64,000 nucleotides of DNA. Source: Chrysomallon squamiferum (taxonomy: Eukaryota > Animalia > Mollusca). The number at the start of each line of letters is the position of its first letter. Position 1 is the first letter of the stretch. The translations under genes were made by a program, and so were the position numbers. The DNA lies in the NCBI GenBank assembly GCA_012295275.1, contig CM022671.1, positions 17,980,001 through 18,044,000 of the forward strand. Reading direction: 5' to 3'. Positions 1-64,000 of this stretch are shown piece by piece. The notes beneath the pieces are model-generated. The model had not been told where the DNA came from. It saw only the letters and a list, made by a program, of their open reading frames with translations, and made no database searches.

Positions 1-244
1 GTATCTGCTGCTGCTAATATCCCTTTCAGTCTGGGGCCTACTGTGAAACTAGCTACGAAAAGCCAATACTGTGGAACAGATCAACTCTTATTGCCACAGT
101 GTCTGCTGTTATAATTGTTCATTAAACTTTTATTGGTCAATAGAAAATCCTTTCATCCCTACTGTTATACATACATGCAATTGACACGTTCTGGTTCAGG
201 TGAAATGAGAGTCAGAATTCATAATGGGAAAGACTCATGATGGT

Positions 245-245
<1 letters not shown>

Positions 246-287
<42 letters not shown>

Positions 288-396
288 TTTGTTTCTTACT
301 TACTTACTTACTTACTTATCAGTTTATTTATTTATTTAAATTATTTATTTATTTATTTTACTTTATTGTATTACAGCTGAATTTAATATCACTGTC

Positions 397-456
<60 letters not shown>

Positions 457-457
457 T
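246..457. repeat. (TTTA)n/(TTAC)n and (GT)n microsatellites
   Basis: Directly visible; they explain the spurious 224..517 ORF. Confidence 0.95.
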
Positions 458-834
458 GATTTTATGAATTTTAGCATGAAGCTAGATATGCAAAATGTGA
501 AAGCTCACACAAACTGATGGTATCAGTAGAAACCAATAATTCTCCATGTATATTCATTGTTATTTTATTTTGTTTTTTTGTGTGTTTTTTTTTTTTCATT
601 CAGGCCTTTAGATTCAATACATCTGGTATCAGTGAAACAATCAGATACAAACATCTGTGACATAGAAACATAGTAAAGTTATTTTTAACAATCAATGATG
701 AAACAATGATGAAAGAGAAAAAAAAAAAAATAAATACAAAATAAGAATATAAAAAAATATATATATATATAAAAAAAAAATAATAATAATAATAATAAAG
801 TGGTAATAATAATAAACATGACTGGAATAACTAC

Positions 835-1295
835 TGTTTAATAGATGTTGCAAAAGAAACTTTCAGGTGAGAGTTTCATTTTTCATCATGTTTTTAAACA
901 CTGGAACTAAGCCAATCACAACAAAATCAAGTTAAACTGAAAAAAAAAGAAAAAAAAAAGAAAAAGAAAGTTCCTAATGTTTAATAGCTATTTGAAAACA
1001 AACTCTAGGGTATAAGTCATGTTATTCATCATGTGAATATAAACACTGAATCACAGACCCAATCACTACAAAATAATGTAAAACTGGGGGAAAAAAAATT
1101 AAAAAAAGATTAAAAAAGAACTGACTCAGGCAACAAAGCTCAACATTTATTTGAAAACAAATTCTTCAGGGGAAAGTCACATTATTCTTTGGTCTTCGCT
1201 GGTCCACAAAACCTAATGTGTGATAGATGTCTAAAAACAAACTCTTGAGTTAAAGTGGTATTATTCATCCTGACTTGTATAAACACTGTGAATCA
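835..1295 (+). repeat. degenerate tandem repeat, about 4 partial copies
   Basis: Recurring blocks aaaacaaactct..agtcat..ttattcatcatg..taaacactg..caatcac.acaaaat..aaactg. Confidence 0.6.
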
Positions 1296-1429
1296 CTGAC
1301 AAGATTATAATGTCATGTAAGACTGTGCTGATCCACCCATTAGATTACAAAACAATGTTTTATTACACAGGGCGTTATGTAACCTTCAATAAATGATACA
1401 CCCATTATGTCGTATCTGAGTAGCCTATG

Positions 1430-1432
<3 letters not shown>

Positions 1433-1480
<48 letters not shown>
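1433..1480. repeat. (GT)n microsatellite
   Basis: Directly visible. Confidence 0.95.
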
Positions 1481-1483
<3 letters not shown>

Positions 1484-1529
1484 ATATATACAGGACTATA
1501 TATATATTTTGAGGGACAGATTAGATAGG

Positions 1530-1900
1530 TTGCAGGATTGTTCCTCCTTGGAGCATTTATAAAGCTATCAACAACTCTAGCCAGTGCTAAGTTGTTATAT
1601 TTAGCTTATAAAAGATTGTGACAGATGCCTTGCTGCTTAGGTTAAGATAGATGTAAAAGATCTCTTGCTGTTGATACATTAAATCAAAAAGAATGACTAA
1701 TGCTGTGCTGAGCTATTAATTTACTATGGGGAGTTGCATATGTAAAAGAGAGTTAGAGAGAAAAGCTAATTAAAAAAGAATAACTTATGCAGTACTAGCA
1801 GCAGATTTCCTATCTCAAATCACCATTTTCAAGAAATATATACAACTGATATCTAATTGTAATTAATCATTAAAATTAAAATATGCTGACATATTATTAA
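1530..1900 (+). mobile_element. decayed SINE-like interspersed repeat
   Basis: The segments taaaagatctcttgctg and tagcagcagatttcct recur in related form at about 31130-31380 and 57430-57530, and inverted at about 7740-7855 and 12510-12650. Family assignment is inference. Confidence 0.4.
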
Positions 1901-2154
1901 TAATATTCAGATCAGGTTATGAAACAGAATACTAAAATCTAGATGCAAATTATAATGCATTATATTAGAGTATTCTGCTTAGCACTGGATCTAATGTAAG
2001 GTTAAAATATCATTCTGTTTAAAGTAAATTACATTATGCTACACATATAACCGTTCTAGTATTAAATAACCATACAATACAGCTGAAACAAGTTAAATGA
2101 AAATAAATCATCCACACAAAAGAATAAATTATACAGAAACTGATATTAAATCAA

Positions 2155-2390
2155 GTGAAAATAAAATGATCTACATATTTATGTTACAGGGTGCATAGAG
2201 CTGATTAAATTAAAATAAAATAATCTACATATTTATGTTACAGTGATGTATCTATTAAACTAGCTTTAGATTAGATATATAGATCCGATTAAATTAAAAC
2301 AAAATAATCTGCATATTTATGTTACACTGATGTATATTTTGAACTAGTTTTTGTGATTAGATATATGTTTGTTTAAATTTAAAATAAAAC
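2155..2390 (+). repeat. minisatellite-like tandem repeat, 3 copies of core aaaataatctacatatttatgttaca
   Basis: Core seen at about 2163, 2217 and 2301 with variable spacers. Confidence 0.8.
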
Positions 2391-3649
2391 TCTTAAGAAA
2401 ATATAACACTGTGTTCATAAAGAGTTAGTTTCTGATGTTAAATCCAGTAAATCGTCTGTTTGAAAAATCCCACTCAAAAATAATAATTAATAAATATTCT
2501 ATTTTGCCAATTCAGAGACTGCTTCGTGACAGGCAATTTTCTTCAAATGTGTAAGTTTGTAGAATGACACATCTTACTTGCTTCTATTGGTCTTATTCCA
2601 AATCCAAAGTTAGCAAAGGTTATGGTATGTACTGGGCTGGAACAAAAATCTGTTAATGTTTTTCAGTAGGTGACATTCGAGCACATGATTTCATTTCACA
2701 CCTGACTGAAATACATGACATATGTATATATATTCTGAAAGGTAGGAACCAAATTACAGATACGTAGCTGAATAAATCTATGTAGAAATATTGCTGTGAA
2801 TGTCCCTTAAGAAATGCTACCCACTTTTGTTCCAGTACTTTCCCTGATTATGAGAAGGTACATATTATATTTGATATTTTGCTAAATAAAAATATTTATT
2901 ATATTCAGCCACCAAACCCAACAAAAGAGTAAATTATTTTTATTAAAATGTAATTTGTAGCATACAGCTGGAAGTAATTTTAAATAGAGATATGCTTTCT
3001 ATCCATTGTTACAGAGTATGAGGTTAGGCTTGTGACAATAATAACCTTAAACAGAAATGTTTTAGTTTTTTATTGTTTTTTCTATTATTTTTAAAAGAAT
3101 GGTAAGATTAATTATAAAACTGACAGGAATGACTTTTGAAAAATAATATAAAATTTTGTATTTTGATTATTTATAGCAAAAATGGCACAAAACAAATAAT
3201 AACAAAAAAAATAAAAAAATAAATAGAATACAAACTAATTTTTTTCTTCTTCTTATTTTAATTTATTTTATTTTTTTTTTATAACCTGGAAATTAGAATT
3301 CTTTAATCTCTGGGTGTTTTATTATTTTTTTTAAACTTCTTCACAAGACATTTATAAATAGATTTTTTCAAAGGTACACAAACCTTTGATAATTTATTAC
3401 TCATACTGTCTAATGTAGAGAGGGGTAGTTTTATTCAAATGCAAATTCCTTAAACATGAGACAACCTGCACAAGCTTGAAATAGTTTTAAAGTCCAAATG
3501 TAAAAACATATTGACTGAAAATCAAAAAAAAAAAAAAACAAGAAATAAAAAGAAATATAAATCTTATAAGCTGACAATACTGTATCAGAAATGTATTTTA
3601 AAACTCTTTTGGGACATAAATAAAAATCATTTGAATAAAACTATACAAG

Positions 3650-4776
3650 TCCACAGGTTTTTATTGTCATAAAAAAAAAAATAATAATAATAAAAATAGA
3701 AATAAAAAGAATTGTCCTCAAATGATGCCTAAACATTAATGCGTTCCATTTTTATTCTTTCTGTAATCCTCTTGAAAAGTATATTCACTTACGTGTTTTT
3801 TTCTGAGCAGCACATTTCAAGGAAGAGATTTTTAGTTTTGTTTTGTTTAGTATGATTTTTGTTTTGAATAAATCTACTTAGCATAGGCATTTATCTAATT
3901 TGAGCACTTTACAAGTTTAGTATTTCCTAGACTGTTTATGGGTGTGTGCCTGTTGATTTGTGCTGCTGTAGGATTATTTGAAAATAAAAAGCTTACAATA
4001 TGAAAAGTTGTTAAATGTAATTCTTCTGCTATTAAAGCACAAACAGTCTCATAATCAACCAGAAATTTACTAACCATTAGACATTTTTTTAAATCTTTTT
4101 TGATTTTGTACGTAAAAGTTTACTATTACTGTATTTTTCAGAATTAACATTTTTTATTTTATTATTATTATTATTATTTTATTTAATTATTTATTATTAT
4201 TTTTATTTTATTTAATTATTTTTTTTATTTTTTTATTTTTTTTATGCTATTTGATAATGTATATAAAATCACATTACAGAATTCTAGTCCTACTGTCAAA
4301 AATAAAAATCATATTAATTTATGGATTATTTAAATTTAATTATTGTAAAATTATATTAAAACTAAAAATAATTTGGATTCATGATATTTGTAAAATATTT
4401 TTAATGTAATTTATATTCCATTGTAAGATGGTTTTTAAAAAATAATATAATTAAAATTGAAAAAAAAAAATTTGTTTCATCTTTCATATATTACACTTGA
4501 ACTTCTTTATTTTATGGCTTCAAAGTACGAGTTCAAAATACATCAACACCTATTGAAATCCACAGGTTTTTAATATCATAAAAAAAATATGCATTCATCA
4601 TCCTCAAATGCTGCCTTTGAAGAAATTAATTTATATCATTTTAATTCCTTCTGTAATTGTCTTGAAAATTTCACGTTCACTTACAGGCTTCTTTTTTTTT
4701 TGTACAGTACAATTTAAGGCAAAGATTTTTATTTTTGTTTTAGTGTGATTTTGTTTTTGTTTGGAGTAAATTTATA
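3650..4776 (+). repeat. diverged direct duplication of about 220 bp (3650-3877 and 4559-4776)
   Basis: Shared blocks in the same order: tccacaggttttta, tcctcaaatg.tgcct, ttctgtaat..tcttgaaaa, ttcacttac, agattttta. Confidence 0.75.
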
Positions 4777-5167
4777 TAAAAAATATCTTCAAAGTGAATA
4801 TCATGACAACCAGAAATGCAATAAACTGAAAACAAAAGAAAAAGAAAAAGAAAAAAACACAATAAATTTTTCGCAAGTTTTAAAAGAAAACATGCAACAG
4901 CCATTAGTTAGCTTTGAAAAATGGAAGTAAAAATGGCTCAAGATCAAAGATTTATGTTTATGAATTATGAAAAAAAAAAAAAGTGTTACATGATGTAAAA
5001 AAGAACAATGAAAAGTGACAAATGTTAAATGTGCATGTAACTATGGAATCCATCTGTCAAATTTAATACACTGCACATAAATCTTCAACAAATAAAATTA
5101 GTGTTGTGTCATTTTATCTTTAGTATTTTGCTTTTGTTGTGGTTTTTATTTGTGACATATGACAGTA

Positions 5168-5199
<32 letters not shown>

Positions 5200-6027
5200 A
5201 ATAATTAATTAATTAATTAATAGTTAAAATAAAAATGAACAATAATGAGAAATACTAATTATATTTCATCATTATAATGCATTCTCTAATTTTTCCTTCT
5301 CTATATTTTTCATTTGAAACATTTAAGAACAACAATTAATTTTGTAAATAACAAAAAAAAAAACATTAAACATTAACAACAATGATTATTAAAACAAAAC
5401 AACAACAATAATTTGTTTTACTTTTTTAAATATTAATTTATAGTGACACCTTTTAATGATAAAAGTTGTTAAAATACAATGGCATTTAACATTTTAAAAA
5501 TTACATTAATCAATGTTATCTTTAATGGACCATAAATAACTAAAACATTAATGTAAAATTTGTGTTAAAATATTTCACTTTATTAATTTTTTTTAATTAA
5601 ATAATAAAAATATCAGAAAAACAATTAATTCGGAAAACAGTAACTTTAAGAAGAAAACACAACAAAAACAAGTAGAATAACAAAAATATAAAAAAATAAG
5701 AAGAAAAAAGAAGAAAATGAAACTATATGAAGAACAAGAACAAACATAAAATTAAGAAATTAAGAAGAAAAATAATTTTATCAGAAAACATCAAAAAGAG
5801 ATTGATTTATTATTTGGTTAACAATATCCAAGCATAAATAAACAAACAAAAAATCCCACAAAAATAAAAACAATCAGTTATTAGTGGTCATTTAATGGTC
5901 ATAATGATGACAACAAAGAGAATATTTTAAACTAAATCAGTATTAATAGCAAATAACACAAAAAGTAAGAAATAACAAGACAATCACGAAGAAAAATCAT
6001 GAGCTGAAAAAAATAAATTTAATTATT

Positions 6028-6061
<34 letters not shown>

Positions 6062-8566
6062 TCAGTAGAGTGCTATTGAAATATGACACCAATCTTGTCC
6101 TTTCAAATACTTCACATTCTGGCCTGGAAATTATTTGAGAAGTGATATTGGTTGTGAAAACAAATTATTGCTATTTAATGTTTTCCATCTGTAATTAAAT
6201 TAACTTATAACATAAATAAAAAATATTCTGAGATAATCATTTAGCCCCAGGGGAGTTATTTCACTTGAATGTTTATTGATATTAAAAACAAGATATCAAA
6301 TATTTGACCATTTAATGACCCCCCACAGGAGATAACCTTTATTCAAAAATGACTTTAGGTGTTAATATTAAAAGTGAAACAGTGTAAACATTTTTTTTTT
6401 TTTTCATGCATGTATAAAATATTTCATTTTATAAAAAAAAATATATCAAGTTTTGATATGTTATTGTAATAAATATTTCTTAACACCATTTTATGTGTTG
6501 ATATTAAGAAATAATAAAGTGTAAATGTGTTTCTGTTTAAAAATGTATTATCTATAAATATTTTATAAGTAAAGATTTCTAATTTTGGTTTCACACCATA
6601 TTTGATAAGGAGAAAAGAAAGAAATATTTTATTTAAAATTTCTGTCAGTGCATTTTCAATCTGTGTAATAAGATGTCATAATATTTATGGACGAAAACCA
6701 TACAGATAATGACAGAGGGAAATAAATATTTAATAAATTAAGATTTCAAGGTTTCATGTTTTTCTTTACAACATAGGTGAAAAAACTCAGCAAATCATTT
6801 GCAATTAAAGATATGTGCTGACGATAAAGCATCAGTTAATACATAATTATTTACATGTTATTGATTTAGCATATACATTACAAATTTCCTTACTTATAAA
6901 TAAAGCCAATAATTTACAATCTGTCCTCAGTGATTTCAGATAAGGGATAACAGATCTGAAGATGTACACTTTTCTCTGATATATTAAAAGTTATTAAACT
7001 GCATGCCCTCAGAATCTTGGTTACCTGTTGCCACATCTGCCGACATCACAGACTTAAAATCCATCATTAAACTGATATGCCGCCCACATGCTCTGTGGCA
7101 TAAAGGAATTTTCCAAAACACTTTGCCAACACATTCTTTATTCATTTTGCAGATAAAAAATGCAAGGTGAAACCATAAAATCTAATACCTAAGGAGGAAA
7201 AAAACAGGTAGAAACATGTCTGGTTAGATGTGAAGATTGCTTTCAATAGGAATGAACTGATGCATTTGGCAGTCGTTGTGTCAAGTACAGACAATTTGTT
7301 CATCAGTTTCAAGGCGTTTTACCAAGTACCGTAACCTTTCACAAAAGACAGAAGTAAACTTGTTATCAAACTCATTTGTTTAAAATACATACCTGACATA
7401 AACTGATGCTGTTTACAGAAAACTTCCAAGCACTTTGGAAATGTATATTAATAAAGAGAAAAAATGTAAACAAAAAACAAATAAAAATAGAAATAAAAAT
7501 AAAAATAAAAATAGAAGTGAGCTGTATAGTGACTGCAGCATGAAAATCTATAAACTGTGAAAGAATGAATTTATTAATAATTGTTATTAGCATGTCAGAC
7601 ATATGGATTTGGCATAATGATGAAACAAGAACCGAAACAAACCATCATCACTTCCTATTAACTAGATTAAGATTTTTTTTACACATAATCACATGTATAT
7701 AAATGAAGAAACCAACTACATCTCAACAACTATGTTTAATAGCAATAGATCTTTAATAAGCATTTTGCCAAAGAAATGAATATATGTACATGTAACTGGC
7801 TTTGAAAAATCAATCAGATAATACTAGTTAGAATGGGAAATTACCTAAAGGGCACATTTGAAAAAGACATAATCAGTATTCAGAACAGTATATACTGCTG
7901 GATTCAGAGGGGTAAAGCAGATAATATAAACCCAAACAGTGCAGTTATGTGTAGAATTTATTTTTTTCACATGTGCTTATTTATCTGTTTGGCTGCATTT
8001 GATTAAAACCTGTATTTTTGAATTAGTTTTTCAAAAGCACTGTCACATGTTTTCCTGTCTTTGGAATTGATCTTATAAACTATCATGCTCTGGGCTATTT
8101 TCCAACTGATGAACTGCAGCCCTCTCCCTTGAATCTCTGAGGCTTCTTATGTATACAAAATGATATTGTGTGTTCTGATAATTGTCATATGAACCAGAAA
8201 CGAAACATCTGCTGTTGAGCCTTTCTCCTGATGTCTTCACCTGATAAAAATCTATTAACTTTGGCCTGAAGAAAGTAACATTACCTCACACATATACACA
8301 CACACAAACACATTCATGCACACACAGAGCTATTACAGATGAGATGAGTTGTCTCACTGTATAGGAGGACAGTGTCAGTGTTGAGTGGAAATTTCCGTAT
8401 TGAAAAACTTCTGACCTGACGTAAATTGAAACAGACTGTATACAGACATAAACTAATATTACACATATCAAATTGTGTGTTGGCATTGCAGCCATTTTAA
8501 TATATGTTTAATTACATCCTGAAACTTTTCAATAAAATGCATGTACACGAACGCTTACACCTTTTT

Positions 8567-8572
<6 letters not shown>

Positions 8573-8612
<40 letters not shown>

Positions 8613-9010
8613 CAAAATACAGCATTGTAAAGAACAGCAGAGCATAGTTTGGTATGGCATTGTCTTCTATACTACCATACAAAATGCATCATAATATATT
8701 GCAGTATGTGACAGTGGAATAAAATGTACAGTATACCATGATGTAACATAGTTTAGTGTAATAAATCACAGAAAGGCAAAACACAGGACAGCGGAGTATA
8801 GCATAGCATGGTACAGTGTAATGTAATAAAATATGAAAAAGGATATCAAGAAATTGTGCTTTTTTGTGCTATGGTGTGATACAGTTTGGAGTGGAATGGT
8901 ATAATATGTGTAAAGTAATGGACACAGTAGTAAGGTATAGAATAACATAGTAAAGTGTATAATATAACATATTTGTAACTTTAGTGCAAAGCATGTCAAA
9001 TGAAGTATAT
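8573..9010. repeat. (GT)n followed by a degenerate 5-mer satellite (atagc/acagt/atggt-like)
   Basis: Visible periodicity; it explains the Y/L-rich 8766..9032 ORF. Confidence 0.6.
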
Positions 9011-11394
9011 TTTTATGTAAGATTCTGACCAAAAAAAGAAGAAGAAAGATTAAAAAAAGTAACCCAAAATCTTCACAAACAAATACTATATAAAAGAAAG
9101 GAATAACAGCATTTGTATTTGGTTGTAAAACAACATCCTATGTTGTGGTTTTGGGAATGATTACTCCAATCATGGATAAACCAGTTTAAGAAGATACCAA
9201 CAACAAAGATACAAAAAGATAAATCAATTACAAAACCTTCAGCAAATACAGAAACAGAAAAGTGACAGAATGTTAATCCACTCCAGTGAAAAAGCCTGCC
9301 TACTTCATATAGATTAATACAACAAAATATTCTCATTGATTTCTGGCAGTTTGTCCATAAGGGTGTAATGGAGGAAACCTTCGTAGAGCAATGTGAAAAA
9401 AGACTGAGCCAACTGACAGCCAATTAACACTTCCTTCTAATGATTTTCTTTTTTCCCCCATCATAAAAATGTAAACAAAACGACCCAATAGTCAACATCA
9501 TGTTTACTGAAGAATATTGCTTCTTAAAAATAGCAAGAAAGGTGCTGAGTCTATTGCGTTATTGTGCCACAACATCGATAACTGGATATTTCATTCATTA
9601 ATATCTCAGTGTCCTTGCATGAATTCTATTAATAGTGTTTTTAATACCTTCGTGGAGAGACCAGAACGCTACAGGAGTAATCTATTAACTAATTCAGTAC
9701 AACAGAACCAACACAATATGCGATACATTATGTGAAATGATCTTTTTGATATGTGTATGAGGATGAGTGCTACATAAACTCAGGTTCAGAAAAAAAAGTT
9801 GTTTTTATAATTGTACGTGTACTGTTTTATTGTAATTAACAAAGTATAAGTGTACTTTTACAGTTTTTATATTCCTTAAAGTAATCAATTATTAGATTAC
9901 AGTACACACAATCTTACATATATGTGCTTTATAATTTGCAGTAATTTGTATCTTAATTTCCCACTAGTTATGTTCACCCCAAAATCAATGTCATTCACCA
10001 ATTTAAGAAGATCAACATTACTGAACATATCACAAGTTGTATATGAATTCACAATCTGTGAAATAATCTTGTTAATACTTCAGTGTATGCATGAATCAAC
10101 AATGATTCTCTGCATAAAAATTTATACATGGTAAAGTAAGTTTAATATATTGTGTGAAATCAGGAAATGATTCACCTGATGAACTTTTAGGTGAACACAG
10201 ATTTAAAAAAAATATATTTATTTTCTACTTTTTTTATTTTTTTTTATTTGTTATTATTAAAAAAATTATTATTAATTTTATTAAAGAAGTAATTCACAAA
10301 TTTTGGAGGTAATGAAAATATGAATATATATGTTCCAAAAGTTTTTATAACAATTATCCATTTATATAAACTGAATCACAAACACAGAGCATTTAAATAA
10401 TTACCAGACATTTAAATGTATGACAAATACTATAGGAAATGGCTTTTTTATTCTGAGCAGTCATGCATTCACAAAGAAACGAACCTATAATAAACCTAGT
10501 TGTATTTTAAAAACATTTAAGGAAGTTATAGAAAGATAAAGAAAAGGCCTGCTAAAAAATATCTTTCTGAAAGGAAACGATATGCCCCTAAGGAAAGAAA
10601 TGAGGAAATTTAACAAACTCGTTAGAGAAATTTCAACAGGTTTTTCTTAATTTCTTCCTTCTCTTTTTTTTTCAGTTTATTTCTTTCATTCATTCTTTAT
10701 TATTATTATTTTTTTATTTTTTTAATACTTTATTATACTTTTTAAATTAATTTAACTTTTTTTTTGTCAATTAAATTTCAAGGTCCTTTAAAACTGTAAA
10801 GTCTGGTTCATCTTCTGAACTCTCAGTCTATGGTATTTTTCTGAACCTCATTAGCAGGTAAACACATTTCAAATGATTAATTAACTGACAGACATTTCTA
10901 AGACAAAATACCAATGGGCTGGTCCCACTTAATTACTGCAACATGCTGATAAGAAAGATGTTCTTAATTGTTTCCGACTTCTGCTAATTACACAGTGCTG
11001 ATATCTCATTATTGTTGTCTTTGTTGTTAGTAATAAACTGCACGATATCCAGCTGTGATTCACTGATAACAGACTATCCATTTCCAAGTAAACAACACAA
11101 TTAGTAATCATATATAAAATTTATTTTTATTTTACAGGTCTTTAAAAGTGTTTTTTTTTTTTTTTTTTTTTAAATTAATGAATATTACCATGTTACTATA
11201 AAACCTTGGGTAGATTCTATTTAATTACAGATAATAAAAAAAAAAAAAAACTGCTGTTAATTACTTCTGACTTCTTACTAATTATTGGGCCCTGCATTGT
11301 ATAATAAACTCTAAGAAACTGAGAATTAAGCACCAAAACTTCATGACAGAGCTGAGATTTACTGATAACAGAAAGTCTGTTTGCTTATTAACAA

Positions 11395-11600
11395 GACAAT
11401 TAGTTAACCAGTAATTACATGAACCAACATTAATTAGCCAGAATATATTATTAACCAACATTACTTGGTCAGTATATATGATTATTATTATTCAGAATTA
11501 GTTAGCCTGTTAATATGATTAACCAATATCAGCCAGTATATATTATTATTATCCAACATTAGTTAGCTAGTATTTGTATGTGTGTGTGTGTGTGTGTGTA
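11395..11600 (+). repeat. degenerate tandem repeat of about 30-35 bp (attagttagccagtatatattattaaccaac), about 6 copies
   Basis: Directly visible. Confidence 0.7.
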
Positions 11601-14600
11601 TTAAAAAATCATCATATAAGATACTGTTGTTAAGATTAATCAAATCAGATTTGTTCTTTTGAAAAATACTTTATAAATTTGTATTTAATTAAGTATTAAA
11701 AACCAAAAATTATAGTAATTCTTCAGACCATTTTGAAACAAAAAATAAAAATATTAATTTAAAAAAATTAAAAATTAAATAAATCTTGATATTCAGTTTT
11801 GCTTCAATGGGGAAAAACAGAAAGAAATGAAAAACAACAAATTAAAATTTTAAATATTTATTATTTCTCAGAATGAATATGATTTACAATCTGAATAGGG
11901 TTTTTTTATTAAAACTCATTATTGACTTTATAATATTTAATGGGTCTGGTTACATTATATTAATTTCTTTATGATAAAACCATTTTTAATTCTTTCAATA
12001 AATAATGAAGAAGATTTATTTCCACTGATCATGTAATAATGTTTGAAAAAATAATAAAAAATAATAAAAAAATCTTTAAGCAACAGAATTACAAAACCTT
12101 TTTATTCTTTAAAAAGGAAAAAATAAATTAAGAATATAAAATACTAATAATAATTATATATATACACACACATATACTAAAATATACATTTATTTTCAAT
12201 TTATTAAATTTATAAAAAAAAATAATAATAATTGTGGGGGGCAAATAATGTGTGTGAATGTGTTTGTGTGTACGTGTGTCTGTGAGTGTCTATACATATT
12301 TAGACAAACTGATATATACTGTTAAATTAAACAACTGATCACACATAATTAAGATATAAAATAAACAAATAAAACAATTTTTAACACTACCCTCATGGTA
12401 TTTTATTAAGAATATTTATCAGCTATCATTATTAGTATATATTAATACACAATTTATAACAGGTGAATATTCTTTGTCTCTATATAACTAGTTAAATCTT
12501 TTCAGTTAAACAGCAAGAATATTTTGCATATACTCATATTTCAATAGACAGAAAAATGTATATCACATACCTTGATAAACCAGTATGGGTTAGTGATATG
12601 AATAGGAAATAGCTTCATGTCAGCTCTGGGATTTGATCCTATAGACTGCAGAGCTTAAGTTGTTGTTTAAATAAAATAAAATGTTCCTTTCACTTATTAT
12701 AATGTTTGAAATGCAAGACATTTCTGCATCATCAGTAACTGAGGTAAAAACACAAAAAAAAAATGCCAGTTATTAAAAGTAAATATATATATTTTACTGT
12801 CAACATTAATTTTATTTTAAATTTATATCTCAGTATTCCTTACTTGTAAAGAAAGCATTTATGCTTTTAAAAGATCGTTTCAGAAATATTTAATGTAATA
12901 TCAACATGCTTTATTGGACTCTTTCCAAGTAAACAAGTTATATTCAACTACAATGTACAAATGGTGGTGCAAAAATAAACGTTATAAACATCAGCTTTGA
13001 TAGACAGACCAACTGCATATCATACTATCATCCTTCATTCTTATTGATATTTAAAAAGAAAAGAAAAAAAAAAAGAAGAAGAAGAAATATTCATGCTAAT
13101 TCTTAGTTTATCAATATATATATATATATATTTATATTTAAAAAAAAGAATTTAAGAAAAAAAAGATTAAATCTTTTCTGATTTAAATTAACTTTTAACC
13201 TTATAAACATGTGTAGATAAATGAAGCATGAAAGTCATTTCCTTTTCCTTTCTTATCATTTATTTTTACATTAAAAAAAATGCTTTACATTTCACATTAA
13301 ATAAATATACTTAGGACCAGATTTTCAACCCTAGATTCTTTTAAACATTTACATCAGTTGAAAATAAAAACCAAAAGATTCATTTAAAAGGAAAAAAAAA
13401 AATAAATTGGCATTGTAATTTTGAAATGTCAACACCTGATACCAATTTATTCAGAAACCATTAAAGCAAAAAAGAAAAAAAGAGAAAAGAATGAAAGAAA
13501 AGAAAAAAAAAAAAGAAAAGAAAAAGAAAAGAAGACAAAATTAGTTGTCGTAGTGTAATTTTACGGTTATTGATTTGTATGATACATCTGAATCTCGCCT
13601 ATAGCTATCAAGATAGGTCTTAGCGATTTTCTTCAGCTTTTCACTATCTTCAATATGACTTGTTAATTTAACGCTGTCTCTGAGTATTCTGAGGTCCAGG
13701 AAAACATTCTTAAACCTTTGTTTAATTTAAGTACAAAAGCAGAATGGTGTATATTGCCCCTAGAGGTTCCACTGGTTAATCCTCTATAAACTTAAATATA
13801 GATATAGAAGTCAAAACCTGGTACTGGCTTCTACCCATAGATGTCAAGACCAATGTAAAAACAACAACAACTTCAATTTTAGTTACTATTTTAAAAATAC
13901 TTACAATATCAATAGCTCATGGACTGTATGTCAAAAACTGGTAATACAAAATGTTCACATATGAAGCAATGCACATATGCATGCATGCATATATACATAC
14001 ATACACACAAGCATGCCAAAAATAAAAAATACCTAAATGCTCATGAACAGCACAGTATAATAAACTGACACCATAAGTTACAAAACTATATGCTTTTAGA
14101 AACTTTACATTAATTTATACACTGACATTTGTTATTGTTTTGTTTTTCTAAATGTAAACAAGATTTTGTTACATAAGAAAAGTTTATCTGTAGTGAACGT
14201 AGGTGTGTGTGTATATGTAAATAATTAGCCTGGTGGGATTTCTCTTTTAACAAACTGATATTTTTTGTTAGGTAAACAAAGCTTCAGCAATAATTAACAA
14301 CCTGCAGATATGTATATCATACACATGATTTAATTATTACACACAACTGGAGACATTGTGTCTGATACATGATACACTGCTTGAATACAGAACTTATTTT
14401 ATTACACACAGTTATTGTAACATACACAAACGTATATAAACACACACACACTCACTCACTCACACAATTACATACATTTTCTGCAAAATCTCAGACAAAT
14501 CCAAATACATTGAAACTGTCACATGAAACATATACACATTGAATAAATCTAAAAGTCTAATTATGTATGTGTGTTTGTGTGTATGCATATGTGTGTGTGT

Positions 14601-16665
14601 GTGTTGTGTGAGTGAGTATGCGTGTGTGTGTATGTATTATAATCCAGCATTACTAAGTTTTAAATACTTTATTTGTTAATATAGACTCTACACAATTGTT
14701 ACATGATGCATACATATGTGTGTTGAGTAAATTTAATCATATATTTCATGCCAAATATATGTGTTTGTATATTTGTATGTATGTGTGTATGTATATAACT
14801 ATTACAGACTTTAATCAAGGAAATATTGTCTTAGCATTTGTCTGAATCACATGTACACTGGATAAATCATATATTTCATATAAAACTAATATACCTGTTT
14901 AGTGTCTGAATGTACTGCAATTGTTACACAAGACACACATATTAAAAAAGTCACGTATTTCATATCAAACTGATATATACAGTCTGTAACCACCTTAGAC
15001 TTTAATCTAGGATCGCTGGGCTTTGAAGAATTATTCGTGTGGCTTTCTTGTGGTTCATAAAGCTGTATGATTAGGACTATTCCCTCAGAGGAACAGGAAT
15101 GTTTAAACTGATAATAATAATATTAACAACAGTACAAGGGAAGAATACTGATCAAAGCCAAGATAAAGCAAGTTCCATTAAAATGATTTTATTTTAATTA
15201 TTTCCTGTAACTTTCAAAGAGATATTTATTTAATGATATTATATCAGTTGCTGATAACTCTATTACATAAGAATATAATTATTTTTGGTTTAACTGAAAT
15301 TGGTTTTCGTCAATACACAAGTTATTATCAGAATACAAAAAGTTACTGCTTTTAAATTAATGGCACTTATAAGTATTAGTAAGTATCCATATTGCAATGA
15401 GTACTAAATATATTAAAAGAGATAATAATAAAACAAATTATGAAGTGGTTGTTACAGCTCTAATGGTTACAAAAGAAGGATTGCTTTTAAGTTCTATATA
15501 ATGTCTATTTGTCATCTTTATGTGAGCATTTGTGTTTATGTCTGGTTATACATAGAGTGTAAGATTTTTGTGTCAAAATATACTCATTTTTTAAATCCAC
15601 AGAAATCATTAAATATTTAAAAAGTTAATTATTTCTTCTGAACAATTATATATTTAAAATACATATCTGACTTATCATTTTGTTTTATTGTATTCAAACA
15701 ATAATTTAACTTGCAAATCAAAATATTATTTACTTCATTATATTTATTTATTTATTCATCTATTTTATTATATTTTTTTAACTTTTATTATAATTTTTAT
15801 TTTACTTTATTTTATTTTATATTTGCTAAATTTTATTATAAAAATTCACAAACATTCCATTATATACAAAAGGACATTTTAAATAATTAAATTTCTACAA
15901 TGATAAAAGTGCGATGTATTAAATGAAACTGTTCAATATTGAGTTTAATTCATGCATGGTCACATTTTTAAATGATGAATGGACAATGAACATGCCACAA
16001 AGAGATTTCTTTTAAAGATACTTTATAATTTGCAGTTTACACAGAGACACTTGGTGGTTATTGACAGAAAGTAAACACAACAATAGCCGCAGTGCAAACA
16101 AAGTTCAAGAAACAGTCATTCCAGTCACTTCACAGCGAGAGTATATCTGAGAGAAAACATTTAAAAACTGTAAGCAGTATTTGTTCAACAGTAATAGTGT
16201 ACATATCGCTTAAAAAGAAAAGTGGGTTTTTTTTTTATGTTAACTTTATGAAAATCCTGTCATTATAAAAATTTAGTTACATACTGTCTTCTTTTTACAC
16301 ACATTTAATAATTAAATTAGTAATAATAATAATAATAATAATTACAATATAAATGTGTGCACTTTTTAAAAATATATATCTTAATAATGAATAGCCTAAT
16401 TTAGGGGGAAAAAAAATTATTGTAAAGTATCTAAAACTGCAAACTGTTAGCACTAACAGTTGTGGTGAGAACAGGAATATGCCAAATACATTGATGAATG
16501 AAACAAAGAAAGTTGATTGTTTTCCCTATTTTTAATTTTTTTTTTAAGATGGGAGAAGTCACTTATACTTTCAAATATTTTTAATAATGAATTTATGAAG
16601 ATGACTCTTCATTGATAACAATCCCAGGTTCCATCATTAAAACAGTGTAAAATATTAAACATATT

Positions 16666-16770
<105 letters not shown>

Positions 16771-16971
16771 GGTCATATAAATGAACATCTGTGCATGCTT
16801 TTAATTATATGTGTCACATAAAGCTGCAAGTGTCTAGTATTCCAATGCAAACGTACCTCTGTCGCTTAAATTTAAAGTTAAACTAGGTTCAGCTGTCTGT
16901 TTAATTTTACGTTTTTATTTATTTATTTATTTATTTATAAAATGTGACATCCAGACAACAGGTCTACTCAC

Positions 16972-17128
16972 CTGACAAACTCTTTATCTTGTCAAGGATA
17001 AGTTTCTCTTTAACTGTGTTATAGACAGCGTGCAGACGCCGTCGGAAAAGTAGAAATCCTGTATAGCACGTTATAAGGAAATAAACTCCGAGAATAGTAA
17101 AGGCAGCCTTTCTGAACGACAACCTCAT
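16972..17128 (-). CDS. RXYLT1: first coding exon of a type II membrane glycosyltransferase, probably ribitol-5-phosphate xylosyltransferase 1 (TMEM5)
   Basis: ATG at 17128 reads MRLSFRKAAFTILGVYFLITCYTGFLLFRRRLHAVYNTVKEKLILDKIKSLS and ends in a consensus donor CAG|GTGAGT (phase 1). It resembles the recalled human N-terminus [33 protein letters not shown]. No downstream WNPW exon was found in the window. Confidence 0.65.
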
Positions 17129-17762
17129 TTCACCATTCTATTGCCGACAGACACTCTTTCACTTTCTTGTCATAGTTCCGCAAAAGATTCCCGCCGTTCG
17201 GTTGTTCAAAACACTTTGGACACCTAAGTCCCTGCGATCGACAGTGAAAGTAGAATCCACTATAAATTTATCGACCTGTGACATACGCCCGGAAGAGAAC
17301 TCCCTCATCCCAAATATAGAAGAGTCACGTGGATTTTATTTCCTGTAGTAGTCACTATCACACTAGTTATCTTATAATACAAAGTTATGAATTAAATAAA
17401 TGATTGTAATGGAAATTTTCGCCTGAATTTTCATATATTTTCAAGAAGTAGTATTAAATAACGGGGAGTAAGAATAAATTATAAACTCAGTAACACGGAA
17501 ATCATAGAATCTCAGTAGATTTTACTTTATTTATTTCAAATTTCTCATTGCATTTATGATTACATTATTTTTTGTAGTTAACATAATGAGTTTTAAAGAT
17601 ATATAAATATCAATATAATAATTAATAATTATAAGATTGCACAGGTCAAATTTAATGACACTTCATGTTCACATACTGCATAGGACATATCCGAATAACG
17701 GTGAAAGAAGAAAACAATCAGGTTTTAGGAACATAGCTTTGTTCGTAAAACAAAAATGGCTG
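17129..17762. promoter_or_regulatory. bidirectional CpG-rich promoter between RXYLT1-like gene and THUMPD3
   Basis: Local CpG enrichment; E2F-like TTCCCGCC 17188, ETS CCGGAAG 17289, E-box CACGTG 17326, and YY1-like AAAATGGC overlapping the THUMPD3 ATG. Confidence 0.7.
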
Positions 17763-18389
17763 CGCCCACAGAAGACACCATGGACAAAGAGAATATCCCA
17801 GAAATTGTGGAAATTGAAGCTACCGTTGCTACTGGCTTTGAACAGATTGCAAGAGAAGAAGCTGAAGAAATACTTGGTACACAGCCGAGGACAGGACGTG
17901 GGAAAATAAATATGAAAATACCTCTGAATGAAGCATTCAAAGTTAGTCATTTTTTATTTTAAATTTCAATTTCAAGAGAATTTGGTTCATAAATTTTACA
18001 CTTAAATTAAAAAATAAACAGTAATATAACTGAACTATGAAAATGTTTAAACTCTAGGAATAAAGAAAACAACAAATTAAAACTCGATTTATAAAAAAAA
18101 TATATATATTATTAATATTTTTTTATTTTATTATTTTTTTCTAACATTAAAAAAAATCTCTAGTCAAATAGTTGTTGTATTTAAAATTTAATAATTCCAA
18201 AACCGTAACAGTGAAAACCAAACAATAACAGGATAGGCATCAACTGGAATATTTTTTTTTTAAATTTAATTTTTTTATTTCAGGTGCTTAATCTTGGATG
18301 TATTGACAACATTCGCGTGGTGATGAGTACAATGACAAATGTTGAATTCACTAAGAATGAGGTATGTTATATGAACTAAAAGTCTGATA

Positions 18390-18429
<40 letters not shown>

Positions 18430-21400
18430 CAACATCTTTATTTTCCCCTTTCATTATTTTGCACTTTATACATCTTGTCTACTTCATGAAAGTACAGGAG
18501 CAAATGAACATAATTCTAAAGTTTTAATGAATTATATTTTTAAAAAGTAAAACCTTTTTTATTTTTTGAGTGGGGGAATCATAACTGTTTTGTTGTCATC
18601 TAACTTCTTGTACACAAAAAGTGCATTTCCTCTATGTATATTTTATTTATTTTTTTCCAGACGGATTGTATGAAAAGACTAAGAGAAATTGTAAAAGATG
18701 TAGAATGGACCAGAGGTTTGAAAGTGTGGGGGAAAGTATATTCCTTTCCTCATCCTATCTCACCAGTTCCTGATGTCATACCAGAAAACTTGGGTGAACC
18801 ATTCATTGTGTCAAGGGAAAAACAACCTAAAAAACAAAAGGATAAAAAAATGAAAAAAGATAAATTTCAGAAAGAAAAGGAGCTGAAACGTAAAATCAAA
18901 GAAGGGAAATTAAAAGATAAGCCCAGTCATGAATGTAAAGAACCTGGCATGGAAAGTCAGAAAACCGAAGAATCAGGTAAACCACAAGAATCTCTTGAAA
19001 CAGGACAGTTTGACGATGTTGAAGATGATGCTGACAAAAAGCTTAAAAGAAACGGTAAAGCTCGTGACAGTTCTGGCGACATGAATGACGATGAAGGAAG
19101 TGCAGAAAAACAAACTGGAATCTCATCAGTGGAAGATGTGAAACTTGAAGACGTTTCAGGCGCAACTGAAAATGTAGCATCTGCTGATGAAAACAGCAAA
19201 ATGGAAGAAAACACTGTCGATGATCAGAAAACTAATGAATGTATGACAGATGGAAATAACTCAGCAGTAACTGTGGAAGAGAATAACAAATTATCTCAAC
19301 CTGATTCAACAGATAAGCAGGATGCCACCGAGGAAGCTGAACAAGAGGAAGGGATCGAAGAGAAAACGAAGAAACGAGACCCAACCAAACCAACTTTCCG
19401 AGTGACCTGTAATCGTACTGGAGAAGGTCACAGCTTCGATTCTATGTGTGCTGCGGCCAATTTTGGTGATGCTGTTCAGAATTATTTTGGATGGAATGTG
19501 GACATGAAAAATTTTGACATAGAAGTGATATTGAATATAGAGGACCGAGATGTTTCAGTTGGTATTGGCTTGACAAAACAGAGCCTTCATCGACGAAACC
19601 TCTCCAGTTTTGGACCAACAACACTCAGACCCACCATTGCTTATAACATGCTCAGGTATGGTTTAAGTTTACAGTTAACTTTTAAAATAATTTAAAATAT
19701 ATCACAAGCAGTTGAATGCTTTTTTATTTTATTTTTTTTCTTGGATTATTTCTTTACTTCAATCAGTAAAATAAAATGTTATTAATACAGATAAGATTAT
19801 ATTGTTTGCATACCATTTACAGTAATATTAATTTATTCATTATTTTAAAATAGTTAAAATGTAATAAAATTTGTCCAATTAATAGTATATATGCGTATTT
19901 TAATACACGTGTATGTTATTAATTTGTTTGAAAAGGCATAGATATTATTACACATTTAAATAACATTTCTTTTTTTTTCTTTTTTTTAAATTTAGTTTAT
20001 TATCATATCTCAGCATTATTTCTGAAATAAATATTAAATACTAAACAGTCTTAACTATGAACATAAATACAAGTAATCTTTGTTCTTGTGTTACAGAATG
20101 TGTAGGATACACCCAGGTGATGTAGTGTGTGACCCAATGTGTGGCAGTGGAAGTATTCCTATCCAGGTAGAACATGCCACAACATTTATAATACTTATAA
20201 TTCTCTGTCCATATTTTTTCATTTATATTAACCAGGAATCAAATCATAGAACCTTTTCCATCCTTGCTGTGTATAGTAAATTAATAAACATCAATTTCAA
20301 ATAATTCTGATGTTATTTTTTTGTTATTATTTTTTTTTTCCTTGATTAAATATTAATTGTTTTCTGTATCATTCACAAGCTAGAATGGTTTATTGATGAG
20401 ACTTTTTATCTGTAATTATAATATAAATGATATGCAAAAAGGATTTAATAAAATATTTTGAATTATTTTTGATTTACTAAAGGTTCAGGTTCAGATTAAT
20501 CATGGGACAGTAAAATTACCAAAAGCCGTATCTTTCCTGTCAGTGTTTGTTTTCTTTGTTTTGTATATGATCACTACAGCTACAAGTTCTGCAGTTAGTC
20601 GATTGACAAATTGTAATATTTATTTAAAAACTGGGTTATTTTGCTGTTTTATTTACTAGGGTGCTATTAGCTGGCCTTGGGGTTACCATTTGTGTGGAGA
20701 TAACTTCCCTAAAGCCTGTGACAGAACCATGGAGAATATCACCAGTCTCAACATGTCATACAAACAGCAGAACAAGTGAGTATCAGCTGATAATGGTGCT
20801 GTGTACACAAGTTAGACCCCCACACAAAACACATACACATAAAGACAGAGTAAGATGCAACATTTACTTATTTTCTTGTTATTTTATTTTAAATACATAT
20901 ATACACACATAGAGACACAAACAAACAAAACATATTTATTTCCTTGTTATTTTATTATATATTTATTTATTTGTTTACAGGAGACCAATTTCTCTTGATG
21001 TTGCTAAATGGGATGTGTGTAATCTTCCTCTACAAGACAGTAGTGTGGATATTTTTATCACTGATCTGGTAAACATTTTACTTATTTCACATTCTTTTAT
21101 TATTAATACACATATATATTTATTATTTAATAAAACTTTGTCATGAAAATAGCTGCTAGAACTTAGATGGTGTATTATTTATTTTGTATTCTTGCAATTT
21201 TCTGCAGCAGTCACAAGCTAAATAATTCTTTGGAAATGATGTCAGATTTGAAAAATATCTTTTTTCTAGAACTATTGTATTCTTTGATAATTTATAATTT
21301 TGTCCAATTGTTATTTATTTACTTGTTTTATTATTTGTGACTTTTTAATTTTTTCTATTATTACATCATTTATTTTTTTATTTCACTGCAGCCTTTTGGT

Positions 21401-22836
21401 AAAAGGTAAGTCATTTATCAAACAAAAATTCCTAAGTATTCAGATTTAGTTGTAAATACATAATTAATAAGCAATGATTGTGTTATGTGAAAAATGAATC
21501 AGTTTAATGGCATTAATCCTTTCCTTCATTATCTTAATCTCTGGATTAAGACTGGAATAAACTTCCATCCCAATTCACATTTTAATTTTGCTGAATATGT
21601 TATTAATATTGAAGGTTGTAGGTCTTATTATTATTATTATTATTATTATTTTATTATTACAGTAACAATAGGTCTTAAGATCATGTTGCAGGGATTAATT
21701 TATAGATTTTAAAAAATCAGATTTTCAAGAATGTATTTGCCAATTCTTAGAGTATTTTAGTAAATATTTGCAGTAATTTTATATTTTTTCCATTAGATAA
21801 GCATTAAGCCTTTATTTATTTATTACTCTTTATTTTTTTAACAAATTCACTTTGTATTCGTCTCTGTTTCAAAGATTTGTAGGGAAAAAGATAAAATGAA
21901 ATAGACATATAGACAGTTAAATAAGGTTATATGTAGATAAATATGACATTATAATTTTTAACACAAATATTTTATTTTTACTTTAGGATGGGGTCAAAGT
22001 TCAACAACATGACTCTGTATCCTGCAGCTCTCACTGAAATGGCTCGAGTGTGTCGGCCGGGCTGGGGTAGAGCTTGTTTTCTCACCGTGGACAAGAAATG
22101 TATGATAAAGGTAAGAAAAAATCAGATGTTAACAGTTATTAAATATGATTCTACTTTTATATAAAACAAGATTATCCTAATGGAAAAACCTACAAACACC
22201 ATTTTTAGGATCATTGATTCCTAATTTGAAACAAAGCAACATCAGCATGCATTTCCTCTGGTATATAGGAAAAAGCACATTAAAAGAGAAATAATTAATG
22301 TACGAATTTGAAGTATTTAAAAATTTATTCCATTTAGAAAATGATTTACTTAACAAAGGTCAGATATCAATTTTCAAAAGGTACATGATCTAAATGTTTT
22401 TAAAATCAGAATAATAAATGGCAAAAAATTTACACTTATTTTCTGATCTTTGTATTAAGTCAGTCAGAAGATTTCTAATGTTCCATTTCAGACAATGCAG
22501 TCAATGACGGTTCGTCGCTACTGGCAACGGCGCATGATCCTTGGCATCAACTTGGGAGGTCTGGCTGCAGGCGTGTTCCTTCTGACCAGAACAGAATTCC
22601 CTTTTACCCACAATACTAAGAATGCTCAGGATAAATGTTCAGAACCTGCTCCACTGAACAGCAAGCAGATGTCTGCAGAACGAATGGCCGCCATTCAGAT
22701 GGCCAAAGACTTAACTAGTCGACCACTTGAAAATCCACAAGAAAATAATGCAGCTGAAAATAAAGAGACTGAAGTGACAGAAAAACCACATCAGGCTGAA
22801 CCAGAGGTTGAGATGAAAGCAGAGAGTGATAAATAG
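17756..22836 (+). CDS. THUMPD3: THUMP-domain tRNA m2G6 methyltransferase, 9 exons
   Basis: Exons 17756-17941, 18284-18361, 18661-19655, 20097-20166, 20660-20775, 20981-21068, 21392-21405, 21987-22110, 22492-22836, all GT-AG and in phase. Motifs ATVATGFE, FRVTCNR, FGWNVDMKNFD, LHRRN..FGPTTLRPTIAY, DPMCGSGSIP (SAM binding), TDLPFGKRMGS, EMARVCRP. Confidence 0.95.
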
Positions 22837-25309
22837 ACAACAAGTGGAGATGTACTATATGGTTGATTGAACTGGCTTAAATATATTTTGTGTACTTTCA
22901 AATGATTTATTTATGAGGTCCATTCTTTACTAATAAAACCTGTAATTATAAAATAAGAAGATAACATCACTTAATAAATAGAAATGTAAAAATAAAAATT
23001 TGAAACTTATTATAAAAAAGCCATATCCTGTTCTGACTTTTAGACATTTATAGATGTAATCAGAACCAAAAAATAATAATAATAACTCAGACTCAACAGA
23101 TCATGTTTTTGTTATAATGCTTTATTGTTAACAAAGATTTGTCAACATAACAGTCAATTTGGAAGCATACAAAATATATTTAAAAAGGATTTTGTTTCAA
23201 ACAATAAAAGGTCTACATTAAATATTGTCAAAACAACGCACAACAAAAACTGTTAAACATAATTCATTTGTTACAGCAATAATTGGTATCTTTTTACAAT
23301 GTCGTAAATATAAACAATTTTGCAAAAACTCATTGTTTCATTAGATTATTAACATAATTTTTCAGTTCCTTGTATCATCAATTGATTAAAAAGTTCAATA
23401 GAATCTATATTTAACTTGACTGTTGTAAAAATTGTTAAAGATGCTTTTTGTAATTAGATAGTTAATTAATTTGAATGAACAGAATATTTTAAAAATTAAA
23501 TTTGCATTATTAGTGAAATACAAAGAAAAAAGATAAAACATATATATAGTATGTAAACAGTTTTTATTATGATGATAAAACATAATTTGTCAACATTTGT
23601 TACTGTTAATTTATTACAGTGACAGCAAGAAAAAAATTGTGTCCTGACTGATCCCAGTGATAAAATCATAAATAGAATAGAACATTTCTGTATATTAATT
23701 TACTAAAGTGATAAAACATAATTTGTAAACACTTAATATTTGTAATTTATTACAGTGATAAAAGACAAAATATACAACAAAACATATTTGTCATTTAATT
23801 TTGTTAGTTTCACATTTAGTCAGTCTGTTTAGATTTTGTTTGTTCATTTGTCATAATAACTATGTATTTAAGGTAACAATTTAATGATTACATCCAAACA
23901 GCTACAAATGCTGCATGTACAAATCAAATTTTATGGATGGTTCCAATTTTCCTTTCTTTTTTCCCATTTTCTTTTTTTTTTTTAAATTATCAAAATTCTC
24001 ATTTTCACCAGACTGTTCAGTTAATCTTATTTGTGATTTGTTTAATATTGTTGGTATTGTCAATACATATCATTTTGTATGATTGGTGCATAAGTAAATT
24101 TTACTTGTTTTGATAGAATTCATAAGTGAATTACTGTGTAATACCTAGTTCAACGTAGCTATTTTTACCATTAAAAACATTTAAAGTAAATTGGTAATTA
24201 AATAAATAAAAAGGAGTTAAAGCATTAACTTACCAAATCTGGGGCATTTTTTATGTTATTTATTTATTTTTTAACATTATTGTTGTTTGTTTTGGTGTTC
24301 AGCCTTTCTGAAAACAAAAAGATGACGAAAGGAGAATCTTCTTTTTTTTTTTTTTTTAATTTATACTATAATAACTATTTTGATTTTCTTGTCTTTATTT
24401 ATGTTATAAAATAATTTTGTTTACTGATTTACTATTACTTTTAGAATTAATTTGTATTTATTGACACGAAAAAATATGTTATTAATACCCCATAATTATT
24501 TTCAGAACATTTCTATTTCATCTACAGCAAATTCTTTTGGTGGTTCATTTAGTGCCTTGAATGTTTGATATTGTAAGTTATTGTGATGAAAGTTATTAAA
24601 CAATTTTGAAAGCTCAAGGATTTATTTATTATTTTATTTTAATTACAGTTACATCATTACCATTGTCATCATCATCATCATTACTGAAAAACATGGAACA
24701 ATCTCTACCTTTTTCAGAAAACCTCTATTTGAAATTATGTACTAAACTGTAAACTGAACTTATTTGTATTAACATTATTATTACTAAATATAATGTGTAT
24801 GAAAAACAATGCTACATGATACAAAATGATGACAAAGTTTTGGATTCCATTCACTGAAAAGCAGGCTGCTGTGATGAGATTTGACAGGTCACTGGATCAA
24901 TACATTGGAGTACACCCAACTGACATTTCTCATTCTACAAAGTGGGTATGGCTGTTTTATTTCATGTTGTGATATATGCTTTCATGTTTATCATGTATAT
25001 GATGAAAAAAAAATCCCTTCGATATGATAAAGTGGTGATGATAGTAGATTTTTCTGTAACGCTTAATTTTTTTTTTTTTTTTTTTTTTAAATAGCCGTAT
25101 GTAATTTAAAATAAGCATGTACATGACTGACACTTTTTTTTTTTTTTTTTTTTTTTTTTGGTTATATTTCTTTATTTATTATGATGTGTTACCAATGGAA
25201 ATAAAAAAAAAATAAAATAAAAAAAATACTAATGAAATAAAACAATTTGGAAATATGCAATATGCATTTAGACTTCAACGTATCTCACTATCTGCAAAGG
25301 AACGCTTAT

Positions 25310-25720
25310 TTTTGTATCATATTACTAAGGCACACTCGCAACAGTTACACACGGTCACTAAATATTTAAACAGCTGACATTTATAACTAGATACTTGAAA
25401 ATAAATACGTCCAACTTAAACACAAAATGACAGAGTACCAGCATTTTGTTAAACCCATACAATATTTTGTCGACATTCGGTCCAAATCTAAATGGAATTA
25501 GCTCCCTTAGATCCGTGGCGGCGGGAGAAATCGGAAAATGTTAACAACTTTATCTTGTGTCCGATCAAATCAGTGCGACGATGACATGCATTTGTAATGA
25601 TATTTATTATTTATATAAACATATATATTTCACATGCATTTTCGGCAAGGGTAAAATATGATGATTATTATTGAATATAAGGCGACATTTGCATCAGATA
25701 AACTCATCTTTTATCAACAT
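25310..25720 (+). promoter_or_regulatory. probable XPC promoter and non-coding first exon
   Basis: Isolated CpG-rich patch (ccgtggcggcgggagaaatcgg, E2F-like) about 600 nt upstream of the ATG. Candidate donor at about 25651 and acceptor tttcag at 26003. Confidence 0.55.
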
Positions 25721-26131
25721 TAGCCCATTCCCGATTACTAGGATTAACATTACATTTTGTAAACAAACATTTGTCAAATGATTTGCGTTAAATGATTAAT
25801 ACAGAAGAAGTAGATGGTACATTTTAGAATTACGCTATATCTTTGATTTAAATATAAATAATATAATATAATTAGCGAAAAAACAAACAAAAAAACTACA
25901 GAATTATATTTTCATTCTTTTCTCTTTAAATAAACACTATGAAGTAATTTAGCATTTAATGGCATCCACCAGAAAATGTATTTAGTAAATTTTTATATTT
26001 CAGTTTTACAACTGTTATTTTGAGAATGAGTGTGATTCTATATGGATAAAATGTTGAAACTTATTTTAAAAAAACAATAAAATACAAAAAATAGTTGTAA
26101 TGGCTGCAAAGGAATTTCATTAAGAACAACA

Positions 26132-29100
26132 ATGGAAGAAATGTCAAAAGGACAGATTTTGAATTATAACAATTGCACAGGCCAGGAACAAAAAATTAAA
26201 ATAAAGAAAAAAGTTAGCTGGAATTTGCCCCAGACTGACACTGAAAGTGATGAGGAGTTTAGTGATGAGAAACGAAACTGCAGTCCTCAAAAGAAAAAAG
26301 CTTCAAACAGAAATACTCAGAAGAAAAAACCATTGAACCGCAATACTCAGAAGAAAATATCTTTGAAAAAAAATGCTCCGAAAATTGATGATAACACTAA
26401 AAAAAAAGGGAAAAGGAAGGTTACGAATACTAAAGCTCCAAGTCAGAAAGACATCACAAATGTAAAAACAGTAAATTGTAATGCTGTGAACTTGCTTAGT
26501 AAAGCTGTCCAGAAAATTAAACCTCATCTAAAAAATAAAAAGACAAAGAACACAGTTAGTGAAAAGGTTAAAACAGACAAGAAAGTAAATGCAAAATCTG
26601 CCAGCAAGGTAAAAAAGAAAGAACTGATTACAGATAAAGAGGCAAATGCTAAACAAAACTCAAAATCCAAACCTCGTAAGGAGAAAAAGAAATTGAAAGT
26701 GACTGTTTGCTCAAAACCTGAAATGGTGTTAAAGAAAGAAATTATTAATACTGATGAATTGGATGAAGGTCCAAGTATTAATGACAAAATTGTTGCCATA
26801 GAGGATGTTGCTGACATTTTGAGAGATGCCGATTATATGGAGAAATCAGAATCTTGTTCGGGTAATGATGATAAAATAATCATTTCAAAGGATGCTGTGA
26901 CAGAGATGGATGGTGTTTGCGACCAAGAAGTTAGTATAATGAGTGATTCTGATTCCAGTTCAGATTTTGAGGATGTTGAACCTTTGAATGTTTCACCAGA
27001 TACTGAATTAAAACCAAGCAGTTCTGACACCTTTGACCAATCTGAAACAAGCCCAGACAGTGCAAAGAAAACTGAGGATAAAGACAAAGAAGTGAACATG
27101 AGACAAAATAAGAAGGGAAAAAACAAGAAAGAAAAACAAGAATTAACTAAAAATGAAAAGGCGAAGGAAGTTTCTTCTAAATCTACAAAAAGAAAGAAAT
27201 CAAACAAGAAGCCAGAAGATTCTGGCCCACCTGTCAAGAAAAAGAAAACTGATAGTAAAACAAATTTAGGTAAAAGAAAAACAAAAAGTGATACCTCAGA
27301 AAGATGTAAAAAAGCTAAATTAAAGAAAGAGTCAAATGATGAGGATGTGGAGGAACCCATTAAAACAAAGAAAATAAAAAGTGAAAAGGATGAAAAATTA
27401 AAACAGAGAACTACTTCAAGAACTAAAAAGAAGAAGAAAGAAGGTGCTGGAAAAAGTTTTTCGAGCAAGAAGGGAAACGTGACATTTGATGACACTGATG
27501 TCACAGCTGTACTGTTAAAAATGGAAGGAGCAAGCATGAGGCAGTCTACTTCCACAGAAGAAGAGCATGAAGGAGAAGATAACTCTGAGAGTGAACAGTC
27601 AGAAATCAGTGGAAGTGAAGATGAGGACTGGGAAGAGGTTGCTGGTATGTGTAGAGAAGCACGTTAAACTTTTCATTGTTGATAATATTTATTATTCATG
27701 AATGTTATTTTCATCAACAGACTGACAGAATTTTTCTTTAGTTGAGAATTACATATATCTGAGTGTAGTTATATCTTTTACATTTATCTTGGAATTTCAG
27801 TAAGTACCATTTCAAAGTAACACTGAAAAATATCTAAAAGAAAATTTATATTCATATCAACAACATCAAATACTTATTTTTTCTTGTATTGTAATGGAAT
27901 CATTATTCAAAGATAATTTAATGTTGTTATGTTAAATTATTGTATTATGATAATTTTATCCTTCCACAGTGTTTCAGTTAATATCATCAACTGAATTTAA
28001 AAGAATTTCATTTCATGTCTTTCATAGATCACCACACCAGTATGAGATCCCAGATTCCAGACCAGCCAATAGAAATCACTCTACCTGATACTGCCTTGAG
28101 GAAGAGAAAGTAATTTATACATTATGTTTATCATCTCATAAATTTTACATAAATAAATAGAAAATAATTCATGTTAATTCATGTTATAATTTGCCTAGAA
28201 TGAGATAAAGTTGGTTAAGACAATTTAAGACTGAATCATTATCATCTCATAGATTTAAATACGTACAGTATTTGAATTTTTTTGCAATGATCATATATTA
28301 ATTTAATTAAAGCATTTAGCTTGAATAGAAATACTTTCAGAACCAACTTCAAGATAATTTCTTATATTAGTTAAGCAAATTACAAATAATATTATATTTT
28401 AAACTTACAAGAAAATTATATTAATACCCCATTAAATACTGAGTATTTTGAAAATATAACTTCTTTATTATTTTTTTCAACTAATTTATATTATTACCAC
28501 TAAAAAGGTCTTAACTTTCAGTTTGCATTTTATAACTTGAAAGTATCGTATTAATGCTGTAGTTATAATATTATAAAGTAATTTTTTTCTCTCAGAAAGA
28601 AAAAAGCCTTTGATTGGATTGCCTATGTTCGTCGTCAGTTGATACGTTTTCAGAGAGATGTTCAAAAAGACATGCATAAGGTAATTTATAATAATAAAAA
28701 TACAAGTTATACTCAGTTATTTAAAAAAAAATATATAGATAGTAGCAGAATGGTAAAATGATTATATAACTAAATATTAGCAATATTATTAACTATAATG
28801 CATGTATGTATGGGAAAGGGAGTGGATAGATATATGTATTTATGTTGGTGTGTGTGTGTGTGTGTGTGTGTGTGGAAGAATGGTTAAAGTATTGTATAAT
28901 TAAACAATTAACAATATTATTGATTACAGTTTGTGTGTGTCATCAAAAACTGCTCTGATGAGAAATGAATAAGTTTTATTTCAAAAGATATATCTTTAAA
29001 TCGTATTTTATTTTTTTATTTATTTATTTTATTATTATTTTTTTTATTTTTGAAATTTTTTATTTTACGATTTTCAGGTTCATCTGATGTGTCTTATGTC

Positions 29101-29295
29101 CTGGGGAATGAAACAAAACAGCATTTTGAACTCGGAACAAATCTCTGCACAAGTTCTATCACTAATTCCAGAAAGTATTGTACCAGATCAGGATACATGT
29201 GGTATAGGACAGCTTGAAGCCATTTTACAGTGGTTCAGAGATCTGATTGAGTTAGACACAGAGAAAGTAGAAAATGAAACAATGACCCTGGTAGG

Positions 29296-29346
<51 letters not shown>

Positions 29347-32300
29347 CAAATAATAATGATGATGATGATGACAGAATAAGTAGAAAAGATATAAATCTGT
29401 TTCAGCTACCAAATTGTATGTTGACATGAAATAAGATTTTTGTTTTTCTCAATCATCAAATTTATCAAATATTTGTAAATAAAGGCCCACCTGTTAAACT
29501 AACTAAATAGCACAAACATAAGTTATGGGTGTTCAGAATTAATATTATGGCTTGGTCCCCTCTGTCTACTTATTTTTTTTTTTTTTTAATATGCATTTAA
29601 TAATTAAAATACAAAATTCAAAAACCACAGTACAGAATATTAGTAAATATTTTCATTTAATATGTTCTATTACTTTTTAAATTCTTAATTTTTAATTATT
29701 TTGGGGTTTTTATATTATGTTAAGCATATATATATTTTATTAAATTTTTCTAAGGTGAAAACAGAAGATATAGAAAATGCACTTGAAGAAAGGAAGGTCA
29801 ATTCAAAAAGACTTATGGTTGCTGTAAGTTTATTATAAATTATAAACAATTAAAAAAAAAAAAGGATTATAAAAAGTGAAGATAATTTTTCATTAAATAT
29901 CTTTCAGAAAAACAATTATTATTGTTTGAAATATATTACACAATAATTAGAAGTTACAATTTTTATTATTTATTCAATGATCTATTTAGTTGTTTATATA
30001 TATATAATTCATAAATTTAAAATATATTTTTTTTAAAAATGTTACTCAGCTTCATATTGTATTTAGTTTTATTACATTTTTTAATAAATTTCTATTTTCA
30101 GGTATTTGTTATTGTTTTAAGAATGATGTCATTTAACACAAGACTGATTTTCTCATTTCATCCTGTACCTTTACGACTTGCACCAGATAATAAGGTATCC
30201 TAAAATCATTCAAATCTGCTAAAAAAAAATAAAACATCAACTGAAACCAGAAATAGAAATTTTCTATAGATTTATTAAAAATAGACTAATGTAATCCAAA
30301 TACTTATATATATATATACAGAGATATATAGATATAGGTAACTAATTTGACTTCACTACCATTATGTTAAAAGTCAACTCCAAATTAATTGGTACAGTAA
30401 TCAAGAATAACTGAAATGTCAGCTTGATTTTCAGTCAAAAGATGGCCAAAAGAAAAATGTTGATGATCAAGAAGAAGAAGAAGAAAGTCCAACAAAAAAG
30501 GAGAAAAAATGTTCAAAAACAAAATTGAAAACAAACACTGATAAAAAGAAATCATCAGGCAAGAAGAACAATTCTAAGAAGTCTGCAAAAGATGAAACAA
30601 GTAAAAAAGGCTGCAAATATTTCAAAAAAGATGCAAAAGTGAAAAAATCTTCTTCATCAGCTATTAAATCTACATCAACAAGTTCTGACAGTACAGATGT
30701 TGATGCAGAAACAAACTCTTCAGAAAAAGAAAGAAAAACGTTTTCTTCAAAACTTTCCAAAAAAGTCAGACAGTCGACATCTGAGAATAGTGACAATGAC
30801 AGCAGCGAAAAGAGACGAACATTGAGACCAAAACCTGCAGGCAGGAAAACAAAGAAGAGTGATGGAAGGGCAGTTAACTCTGATGAATCCGGTTATGAAG
30901 ATGTGTCTGTTTCAGACAATGACAGTGATTTTTGCGATGATGAATTCTTCACCAAGATCAGACAAAAGAAACTGTTGAAGAAAAATGTCAAAGTGAAGAA
31001 ACAAAAATCTGCAGATTCTGCAGCTGAAAGGTACGCTTGAATAGGCTGATTAGGTCTATTTAACTGTTTCTTTAATATCTGTGTAGAATTTGTTTTAATT
31101 AAATTTAGGCTCAGACGTTATAACCCAGTGCTGAGGAATGGTAGTTTGTAGGATCAAATCTGCTCAGAGCATCATTTCCGCATTTTCATCCAAATTAGTG
31201 GTGTATGATTGTCTTTTTGTTACAAGACTGACTTACATGTTTTCATGTAAAAGATATTGTGTTGTTTATAAAAAAAGATTAGTTCATCCAGTGACAGCAA
31301 CAGATTTCTTGTAAGACTTCTTAACAATTTGTAACAATAGTAATATGATAAATAAAACATGACTTTGTTCCTACATGAATTAAATTAAACTGTTCTTGAA
31401 AATTTATTGTAATTTACAAAAATACTTGACAAACCAGTTTAACTTCAAAATTCCACTCCAGATTTATTTCGTACAGTAACAAATAAGCACCAAAATGCAA
31501 GATTTATTTTCAGTCCAAAAAGTTTGCAGTTCCACATTAAGTTTTATTATTATTGTTGTTGTTTGGGTGATTTTTATATGCATGATATTTGATTCCACTT
31601 GAAAATTAATAATTTAATTTCTTTTCTGTATTATTTGAAATGTATTAAGTTTATCCTTTTTTCTCTTTCTTTCTTTTTCTCAGTTCTAGCAGTGATATTG
31701 AAGAAAATGACCAAGAAACAAAACATTCCGTAAAAATCAGCAAGGATAAAGATAAATCAGTGGATGACAAAAACAAATGTAAAATGTTTTCTTTTATTAT
31801 TTTACAGTTTCATCAGAGATAAAAATATGAATTTAATGATAACAAAACCAAAAAGGCTGAAAATTTTACATTTATAATTTTTCTTTGTTACAATTTTTTT
31901 TAACAGTAATAACATCATCAGCCAATTTTTAAATAAAATCTGGTTACATGCATTATTAAGTATGATATATTTTGTATAGAATGTCACATAATTTAGTTTT
32001 TATACAATATTAGGTAAATTTGTCAGATATATATATATCTTTTGATGGCATAAAATATCAAATATTTAGTTCATTCAGAAAATACTTCTTTGGTTTCTGG
32101 TTTATAACATATTCCCCTCCTTACTGTTTTTAATGATATGTTTTTAATTTAATCTTTAAAATGCAACCCTCTCTTTTGAAATCCTAGATCTACTCCTGAT
32201 ATCTAGACATACTAACACATAATGATATACATTTAAGGTCTTGTTAAACAATTTTTTATTGCATTTGTATTTCAGTTTGTGATAGCTGGGTAGAGGTGTA

Positions 32301-33411
32301 TTTGCCAAAAGAAAAACGATGGCTTTGTAAGTTTAATTTGATAAATAAGTAAAAATTAGAAAAAATCTACATTTTTAGTAGACTCAAAGGAAAAATGCTA
32401 ATATTTATTTACTTTCAAATTTTATTACTGTTATTTATTTATTTTATTTTTAATTAACATTACATTGTTTATATTTCTATATATGAAATGATATCACAAC
32501 AATGGTAAAATGTCTTTAAAGTTATTGTTATGCTTAATTTTTAAAAGGATGATATGTAGGAAACAAATAAAAAAGTATTCAGAATTATACAAAATATTTT
32601 TTTTTTTTTTTTTTTAAATGCCTAGTTACTGATGAAGTCATATACTTTAGCAATAAATAAATAAGTAAATAAAACAATAATTTAAATGCATTTCATATTT
32701 ATTACAATGTTTTTGTGCAAAATTCCAAAGGTATGGTATAATCTTAAACATATTGTTTTTATGTTGCATTTGACCTGTTCTTACCTGTATTTCAGGTGTT
32801 GATTGTGAGAGAAATATTGTGGACAAGCCTGATGAAATTGAAAAAAATATATCTCAACCTGTTCATTATGTTTTTGCATTTAGTACAGGTATGTATAGAA
32901 GTAGCAACATTTAAAGTAAACTTTGTATAGTTTGTAGTATTTTTCTATAATATTTTCAAGATGTAGTACTGTTTGCACTTATTTAAATGATGTTTATTTA
33001 AAAATTTGTCTGTTTTAATTTACTTATGAACAGATAACTTTTTAAAATGTTATTCCTTATAAAATTTGCTAGTATTTATATTATATTTATATTAGTTAAT
33101 AAATTTGAGGAATTTTCTGTTAAAAATAGTGATAAACACCAGCAATCAGAAAAGTCTGATCACTGTTAGTGTGTTTAAACACATACTAAATATTAACATT
33201 CCTCAGTATTTCTCTGTTTCTTAATGGCAGACTCCAGTGTAAAGGATGTGACATCACGCTATGCTTCTGATTGGATGACTCACACACGTAAATTACGAGC
33301 GGATTCTGATTGGCTGAACAAGATGCTGAAACCATATAGAAGTTCTAATGTGGAGCTTGATGATCAGGATGATGAAAACATGAGAAGTATGTACACACTA
33401 AAAACACACAC

Positions 33412-33471
<60 letters not shown>

Positions 33472-36400
33472 TCCTAATATATTTCTGAAATTTAGTTTTA
33501 AAAATGTTTTTAAATTATTTTACTAATGTTTTCAAGTTTCCAAATGTTTTACAAATCTTAGAAATAAAAATAAATATGACAAAATTTTGAAGAAATCATT
33601 AAACTAAAAGAAACAGTAAATTTTAATATTGTATATAATCAGGTAAGATCAACATAATTATATAAATATATTTTTTCTGTTTTCATTTATTATTATTATT
33701 ATTTTTATAAACTTATTTATTTTATTATTATTTTATTAACTGTAACATTATAAATCATTTAGCATTCCCTTACACTAAATAATTATTTATTTGTTTTAAT
33801 ATTTTTTGCTTTGTAGATGAATTGATAAGAAAACCTTTGCCAAAAACTGTTGGAGAATACAAAAACCACCCCTTGTATGTTTCTATTCATGGTTATTTTT
33901 TGTTAAGTAATTTAATGAACTTGACAGAATAAATATATATTTTACACAAAACATCATCAACAACAACAACAACAATAATAATAATATTTTTAAGGATTTT
34001 TAGAATTAATAAGATCTTTCTCATATTAATCTGTTTTTGTCTGAAGCCAGTACTTTCAGCTTAATGAAGACACACACACATATATATATATATATATTTT
34101 ATTTTATTTATAAAGGTATGTACTGAAACGTCATCTACTGAAATTTGAAGCTTTGTACCCTAATTCAGCAGTTCCTGTTGGGTACATCAGAGGTGAACCA
34201 GTCTATGCCAGAGAATGTGTTCATACGGTATTTGTATTACTACTGTGAGAGAGAGAGAGATATCTGTATAAATAGATATATATACATAAGTACATACATA
34301 TACAGCATATTCAACATGTTAAAGTGCCAAAATAACCAGACTTAATTTAATATTTAAAAAACAAAAACAAATAAAAAATACATAATTTGGATTGGATGGG
34401 TATTTTAAAAATATTTAAGCTTGATGCCTTCTGACTATATAATAATTTTGATTTTAGCTTCATTCAAGAGAGAACTGGTTGAAAGAGGGCAGATCAGTCA
34501 AGGTAATTATAACAAGTTTAGTTTTTTTTTAAATCTGAAAAATTCCAAAATACTTCTGAAATGGCATGAGGGATGCTGACCACATATGTTGACCAAGTGC
34601 TTATATTTTATATTTTAGATATCAGCATCTGACACTATATAACGATAATTTATTTTTAACATTAACATGATGGTGACAAATGTGTTTTATCTTTAACATT
34701 AACATGTTGTTTGTCTATTAAAAATAATGTGATGTAGTTCAAACATTCATTTTCTAATTTGTTAAAAAAAAACATATTTCTGTGGTTATTAGTCACAGGT
34801 AAATTTTAAAAGATTTTTATTATTAATGTATTTTCAATTTATAGCTGGGTGAAGAGGCATACAAAATGGTTAAATCAAGAAAATATGTGAGTATTATTTT
34901 TGTTATTAATGTTTGATCAAGTATTTTTTTTTTCAAACTCAATTGATAAAATTATTAAATTTAATTTATTTTAGTTATATATTTGTTTTAAGATTAATTA
35001 TGAGAATGACTTGATTAAAATGGTACTGAAATTTTAATTTCAAAGTTGATTTTAAGTAATACTCAAACCTTAAGAAATTTTGTTTAACATTAAAATAATG
35101 TGTTCTGTTAATGTAATTAAAAAAGCTACAATTAAAAAAAGAAGAAAAAAACATTTGTTCAGTGCATACTCTTTATAAATTTACTTTTGACCATAGAACC
35201 TTCTACATAATTAATTTTGTAGGTATTTACTCTAATTGTCAAATGATTTTTACAAATTTGTTTCTGATTATATAACCTACAGCACCTATTAATTTTGTAC
35301 TGTATATGTTATTTAGTACAGTAATTCAATGAATTTACAATTTGTTTATTTAAGAAAGTGCCAAAATTGGATCCTGATGCTCTTGATCTGGAATTGTATG
35401 GTTTCTGGCAGACTGAAATTTATGTTCCTCCTCCAGTTGTAGATGTAAGTTGTGTTTTTTTTTTTGTTTTTTTATATTTGTCAGTTATTTTCCTATCTAA
35501 TAACTATACAACAGTTGTTTTTTTCAAAAGTGATGTCATCTGTGGGGGAAAATGTAGAGAAAAAATCTTGTTATCCCATAGAAAATAAACAGGATTAATA
35601 GTAATACATTTTTTAAAAGTTTCTTAACAAGAGACTGTTAAATAACTGTGACCAATACATTTTATGGAAAAGTAATGTAGGTAATCAGACATTCAATGCT
35701 AAACCATTTCTCTTTCAGGGTAAAATTCCTCGTAATGCCTATGGTAACTTGGAACTGTTTCAGGAGTGGATGCTACCTACTGGAACTGTACAAGTAAAAT
35801 GTAAGTTATGTTTTTATATTGGATTATTTAGCACTTATCATTAATTATCTAGATAATTTTTTTTAATATAATATTTGTTGTATATGTATTGTAAAACCGT
35901 AATGAATATGTTTGTTTGTTTGTTTCCTTAGTTACAGTAGTAAATTTTATTGCTACAGCTTAGTTTTTATGATTGATTTTTTGTTTAATTAATTACATAT
36001 AAATTATTTTTTGTTTGTTATTTTATTTTTTTTTTTTCCAGTGCCTGGTTTGAACAGAATTGCAAGGAAACTTGGAGTTGACTGTGTACCAGCCATGGTG
36101 GGATGGGACACTCACAGTGGATATTCACACCCACTGTATGATTACTTTATTTTATGTTTCTTTGCTATTATGCACTGTAATATCTGTAAATCTTCATCTT
36201 GCTTTATTTTATTTTATTTTTAATGTGTTTTATATATATTCTTTTTATTTTTAAATTTTTTTACTATTTTTTTTTTAATTAAATGTTTAAATATTTTTAT
36301 TTATTGACTGATTTTGATTGTGACTAGTTTTCAAAGGCTTTATTATGTGTTGTCCTCTTCATAATAATATGCTTCTAAAATATCCTAGCTTCTAAAATAA

Positions 36401-37781
36401 AGAAAATGAAGGGTAGTGTATAACATAGATAAAAGTGCCATTTCACAAAATGTCCAGAAAACAATTTTTACCCCAAACATAAGAACATGGGCTATCCTGA
36501 AATTCAAGCATCAACGGAATAATATTTTAATTTTTTGATAGCACGTAAAGTTGGAACAGTAAATTTTCTGTCTGATTACGTATGAGGCCTTTAATTGCCA
36601 GAAGCTAAGTAACAGTATATTAAAATCTGTTGTTATTAAATCATAAATGTAACATTTCTTTCTTTCTTTATTATTGTTGTTGTTGTTATCATTATTATTT
36701 ATTTATTTATTATTATTTAATTATTTTTTTTAGAATGGATGGATGGATTGTGTGTTCAGAACATGAGGAAGCTCTTCAGGCTGCCTGGATTGAAGATCAG
36801 GAAATACAACTCTTGAAAGAAGTGGAGGTAACTCTAATATTAATTTCCATCCAAAATGTATATAAATTATTTTTAAATTTATATATCTATATATATAATT
36901 TTTTTATTTTATGTGAAAGAAGTACATGCCATATCTTTTTTTTATTATTATTATAGGGGTTTTTTAAGGTTTTTTTACACTACCTGAAATAACATTTTAA
37001 AGGTTACACATTTACTATTAAAATTTATGTTCAATGTCTTTCCTATTAATATATCTTGTATTTATTTATTTATTGGGTTCTTTCAGGGTTTTTTTAATAT
37101 AGAGTAACTACCATATTAAATACATACGTAATATTCACCAACAGCAGTGACCATTACTGTTCAGATTAATAATTTGTGATATTTCTGTCTTCAGAAAAAA
37201 CATAAACGAGCTCTTGCAAACTGGCGACTTCTCACTCGAAGTCTTATCATTGGTGACAGACTGAAAAAACAGTTTGATCTTGAGGTGAATTTCCCGTTTT
37301 TATTTGCAAATCTGACAGATCAAAGCACATTTTTTCTTTAAATTTCTTACTGAAAGAATTGTTAGGTGATTTGCAATTTCCTGTATCTTAATAATAATGT
37401 TTTCTTCTTATTTATGAACAAATAAAGCACATATATTTAAAAAAAATAAATAAATTAAAAAATTTTAAAAACTGATTATTCTGGTATAAAAATTAGTGTT
37501 AGTTCTTAAGGTTTAAGAATGTTTTATTGTTGATTAATTTTATTTATTTTGTTATTGTTATTTGTTAACAAAATCATATTTTAACATTTCTGTCCATTCT
37601 GTTTCTTTTTTATTTTGCACAGCAAAACCCAGAATGTGAAGAAAACACAGAGGAGGTCAAGAATGGTAAAAAGGCTGATGATGTTCAAAGTTCATGGCCT
37701 AGAAATCTAGAGAAAAAGACTCAAAAAACCCCAAAAGCATCAAAGAAAAAACCCAGACTGTGTAGTGTTGAAACAATATAA
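26132..37781 (+). CDS. XPC: XPC/Rad4 nucleotide excision repair damage sensor, 21 coding exons
   Basis: Exons 26132-27644, 28028-28109, 28596-28680, 29078-29290, 29755-29823, 30102-30194, 30435-31030, 31684-31778, 32276-32326, 32796-32888, 33231-33386, 33817-33874, 34116-34227, 34458-34502, 34845-34886, 35355-35444, 35719-35800, 36042-36135, 36734-36827, 37195-37284, 37623-37781. Motifs [62 protein letters not shown], and centrin-binding NWRLLTRSL. Confidence 0.96.
29297..29370. repeat. (AAT)n/(GAT)n microsatellite in an XPC intron
   Basis: Directly visible. Confidence 0.95.
33414..33468. repeat. (CA)n microsatellite
   Basis: Directly visible. Confidence 0.95.
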
Positions 37782-38019
37782 CTGTTGAGATTAGTAGAAA
37801 CAAAATTTAAGTGTCAGATCTAGGTGGGGCAACTGAAACCTCCCTGCATGCAGTGACCAGATTTGTAAGATACAAGAGCATTTTCCATTTTTTCTGTTCT
37901 TGAGGTGTAATATTTTTGTACATATATTGAAGGGTGCCCACTTGTAAAATGTTCCTGAATCAGTACCTGGGAAAGGTTGATTGTTTTGTTAACCATTTTG
38001 TTGCAACTAACATAAATGT

Positions 38020-38059
<40 letters not shown>

Positions 38060-39495
38060 AAAGAAGTCTTCCACAGTATACAGATTTAAGTAACATTATT
38101 TTGAAAATATTATTTTATTGTTTATCATTGAATTGCACACTAACAGAAAATTTAGATGTGGAGACACTCACATATACTCATATCATCTTAAATATTTCAA
38201 TCCCTTTAATACCTAGAATATTGTATCCAGCATAAATATATATTTTCATTTGCAATTGCTTTGTTTGTTTGATGTGTTTTTTTCTGTTATGAATATTACA
38301 AATATGAGTCTTTGAATTAAAAGAACTTCAGATAGAAAAAAAATCCTAATTATTTTTTTAGAGATTTCAGCAAATTTTGTTGAGTGAATATTTTATATAA
38401 ATTATAATAATCCTAACATACAAATTAAACTGAGCCGATTAACAACAATATTTTAATGTTAAATATATTGCAAAGAATATTGAGTACAAAGTAAATTTAT
38501 TAATAAATGTGACAGGCAAGTGTCCTTGTCATCAGTTTACTCTTGTTTTTTGTTTTTTCAAAAACTGTTTTTAACAATTTGTGTCAAAGAACAGAATATT
38601 TCATGCCATCACTATTTTTGTTAATACATTTCAGTCTCAACACACTGACCATTCATGATTACAAATTAGAGCCCTGTTTTTAGTACTGAGAACATACCAG
38701 TTTAATCATTAAGAAAACTAAATTTAGTAAATAAAAATCTGGTTAGTTGTTAGTAAAAATCTTGGTATCCCAGTTTGTTGTCTACTATCATTCTTTTTGA
38801 AATATATATACATTTCAGATCTACCTGTTACTGATAGAGATTTTTAAAAAAGAAATAAAAACACTGTTATAGGCAATATGTTATCATCAAATTTGTTATG
38901 GCAGCCCTATCTGAACCATGCCCTCATCTACTGGACATTTAACAAAACCTAACAATTATTAATTGGTTTCTTTCTACCTTAGGGTATTTTAATATATATA
39001 TACATTTCACACAAATTTTTTTAAAAATTTAATGTTTTCTGTATTAAAAGGTTACCTCTTGATTAAGCATGTATTTTAACACCATTAAATAACAAGTTAT
39101 TTTACCTAGAATAATGTAACACAACAGACTTAATCCAATCTGACATTATTTTACTAATAAATATACAAGATTTTTGAGAACTTGAAATATTTTAATCTTT
39201 TACATTATGATATTTATTAAATCAACTGGGGATTTGTTCTGGTTATATACAAGTTAAGACAATCACACTTCCATATATTATAATTACTGCTTTCATTTTT
39301 TTTTTTTTTCACAACAGACACACTCCAACCTCCAATTTCTACTACACAACAATGTTAACATTATTTTTTTTTTCAATTTCACATCGACTTATGTTTTACT
39401 ATATTCCTTTTGTTTGTTTTTTCTTTCTTTTTTTTTTTTTTTTTTTTTTTTTTTTCTTGTTAAAAAACACACTGGAATATACACATGCACACATT

Positions 39496-40128
39496 TTACA
39501 TTTCTTCTTTTGTTTTTTCCTTTGAACCGAGAAGAGATTTCTCTTTTTCAATCCATTTATCCATATCCTGAAAAAAAAAAATTAAATATATACAAATAAA
39601 TGCATAAAATATAATATATAAATATACAACTGAGTGCTATAAACAAAAATGAAAGACAAAGTTGCCCATAAAATCTACCAATGATGAAAAGTTAATGTTT
39701 ATTTTGTTAACAATGTATTTAGAAAATCTTATTTAAGTGTTACATAAATAATCAACATTTTAACACAGATCATATCAACAATCTTATCCACCACAAAAAA
39801 AAAAAAAAAAAATTATTTTCTGTTGTTCTTGAAATTTATTAGTCTTTTTTTTTTCTTTTCCCCATTAAAATTTTATATTAAAAGTATATTTAAATTTTAT
39901 ATTTTGAAGTTCAAACATATACTTCACAAATAACTGATGTTTATTATTTACACTCTACCATAAAAGATTTCAGATAAGGGGTAGATGAAATGTACAATTA
40001 ACACTGTAATGGACATTCACCTCTAAGGGTTTGTAGTAAATATGAACCACTTGTGCTCCTGCACCCATAGTCAACAATGCAGCTGCCAAAAATCTGAAAT
40101 AACCTGGAGGCAAGCGTCCCACCACCAT
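39496..40128 (-). CDS. UQCC6: BRAWNIN / C12orf73 / sloth2 complex III assembly microprotein, 59 aa, 2 exons
   Basis: Exons 40128-40021 (GAG|gtgaat) and 39567-39496 (tttcag|GAT) give MVVGRLPPGYFRFLAAALLTMGAGAQVVHIYYKPLEDMDKWIEKEKSLLGSKEKTKEEM. This matches the recalled family signature (human AMCAGAEVVHRYYRP; fly AGSQAVHLYYKPLED). Strong start context aaaaATGG. Confidence 0.92.
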
Positions 40129-40274
40129 TTTTGATACAGAACACTAATTATATCCAAACACTATGTGAAATCCACCGAAATGTCTATGTTAGTATGTATT
40201 GTTTATTATAACACGTTATCACTAAAAGGTCTCAGCAGAAAAAGAATGTACATCAAAATGTTGATTTTATGATA

Positions 40275-41439
40275 TCACAGTTTATTTTTAGATGTTGCTG
40301 AAGTTTCCAGACTCTGCATAGCAATTTTATGTGCTTGTTTTTCCTTGTATACTGAATCTAAAGAAGAGAAAACAAAACTGTAATGAAAGTGAAATACTTT
40401 TAGATCATACTAATGCACAACTAGCCAAAATGTATTTAATGAAAAAAAAAACCATTTGATTATTTGATATAAATTATTTACATTAATATTTAATGACCGT
40501 TTCAAAATGTCACACACCTGCCAAAAACAGTAAAATAAGGCCTACCACGTTAATCCAAATAAACAAAAAATGATTTAGCATGCATGTGTGTGTTCTTGAT
40601 GTGATTTTATAAAACTGTTTTGTTAAAATAATTAGTTTTAGATTCTAAAATGTTCACGTACATCAAATGCATTCAAGAACGCAGCTTTAATCAACATAAA
40701 CGAAGCCGTGCATCAACCTGTCTAATCACTGACAGAATGAATAATTAATTTCTCTTATTAATAGCAAAGGATGTATTATGTTAACTTTCCCATTGATAAC
40801 ATCAAAGAGCACTAGCTGTGCTGAAAATAACCGACGCGGAACAATAAAGACTGATCATCAAACCTCTAACAAGTGTTGAAATGGGAACCATTCGTCAAAG
40901 TTAAATAAAAGAATATTTGAAAAATAAAAATAAAAAAATAAAAAATAAACGAAAACTGATCAAAATATTAATATAGATGCTCGACGTATAAAAGATAAAT
41001 AGGCTGATATTCTCTAATGCCCCAGCATGATCTTAACTTCTTTAAACGGTTATTCAGTTAAAAATGTTAATAAATTCGTTTGGATCACGTTTATTTCCAT
41101 TTGGCATTTTCCAATTTGAATGTCTAGCGGATTTCAATTTTGAGAGTTATGTCCCTTCTACTTGAATCGTCAGTCCCACATTTTATAAAATAAATATAAT
41201 GCAAACCAATGCATCAGCCATAACTGCGAAAATTATGTTATTTCATTCTTACATATGGAATATTTCACAAACTTACAAAAGTTAATCTGTCCTACTCTCC
41301 AATTTACCATTGAAAACTCAACTGCAGCTCCCAAAACAAAAAAAATCGGAAGAAATCTATACATTCCAAACGTTTTTTTCCCAGGCCATGCCTGCATAAT
41401 GCGTTGAATTGTTCTACTAAAAAAGAATCTACTAATCAT
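40275..41439 (-). CDS. UQCC5: SMIM4 / sloth1 complex III assembly microprotein, 81 aa, 2 exons
   Basis: Exons 41439-41277 (T|gtaagt) and 40357-40275 (tttag|AT). WPGKKTFGMYRFLPIFFVLGAAVEFSMVNWRVGQINFYSVYKEKQ matches the recalled human PGKQRFGIYRFLPFFFVLGGTMEWIMIKVRVGQETFYDVYRRK. Confidence 0.94.
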
Positions 41440-41692
41440 GATTTTATTTTAGGACATGTGCTCACTTTCTTGTCTCATTTCACCTTTCAGTTGCTGACAT
41501 TTTGTAACTTGCCCATGCGCAGAGTAAACTTTCAGAATACTAGAAATGTGCCGAGAACGTTGATTGGATTAATCACATTTATCAACCAATCACATCTTAG
41601 TTTACACGATTATTCCTGTTTAGAAAAATCTGCAGAGAAAATGGGAGCACTTACCGAATAACTGGAAAGATTAATTTCATATAATCTGTTAG
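41440..41692. promoter_or_regulatory. bidirectional promoter SMIM4/TDG and probable non-coding TDG exon 1
   Basis: NRF1-like TGCCCATGCGCA 41510-41521; oppositely oriented CCAAT boxes (ATTGG 41563, CCAAT 41586); donor AG|GTATGT at 41692/3; CpG-retaining surroundings 40500-42170. Confidence 0.75.
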
Positions 41693-42184
41693 GTATGTTT
41701 GGCTTTAATTTTCCTCTCGATAAAAGGCTTTACTAATCAAGATTTCTGTTCAGCTACTTGGTAAAACAACTGCATTAATATACATCAAAATCAAATACTG
41801 GTCATCGTGTATTGGAAGTTGAAATGGCCCTCTCGGCCACTCTGCCATTGGGCCATTGTCATTGTTTCGTTTAGTTGAGATTTCAAAAGTCCCTGATGAA
41901 TCATCTGATTTGTTGTCTCAGATGTCCAGAATTAAGTTTGCGATCGATTTCTAGTGAACCTTTTTTAGTCGGAACATTACCACCGTTTCTTAATAAAAGG
42001 TAATTATTAAATTTGTATTTATCGGGGATTCAGTTACTGAGCTTATTCGTTTCCAGATTTTCGTTATTCATTTTACGATGAAAAAATAATTTTAAAAAAT
42101 GACTGGTTTAATCGTATGCATTTGATATTATTTTAAATCATTTATATTTTTATTCCACTGTGTACGTTTTGTTTATGTTGCCCA

Positions 42185-42187
<3 letters not shown>

Positions 42188-42232
<45 letters not shown>
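42188..42232. repeat. (GT)n microsatellite
   Basis: Directly visible. Confidence 0.95.
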
Positions 42233-42234
<2 letters not shown>

Positions 42235-43380
42235 TTTTTTGTTTATCCCAAAGACTTTAACTAATGGTAATGACTAATATAATATATCCGTAATGTATTA
42301 TTATTCATTATAAATTCATTATATATCCTTTAATTAAATATGAAGTTTAAAATAATACATAAATGCAAAATTGTATATAACACAGTTGTAGAAAAACAAG
42401 ATACTGACATGACATATATGTGTGCATGTTGTTCAGCTAGTTGCACACACACACACACACACACAATAATATATCTATATGTGTGCCAGTATATATGTGT
42501 GTTTTTATATGAATTATTAATATCTAACTCAACTCTAAAACTAACCGTGAAATTAACCCTGAACCTAGAGGCAGAAATTATTATATTTCTTGAATAGATC
42601 AGTTAATGTTGATAATGTATTGTTTGATAGTGGATGAACTAGCTCTGATTATTTGTCCTCAGTGTAAATCCAGTTAGTGTTCCCATCTTGTCAAAGATAT
42701 TTGACATTACTGTTTAGCAGAACGTGAAAAATGGTGTCCTTTTGCTAATCTTTAAGTTTAAAATCGGTCAAAAATATAAGGACTGGTTTTATTGGTTGTA
42801 TCCATTACAAATCACATGGTTAGCAGCTTACAACTGGTTGTTTTTATGTGAAATCATAAACTTTGTTTTTCCAATAACCTCAGTATAAAATTTTATGTAG
42901 AAACTAGAAGAGAATATCAGTGGAAACAAAACAACTGTTAATACAAAAACATGTTGAGACATTAAATATTTGTTTAATCATTTGATCTGAACATGTAATG
43001 ATATCTTATGTATGTTCACATGTTGATCATTAAATGAAAAATTCCACTGAGCAAAATCATCAAAATTATTCTTACTTTGATAATAACATTCAATTAGATT
43101 TTATTAATATATATTTTTTTTTAAATTAATGTTATTAATATTTCAGCAACAATTAATTATTTGATTAAACATTAACATCACTTAAACATGAAATACTTCA
43201 ATACCTGTTATTTGTTGCTGGACCATTCATTTATAAAACTCTAATTCTAATAAAGTATGCCAGTATTCAATAAAATAGTTTAAAAAGATAAATCATAAAA
43301 AGAAGAATTGTTCAAATATTTATTTTTATTAGTTTTACAATTGATAATTTCTTCCTGCTGGCCTGCTTTATAGGGACAGA

Positions 43381-43606
43381 TGTAAATAAAATAATTAATA
43401 CTGAATCTTATTAATGCACTTGTTAAACCAATGACTTGATGCTACAGCTGGTTAAACTGCTGTTGTTATAAGACCAACACCTTCTTTGTTCCTGTAAACA
43501 AAATAATTAATACTGAATCTTATTAATGCACTTGTAAAAAACCAATTACTTGACCCTAAAGCTGATTAAACAGTAGTTGTTATAAGACCATCACCTTCTT
43601 TGTTGC
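43381..43606 (+). repeat. tandem duplication of about 112 bp (2 copies)
   Basis: 43381-43492 and 43493-43606 share aaaataattaatactgaatcttattaatgcacttgt and gttgttataagacca.caccttctttgtt. Confidence 0.9.
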
Positions 43607-43911
43607 TATAAATAATAGTAATTTTCAAATATTCTGGCATAAAAGAAACCAAAAAATGCACCTGTTAGACAGATATGGGTTGTTTTTTTTGTACATATTA
43701 AAAAGGTTAAAGTGAAGTATTTTATATAACTAATGTAAGACAAATGTTTAAGAATCAGAATTTTTTTTTAAATACAAGTCAAAAACAAGTAATCTGCTTG
43801 ACTGTCAGACTCAAAGTGATAAAGTTTATGTTTATTTTACTGTTTTGATTTTCATGTTATTGAAATATATTTGTTTTATTTTTCAGTGCAGCTTTTTGAT
43901 TGCACTGTAAG

Positions 43912-45631
43912 ATGGATATGAGCAACCAAAACATGTATGTTCAAGCTCTGCTCTTCTTTTCTTTTGTTGTTGTTGTGCACAAAAAGTACAAAATATAGTG
44001 TAAACTAATAAAAAAAAAAAAATGTATGACTATATTGTTTAATTTTATTAATAAATAAAATTTAAATAAATAGAAAAGAATATGGCATGGTCTATCGGTT
44101 TGGGGGTAATGAACCTTTAAAGAGTTCATCTACTTCATAAGAATGAAAATAATAATATAAATGTGTTTGTAACAATGTTCTATTCTTTTAATAAAAATAG
44201 TAATAATTCATGCCTAACTGATTTGAATAGTTGTTTGAGGAATGTAATTACTTCTGCAGGTACAGGTGTAAAAACTAATTAACAATGCAATACCTAATAA
44301 CACACTAATACACTATTTACACAGTGTAATACATATAACAATGTTATACACAATATTGTAATAATTTAAACTAACACAATGTAACATATAATGTAATAAA
44401 TTAACATAATGCAATACATAATGTTGTAAGAAAGTAACACATTAATGATTATGTAAATTCTAAGAAAAATAATTTGTTTTCCTTCGATATAACTTTTATC
44501 TCCTCTTCTTTCTGAGTACTGATTTATAAGTATTTATTATTGCTTTATTTTCTTAACATATATATATATAATTTGAATTTTTATTTATGTTTTACTTCTT
44601 TTTTCCTTTCTTAAACATTTCTTATTATTGTTCTTTTTTTTTACTTTATTTTTTTGTTATTATTTTTTCTTTACCTTCTTATTTTAATTTTTTTTTTTTT
44701 TACATACTTGTTTTATTATTATTATTATTATTAATATTATTATTATTATTATTTATTAATATGAAAAGATTTTGGAGAAAATATTGACGAATAAAACATA
44801 TTTTTAGGTTTTTCCATCAAATGCAGTCCTACCAGGCTTATGCACAGCAACAAATGATGAACTCACAAATGGGAATTATAGATCAGAAACCAATAGGACT
44901 TGTACAGCAGTTTGGGAGGGATGAACAGAATGTTAATACAACAGAGAAGAAACCTGCAAAGCCATCTAAAAGAAAGAAGAAAGTGAAGTAAGATAAAAGA
45001 AGTTATGAGAACTGTGATTGGTTCGTTTACTTCATGTATGTGTGGTGTGTAATCAAAGTAGTTTTCACTGGATCTTGTAATATAGCACTATAATCCCACC
45101 AAAAAAATAAAAAAATAAAATAAAATAAAATAAAATAAAATTTAAAATGGCCTGAAACTGTATTTAATTCACTGTATATGTTTTCATCATTCATTTATAT
45201 TTACTGAGCTTTATAATTCAAAGATTGAAAACTATTTTTATTATTATTATTTATTTATATATATTTTTAAATTTTTATTGTTTAATGTAATAGATTAGAT
45301 GCCAACAAGTTTGAATTAATAATTTGAAATGTTAATATTGACTTGATAATTGTGAAATATTTATTTATTTATAATTATCTTAGTAGCTTTCTGTGAATGT
45401 GAACACCATTTAATAAAACACCTTTATTTTACAGTGGAGATTACATACATATATAAATATTGTAAAATAAACTGATGTGTACTGTTCTTTGATGATGATG
45501 ATTATTATTAGTAGTAGTAGTAGTGGTGTGGTGGTAGCAGTAGTAGTATAATTGTTATTTTTATTTTTATTTTCTTTAATTATTTTATTATTATTATTAT
45601 TATTTTTATTATTATTATTATTATTATTATT

Positions 45632-45672
<41 letters not shown>

Positions 45673-46232
45673 AAAATATTTTAAAAATCAGGCCATATCA
45701 ATGATATTTTCCAGTGGAATTAATTAATATAACAATTTTCTTTACTTCATCCTCCGATTTTTCTTCGTTTATTTTTCAAATTATGATCTTATTATTTCAC
45801 AACAGAAAAACAAGCACATAAAATTTATACTTCAAAATAACCCTTTTTTTTTTTTTTTTTTTTTTTGTTTGTTTGTTTCAGAAGATAGTTTTACTAGAAC
45901 ATTTTTAAACATTTTTAAACATTGTGTTTATTTTACAGGGAAACTGTTACTATTAAAGTAGAAGATGGGGTCACAGACAAGAAGAAGATGAAACAGGCTA
46001 AAATTACAGAACATCTGACAGTGAGAAAGAAACGAGACAGATTCAACGGAATGCCAGAGGAAGATGTGATCAAGAGAACTCTCCCAGACCACCTCGCAGA
46101 AAACCTTGATATCGTTATTGTAAGTTCTTAAAGATATAAACAATTTTTTTTTTAAATTAATTAATTAAAAAATTTAAGATTAAAAAGTATTCATGATGAT
46201 GAGCTTTTATAATAATATTCACTTTTTTTAAA

Positions 46233-46295
<63 letters not shown>

Positions 46296-47886
46296 GGAAG
46301 AATCTTTTCCATATTAGACTTTATTTTTAACTTAAGAATTTAAACCATAAATACTCTGTCACACTGTTTTGTTTTAATTACTGAAACCATTAAATTGAAT
46401 TGTTTACACCAAGTAATTCTAATCCTGTAACTTTTTGGTTATGAAGAAGTTGCTTAAATAATTTTTTCTTTACTTCTTAATGATTCTTTTGATTCATATG
46501 ATCAGTATAACTAATAGGAAAATACATTAAAATGCAAGCATGCATTAAGACTAACAGTTATCCAGCTGTATTGTGATGGTATTTTGTATATGTTGGAATA
46601 TCAAAAATACTTGATAGACTGAGTATGCAGTAATTTTTATCTTCTCAGTTTTGTTTTGTTTTGTTTTGTTTTGTTTTGTTTTGTTTTGTTTTTATTTTAT
46701 TTTATTTTATTTTATTTTATTTTATTTTATTTTATTTTATTTATTTATTTATTTATTCAAAAAATATTCCCATGATAAATATTTAAATATTCTATTAAAG
46801 GATAAATTAATTCTTGTTTTCATGTAAAAATAATATGTAAAAGTGAAAATGATATAAAAATAACTGGTTTTATAACAAATAGAAGACAGTGGCTTCTTAC
46901 ATGTAATAAAATTTCTGAAATTATTACTCAGTAATCTTGTTTGTCTGGGGGCTTATATTCATTAGAGAAGTTCAGCTCTGAATGGTTCAATTTCAATGAA
47001 TATTTATTAGCAGCTCCTTAATACATTTTAATAATACAAACTTACTAGACTCAGATATTCTTGCAGTATAATACTGAGCAATGAACCTTCTGTATGTACT
47101 TACTAACAAAGCAGTTATGGGGCAATAAATGAAACAGAATTCATTACATGTAAGTTATTTGTCAGGAAGTATTAACAAAATAGATTACTGAATTTTCTAA
47201 ATTAATTTGGATAATCTGTTTCAGATTGGTATTAATCCTGGATTATTTGCTGCCTATGTAGGACATCACTATGCAGGACCAGGAAACCATTTTTGTAAGT
47301 TGTTTTTAATATATTTTATGTGATCTGACATTATTTGAATTATTAAATTGTCTTGGTTAATGTAAGAATTCGGACCTCATAGCAAAAAAAAAAGTGGTCT
47401 CATAGTTTCTAGATTTGATTTTCTTTTTTATCTAACTGGAACTGCTAAAGAAAAAACTATAATAAGAAACTAAAAAAAAGGCCTTTTTTTATTGTTAAAT
47501 AATGTGGCATAGACATAATTTGTTTTACATGCATTTTGTTCATACATTATTTTCTTTTATCTTTTTCTAAATGTCTAAAAATGTGTATAATTCCTTTTTA
47601 CAAAAAGGTTACTTATTCTTTTCTATGTATGTAATTCAAACATATAAGTAAAATATATAATTTTAGTTATTAGAATATTACATTTGAACTTTTTTTTTTT
47701 TTTTTCTGATATTTTTTAAAAACAATGTGAATAATATTTTAGTAAATACATACATACTTACATTGTTATAATTTTGTATTTATTATTATTTTATTTTATT
47801 TTCAGTATTTAATACAGTAAATGTATTTAGTGATTTTTGTTATTGATATTACTGATTTTTTTTATTTTCATAGAGAAATGTTTGTG

Positions 47887-47932
<46 letters not shown>

Positions 47933-50900
47933 GGTTTTTATTTTGTAATTTTTGTTATTAAAACAACTGACTGTTATTTTTCCACAGGGAAATGTTTGTA
48001 TTTATCTGGTTTGATACCTGAACCTATGAATGCCTATGATGATTCGAAACTGCTGGATTTTGGTATAGGATTTACAAACATTGTTGGCAGAACCACTCGT
48101 GGAAGTGTAGATCTGAAAAAGTAAGCTATTTCTTATTTCTTGTTATTTATTTACTTAACCCTTTGGCACAAAACATACTTCTCAATTCCAGGTATTTTTT
48201 GGGGAAAAATTACCTAAGTGAAATATCAGTTTTAACTTAGGCTAGTGCATTTAGTCGAGATAAGTGGTCTTCTAGCATGTGGAAATATCCTGGCAATGAC
48301 ACCAAAAGGGTTAAGCTTAAAGGTGTTAAATGATAGTGTTTTTGAACAGACACGTAATACTGGGATATACAGGAATATATCAATTTATGTTGTTAAGCAG
48401 ATAAGTACAGGGATTCTGTTCAGTTTGTTGATATATATATATATATATGTATATAGAATCTATTCAGTAAGTTTATACATGCTGAACTTAATGAGTTACT
48501 TATGTTGATCAGTACTTAACTCTAGTTACATGACAAGTTTTTTTTAAACTGTTTACTTAAACATTGCACATCTCATCATATAAAACATATATGAAAATCT
48601 CACATCAACCACCCTCCAGTTAATTTTACTCACAAATGTCTTGTTTATCCCACCATTTATGCAGTGAGCCATAAGATAATGTCTTTATAATCATTATTTT
48701 TACCTAAGCTGTCTTGAAGCCAGGTTTGTTTGCTCCATGTTTTGTTTGTCAGAGAATAGTAAAATTAGGGGTATCTATAGTGTTTTTTAATGGTTCAATT
48801 AGTTCTGCAAATATGTATTTAATCAGATAAAATAACAGTTTTATCTAATACTACTGTTAAAGCTGGTAGAGTATCATTATTTCTTGTTTTATATTATTTC
48901 ATATTAGTTCCAACTTTTTTCTTGTTTAATTTTTATCATTTATGTGAAACTTTTCTTACATGGCCTAGTTATTTTTAAATTTTCTAGTATAAGATTAAAA
49001 ATATATATATAATTTAAAAACTATAGTACTTTAAGATGTTTTTGTTCTGAATTTGTAAATAGATACATTGTTTTTCTCTACATATTTTATAATTTCATTT
49101 TTTAAAATTTGTTTTTCTTAATCCAGAGAAGAAATAAAAGAAGGAGCTCAGATTTTAAAAGAAAAAATCATCAAATACAAACCAAAGATTGCTGTTTTCA
49201 ATGGAAAAGGTTTGCATTTAAAAATGAATCAAGATTTTAATATTTTAAATTATATGATGTTTTATATTTAAACTTTACTGGATTTGATTAGGGGTTTATT
49301 TATTTTTGTTTTCTGTGTAGCAGTGTAAGGCCAGGTGTTTTATATTTTATTATAAATGTTGGTTTATAAAATAGGTGTCACAAATTATTTAATTAAATTT
49401 GTTTCTTTCAAATCTTTACTCCAGGAATTTATGAAGTCTTCTTGGGTCACAAGAATTTCTATTTTGGAAAACAGCCTGAAGTATTAGATGGATCTAACAC
49501 AGTGAGTTTTTTCAAGATATATATATTTTTCATTCCATTGACATTTTCTTTTCATTTATCTTTAAATCCTGTAACTTTGGCCTTTCCTACATTTTAAATA
49601 CATCCCTCAATTATTTTGAAAACATAATGTTAAGTAGATTCCAAAATACATTTCTGTTACAATTATCTGAAGAAGAAATAATTTAATTTTTTAATCATCA
49701 ATTTTTATTTTAAACAAATCAGTTGTGATGAAATTGTTTTTATTGTTACTGTTAAGGTTTTCTTTAATTAAACAAATAACATTAGATGGAAAATTGTTTT
49801 TATTGTTATTTTTTTATTGTTATTTTTAAGGTTTTCTGTGTTTAAACAAATCACATCAAATCAACTGGATTTTCAAGGTTGTCTGTGTTTAAACAAATGG
49901 ATATCAGGATGAAATTGTTTTTAATGTTATTTTAAGGTTTTCTGTGTTTAAACAAATCAAATCAGGTTGTCGATGTTTAAACAAATTAAATCAGGTTATC
50001 TTGATGAAATTGTTTTGTTATTTTCAAGGTTGTGTAAAAACAAATTGTTTTGTTTTGTTATTTTTAAGGTTGTCTGTTTTAAACAAATCACATCAGGATT
50101 TTATTGTTATTGTTAAGGTTTTTTGTGTTTAAACAAATCAAAATTGTTATTTTAAAGGTTTTAAACAAATCACATCAGGATATCATGATGAAATTGTTTT
50201 TGTGGTTATTGTTAAGGTTTTCTGTGTTTAAACAAATCACATCAGTATAATTGTTTTGTTATTTTCAAGGTTGTCTATGTTTAAACACATCACATCAGTA
50301 TAATTGTTTTGTTATTTTCAAGGTTGTCTATGTTTAAACACATCACATCAGTATAATTGTTTTGTTATTTTCAAGGTTGTCTATGTTATGCCGTCCTCAA
50401 GTGCCCGTTGCGCTCAGCTTCCGAGAGCAGTGGACAAGCTACCGTTCTTCACAGCCCTGAAGAAACTTCGAGACCATCTCCGTGGCGACATCCACCTGGA
50501 AGACGACTCGGAAGTGACGTTTCCTGACCTAGAGCTGAAGGTGTTCAAGCAGGAGAAAATAGAACCGGTTGAAAACGAAGAAGTTGTTCCAGAAGCTCAG
50601 AAACTGACGGCAGCTTCTGCTTCTGTGCTTTCACATGACATTCAGGTCAGTCCGAACTCAATGTGGCCCCCAGTGAAGCAAGAAAAAGGCTACAACCCGG
50701 CTGATTACGGTGGAATGTCCAACCAGGCACCAATGGCTGCGTCTGCAGCACATGCTCATGCCAAGAATGTGTATAAAAATTCCCATGAGATGAGCTATCC
50801 GCTGACAAACAGTTCAGGAGCTCAGGCGTTGAGTGTGGATCTCACAGTCCCACACACGACTAACTCAGGTTTCTTTCCCAATACTGATCTTCACTCTCTA

Positions 50901-51803
50901 CAACCTATGCAGCAGTTCTACTCGCAGGGAGGGTCGTTTCTTCAGCAGTTACAGGCTCCGTTGATGCCAGATCAGAGTCAGGCTCAGTGTTTTGCTAACA
51001 GACCAAATTGGCAGCAGTTTGGTGGGCCCCAGTTTTATCAGAACCTGGCAATGAACCAGCTGTTACCTCAGGGTCCACAGAACCCAGGATTTAACAACTT
51101 TCCAGGTCAGCAGCAGCAGCAACAACAACAACAGCAGCAGCAGCCTCAGATTCAGATGCACGCTGTTAAAAATGAACCACAAAGTCAGGGTTATGAAAAA
51201 CCTAAAGATAAGAAAACAAACCGTAAGAAAAAAAAGGTGGTTGAAAAGCAACAACAGAGCCAACCACAACAACAACAACAGCAGCAGCAGCAGCAGCAAC
51301 AACCACCACCATTACATCATCTACAACAACAGCCACAAAGCCAACATCCATTCTGTCCTCCAGGCCAGTCTCAGCAAAGTCTGCAGTCACTGACGAATGT
51401 GAAAACTGAATGTGTTGAACTCGGATACGACTGTGCTTTCAGTAACAAGACTAATCTGTTAGACGAGACCCAGGAACATCCATTTCCCCCACAACCGCAG
51501 TGTTTGCAACAGTCCCGCCCACCACCTCCACCACTGCACCATATGCCCCACTCCCTTCAACAAAACAACCATGTTCTGTCGGGAATGCAACAGCAACAGC
51601 AACAACATCCCAACAGCAGCATGGTCAACTCTGAACACAATTCAAACATCTCGGTCAATAATTCAAGTCATATAGGAGGTCAGCATCAGCATCACCAACA
51701 ACAACAACAACAACAACATTCTCCCACACACTTACCATTTGTGGTGAAAAGTGAACCACAAGACTGTGGCTACGAATGTGCAGTGGTAAAGAACTTGAGT
51801 TGA
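43912..51803 (+). CDS. TDG: G/T mismatch-specific thymine DNA glycosylase with a long Q-rich C-terminal tail, 8 coding exons
   Basis: Exons 43912-43934, 44808-44987, 45939-46119, 47225-47294, 47988-48120, 49127-49209, 49425-49501, 50376-51803, in phase. Motifs [21 protein letters not shown] (catalytic Asn), [37 protein letters not shown]. The start exon is less certain. Confidence 0.96.
45586..46750. repeat. intronic simple repeats: (ATT)n/(GTT)n 45586-45672, (ATT)n 46234-46293, (GTTTT)n/(ATTTT)n 46648-46750
   Basis: Directly visible. Confidence 0.9.
48159..48310. mobile_element. piggyBac-type MITE, 152 bp
   Basis: TTAA|CCCTTTGG ... CCAAAAGGG|TTAA: TTAA on both sides and short terminal inverted repeats beginning CCC. 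Confidence 0.65.
49712..50387 (+). repeat. 53-bp-unit tandem array made of the TDG last-exon splice acceptor
   Basis: Unit ttgttttgttattttcaaggttgtctatgtttaaacacatcacatcagtataa, near-perfect at 50251 and 50304, with a partial copy at 50357 that runs into the real exon. About 9 more degenerate copies lie upstream. Confidence 0.92.
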
Positions 51804-53188
51804 AATTACTGATGTCTCTAAACAAAATATCTCTGGCTGAATATTAAAAACATAGCAATAATTTATCTGCCAAAGATGCATGGATAAACTATAGTAAGGT
51901 AACGCATTTTTTAAATGAGCATTTTTCTATAAAATACTACATGCAATTTTATACATTTGATTTGCCTTTTTCATAATTAGTATCACAAATAATTGATACT
52001 AGATTTAGTTTATTTTTATTATTATAAATGGCTTAATTTTAAAGTCATAGCTATAATTTAAAAAAATAAATTAAATGAAATAAATTATTAGATAAGCCAT
52101 ATAACAGTGTTGCCATTTTTTTTAATCCAAGTTTTTTTATATAAAAAAAAAATAAATTTAAAAATGTTTTTATTTAATGGATAATTTTAATATGCCTTAG
52201 AATAAATAAGTGTAGATTTAGTGTATTCTAATTATTAGTGGTTGTTGTACTAGTAAGATGTTTAAACATAATGTGATGTTTTGTCAAGTGATCTCATTTT
52301 TATGTTTTTATGATATCAAGATGTATATATCATAACTGTGTAGTGTGGTGTTGTGAATTATAATTACAACATAGTCAAGCTGTCACTGCCAAATTAATTT
52401 TTTTGAAATCAAAATAAAATAGGTCATTGCTATATTTATTTATTTATTTTTTTATATTGATTAGTTAAATTTTATTTTTTCTGTTCCCTTTTTAATTCTT
52501 TTTCTAAAAGAAAATATGAATAATAGATTTTAAAAGCTCATTCAGTTTATATTTTGAATTTTTCTCTCTGACGATTACCTCAGTTTTTTAAAAGCAATAA
52601 AATTTAACATTCCTCTGAATGTATGTACCTTTTTATTTTATCTGTATGTATATGTATTATATATGAGTGTTTGTATGTATGTATGTATGTATATATGTGT
52701 ATATACACACATACACACATACACATACATACATACACACAAACACTTGGCTGTTTGAACAAATTATCTCCCTTGACGTGAAACTTTTAAAAAAATTCTT
52801 TATTTCAAAATATACATTTCCCTCCATTTTGAAAATACGTATATGTTATAAATGGTGACACTTTCATTTTTATCTTTGTACTTAATGCAGTTTACTGTGC
52901 AATAAATTAATAGATTGCATAAACATTTTGTATGTGGAATAATTATGCATTTGATTCAAATTCATGTACTTAAACACACACACAAAACACACATTCACAC
53001 ACTTATATACAGCTTATAAGTATCATCATCACAATCTATTTCGTATACCAACTGAAGATCCCATATTCAAAATTGCAAAATCTTATGCAATCAGATGATA
53101 TGCTGGTATCATAATATTTTGGTTTGTTTAGCATGTATAAATTTATATGAAGCACATAGAATTTTGTAAACTAATATATGAAAATACC

Positions 53189-53333
53189 TACAGGGTATTA
53201 TCTGAGTTGCATATGAAATGTAAATGGATTTGAATCCTATTTCCAGGCTACCTCTTTATATACCAAAATCTGATAAAATTCTGAAATCCAAAACGGAGCC
53301 AAAGCATTCTGGATTAGGGATCTGCAGGCTGTA
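53189..53333. mobile_element. pogo/Tigger-type (MER2-like) MITE remnant
   Basis: ccaaaatctgataaaattctgaaatccaaaac..aagcattctggattagggat..ctg|ta resembles the recalled MER2 3' end; flanked by TA-CAG and CTG-TA. Confidence 0.45.
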
Positions 53334-53526
53334 TGTTTTAACAAGAAATTATGTGTTGTTGATAATGATAGTTCATGTTGGATGTAATGAAATAATAATT
53401 ATGAACCTCATTAAGGTAGGAGATTGATTTATTTATAACATTTCGTAAACAATGCAGATTAAAAGAATTAATTGTAATGTCATATTATCATGTATCTAAC
53501 CCAGCTATTCTTAATCAACACATGCA

Positions 53527-53568
<42 letters not shown>

Positions 53569-56408
53569 ATATTTACACAAGCATTTCATTATATTTTATT
53601 TAATTTTTAATATTACATTACATTTTATATATGTAAAATTTTATGTATATCTATGATAAAACTACCTCAATTTATTTTTATCTTTAAATTTAATTTATAT
53701 GTTAAATATTTCTTATTTTAATAATATTGAATGTTTGTAGCAAATGTTGAGTGTATTTAGTTTCAGCTTGTTTTTTGTTTTTCTCGGTCATTCCATGTCC
53801 AAAATAAAAATAAGTAAAAGGGAAAAAAAGGAAAATGGAAAATTATGACATGTGTGACTTTGATTTTAAAAATTGGTATATGCTTGTTTTTTTCTTTTTT
53901 TTTGGACTGTAGTGCCTAAATAGAAAATTTTATCTTCACCAAACCAATACTTTTTTTTTTTTTAAATATGACCCTTTGAAATTTGTTGTCAAAATAGGCA
54001 TGGCCATCCATCTTTAGATACAAAACTATTGGTTGAATTGTCTAGAAATGGGATGATTTACAGAAAAAAGAGAAAATTCTAGTATTTTTCTAGTCATTAT
54101 ATGAAAGGAATTAGTATTGTAGCTAAACCTTTTTATTTTATAAAACAGATAAATGATGCTAATATTTCAGCAGGATGTGAAATAATATCTGTACTGACAT
54201 TTTAAGAAAGAAATTTCCCATTTTGATACATGAGACACTTTTTCATCAGGTATATGTTTTCTCACCCTACAAAGTGTATTTAGCACTGGCTAAAATTTCA
54301 CTACCTACAGTTAGGTCAAACTACTAGTACTATAGCTGCTAGAACATTTATACAATTGTATCCAATTTAAAAAAAAAAAAAAAAAAAAAAAACCTGTCTA
54401 GAAGTGTATTAATTTATACATTTATAACAATTTCATTTTTTCCTTTGTTTTTTATTTTAAGTATATGTGTTACGCCTTTGTTCTGAAAATAAAGAAATCC
54501 AGGTGAATTCTGGTCATGCTTTTTTGCCCATTAAATGGTCAGTATTTGTTTTCATTAAATTATAAATAATTTATTGTCTGGTACATGTACAGAATGGATG
54601 TACGGTATGTTTTGTTAGAATTTTAGTGCTTTGTTGAATTCTGTTTTAATTTCACTGTATAGCACTATGTAATAAATAAATCCAGGTTAATATGCAATAT
54701 TTATTTAACTCTACATTTATGTTAGTTTAGAAGTTACCAGTAACCAAAGATATTTATTTATCTTTCAATAAATTGATGCAAATTACCTGTTTATAATTTA
54801 TGTTTTAGTTAACTTTTAAGAGAAGTGGTTAAGTATGTTTGTTGTGTTCAGGATTATACAGAATATAAAATGAAAAAAAAAAAAAATGTGTATTTTTTTT
54901 TTTTAAATATTTGTAGTAATATGTATAAGATGTTTAGTTGTTTCAATGATCAAAAATAATATATCTCTTTTTTTTCCTTTCATTTTTTTTTTTTTTTTTT
55001 TATTAAATAACGCACAGAAAAATTATATTTATCAAGCTCCTAAACTAATTGCAAAACTCGTGTTTTGGATAAAGTTTGACTTTGTTTAGTGGATTTGAGG
55101 ATTTTTTTTTTGTTGTTTTTGGGGGGTTTATTTGGGTTTTTTTGTTAGGAGGAAGGAGGAATTGTCATAATTTAGTTCCACTTCCCAGCAACTTGTAAAA
55201 CCAACTGTAAAAGTCTAACTCAGTGATAGATAATACACTGATTTACTGAATATGTTAACTATAAATCTAAAAGAATTTTAAGTTATTACAGGACTGGTTT
55301 GTATGGATTAGGTTTCTTTAGGATTTATTCGTGTTTATGTTGTTGTTAAAACATGAAAAAAACATAACAAGTTAGGCAATTAGTATAGAAGCTCAATGAT
55401 TTTCTTGTTTAAGGTGTATCTTCTCCTTTCATTGTCAGATAATATTGATGTGTTTGTGTTGTGTTTTTACACAAGTCAGAGTCAGTGATAGTATGTATTT
55501 TAATTCTTATAAAATCATGAATGAAATTCTTTTACACAGATTGTTCTTTGTTTTGTTTTGTTTACTCATTTATTTGTAATAGACACACACACCTTTACAT
55601 AAATACAGCATTCAATTTATATACTTAACAGAATTAAATTAATATGAAACAACTCTCTCTCTCTCTCTCTCTCTCGCTATGTCATTTAAAATAAACGTTT
55701 GTGTATGTGAAATTCACATTATACCAACTTCCAGTATTCAGATAAAATATTCTGAAAAATATTAGTATAAAACAAATAGGAAAAGAGAAATGCATAAAGT
55801 GACAAGTGGATCAGGCCTTCATACACATAATTGGGGAGTTGAGATTCACACATACCCAGCTGTTATAACTATAAGCAATATAATAAAAATCATTATATAA
55901 ATCATAAAAATCAATGAGCCATATTCAGTTAAACTTTGAAAATAATGTTTAAAAAAAAAAAAAATGAACTTTTTTTTTTTTTTTTTTTTTATATATATAA
56001 ATGTTAAAATTTTCACTCATTTATTTATTTACTGACACCAAAAACCAAAAATAACCGAATAAATAAATTGAATCGTATTCCTATATAAATGTTAAATTTA
56101 ATTCATTTACTTATTTACTGACATACCTAAAAAAAATCTGTTTATAGAACTGTTTAAAAACAAAATAGGACAATATTCTATTGTTAATTATTACATCAAA
56201 ACAAGAAATGAAGTCTTCTTGTTACGTGCGCATTTTCCATTATAAAATGTGTTGGGGGGGTGTGTGTGTGTGTGTGTGTGGATTCTAAAATGGAAGAATT
56301 AAACCAAACGTCCAACTTTTCGTTAAATGAGTTTGGTTCGTTGTCATTATTATTTTTATTTTCAATTTTCAATTTTGTAATTTTTAAACAGTTTTAAATA
56401 TTTATTTA

Positions 56409-56411
<3 letters not shown>

Positions 56412-56492
<81 letters not shown>
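56412..56492. repeat. (ATT)n microsatellite
   Basis: Directly visible. Confidence 0.95.
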
Positions 56493-56494
<2 letters not shown>

Positions 56495-56941
56495 ATGTAA
56501 GAAAGTAAACAGCTTTGACATTTTTAACATTCGAGAATAATAAATTCAGTTCCCGTGTTTGAGATTTATGTAGCTGTAAGGTTATGTAAAATAAACAGAA
56601 ATCATTGAATTATCTCTATATTCGAACATACTTGTGCATTCAAATGCAGTGTTCTATTTCACTATAACCGTACGCCGTTTATTTGTTTTGCATAAAATCG
56701 AAGTAGGCCTAAACTTGTGTGATAAATGATTGTAATTATAATGCAGTCCTTCATTTTAAAGCATTTTTTTTTTTCAGTTCTTCATATCGCCATTTAAAAA
56801 AAAATAATAATAAAAAAAAAAAAAAAGGTCTTTTGAATCTATACCGGTATAGTCACCTTTAATAATCAGTTGTAGTTTGCCCCAAGTTACGATAATCAAT
56901 ACGGTCAACCGTAAAGCGACGACAATGAACACACAACTTAC

Positions 56942-57082
56942 ATCCGTTATAACCAGTGCAGTCCGGGGTGTTGTAGTACAGTTTTCATTGTTGGTGCACT
57001 CAAGGATTTTGGTATCATGTTTCGAAAATTCATTTGAAGACGTCTCGTTACTGACAGAGAATTCACCAGACCCGAACTGTGC
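56942..57082 (-). other. candidate isolated 141-nt exon (phase 0-0)
   Basis: tag|GCA...GAT|gtaagt with an open frame AQFGSGEFSVSNETSSNEFSKHDTKILECTNNENCTTTPRTALVITD. No partner exons identified. Confidence 0.35.
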
Positions 57083-57198
57083 CTAGTTTCAACACAAAGT
57101 CTAACAAGGCGGTTGCTTAGGATTTAAAGAGGGGTAGTGGTGGTCTCTTTTTAGTTGCAGTAATCCTTTGTCGACATATTTAGATTTTTAATATTCTC

Positions 57199-57201
<3 letters not shown>

Positions 57202-57287
<86 letters not shown>
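57202..57287. repeat. (AG)n microsatellite
   Basis: Directly visible. Confidence 0.97.
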
Positions 57288-57292
<5 letters not shown>

Positions 57293-57340
57293 ATATATAT
57301 ATATATATTTTTTATTATTATAATTTTTGTATTTATTTAT

Positions 57341-57374
<34 letters not shown>

Positions 57375-59657
57375 TAAACATTACCATCTTCTTACACCTT
57401 TGATTGACAATTGCCTAAAGATTGATAATTGCTTTCTGCCTATGGGAAGGTATGCGAATATGAACTCTTACTGCTAATGGAAAACGAGAAGGTCAACAAT
57501 TCGGCAATAACTTATTTCTTCTTTCATTTCCTACTTACTCCTAAACCAATATCGGCAAAGTGATCGATGGGACTATACCAAGAGTTTGTTAAATGTCAAT
57601 GAATCAATAAACTAAAACCGGATCGATTATGGTAGTGAATTTACTGGTATAAAAAAAAAAAAAAAAAAAAACAAAACTTATTTACCGTTAAATAGAGAAA
57701 TGTATTATTGATAATATTTATTTATTTATTTTACATAATGAGATATCAAGGATTTCATGAAGAGGTCGATGGTTGAAAAAGTTTTTCGACATCTGTCCTA
57801 AACAATTTGCATGACGATATAAAACCTAACAATAAAAAAGATACGTCGTGATTAAATAAAACATTTTCTTTTTCCCCTTCTCTCCACTCCTAAAAAAAGT
57901 AAGCATATACTCAACAGCTATGAATTAATTTTAATGCTAAATATGAATCTGACATATTACAAGATAAATATCTTGTTGAATTAGATGATTTTTTTGGAGA
58001 TAAGCCCACGCATAACGTGAATCCTTTTTATTTTAAGAGAAACACTTGACAGTTAATTTATCAGTATTTACTATCGTGACTTACCTCGGATTAAGTGTTA
58101 CCTGCCTACGATAATATTTACCTGTTAAAAACAACTTGTTGAACTCATTAACTGGTATTCTTTGTTAACTTCTTCAGGTGTAACTAGGAGTCGGGTTTCA
58201 TTTCTGGAATTGCCTGGAGCCATAATTAGCCTTTACACAAATAATCCCGTTGATCGCCGTAATCCCATCTTAATTTCATAGTGTTCTGCATTGAATTGCA
58301 GATCTGTTTGACTCAATAGAAATGTATTACAGTTAAACAAATTGGAATATACTAAATTTTTTATTATTATCAAATAGCATAGGCTAAATAAGGAGATGTA
58401 TTAGAATCTGAAAACGTCTATAGAGGATTACTGCAAAACTTTTAATCGAGACCCGTTATAAAGAGAAGCTTATTTTGATTAAAATCCCGTATTTCGTGTG
58501 CAAAGACAAATGTACGCATGTACACACACGTACAGAGAACAGTATCAACAACTATTTTAAAAAATATAATTGCTTTTGAATTTAGTTTAGTTTTTCAAAC
58601 GTTATATTCTTGTTTTGTTTTGTTTCATTTTTGGGGGGAGTTGTTTTTTGGGGGGTTTGTTTGTCGTTTTATTGTTGTTGTTTTTTCGCTTATTTTCTGA
58701 CTTTGTTCATTTAAAATTATTAATGTTAATCTTCATTACAAAACGAAATCGCAGAACGAAATATTAAATGACAACGGACATTCAATTCTTTGAGACACAA
58801 ATTAAATAAATAAATAAATAAATAACAAGCACCGAATAAAACTGGAGATGCGGATTCTTGGCTTATATTCAAGGATATACTGTAATGGTTAAGTTTGTTT
58901 GTTTTGGGGGTTTTACATAAAAACACCAATAAAACTTTTATCGATTTAACGTAAAACATTTAGTCATTTATATATAATAGTCATCGGAGAAAACAGCAGC
59001 ATTTTCCATTGTCATCAAGCGGGGTTTTTTTTAGGCATCTTCCTAGACACATATAGATTTGATAATCATTTGTTTGTGAAGTGGTTGGAATGACAAAGAG
59101 CACAGAGACAAAGCCTGATCCTGTTTCTAAACACCTGTGAAAAACCTTCTCGTACAATTATGTTACTAAATAAAATATTGATTTCTATTTTATTAAAAAG
59201 TTTTGAACTGCTAAAGTAAAATAAAAATATAAAAAACTGTATAAGATGTAGTTTTAATTACAACAATATTACTTTACCGCACACATATAATTATATATAT
59301 ATACATATAAAAAAAAAAAAAAAAAAAAAAAATACATTTAATATAAGATAACTTTAAAGCTAGATCTAAATAAAAGCAAAAGAAACCTTTTTTTTTCTTT
59401 TGACGTAAATCTGAACTGGAATCTTCCGAGATATTTTATCTTCGAATATAATATTTAGACCGCATTGCATGATTTAACACCAAGCCGAATATAATATCCT
59501 ACATAAATCTGGACATCAAGCTTTGAATTGTTATTCCAGTAAGGGAAAAAACACTGAAGATATCATAAATCACATTTCATAGTCATCTGTAATTAATAGT
59601 TGGCAGTGGTGTTTGTGTGTATGTTTTATATCAAAGATTGACGATAATGATTCCCTG

Positions 59658-60392
59658 TTAACTGGGTCCGTTCTGGGTAAGAAATACTGAAGGTAAAGTC
59701 AAGTCACTTCGTGGCACCACTTTGCTCTCGCTGTCTGAATTCCACGCCACAGTTTCTGACGAAGGTTTTGGCTGATTCATGGTCACTGCTATTGGAGGCA
59801 GGATCAGTTGCGCTGTTGAACGTTTGCTTCTTGCCTGGCGCCCCGCTGGGTCTGACTTGGAGCTGTGACGGTCGCGTTTTCGTCGGACGGACTGCAACAG
59901 CGCTGACGTCGATTTCCCCCTGTCAAACAATTCCGGTGGCTTGCGATATTCAAGTAATTTTTTAGCAGCTTTGCGTCTGCGACAGGACGGTGTGTTTTCT
60001 TTGATCCTCTTTTCTATCATGGCTTGAATTGCCTCATTGTTGCCGGTAAGGCCGGGCACGTACAGCAAGTCTTTTTCGGAGTCTAAGTCACAAGACTGTC
60101 TGGCGAGATCGTCGAGGACTTGTTTGTACGCTATATGTTCTTTTAAGTTCTGTCTGTGCTGATTGCCTTCGGCTAAAAGTTTCCTTTCGAAAATTCTCCT
60201 AGCTGCCTCAATTTGCTTCTGCTCGAATTCGAACCTGGCATCCTGCGATTTGTTCAGCACTTCAGTTTCGCTAGATCGGGCAGCGCACTGCCTTTGGAGA
60301 GCCTCCACTCTCGATTCCACGAAAAATGTGCCGTGAAACTCGTCAAAGATCACGCGTCGTGATCGCATCGTGGTGCTGACGTCTTTAGCCAT
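59658..60392 (-). CDS. intronless uncharacterised 244-aa protein (coiled-coil N-half, basic disordered C-half)
   Basis: Long ORF with much higher GC and CpG than its flanks, start context agaATGG, normal amino-acid complexity; family not recognised. Confidence 0.85.
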   Translation of the reverse strand: MAKDVSTTMRSRRVIFDEFHGTFFVESRVEALQRQCAARSSETEVLNKSQDARFEFEQKQIEAARRIFERKLLAEGNQHRQNLKEHIAYKQVLDDLARQSCDLDSEKDLLYVPGLTGNNEAIQAMIEKRIKENTPSCRRRKAAKKLLEYRKPPELFDRGKSTSALLQSVRRKRDRHSSKSDPAGRQARSKRSTAQLILPPIAVTMNQPKPSSETVAWNSDSESKVVPRSDLTLPSVFLTQNGPS

Positions 60393-61551
60393 TCTGGACC
60401 GAGTGTCTCCGTTTTATATACACACTACATTTTGACAGGTGCGTGTTCGCATTAGTCGATTTTAAAAAAGGTCGTTTTGATCCAGTAAACACAACACGTT
60501 CCTAGGCATTCAGACACCGGACGTGTTTGTTGAATGAACAATATACTCACTTAGTTTTTGTGTTCTTGATTTACAGCCATTGTCCTAGCATTTTAAGAGG
60601 GTTTTTTTTTTTTTTTTTGTCTCAAACCAGTAATGAACTGCGCTATATCACTTTGCTGCCGACGGCTCTGGTGAATGATTACATTTCAGTTCAGATTTGT
60701 TTTCCCCTCCCCTTTATATCACTGAATAAAAAGTAGACCCACTGCATTTAATACCGTTAGTATTCGCCATTTAAAACTGTTTTATGTCTGCGTACTTTAA
60801 AGCTCGCTCGAATGGGTTTAATTATTTGGCTAAAATGTGCCCTCCTGGCAGTTTGTGTATATACGTACAGATTATGGTATCAGAAACCAGTACTATGTCT
60901 ATCGATACCTTTTATATATTTAACACATCGCTGCACAAGTTCAATACTGTTGTTTATTCAGACCGTATAAAAAGAAAAACTACTAAACGATTATTGATCG
61001 TCCTGTGGAAAGTTTAATAAGAACAACATGAACTTTTTTTTTTTTTGTATTTGTTTACGTGTATAACACGACATCCGACAGATTTTGTAATTGCATAACA
61101 ATAAAAGAATATTAACTAAATAGGGTCTTGTACGGAAAGTGAAATATCACACTGTGGAGATTATATTAAGCACTGTCACAGCTAAAAAATAATAAAAAAA
61201 TAAAAAATAAAATAAAAAAATTTCACTTTGATTAATAATTATAAATATACACAAAAGTTACTTATTCTTTTTTCTTTCTTTATTATTTTATTTATCTTAT
61301 TTTGTTTTGTTTTATTTTATTTTATTTTATTTTATTTTGTTTTATTTTTGTTTTATTTTATTATTATTTTATATATATATATATATATATATAGTTTTAC
61401 TACATGTCTGTCATTTTATTATTTTCCGAAGACCAAGAGGTTCGTAAAACATTCCCTTCAGAGTGTGACAGAGAGATTTCTAAAACGTGGATCGTCACTG
61501 ACTGTGAATACCATCTGGATAGTTTATTGAAGTCTGTATTCATTTAAGGGT

Positions 61552-61558
61552 GTGTCTG

Positions 61559-61600
<42 letters not shown>
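61552..61600. repeat. (GT)n microsatellite
   Basis: Directly visible. Confidence 0.95.
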
Positions 61601-61601
<1 letters not shown>

Positions 61602-62514
61602 CATATATATATAAATTTTTTAGACAAAAAACATAAAATATAAAATAAAAAATCATACCATTAGGCCAAAATGTACCTTAATACTTTAAAAATAACCGGA
61701 TCTTTGTATATCTTGAAATAACAAAAACGACATATTTTCATATCGGCTTAATCCATCTTAAATTTAAACAAGTCTGCACATAATTCTTGCGCAATAACAT
61801 TAACTTTAGCTAAAATGTAAACACGTTTCCATTGAATTTATTGATGTTAGCATTAGGACTTGCTCGTATTTAGACGAATTTCAATGCAGTACACTTTTCG
61901 TAGTATTAGTGCTGGCTTACATTTAAGCACGTTTCAATGCAATTCATACAGAGTGGAATTAGTTTTTGCTCATATTTAAACACGGGTCAGAACAGTCACA
62001 AAAATTCAACAGTACGATCAGTGGCGTTACTAAGGTAACAGAGACCGTGAGCTCTTTCTGTTTCTGTTAAACTTGACTGGTATTTCTGACTCGATTTTTC
62101 TGATAAAGCTTTCTGAAAGATGGATGTCAGATATTTTTATAATTAAAACCTTGAAAAAGGGTATCAACAAATCCAAATGTTTTCTTTAATTTCTTTAAAT
62201 GTTAATTAGATGCTCTGTACCGAAAGTGTACAGTTGTCCAGAATGATTAATATTCAAATATGAATTATCCCGTATTAGTGACTTTTAGGTGGGGATCTGT
62301 TAACTCATTACGTGACTCACAGTACAATTTAAGGTACAGTTTATGGCACAAAGATGGCCACTGCATGCCTGATTAAAAAGGAAAAGAAGAAAAAAGAAGA
62401 AACACGAATGAGAAGACAAATCTATCTTTCAACTTCGCCGATTTTTTTATACTAATTATACGAATAAAAGTTATTTTTGTTTTTAATTTACTCCAATTTT
62501 GTTGTTTTGTGTGT

Positions 62515-62525
62515 TGCTGTTGTTG

Positions 62526-62572
<47 letters not shown>
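62515..62572. repeat. (GTT)n/(ATT)n microsatellite
   Basis: Directly visible. Confidence 0.95.
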
Positions 62573-62574
<2 letters not shown>

Positions 62575-63822
62575 ACCCAATCATAAACTTTAATGACGTA
62601 TTTTTATATTATATTATTAGTATTAATATTATTGTTGCTGTTAAAGGTTAAATGGATAATAAAATGTTTCTCGTTAAATTTTTCATTTCATTTTTTTGTT
62701 AATTAATTATTTTGTTTGTTTGTTTGTTTGTTTGTTTTATTTCGTTTTATTTCATATCATTTTATTTTATTATAATTTATTTTCATTTATTTTTATCTGG
62801 TTCCAAAATACACGGGAGTGATTACATCATAAACAGCGTATTTGATTGTGTTTGAAGACGGTTTAATATTGGACCTAAAGTATATACGTGTTGCTATGAT
62901 TACATGGGCTAACTTTTTATTGCAAATTTAATAAAATTAAAAGCTGACTGAATACAAGCAAGTGATGCCATTATAGGATATCATCAGTCTTTTTATTATT
63001 ATTAATTAATTAATTAATTAATTAATTAATTTATTTATTTCGAGTAGCCTTATGTCTAAATTAACTACTATTCTGAAGCAATCAAATGAATAACCCACAA
63101 TCATTATTGTATTCCGACATTGCATAGATGTTATTAGGTAATTTGTCTATATGTTGTTGTTGTTGTTTTTTTGTTTTAAAAAAAAAAAATTATTATTATT
63201 ATTTTTTAATTTCCCATAACGTAACAGATGCAGCCGTAAATATGGAAAATGGCGGCTCTCGTGATATTGCTAAATAGCAATTTTACTTATAGTCGTTTCA
63301 TTGTATACTGTTTCATTAGCACAGAAAGAAATATAGCTGAAAGATGGATTTATAAACAGCGTATTTAAGGCAGATAAAGGCTTATCCTTATGTTTGTAAA
63401 AGAAAGTATATTGTTAAATGTTGACAAAGAACAATTCCGTCATAAAAACCGGAGAACAATACAGAGAATGTTCTCTACGACGTTTTGAGAGTAAAAAACA
63501 AAGAAGTTAGAAACAAACAAACACAGTGAATCACCATCTATCATTAAACTAATACGTTCTCAAGGAATTTCATCAATTTTTAAATAAAAACAAACAATTT
63601 TTTATATTTTTTATTTTATTTTAAATATAAATATAAAGAAAGAAACATTAAATTAAATAAATAAACAAAAGAAAATACGTTCCCTTCTTCAAAAAAAAAC
63701 AAACAAAAACAATTATAACAGCAAATAAAACAAAACATATATACACTTTTTTTGTTATTTCGAACAATTCCTTGCCCAAATAAAACTTCCATGTTCTTAT
63801 TGCAGTTTGTTCAACGCGATGT

Positions 63823-63999
63823 TTAAATAACGTTGTAAACAACCGAAGCACGGGACTGACGAGTGCGAAGCAAGTCGGTCTGTTGGCTTTTAAAGAGTTT
63901 CTGGTAATAGCTCACTGAATATATGACCTGATGAATTTTCTCTTCTTCGATGGATGGCAAAGCTTCTTTACCTTCGTCCTGCTTTATGTTGTACAGGTT
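63823..63999 (-). CDS. C-terminal end of an unidentified gene entering from the right edge
   Basis: Frame open from the window edge for 58 codons: NLYNIKQDEGKEALPSIEEEKIHQVIYSVSYYQKLFKSQQTDLLRTRQSRASVVYNVI*; GC higher than flanks. Confidence 0.6.
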   Translation of the reverse strand, partial: NLYNIKQDEGKEALPSIEEEKIHQVIYSVSYYQKLFKSQQTDLLRTRQSRASVVYNVI

Positions 64000-64000
64000 T

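What the first reader, a model, noticed from the sequence alone, without database searches (positions are those of the whole stretch)
39496..41439. Bicistron-like SMIM4-BRAWNIN (sloth1-sloth2) microprotein pair
Seen: two spliced small ORFs on the same strand, stop to start 146 nt apart, with no promoter-like sequence between them; the second is invisible to the ORF track. Established: SMIM4/UQCC5 and BRAWNIN/UQCC6 act together in complex III assembly and are bicistronic in Drosophila but on separate chromosomes in human. Inference: an operon-like three-exon mRNA, whose middle exon (40357-40021) ends one ORF and starts the next, persists in this probably lophotrochozoan lineage.
Basis: partly seen in the sequence, partly recalled or inferred. 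Interest (0 to 1): 0.9.

Follow-up and report, generated by a model that had tools for sequence, protein, structure and literature searches.

The report
Two-microprotein gene with a bypass splice
Two small proteins of families that help build mitochondrial complex III are encoded back to back in one spliced gene of this animal, likely a mollusc, a layout already known from flies and lampreys; one RNA assembly also shows a second splice that drops the start of the first protein and likely yields a message mainly for the second.

Summary
Confirmed. The minus strand carries an 81-codon SMIM4 ORF and, 146 nt after its stop, a 59-codon BRAWNIN ORF. Single RNA contigs carry all three exons in 2 of 4 runs, and the spacer is crossed in 4 of 4. 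These are short-read contigs, not molecules. The host is likely a mollusc. The pairing is known from fly, choanoflagellate, sea squirt and lamprey (PMC9681215), and 51 of 70 fetched SMIM4 loci share it, so it is not a lineage oddity. (1) One contig in 1 of 4 runs splices from a 5'-UTR donor (41466) straight to exon 2, removing the SMIM4 start and membrane helix; it has 30 nt on the short side, one below the tool's bar. (2) The gene is head-to-head with TDG, as in 3 of 16 testable loci, and TDG flanks chicken BRAWNIN. The long mRNA has nine AUGs before BRAWNIN, so the bypass likely supplies much of it. The scan's notes held no earlier report of this pair. New variant of a known kind; interest 0.42.

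The parts
41466..41495 (-). Short first exon (30 nt, 5' UTR) of the bypass isoform; also the 5' part of the long first exon
   Evidence: X4 contig of 488 nt: bases 1-30 = 41495-41466 without mismatch, joined to 40357, ends GT..AG, no shared letters
41461..41465 (-). Alternative 5' splice donor (GTGAG), 26 nt upstream of the SMIM4 ATG
41476..41478 (-). Upstream ATG: opens a 9-codon uORF in the long isoform and a 31-codon ORF (SMIM4 tail frame, no membrane helix) in the bypass isoform
   Evidence: computed; use in vivo untested
41277..41439 (-). SMIM4 (UQCC5/sloth1) coding exon 1, codons 1-54, with the hydrophobic helix
   Evidence: Pfam UPF0640 86.3 bits; covered by X1-X3 contigs; best 19-residue hydropathy 1.62
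40358..41276 (-). Intron 1 (919 nt, phase 1), at a position shared with related loci
   Evidence: joint in 3 of 4 RNA runs; a donor follows the same NF/TF codons in the unspliced loci
40275..40357 (-). Exon 2, part 1: end of SMIM4 and its stop
40129..40274 (-). 146-nt spacer, 72% A+T, no unusual fold, variable between alleles; one ATG (40253) lost in two alleles by different changes; AATAAA at 40207; TACTAAC at 40194 lost in one allele
   Evidence: z 0.58
40021..40128 (-). Exon 2, part 2: BRAWNIN (UQCC6/C12orf73/sloth2) codons 1-36, ATG with A at -3 and G at +4
   Evidence: Pfam DUF4516 41.6 bits; Atlas first hit DUF4516, 0.91
39568..40020 (-). Intron 2 (453 nt, phase 0)
   Evidence: abutting pieces in 4 of 4 RNA runs
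39496..39567 (-). Exon 3 coding part: BRAWNIN codons 37-59 and stop
   Evidence: one synonymous variant
38098..39495 (-). Possible 3' UTR of about 1.4 kb ending near an AATAAA at 38119 (weak; may be the convergent XPC 3' UTR)
   Evidence: contigs 38098-39389 in X1-X3; hexamers
41496..41633 (.). 138-nt gap between the 5' ends of the divergent contigs; inferred shared promoter
   Evidence: contigs cannot show true starts
41634..51800 (+). TDG (G/T mismatch thymine DNA glycosylase) gene, head-to-head; first exon about 41636-41692 joined to 43887
   Evidence: joint in X3, loose ends in X3 and X4; exon 47990-48118 matches solved TDG chains, E 6e-7

Best explanation
One three-exon gene beside TDG encodes SMIM4 and then BRAWNIN, and it is spliced in two ways: a long form that keeps both reading frames and, in one assembly, a bypass form that lacks the SMIM4 start and likely supplies much of the BRAWNIN. 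Shown: both ORFs, both introns, contigs of the long form (2 of 4 runs whole) and of the bypass form (1 of 4). Inferred: a single promoter shared with TDG; SMIM4 made from the long form; BRAWNIN made by leaky scanning or re-initiation, poorly from the long form (9 AUGs ahead of it) and better from the bypass form (3 AUGs, fewer in some alleles), so donor choice would set the ratio of the two partners. From known biology of the families: both are inner-membrane microproteins that act with UQCC1/UQCC2 on new cytochrome b in early complex III assembly and depend on each other's level.
For: Long model of 654 nt (41495-39470) equals X3 pieces 1-654; bypass model of 465 nt equals X4 pieces 1-465. The bypass joint uses a canonical GTGAG donor and the very acceptor of intron 1, with a 30 of 30 match and no microhomology. 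The long form has 6 AUGs between the two starts, against a median of 1 (range 1-7) in 14 non-redundant spliced relatives, and a 146-nt spacer against 2-100 (median 17); one out-of-frame AUG (41389) has G at -3 and +4. [quoted passage not shown] Mutual dependence and complex III role: PMC8719881 (passages); stoichiometry matters in flies: PMC9681215.
Against: The bypass joint stands in one contig of one run, with 30 nt on the short side, one below the tool's 31-nt bar for a bridge; all four RNA runs come from one study; contigs give no levels, strand or ends. X2 and X3 assembled the long form only. The bypass form still has three AUGs ahead of BRAWNIN, one opening a 31-codon ORF. A GT[AG]AG within up to 80 nt upstream of the SMIM4 ATG was found in only 1 of 39 related loci with upstream sequence, so this donor is not conserved. 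One relative (L064) has 7 intervening AUGs with a 10-nt spacer, so a high AUG count does not force a bypass. The main donor is the closer match to consensus. No translation data.
Confidence: 0.5

Rival explanations
1. A plain fly-type bicistron: one long mRNA makes both proteins by leaky scanning or re-initiation, and the bypass joint is rare splicing noise.
For: Long form whole in 2 of 4 runs and its junction 1 in 3 of 4. Leaky scanning is shown for the fly gene. Spacers of 14 spliced relatives hold 0 AUGs against 6.7 expected (P about 0.001), and the one spacer AUG here is lost in 2 of 4 RNA alleles by different changes, as expected if ribosomes scan the spacer. The short 10-codon ORF at 41389 could hand re-initiating ribosomes on.
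Against: Nine AUGs precede BRAWNIN, five of them with a purine at -3. In X4 the bypass path was the one assembled onto exons 2-3 (a missing long exon there proves nothing). Spacer AUG depletion fits the bypass form equally, since it keeps the spacer.
Confidence: 0.36
2. Two separate overlapping transcripts: a SMIM4 mRNA ending at the spacer AATAAA (40207) and a BRAWNIN mRNA from an internal start in intron 1 or exon 2; the contigs only look joined.
For: AATAAA and TATAA-like words lie in the spacer; short-read contigs can merge overlapping RNAs; low-depth intron-1 pieces exist in all four RNA runs; SMIM4 without a downstream BRAWNIN occurs in some relatives (L003, L058, L027/L028).
Against: No break or loose end in the spacer in 4 of 4 runs; such words are expected in a 72% A+T stretch; 51 of 70 loci keep the order, with spacers as short as 1-5 nt, too short for a terminator and promoter.
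Confidence: 0.09
3. A nematode-style operon: the precursor is cut at the spacer and BRAWNIN receives a trans-spliced leader at an AG downstream of the TACTAAC.
For: AATAAA, then TACTAAC, then AG dinucleotides at 40163 and 40146 lie in this order.
Against: TACTAAC is destroyed in the X1 allele, a 2-nt deletion lies beside one AG in X2, and no foreign leader appears as a loose end. Contigs drop rare forms.
Confidence: 0.03

Closest known systems
Drosophila sloth1-sloth2 (CG32736-CG42308) bicistronic gene; like pairs in choanoflagellate, sea squirt and lamprey (PMC9681215)
   Same: SMIM4-type ORF first, BRAWNIN-type ORF second, same strand, different frames, similar sizes (81/59 against 79/61 aa), one hydrophobic helix each, good start context on ORF2.
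   Different: Spacer 146 nt against 5 nt; A at -3 on the first ATG in both, but here 6 AUGs between the starts; a 5'-UTR donor that can skip the first ORF's start. The paper's main text has no mention of isoforms, splicing, TDG, molluscs or annelids.
Jawed-vertebrate BRAWNIN (C12orf73/UQCC6) gene
   Same: [quoted passage not shown]
   Different: Monocistronic, with SMIM4 on another chromosome. Head-to-head orientation in human is recalled, not shown by a call.
Human SMIM4 (UQCC5) and C12ORF73 early complex III assembly factors (PMC8719881)
   Same: Same protein families.
   Different: Function in this animal is inferred from homology only.

Membership tests
SMIM4/UQCC5 (Pfam UPF0640) | Profile match above the curated cut-off | tested here: met
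   86.3 bits against 27; invariant PG, G..RF.P.F, GA..E, NF columns in a 32-row alignment
SMIM4/UQCC5 (Pfam UPF0640) | About 70-90 aa with one hydrophobic helix | tested here: met
   81 aa; best 19-residue mean hydropathy 1.62
BRAWNIN/UQCC6 (Pfam DUF4516) | Profile match above the curated cut-off | tested here: met
   41.6 bits against 27 on profile positions 10-36; the first nine residues diverge from the usual MPAGV start but have the same length
BRAWNIN/UQCC6 (Pfam DUF4516) | Inner-membrane location and role in complex III assembly | not testable with these tools
   Known for human, fish and fly proteins
sloth1-sloth2-type bicistronic gene | SMIM4 ORF directly upstream of BRAWNIN ORF, same strand, purifying selection on both | tested here: met
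   variants cluster in the spacer; 3 listed coding variants, 2 synonymous and 1 Phe to Leu
sloth1-sloth2-type bicistronic gene | One mRNA molecule carries both ORFs | tested here: inconclusive
   Single contigs carry all three exons in X2 and X3, but contigs are not molecules; no long reads were offered
sloth1-sloth2-type bicistronic gene | Downstream ORF translated by leaky scanning of that mRNA | not testable with these tools
   AUG load argues against efficient scanning here; needs ribosome profiling or reporters
SL trans-spliced operon | Leader joined at an acceptor in the spacer; conserved processing signals | tested here: inconclusive
   No leader-like loose end and the branch-like word is polymorphic; contigs drop rare forms

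The most novel reading that the evidence does not exclude
Alternative 5' splicing resolves the ancient SMIM4-BRAWNIN bicistron into a BRAWNIN-directed message and tunes the ratio of the two complex III assembly partners; and this bypass form (non-coding exon 1, ORF in exons 2-3, promoter shared with TDG) is a living model of how jawed vertebrates split the pair, one duplicated copy keeping the bypass beside TDG and the other keeping SMIM4.
Probability: 0.25. Interest if true: 0.68.

Novelty: new variant of a known kind. Interest (0 to 1): 0.42.

Why it matters
The pair is a rare, very old animal bicistron. This locus extends it to a likely mollusc with RNA support, and the 70-locus survey shows it is common but has been broken in some lineages. 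If the bypass splice is abundant, it is a second way, besides the fly's leaky scanning, to balance two proteins that depend on each other, and it is cheap to test. The TDG link ties this locus to the vertebrate BRAWNIN gene and suggests a simple route from one bicistron to two genes. If the bypass is noise, the finding is one more member of a published kind.

Tried and rejected
No whole genome is held for this window, so further copies of either gene in this animal were not sought. Word-based homologue search found only 2 relatives of SMIM4 exon 1 and none for the BRAWNIN exon; the HMMER search was needed (215 hits at E up to 0.001, best 150 listed). No solved structure matches either piece. 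A structured IRES-like spacer: not supported, z 0.58. Depletion of out-of-frame AUGs inside SMIM4 in 14 spliced bicistronic relatives: not found, 10 observed against 12.0 expected, P 0.25. Conservation of the 5'-UTR donor: not found, 1 of 39; many of these are spliced transcripts and upstream sequence was 18-80 nt. Spacer lengths over 100 nt computed for intron-containing loci are unreliable and were dropped: L021 has a second intron and a stop-start overlap; comparisons use spliced loci only, so 146 nt may not be the longest. The SMIM4 tree (49 columns) and THUMPD3 tree did not resolve the window's class. Absence of SMIM4 exon-1 cover in X4 is not used as evidence. Literature searches listed no paper on this pair in molluscs, on a bypass isoform or on the TDG link; the library lacks most subscription papers, including Liang et al. 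2022, which I did not see.

Full report
Observation. The exon-coded pieces match Pfam UPF0640 (86.3 bits) and DUF4516 (41.6 bits), both above the cut-off of 27. Named relatives of ORF1 are called small integral membrane protein 4; that DUF4516 is the BRAWNIN family is recalled. Of 77 hits to a neighbouring THUMPD3 exon, 24 carry a species name; 22 are molluscs and the 2 weakest a mite. A tree did not resolve the class. The host is likely a mollusc.

RNA evidence. Five runs hold the stretch: four RNA runs of one study, kept as short-read contigs, and one run of unrecorded kind. In X2 (686 nt) and X3 (698 nt) one contig carries all three exons. X1 is broken at the exon-2 acceptor but has both junctions on separate contigs. 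The second junction is seen as abutting pieces in 4 of 4 RNA runs, and the spacer is crossed without a break or loose end in 4 of 4. X5 runs unspliced through intron 1, so the spliced contigs are unlikely to be DNA. Contigs do not show single molecules, strand, ends or levels. Variation supports coding in both ORFs: 9 listed events in the spacer against 0 in the 191 coding nt of the same exon (P about 5e-4), and 3 listed coding substitutions overall, 2 synonymous. Two differences counted in table 8 are not located, and one record was not shown.

The bypass splice. X4 assembled a different form: 41495-41466 joined directly to 40357, then exons 2 and 3. The donor is a canonical GTGAG 26 nt upstream of the SMIM4 ATG, the acceptor is that of intron 1, the 30 nt match the genome exactly, and no letters are shared across the joint. 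The computed 465-nt model equals the contig's laid part, as the 654-nt long model equals X3's. This form lacks SMIM4 codons 1-54 and its membrane helix. The weakness is plain: one contig, one run, 30 nt on the short side where the tool asks for 31. X3 and X4 both begin at exactly 41495. That fits either a sharp start site (the base is the A of a TCA word, like a recalled initiator) or a graph branch at the donor with 31-letter words; X2 begins at 41487. I cannot tell these apart.

How BRAWNIN is likely made. The long form has 9 AUGs ahead of BRAWNIN, one out of frame with G at -3 and +4; the bypass form has 3, the first opening a 31-codon ORF that ends at the SMIM4 stop. The spacer AUG is lost in X1 and X3 by two different substitutions. 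The spacer has no unusual fold. In the fly gene only 5 nt separate the ORFs and reporters support leaky scanning (PMC9681215). In an engineered bicistron in human cells the second ORF gave about a thousandfold less protein and splicing within the first ORF raised it (PMC11751868). I therefore infer that donor choice contributes to the balance of the two proteins, which in human cells depend on each other and act with UQCC1/UQCC2 on new cytochrome b (PMC8719881). Confidence 0.5; the plain bicistron with a noisy splice stands at 0.36.

Related loci. An alignment of 32 SMIM4 proteins fetched 70 loci from metagenome contigs. A profile built from first hits found a BRAWNIN ORF downstream on the same strand in 51 of 70 and on the opposite strand in none; 6 of 6 checked pass the Pfam cut-off. 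The 51 reduce to 32 at under 90% core identity. Of the 19 without, most end before SMIM4 exon 2 was found; L003 and L058 (spliced, 1.2 and 1.7 kb after the stop) and L027/L028 (3.7 and 5.3 kb) seem to lack it, so the link can be lost, though a diverged BRAWNIN could be missed. In 14 non-redundant spliced loci with a whole first ORF the spacer is 2-100 nt (median 17), holds 0 AUGs against 6.7 expected, and 1-7 AUGs (median 1) lie between the starts; the window has 146 nt and 6. Results against my reading: the 5'-UTR donor word occurs in only 1 of 39 loci with upstream sequence, and out-of-frame AUGs are not depleted in SMIM4. L020 appears by eye to have a separate 5'-UTR intron, as the fly gene does; skipping the SMIM4 exon there would give a like product, which is untested.

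TDG link. Plus-strand contigs begin at 41634-41636 and splice from 41692 to 43887; a later exon matches solved TDG chains. The two 5' ends lie about 140 nt apart. TDG exons lie upstream on the opposite strand in 3 of 16 loci with at least 2 kb upstream (L020, L021, L026; two distinct lineages); in the other 13 TDG may be absent or out of reach. A chicken gene list reads GLT8D2, TDG, C12orf73, HSP90B1 (PMC12937304; orientation not given). [quoted passage not shown] From recall only: human C12orf73 is head-to-head with TDG, and human SMIM4 and C12orf73 lie in paralogous blocks on 3p21 and 12q23. Together these suggest, without showing, that vertebrate BRAWNIN is the ancestral locus that lost its SMIM4 exon.

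What is known. PMC9681215 reports the linked pair in fly, choanoflagellate, sea squirt and lamprey and its separation in jawed vertebrates. Its main text has no hit for isoform, splicing, TDG, mollusc or annelid. Eight library searches listed nothing on a mollusc pair, a bypass form or the TDG link. What I saw: PMC9681215, abstract, passages, sections 5 and 11, and supplementary file 1 with its sequences cut at about 400 letters (files 2-4 unread; they and the figure tree may bear on the taxa covered); PMC7066179, PMC8719881, PMC11751868, PMC13303939, PMC11090417 and bioRxiv 10.64898/2026.08.29.748005, passages only; PMC12937304, one table passage; Liang et al. 2022, nothing. The scan's earlier notes showed one unrelated tricistronic case and nothing on this pair; I took no lead from it.

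Verdict. What is new is RNA support in a likely mollusc, a candidate splice that bypasses the first ORF, and the TDG link to the vertebrate locus. New variant of a known kind, resting on one contig; without it, a new member. Interest 0.42.

Noticed in passing
L021:6711-6963: SMIM4 has a second intron near its end, and after splicing its TGA stop would overlap the BRAWNIN ATG (TGATG), a stop-start overlap of the kind used for coupled translation.
   Followed up: partly
L003:46-270; L058:905-1195; L027/L028: SMIM4 without a detectable BRAWNIN downstream; L003's tail closely resembles the window's. Possible independent losses of the linkage.
   Followed up: partly
L058:1-2939: The spliced SMIM4 ORF sits in a same-strand run of other ORFs (112 aa before; 184-aa ankyrin-like and 163-aa after), perhaps an operon-like transcript or a merged contig.
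   Followed up: no
protein P0221 (658-nt contig): One predicted 189-aa protein matches both UPF0640 and, below cut-off, DUF4516; 1 of 46 long hits scanned. Probably a gene call reading through an intron, possibly a real fusion.
   Followed up: partly
window 40275 versus 40021: The SMIM4 stop lies 254 nt upstream of the last exon junction in both forms, which by recalled rules would invite nonsense-mediated decay unless BRAWNIN is translated.
   Followed up: no
window 17700-37800 (+): THUMPD3 (THUMP and methyltransferase domains) and XPC/Rad4 genes lie upstream on the plus strand; XPC converges on the BRAWNIN 3' end.
   Followed up: partly
window 50376-51800 (+): TDG's last large exon codes a long glutamine- and proline-rich tail of about 430 residues, preceded by tandem intronic repeats at about 49700-50370.
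   Followed up: no
window 38884-38927: All four runs laid carry 135 other letters in place of 44 window letters, so the window's allele or assembly differs here.
   Followed up: no
window 59661-60413 (-): A 251-codon, 50% G+C open frame without a Pfam match.
   Followed up: no

Follow-up and report, generated by a model that had tools for sequence, protein, structure and literature searches.

Two small proteins, Sloth1 and Sloth2, are encoded in Drosophila by one bicistronic gene, sloth1-sloth2 (CG32736-CG42308). The same bicistron is described in a choanoflagellate, the sea squirt and the lamprey, and leaky scanning was proposed for it (Bosch et al. 2022, PMC9681215). Both peptides are made, are mitochondrial and are needed for complex III, which was shown in fly and human, and in the fly their ratio matters, as an excess of Sloth2 is lethal without co-expression of Sloth1 (PMC9681215). 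In jawed vertebrates the same peptides, SMIM4/UQCC5 and C12orf73/UQCC6 (BRAWNIN), come from separate genes on different chromosomes (PMC9681215). In engineered bicistrons the output of the downstream ORF is lower by a factor of about a thousand. It rises when splicing occurs within the upstream ORF, without fully closing the gap between the two ORFs; the authors of that work prefer leaky scanning to reinitiation (PMC11751868). Reinitiation declines as the uORF lengthens (PMC10275272). The production of a second protein from an animal bicistronic mRNA is known for few genes. A natural analogue of splicing in an upstream ORF is papillomavirus E6*/E7.

Here we analyse a locus in the genome of the mollusc Chrysomallon squamiferum, within a window of 64,000 nt (the whole stretch examined; all positions are counted from its first letter). 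The upstream ORF matches Pfam PF15114 (UPF0640) with E 1.3e-24 and 86.3 bits vs a cut-off of 27, and encodes an SMIM4/UQCC5 protein of 81 aa from the ATG at 41439. The downstream ORF matches PF14990 (DUF4516) with its exon 1 alone (E 1e-10, 41.6 bits vs a cut-off of 27) and encodes a BRAWNIN/UQCC6 protein of 59 aa. The identity of the two genes, put forward in an earlier note on this DNA, is thus borne out, and on these matches we take the locus to be the mollusc version of the published sloth1/sloth2 bicistron. The features are collected in the table.

Features of the SMIM4-BRAWNIN locus, in the order of transcription of the minus-strand gene
Feature	Positions	Strand	Evidence or remark
First exon of divergent gene, inferred TDG-like	41636..41692	+	loose ends of X3 and X4 at 41692, continuing at 43887
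Shared 5' leader / upstream exon of bypass isoform	41466..41495	-	positions 1-30 of X4 record 20, 0 differences
Leader uORF	41449..41478	-	9 codons in full isoform; AUG 41478 opens 31-codon uORF in bypass isoform
Alternative 5' splice site AAA/GTGAGC	41460..41465	-	26 nt between cut and SMIM4 AUG
SMIM4 coding exon 1	41277..41439	-	start codon and 4 of 5 in-frame AUGs; spliced to 40357 in X1, X2 and X3
SMIM4 intron, 919 nt, GT..AG	40358..41276	-	after conserved NF codons; one acceptor for both donors
SMIM4 C-terminal coding part and TGA stop (40277-40275)	40275..40357	-	leader sequence in bypass isoform
Intercistronic spacer, 146 nt	40129..40274	-	exonic, polymorphic, fold no better than shuffles
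Spacer uORF, 15 codons, weak context (-3 T, +4 T)	40206..40253	-	stop 40208-40206
Acceptor-like CCTTTTAG	40222..40229	-	no joint there in 4 runs; no use seen
AATAAA	40202..40207	-	no poly(A) use seen; contigs pass into BRAWNIN in 4/4 runs
BRAWNIN coding exon 1	40021..40128	-	ATG 40128; strong start context (-3 A, +4 G)
BRAWNIN intron after KPLE	39568..40020	-	RNA records cross without gap in 4/4 runs
BRAWNIN coding exon 2 and TAA stop (39498-39496)	39496..39567	-	covered by RNA contigs

As in Drosophila, the two families stand in the same order, one spliced contig runs over both ORFs and the start context of the second ORF is strong. The ORFs are also mutually out of frame, which rules out stop read-through or an SMIM4-BRAWNIN fusion. 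Three features differ. The spacer is 146 nt here vs 5 nt in Drosophila, the A at -3 of the SMIM4 AUG contrasts with a weak context in the fly, and an alternative donor whose use takes out the start of the first ORF is seen here.

Five public runs hold this stretch, of which four are RNA runs from one study (X1-X4), and their assembled contigs were aligned to the window. Contigs of this kind drop rare variants and yield no isoform ratio, strand, 5' end or 3' end. In all four runs one record covers 40357-40020 and goes on at 39566; hence, the spacer is exonic and unspliced. The full form, with the normal SMIM4 splice and both ORFs, is a path assembled in three of the four runs. In X2 (record 9) and X3 (record 14) one spliced contig each spans both ORFs, which for short-read contigs is not proof of a single molecule; in X1 the normal SMIM4 joint is present but divided between two records. 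Isoform shares taken from contig depth (X1: 45.6 downstream vs 26.7 over the SMIM4 exon), or from the lack of any SMIM4-exon contig in X4, were set aside, as neither depths nor holes prove anything; X1 also lacks a leader piece of its own. The contigs of all four runs end at 39470, beside a masked A-run repeat, and such a contig end need not be the true 3' end. A genomic run of about 30 A (39427-39456, minus strand) follows soon after the BRAWNIN stop, with the next AATAAA at 39218. The base before the BRAWNIN AUG (window 40129) changes from A to T on the minus strand in X3 and X4, and the A at -3 is unaltered.

A second splice form appears in X4, where record 20 joins 41466 to 40357. The joint skips 1108 nt, all of which are present in the genomic sequence of the window, with GT..AG borders (CT..AC on the plus strand) and no shared joint bases, and the record runs on through the spacer and both BRAWNIN exons. 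A canonical GT donor (41465) is thus joined in RNA, in one of the four runs, to an AG acceptor (40358) that is otherwise in use, as expected of an alternative 5' splice site. The joint is carried by a single assembled contig, whose short side is 30 nt where the bridging rule asks for 31 nt. Misalignment does not explain it because the 30-nt anchor has no second copy in the window (closest other match 21/30) and is unlike the flanks of the sites involved, with which it agrees at 10/30 (the 30 nt before the normal donor) and 7/30 positions (acceptor). No GTRAG other than this donor occurs in the 56-nt leader, and such a string is found in 4-5% of 56-nt tiles. The donor has 6/11 matches to the U1 consensus vs 7/11 for both used donors. 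A search for spliced leaders on BRAWNIN had been proposed in the earlier note; the 41466/40357 join of X4 is one such leader. In the 12 listed related loci, none of them known as a mollusc, 0/12 have a GTRAG donor within the stretch of at most 60 nt that precedes their first in-frame ATG, which gives no support to conservation of the bypass donor; several of these first ATGs are probably not the true starts.

Record 14 of X3 and record 20 of X4 share their first base, 41495, which leaves exactly 30 nt up to the bypass donor. TCA is an initiator-like motif, and assembly graphs of 31-mers fork. The common start fits either a transcription start at the TCA initiator-like site or a fork of the 31-mer graph at the donor. 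If transcription begins further upstream, the leader has extra ATGs at 41500 and 41516.

The bypass removes the SMIM4 start together with the first coding exon. The number of AUGs upstream of BRAWNIN falls from nine in the full form to three, and the leader ahead of BRAWNIN shortens from 448 to 259 nt. The three AUGs are those at 41478 (31-codon uORF) and 40319 (14 codons), both of whose frames end at the SMIM4 stop and both of which have a purine at -3, and that at 40253. In engineered bicistrons, too, the splice destroys the upstream ORF, and there the output of the downstream ORF goes up (PMC11751868); unlike in that system, this is a native nuclear gene pair and its donor lies upstream of the AUG of the first ORF. 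The main text of PMC9681215 contains 0 occurrences of 'splic', 'isoform', 'intron' and 'reinitiation', and the bypass splice does not appear in the listed titles and abstract beginnings on sloth1-sloth2 and SMIM4-BRAWNIN, while a literature search on UQCC5-UQCC6 splicing returned none. The gene pair is known and the spacer ordinary, and the new element is a candidate variant in the way the second ORF is reached.

The RNA contigs show two splice forms of the SMIM4-BRAWNIN gene, and we rate slightly above even the chance that most BRAWNIN is made from the bypass form, through reinitiation or leaky scanning. The full form would yield mostly SMIM4 because its BRAWNIN ORF sits behind nine AUGs and an 81-codon ORF, and reinitiation drops with uORF length. 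On the bypass form ribosomes would translate the 31- or the 14-codon uORF as far as the SMIM4 stop, move on over the 146 nt of the AUG-poor spacer, pass the weak and dispensable AUG at 40253 and initiate at the strong BRAWNIN AUG. As the bypass leaves short uORFs, an AUG-poor track and a strong BRAWNIN start, the choice between the donors 41465 and 41276 would set the ratio of the two peptides. The spacer would then serve as a neutral scanning track, carrying no poly(A), splice or uORF signals. Overlap-type termination-reinitiation was rejected, as the distance from stop to start is 146 nt vs about 30 nt or less in TURBS cases (review).

The earlier note had pointed to the spacer itself, and the 15-codon ORF from 40253, the AATAAA (40207-40202) and the acceptor-like string (40229-40222) are all present in it as claimed. 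Their chance rates were estimated from 5000 dinucleotide shuffles and 438 tiles of 146 nt per strand. AATAAA occurs in 11% of the shuffles and in 43% and 29% of the tiles of the two strands; an ATG ORF of at least 15 codons in 61% of the shuffles and 47% of the tiles; a Y5-YAG acceptor-like string in 5% of the shuffles and 11-12% of the tiles. The three are found jointly in 0.4% of shuffles and in 10/438 and 1/438 tiles, for motifs that were chosen post hoc. The spacer has one ATG vs 3.7 expected, and one or none occurs in 5% of shuffles. These motifs are mostly ordinary in AT-rich DNA. Across the four runs the 146-nt spacer departs from the window at 9 sites (7 substitutions, 2 deletions of two bases each) vs 3 in 426 coding nt, 2 of which are synonymous (Fisher p=0.0004). 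The start of the spacer uORF is among the changed sites in two of the four runs, being ATA in X1 and GTG in X3. A-to-I editing of this AUG was considered and rejected: the A>G at 40253 would fit but is found in one run only, the G>A at 40251 cannot be editing, and alleles are simpler. The fold of the spacer has a z of 0.58, with 140/200 shuffles folding as well, so no RNA structure or IRES is indicated by it, though a fold cannot exclude an IRES. Chance rates, RNA read-through and polymorphism together speak against the spacer motifs as signals, although minor polyadenylation or splicing in the spacer may escape contigs of this kind. The earlier note had also proposed that reinitiation, polyadenylation or splicing sets the ratio of the peptides. 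What we retain of this is a splice (donor 41465, acceptor 40358) as the likely control; it lies outside the spacer, whose motifs have no RNA support.

In a less likely reading most BRAWNIN is translated from the full bicistronic mRNA, through leaky scanning or reinitiation as in Drosophila, and the bypass is a minor or noisy isoform. The assembly of the full form in most of the runs speaks for it, as do the fly reporters that back leaky scanning from one transcript, even though a second in-frame AUG is, by eye, present in fly sloth1 too (PMC9681215). In keeping with the earlier count of at least five, SMIM4 has exactly five in-frame AUGs (41439, 41397, 41364, 41310 and 40319), and each of the 12 listed related loci has 2-4 in-frame ATGs ahead of the NF codons, upstream of the intron there, so that multiple in-frame AUGs appear to be a family trait. 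The strong BRAWNIN context and the AUG-poor spacer would suit this route as well, and the 9-codon leader uORF, which stops 9 nt ahead of the SMIM4 AUG, could take ribosomes past that AUG. Against it, a purine stands at -3 in 6 of the 9 upstream AUGs, among them the A at -3 of the SMIM4 AUG that the weak fly context lacks, and little reinitiation would be expected after an ORF of 81 codons (PMC10275272). The nine upstream AUGs of the full form support the view of the earlier note that plain leaky scanning to BRAWNIN is unlikely.

Use of the spacer AATAAA as an alternative poly(A) signal would give an SMIM4-only mRNA, set the ratio and avoid NMD. The hexamer is intact in all four runs, GT-rich sequence lies 25-70 nt downstream, and minor use is compatible with contigs that drop rare variants. 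We judge this improbable all the same: all four runs read through and their contigs have neither a break nor a loose end at the site (contigs cannot show ends), the hexamer is common, with the tile rates given above and 8 copies in 3 kb of the minus strand, AATAAA recurs in one of six related spacers and ATTAAA in one of four checked, and BRAWNIN production would stay unexplained. Still less probable is a separate promoter inside the SMIM4 intron. Contigs derived from the intron are present in all four runs, one of them in X1 leading from 40886 into exon 2; however, the pieces are scattered over the entire intron, similar ones occur in the first intron of the neighbouring gene, as from pre-mRNA or DNA, and in three of the four runs (X2, X3 and X4) the BRAWNIN contig is linked by a splice to sequence that precedes the intron. 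Least credible of all is a regulatory role of the acceptor-like string or of the 15-codon uORF. The string is infrequent among the shuffles and has a run of pyrimidines directly before it, but no joint falls at 40222 in any of the runs and another AG lies 9 nt upstream. The tract of CCTTTTAG has 10/15 pyrimidines, compared with 14 and 12 for the two used acceptors, and the bypass uses the leader donor and the ordinary SMIM4-intron acceptor instead, contrary to the splice site suspected there earlier. The uORF start is altered in two runs, as described, and four of six related spacers have no ATG.

If the bypass splice is the main BRAWNIN source, as we suggest, it provides a simple dial for the peptide ratio where the weak-start mechanism of the fly does not fit, and it suggests a route by which a gene with two ORFs could in time come apart. 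Should the splice be rare noise, what is left is a further member of the published family with an unremarkable spacer. A broader conjecture, which we advance as speculative, is that in molluscs, and perhaps in other groups too, splicing around the SMIM4 start is a regulated switch for the ratio of the complex III assembly peptides. On this view the 'bicistron' would be a gene with two isoforms, and it is skipping that would have allowed BRAWNIN to keep the promoter shared with TDG when SMIM4 moved away in jawed vertebrates.

The layout of NMD type noticed earlier, with the SMIM4 stop about 250 nt upstream of a downstream intron, is confirmed by a measured 254 nt between the stop and the last exon junction (BRAWNIN intron), which exceeds the 50 nt of the stop-to-junction rule (PMC6173133). 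The full form is assembled in three of the four runs and is therefore not eliminated by NMD. Results on the use of the EJC in flies conflict (PMC6173133), and a search for literature on exon-junction or UPF1-dependent NMD in molluscs returned none. Among the 12 listed related loci the BRAWNIN donor lies at the same codon in all three genomic loci that reach the intron, and the SMIM4 stop precedes it by 172 nt (L004), 464 nt (L011) and 748 nt (L012). By this comparison the NMD geometry appears to be a trait of the family and not peculiar to this window.

On the plus strand, about 140 nt from the leader of the bicistron, a gene inferred to be TDG-like (41636-48121) begins head to head with it. 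Its coding exons at 45.9-48.1 kb were recognised by a PDB sequence search (E 2.4e-10 and 2e-6), and a Pfam search with the same exons gave no match. The two genes likely share a promoter. TDG stands beside C12orf73 in a table of the chicken region (PMC12937304), and here it is the head-to-head neighbour of the bicistron. The adjacency of TDG and BRAWNIN is possibly an old microsynteny. In human, TDG and C12orf73 are presumably also oriented head to head. Two further plus-strand genes lie on the other side of the pair: a THUMPD3-like gene (THUMP domain) at 17.7-21.1 kb, an exon of which has named relatives mostly in molluscs, mainly bivalves, and an XPC/Rad4-like gene (BHD_3 match) at 26.1-37.8 kb, whose end lies about 1.7 kb from the BRAWNIN stop in a tail-to-tail arrangement.

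Relatives of the pair were found in at least 12 loci, with L001-L003 and L006-L008 being near-duplicates. The SMIM4 intron donor is at the same position in 10 of the 12 listed loci, and the other two have no intron. BRAWNIN was located in six of the 12, with spacers of 4 (L002), 64 (L004), 72 (L005), 2 (L009), 356 (L011) and 640 nt (L012); five others gave no BRAWNIN match, L003 being left out. An acceptor-like AG is located 5-9 nt before the start in L001-L004 and within the N-terminal coding part in L012; by eye, L006 and L010 also have one a short way ahead of the likely start, and L011 has one within its coding part. A 5'-UTR intron is present in the fly gene (PMC9681215). The SMIM4 core exon could be skippable in those species and in the fly, being internal with an acceptor close upstream.

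Four of the related loci carry ORFs in addition to the pair. L011 and L012 have extra small ORFs between SMIM4 and BRAWNIN (L011:847-1041, L012:1299-1481 and L012:1616-1828; 64, 60 and 70 aa), none of which has a Pfam match. The first two are related to each other (43% over 30 aa, E 1e-6), with hydrophobic 19-residue windows of 2.26 and 1.49. These ORFs may encode unnamed microproteins, as part of a unit of three or four ORFs. In L005:43-1176 and L009:19-1251, both transcript-like in lacking both introns, SMIM4 and BRAWNIN are followed by MRPS34 (PF16053, E 1.4e-26 and 2.2e-18), 9 and 46 nt after the BRAWNIN stop, respectively, which makes them a candidate tricistronic mitochondrial mRNA. The 72-nt spacer of L005 (L005:262-333) is, by eye, largely a tandem duplication of about 35 nt.

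What the first reader, a model, noticed from the sequence alone, without database searches (positions are those of the whole stretch)
41277..43934. Head-to-head link of the microprotein locus with TDG looks ancient
Seen: SMIM4-BRAWNIN diverges from TDG across about 200 bp with NRF1-like and paired CCAAT sites. Recalled: human C12orf73 lies head-to-head with TDG at 12q23, while SMIM4 is on 3p21. Inference: the ancestral unit was TDG opposite SMIM4-BRAWNIN, and vertebrate genome duplication split the bicistron by reciprocal loss. This would be a respiratory-chain/base-repair promoter pairing kept since the bilaterian ancestor.
Basis: partly seen in the sequence, partly recalled or inferred. Interest (0 to 1): 0.75.

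Follow-up and report, generated by a model that had tools for sequence, protein, structure and literature searches.

The report
Ancient TDG–mitochondrial microprotein gene pairing
In this invertebrate (likely a snail), a two-in-one gene for two small mitochondrial proteins starts within about 140 bases of a DNA-repair gene that faces the other way; the same neighbours turn up in some other invertebrates and, for one of the two small genes, in vertebrates, so the pairing is likely very old and was likely split by vertebrate genome doubling, but many animals lack it.

Summary
RNA contigs show a spliced SMIM4-BRAWNIN bicistronic transcript (minus strand) and a non-coding first exon of TDG (plus strand), at most 140 bp apart. 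The gap holds the window's only near-perfect NRF1-like site and an outward-facing CCAAT pair.

TDG also faces SMIM4-BRAWNIN head-to-head in two unidentified invertebrates. It lies within about two gene models of SMIM4 in two crickets and next to C12orf73 in human and chicken. Independent origins are unlikely, so the link probably dates to the protostome-deuterostome ancestor. Vertebrate SMIM4 and C12orf73 sit in mirrored neighbourhoods (GLT8D1/2, NT5DC2/3, STAB1/2) on copies of one ancestral chromosome that separated at the first genome duplication, which supports reciprocal loss.

The pairing is not universal. It is absent in cockroach, a weevil and 5 of 6 loci with at least 4.5 kb upstream, where RPB10 or an AMP-binding gene can face the pair instead (MOB4 in a shorter locus). 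A respiratory-chain/base-repair function is unsupported. Amphioxus, echinoderm and lamprey synteny were not tested.

New here: one RNA run shows a splice that skips the SMIM4 start exon and yields a BRAWNIN-only mRNA. The bicistron itself is published.

The parts
39496..39567 (-). BRAWNIN (UQCC6/C12orf73 orthologue) last coding exon, stop at 39496-39498
   Evidence: Splice model; contig pieces in 3 of 4 RNA runs
40021..40357 (-). Shared exon: SMIM4 C-terminus (stop 40275-40277), 146-nt spacer with one short uORF, BRAWNIN ATG at 40128
   Evidence: DUF4516 E 1e-10
41277..41495 (-). First exon: leader with a 9-codon uORF (ATG 41478) and SMIM4 (UQCC5) start, ATG 41439 (second in-frame ATG 41397); SMIM4 81 aa in total
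   Evidence: UPF0640 E 1e-24; spliced joint 41277-40357 in 2 of 4 runs
40358..41465 (-). Alternative GT-AG intron that removes the SMIM4 start and membrane segment, giving a BRAWNIN-only mRNA
   Evidence: Joint 41466-40357 in 1 of 4 runs (X4, one contig, 30 letters on the short side); donor GTGAG
41496..41635 (.). Candidate bidirectional promoter, at most 140 bp between RNA-covered ends
   Evidence: CpG enrichment; promoter activity inferred, not assayed
41510..41521 (.). NRF1-like site (1 mismatch to a recalled consensus), unique in the window
41561..41592 (.). Outward-facing pair of CCAATCA boxes (NF-Y-like)
41636..41692 (+). TDG non-coding exon 1 with a 6-codon uORF (41641-41661)
   Evidence: Loose ends equal to exon 2 letters in 2 of 4 runs
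43887..43934 (+). TDG exon 2 with ATG at 43912
44808..51803 (+). Remaining eight TDG coding exons (44808-44987, 45939-46119, 47225-47294, 47988-48120, 49127-49209, 49425-49501, 50376-51803 listed as modelled; with exon 2 the model gives 724 aa)
   Evidence: nearest named protein Gigantopelta aegis
26132..37781 (+). XPC (Rad4 family), convergent with BRAWNIN, stop codons 1.7 kb apart; start approximate
   Evidence: Rad4 E 2e-9 and BHD_3 E 1e-6; tblastn

Best explanation
TDG and the SMIM4-BRAWNIN bicistron are transcribed away from each other across a gap of at most 140 bp that is likely one shared housekeeping promoter, likely inherited from the protostome-deuterostome ancestor, and the bicistron was likely split in jawed vertebrates by reciprocal loss from two genome-duplication copies. 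Shown: the layout, both spliced transcripts, the motifs, the same head-to-head layout in two other invertebrates, near-adjacency in two crickets, and TDG-C12orf73 adjacency in human and chicken. Inferred: NF-Y- and NRF1-like factors drive both directions. The link persists mainly because a break inside so short a shared promoter would damage two genes, not because the pathways must be co-regulated; when it is broken, another housekeeping gene takes TDG's place. After the first duplication (1R), one copy kept TDG, the old promoter and BRAWNIN and lost the SMIM4 exon; the other kept SMIM4 and lost TDG and BRAWNIN. Lamprey still has an intact bicistron, so the losses would have been completed after the split from jawless fish. 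In this animal BRAWNIN has 9 upstream ATGs on the full mRNA and 3 on the SMIM4-skipping mRNA, so BRAWNIN is probably made partly from the skipped form rather than by simple leaky scanning.
For: Window layout and RNA. Head-to-head TDG upstream of SMIM4-BRAWNIN in L023 and L024/L029, two species that share only 72-84% identity in coding exons. In L024 the ATTGG/CCAAT pair (-157/-122) and a candidate TDG-strand donor (-267) mirror the window (-151/-128, -258). Gryllus bimaculatus SMIM4 GLH02676 and TDG GLH02678/GLH02679, both on a 7,195,898-bp scaffold. G. longicercus tags 006570 and 006572, both on a 1,852,040-bp scaffold. A Batillaria gene model fuses the end of XPC to TDG, the same order and strand as here. 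Human 'neighboring TDG and C12orf73' at 12q23.3 (PMC11714271). Chicken list GLT8D2, TDG, C12orf73, HSP90B1 (PMC12937304). Sheep list GLT8D1, GNL3, PBRM1, SMIM4, NT5DC2, STAB1 (PMC8327097). NT5DC3 near TDG in human and Nt5dc3 beside Stab2 in mouse. Human chr3 around 52-53 Mb is quadruplicate D and chicken chr1 / human chr12q is quadruplicate A of paralogon 5, with A/B versus C/D splitting at 1R (PMC8040251). Bicistron in fly, choanoflagellate, sea squirt and lamprey, split in jawed vertebrates (PMC9681215). Tdg and Brawnin are 2 of only 4 down-regulated genes in one mouse data set (PMC12157468).
Against: TDG was found in only 3 of 80 loci. That is 2 of 15 sequence clusters with at least 2 kb upstream and 1 of 6 with at least 4.5 kb. 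RPB10 (L071), MOB4/phocein (L064/L066) and a weak AMP-binding hit (L032/L033) face SMIM4 instead. Blattella and Ceutorhynchus carry the genes on different scaffolds or chromosomes, so only 2 of 4 checkable named species, both Gryllus, are linked. In both crickets one number lies between the genes and orientation is unknown; if that model is BRAWNIN the layout there is not head-to-head. The taxon of L023/L024 is unresolved: AU tests reject neither a gastropod nor an insect placement (p 0.15-0.24). No non-vertebrate deuterostome was tested. The GLT8D, NT5DC and STAB pairs are not in the held part of the ohnolog table, so their ohnolog status rests on names and positions. The skip isoform rests on one contig in one run. 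The mouse co-regulation could be a linked-haplotype effect (recalled: Ptbp1 is on the same chromosome).
Confidence: 0.68

Rival explanations
1. The link is ancient and kept because it co-regulates complex III assembly with TDG base repair or demethylation.
For: Persistence across very distant lineages; a shared NRF1-like site; Tdg and Brawnin fall together in one mouse data set; XPC, another repair gene, flanks the other side.
Against: TDG is replaced by unrelated housekeeping genes or lost as a neighbour in several lineages. In jawed vertebrates SMIM4, the stoichiometric partner of BRAWNIN, is on another chromosome. No NRF1 half-site was found upstream of SMIM4 in L023 or L024. No functional data.
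Confidence: 0.14
2. The adjacency arose more than once: housekeeping genes on one ancestral chromosome repeatedly pair up head-to-head, and the mollusc and vertebrate links to TDG are convergent.
For: Patchy distribution (2 of 15 informative clusters); several different partners; no deuterostome invertebrate tested; cricket orientation unknown.
Against: The same partner in a gastropod, an unplaced invertebrate clade, crickets and vertebrates is improbable among the hundreds of genes of even one linkage group. Orientation, a non-coding first TDG exon (predicted in L023/L024) and CCAAT spacing are shared between the window and L024.
Confidence: 0.1
3. The link is ancient, but the jawed-vertebrate split came from a single-gene translocation or local rearrangement of SMIM4, not from genome duplication.
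For: Lamprey shares the first duplication yet has an intact bicistron; single-gene translocations do occur (PMC13689697 abstract).
Against: SMIM4 sits among GLT8D1, NT5DC2 and STAB1, which mirror GLT8D2, NT5DC3 and STAB2 around C12orf73, on a sister copy of the same ancestral chromosome. The same abstract puts translocation below 1% of families per 100 My.
Confidence: 0.08

Closest known systems
Drosophila sloth1-sloth2 bicistron (SMIM4/UQCC5 and C12orf73/BRAWNIN/UQCC6), Bosch et al. 2022, PMC9681215 (read: section 5, passages, supplement 1 with sequences cut)
   Same: Same two ORFs in the same order on one spliced transcript; the paper already reports the bicistron in choanoflagellate, sea squirt and lamprey and the split onto human chr3 and chr12.
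   Different: The paper has 0 occurrences of 'TDG' and offers no mechanism for the split. The spacer is 146 nt here against 5 nt in fly. BRAWNIN has 9 upstream ATGs here, and a SMIM4-skipping splice form exists.
Conserved ancestral microsyntenic pairs (CAMPs), Irimia et al. 2012, PMC3514665 (read: passages; supplements not available)
   Same: Two unrelated genes, 5'-5' orientation, under 1 kb apart, linked in several major animal groups.
   Different: One partner is a bicistron of small ORFs that was later divided between duplicated chromosomes. Whether this pair is in their Table S2 could not be checked.
Vertebrate paralogon 5, Lamb 2021, PMC8040251 (read: passages, supplement part 38 of 127, two searches in the supplement)
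   Same: The SMIM4 and C12orf73-TDG regions fall in quadruplicates D and A, which separated at 1R.
   Different: SMIM4 and C12orf73 are not ohnologs of each other; they are complementary remnants of one duplicated two-ORF locus.
Human TDG-C12orf73 neighbours at 12q23.3, PMC11714271 (read: abstract passage)
   Same: TDG is next to the BRAWNIN gene and they share differentially methylated positions.
   Different: SMIM4 is missing between them; the head-to-head orientation is recalled, not read.

Membership tests
SMIM4-BRAWNIN (sloth1-sloth2) bicistron | Upstream UPF0640 ORF followed by a DUF4516 ORF on the same strand | tested here: met
SMIM4-BRAWNIN (sloth1-sloth2) bicistron | Both ORFs on one spliced transcript | tested here: met
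   One contig (X2) with both introns removed; an assembled contig, not a single long read
SMIM4-BRAWNIN (sloth1-sloth2) bicistron | Downstream ORF translated by leaky scanning | tested here: inconclusive
   9 upstream ATGs and a 146-nt spacer argue against simple leaky scanning; no ribosome data
Bidirectional (head-to-head) promoter | Divergent 5' ends within 1 kb | tested here: met
   At most 140 bp between RNA-covered ends
Bidirectional (head-to-head) promoter | CpG-rich, with CCAAT/NRF1-type motifs (feature recalled) | tested here: met
Bidirectional (head-to-head) promoter | Shared elements drive both directions | not testable with these tools
   Needs reporters or CAGE
Conserved ancestral microsyntenic pair (Irimia 2012) | Unrelated genes | tested here: met
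   UDG superfamily versus UPF0640/DUF4516
Conserved ancestral microsyntenic pair (Irimia 2012) | [quoted passage not shown] | tested here: inconclusive
   Gastropod, crickets and vertebrates (BRAWNIN only), plus one unplaced lineage; the fourth group is not identified
Split by reciprocal loss after whole-genome duplication | Intact two-part locus in unduplicated outgroups | tested here: met
   This window, L023, L024; sea squirt and others in PMC9681215
Split by reciprocal loss after whole-genome duplication | The two halves lie on paralogous chromosome segments | tested here: met
   from papers, across different species; the human SMIM4 position (about 52.5 Mb) is recalled
Split by reciprocal loss after whole-genome duplication | Flanking paralog pairs date to the vertebrate duplications by phylogeny | not tested
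   GLT8D, NT5DC and STAB genes are absent from the held part of the ohnolog table

The most novel reading that the evidence does not exclude
The jawed-vertebrate BRAWNIN gene is the ancestral SMIM4-skipping splice form made permanent. The bilaterian ancestor had one TDG-facing promoter that made both a two-protein mRNA and a BRAWNIN-only mRNA by alternative splicing to balance the two complex III assembly factors. After genome duplication one copy froze the skipped form beside TDG while the sister copy kept SMIM4. That would be a traceable case of a eukaryotic bicistron resolved into two genes by genome doubling, along a seam already cut by splicing.
Probability: 0.3. Interest if true: 0.65.

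Novelty: new member of a known kind. Interest (0 to 1): 0.45.

Why it matters
It offers a testable answer to a point left open by Bosch et al. 2022: how SMIM4 and BRAWNIN, co-translated partners in complex III assembly, became unlinked in jawed vertebrates. It suggests that the human TDG/UQCC6 promoter is a remnant older than the vertebrates, so variants or methylation changes there would touch both a DNA-demethylation enzyme and a complex III factor. The pair would be an easily missed ancient microsynteny, because both ORFs are tiny. It is an evolutionary-genomics case study built from known mechanisms, not a new biological system.

Tried and rejected
No assembly was held for this window, so no genome-wide background for motifs or neighbours.

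The single-sequence SMIM4 search returned only 2 proteins. The profile search listed 120 of 479 hits, with arthropod names only, so named pairs were limited to insects. SMIM4 accessions were found for Lottia, Patella, Bulinus, Orussus and Nephila, but no TDG accession from these species was in hand.

Exact look-up of the L023 and L024 BRAWNIN ORFs gave no organism names. TDG trees did not place them.

Supplement searches for human or bovine head-to-head lists found no TDG or C12orf73 (PMC7817982; PMC5499805). The supplements of PMC3514665 were unavailable and may bear on novelty. The TDG evolution paper PMC6976628 lists nt5dc3 and hsp90b1 synteny but has 0 occurrences of c12orf73.

No DNA-run control or finer 5' mapping was obtained for the skip joint. 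Position 41495 was first read as a start site and rejected: both contigs begin exactly 30 letters before the alternative donor, which fits an assembly branch point.

Ten of the 15 clusters with at least 2 kb upstream gave no gene that could be named, and most are too short to exclude TDG. No family hits other than one weak DUF3915 match in 74 ORFs outside 17.7-52 kb. The Atlas gave only sub-0.8 unnamed hits for the ORF at 59664-60392.
Full report
Organism and setting. The window is AT-rich animal DNA with no assembly held. Its TDG is nearest to Gigantopelta aegis (85% over one exon; 92% over 226 columns), so it is most likely a related gastropod. The order is THUMP-domain gene (+), XPC (+), BRAWNIN and SMIM4 (-), TDG (+).

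The observation. SMIM4 starts at 41439, is spliced at 41277/40357 and stops at 40275 (81 aa). BRAWNIN starts 146 nt later at 40128, is spliced at 40021/39567 and stops at 39496 (59 aa). TDG has a non-coding exon ending at 41692 and a 724-aa reading frame from 43912 to 51803. Contigs of 4 RNA runs from one study were laid. X2 carries both ORFs on one contig with both introns removed. X2 and X4 splice 41692 to TDG exon 2. RNA cover reaches 41495 on the SMIM4 side and starts at 41636 on the spliced TDG contig, so at most 140 bp separate them. The gap holds the only site in 64 kb within one mismatch of a recalled NRF1 consensus and two outward-facing CCAATCA boxes. Shuffles give 2 of 5000 and 0 of 5000, and 0.028 for plain CCAAT pairs, with the caveat that the motifs were picked after the fact. 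The region is CpG-rich relative to its flanks.

An extra splice form. X4 shows a GT-AG joint from 41466 to 40357 that removes the SMIM4 start and membrane segment (1 of 4 runs, one contig). The X2 and X4 contigs both begin 30 letters before this donor, as expected if the assembly graph branches there, which hints that X2 holds both forms. Upstream ATGs before BRAWNIN fall from 9 to 3 in the skipped form. The window's 146-nt spacer is longer than in all 25 of 80 loci where it could be measured without introns (1-100 nt). The fly mechanism of leaky scanning (PMC9681215, section 5 read) therefore fits less well here, and splicing or re-initiation is more likely. This step is inferred.

Is the TDG link ancient? 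A SMIM4 profile scan of metagenome contigs found 88 relatives and kept 80 loci. TDG was detected in 3 of 80, by tblastn and by an HMM: L023 and L024/L029. In each, TDG is on the opposite strand upstream of SMIM4, with BRAWNIN downstream where the contig reaches (L023, L024). L024 and L029 are one species (99.8%); L023 is another (72-84% in coding exons only). They form a clade of their own, but their group is unresolved. In L024 the CCAAT pair and a candidate TDG-strand donor sit at nearly the same distances from the SMIM4 ATG as in the window. In Gryllus bimaculatus and G. longicercus, SMIM4 and TDG are two numbers apart on scaffolds of identical length; strand and the intervening model are unknown. 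A Batillaria gene model fuses XPC to TDG, showing the same XPC-then-TDG order in a second gastropod lineage, though it does not show the small genes between them. Human TDG and C12orf73 are neighbours (PMC11714271, abstract passage), and a chicken table lists GLT8D2, TDG, C12orf73, HSP90B1 (PMC12937304, passage). The human head-to-head orientation is from my recall.

Against universality. I clustered 57 of the 80 loci; the 23 left out have at most 455 bp upstream. This gave 37 clusters, 15 with at least 2 kb upstream. TDG is in 2 of 15. In the window the first recognisable catalytic exon is 4.5 kb from the SMIM4 ATG; of 6 clusters with that much sequence, 1 has TDG. RPB10 faces SMIM4 in L071, MOB4/phocein in L064/L066, and a weak AMP-binding hit lies upstream in L032/L033. 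Blattella and Ceutorhynchus have the genes on different scaffolds. An earlier scan note (e1-9512540, unchecked) reports COX7A2L as the partner in another genome. The link is best read as ancestral but often broken, with the pair usually facing some housekeeping gene.

The vertebrate split. Bosch et al. report the bicistron in lamprey and sea squirt and separate genes on human chr3 and chr12, with no mention of TDG. SMIM4 lies among GLT8D1, NT5DC2 and STAB1 (sheep table, PMC8327097). C12orf73-TDG lies by GLT8D2 and NT5DC3 (human table, PMC11061283), and mouse Nt5dc3 lies beside Stab2 (PMC9388341 table; mouse Tdg is about 4 Mb from that block). In Lamb 2021, human chr3 genes DUSP7 (52.0 Mb) and CACNA1D (53.3 Mb) are quadruplicate D of paralogon 5, and chicken chr1 genes flanking the 52.7-55.6 Mb interval that holds TDG (BTG1 44.4, FGD4 59.0 Mb) are quadruplicate A. 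Species columns were inferred from chromosome names. A/B and C/D separated at the first duplication. Reciprocal loss between 1R copies, finished after the cyclostome split, is the simplest account. The three mirrored gene pairs are not in the held part of that table and were not dated here.

Function of the pairing. The only co-regulation hint is a mouse data set in which Tdg and Brawnin are 2 of 4 down-regulated genes (PMC12157468, passage). This fits a shared promoter but could be a linked-haplotype effect. Partner swaps and the departure of SMIM4 in jawed vertebrates argue against a required respiratory-chain/base-repair coupling.

Literature status. Searches: SMIM4/C12orf73/bicistronic (14 papers); C12orf73 + TDG (4 papers, passages read for 3, none evolutionary; PMC12455275 seen only as a listing); BRAWNIN/UQCC6/TDG/synteny/head-to-head (9 papers, passages read for PMC6976628); mirrored gene names (1 paper, 7 papers); mouse Brawnin name + Tdg. 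Nothing I read describes the ancient TDG link or the duplication route. The library omits most subscription papers, and the CAMP list of PMC3514665 could not be read.

Verdict. The feature is real. Estimated odds: ancestral link about 0.8, duplication-driven split about 0.8, pathway-level co-regulation about 0.15. It is a new member of a known kind (an ancient head-to-head microsynteny plus post-duplication reciprocal loss). Interest 0.45.

Noticed in passing
window 40358-41465 (-): Alternative intron that skips the SMIM4 start; the leader uATG at 41478 then reads into the SMIM4 C-terminal exon as a 31-codon ORF without the membrane segment.
   Followed up: partly
L024 6953-6963 (+): In the predicted spliced model the SMIM4 stop overlaps the BRAWNIN start (TGATG), suggesting stop-restart coupling in that species.
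   Followed up: partly
window 26132-37781 (+) and 43912-51803 (+): Two DNA-repair genes, XPC and TDG, flank the bicistron on the same strand; the same order is implied in Batillaria by fused model P0047. XPC is recalled to stimulate TDG. No XPC hit downstream in L023 or L024 with the C-terminal query.
   Followed up: partly
window 17756-22836 (+): THUMPD3-like gene upstream of XPC. Human THUMPD3 and XPC are recalled at 3p25, in the same paralogon 5 as SMIM4 and TDG, which fits conserved macrosynteny.
   Followed up: no
window 41641-41661 (+): Six-codon uORF in the TDG non-coding exon.
   Followed up: no
window 50376-51803 (+): Long glutamine-rich C-terminal tail of TDG with repeated VK.E motifs that look like SUMO-acceptor sites (recalled motif); a similar tail is in Gigantopelta.
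   Followed up: no
window 59661-60413 (-): 251-codon ORF in a GC-richer patch with no Pfam hit and only weak unnamed Atlas hits (0.76).
   Followed up: partly
window about 43386-43615 (+): Two imperfect copies of a roughly 110-bp unit in TDG intron 1, seen by eye.
   Followed up: no
L071 9176-9500 and L066 922-1464: RPB10 (followed by an LZTR1-like kelch/BTB gene) and MOB4/phocein stand head-to-head with the bicistron in other animals.
   Followed up: partly
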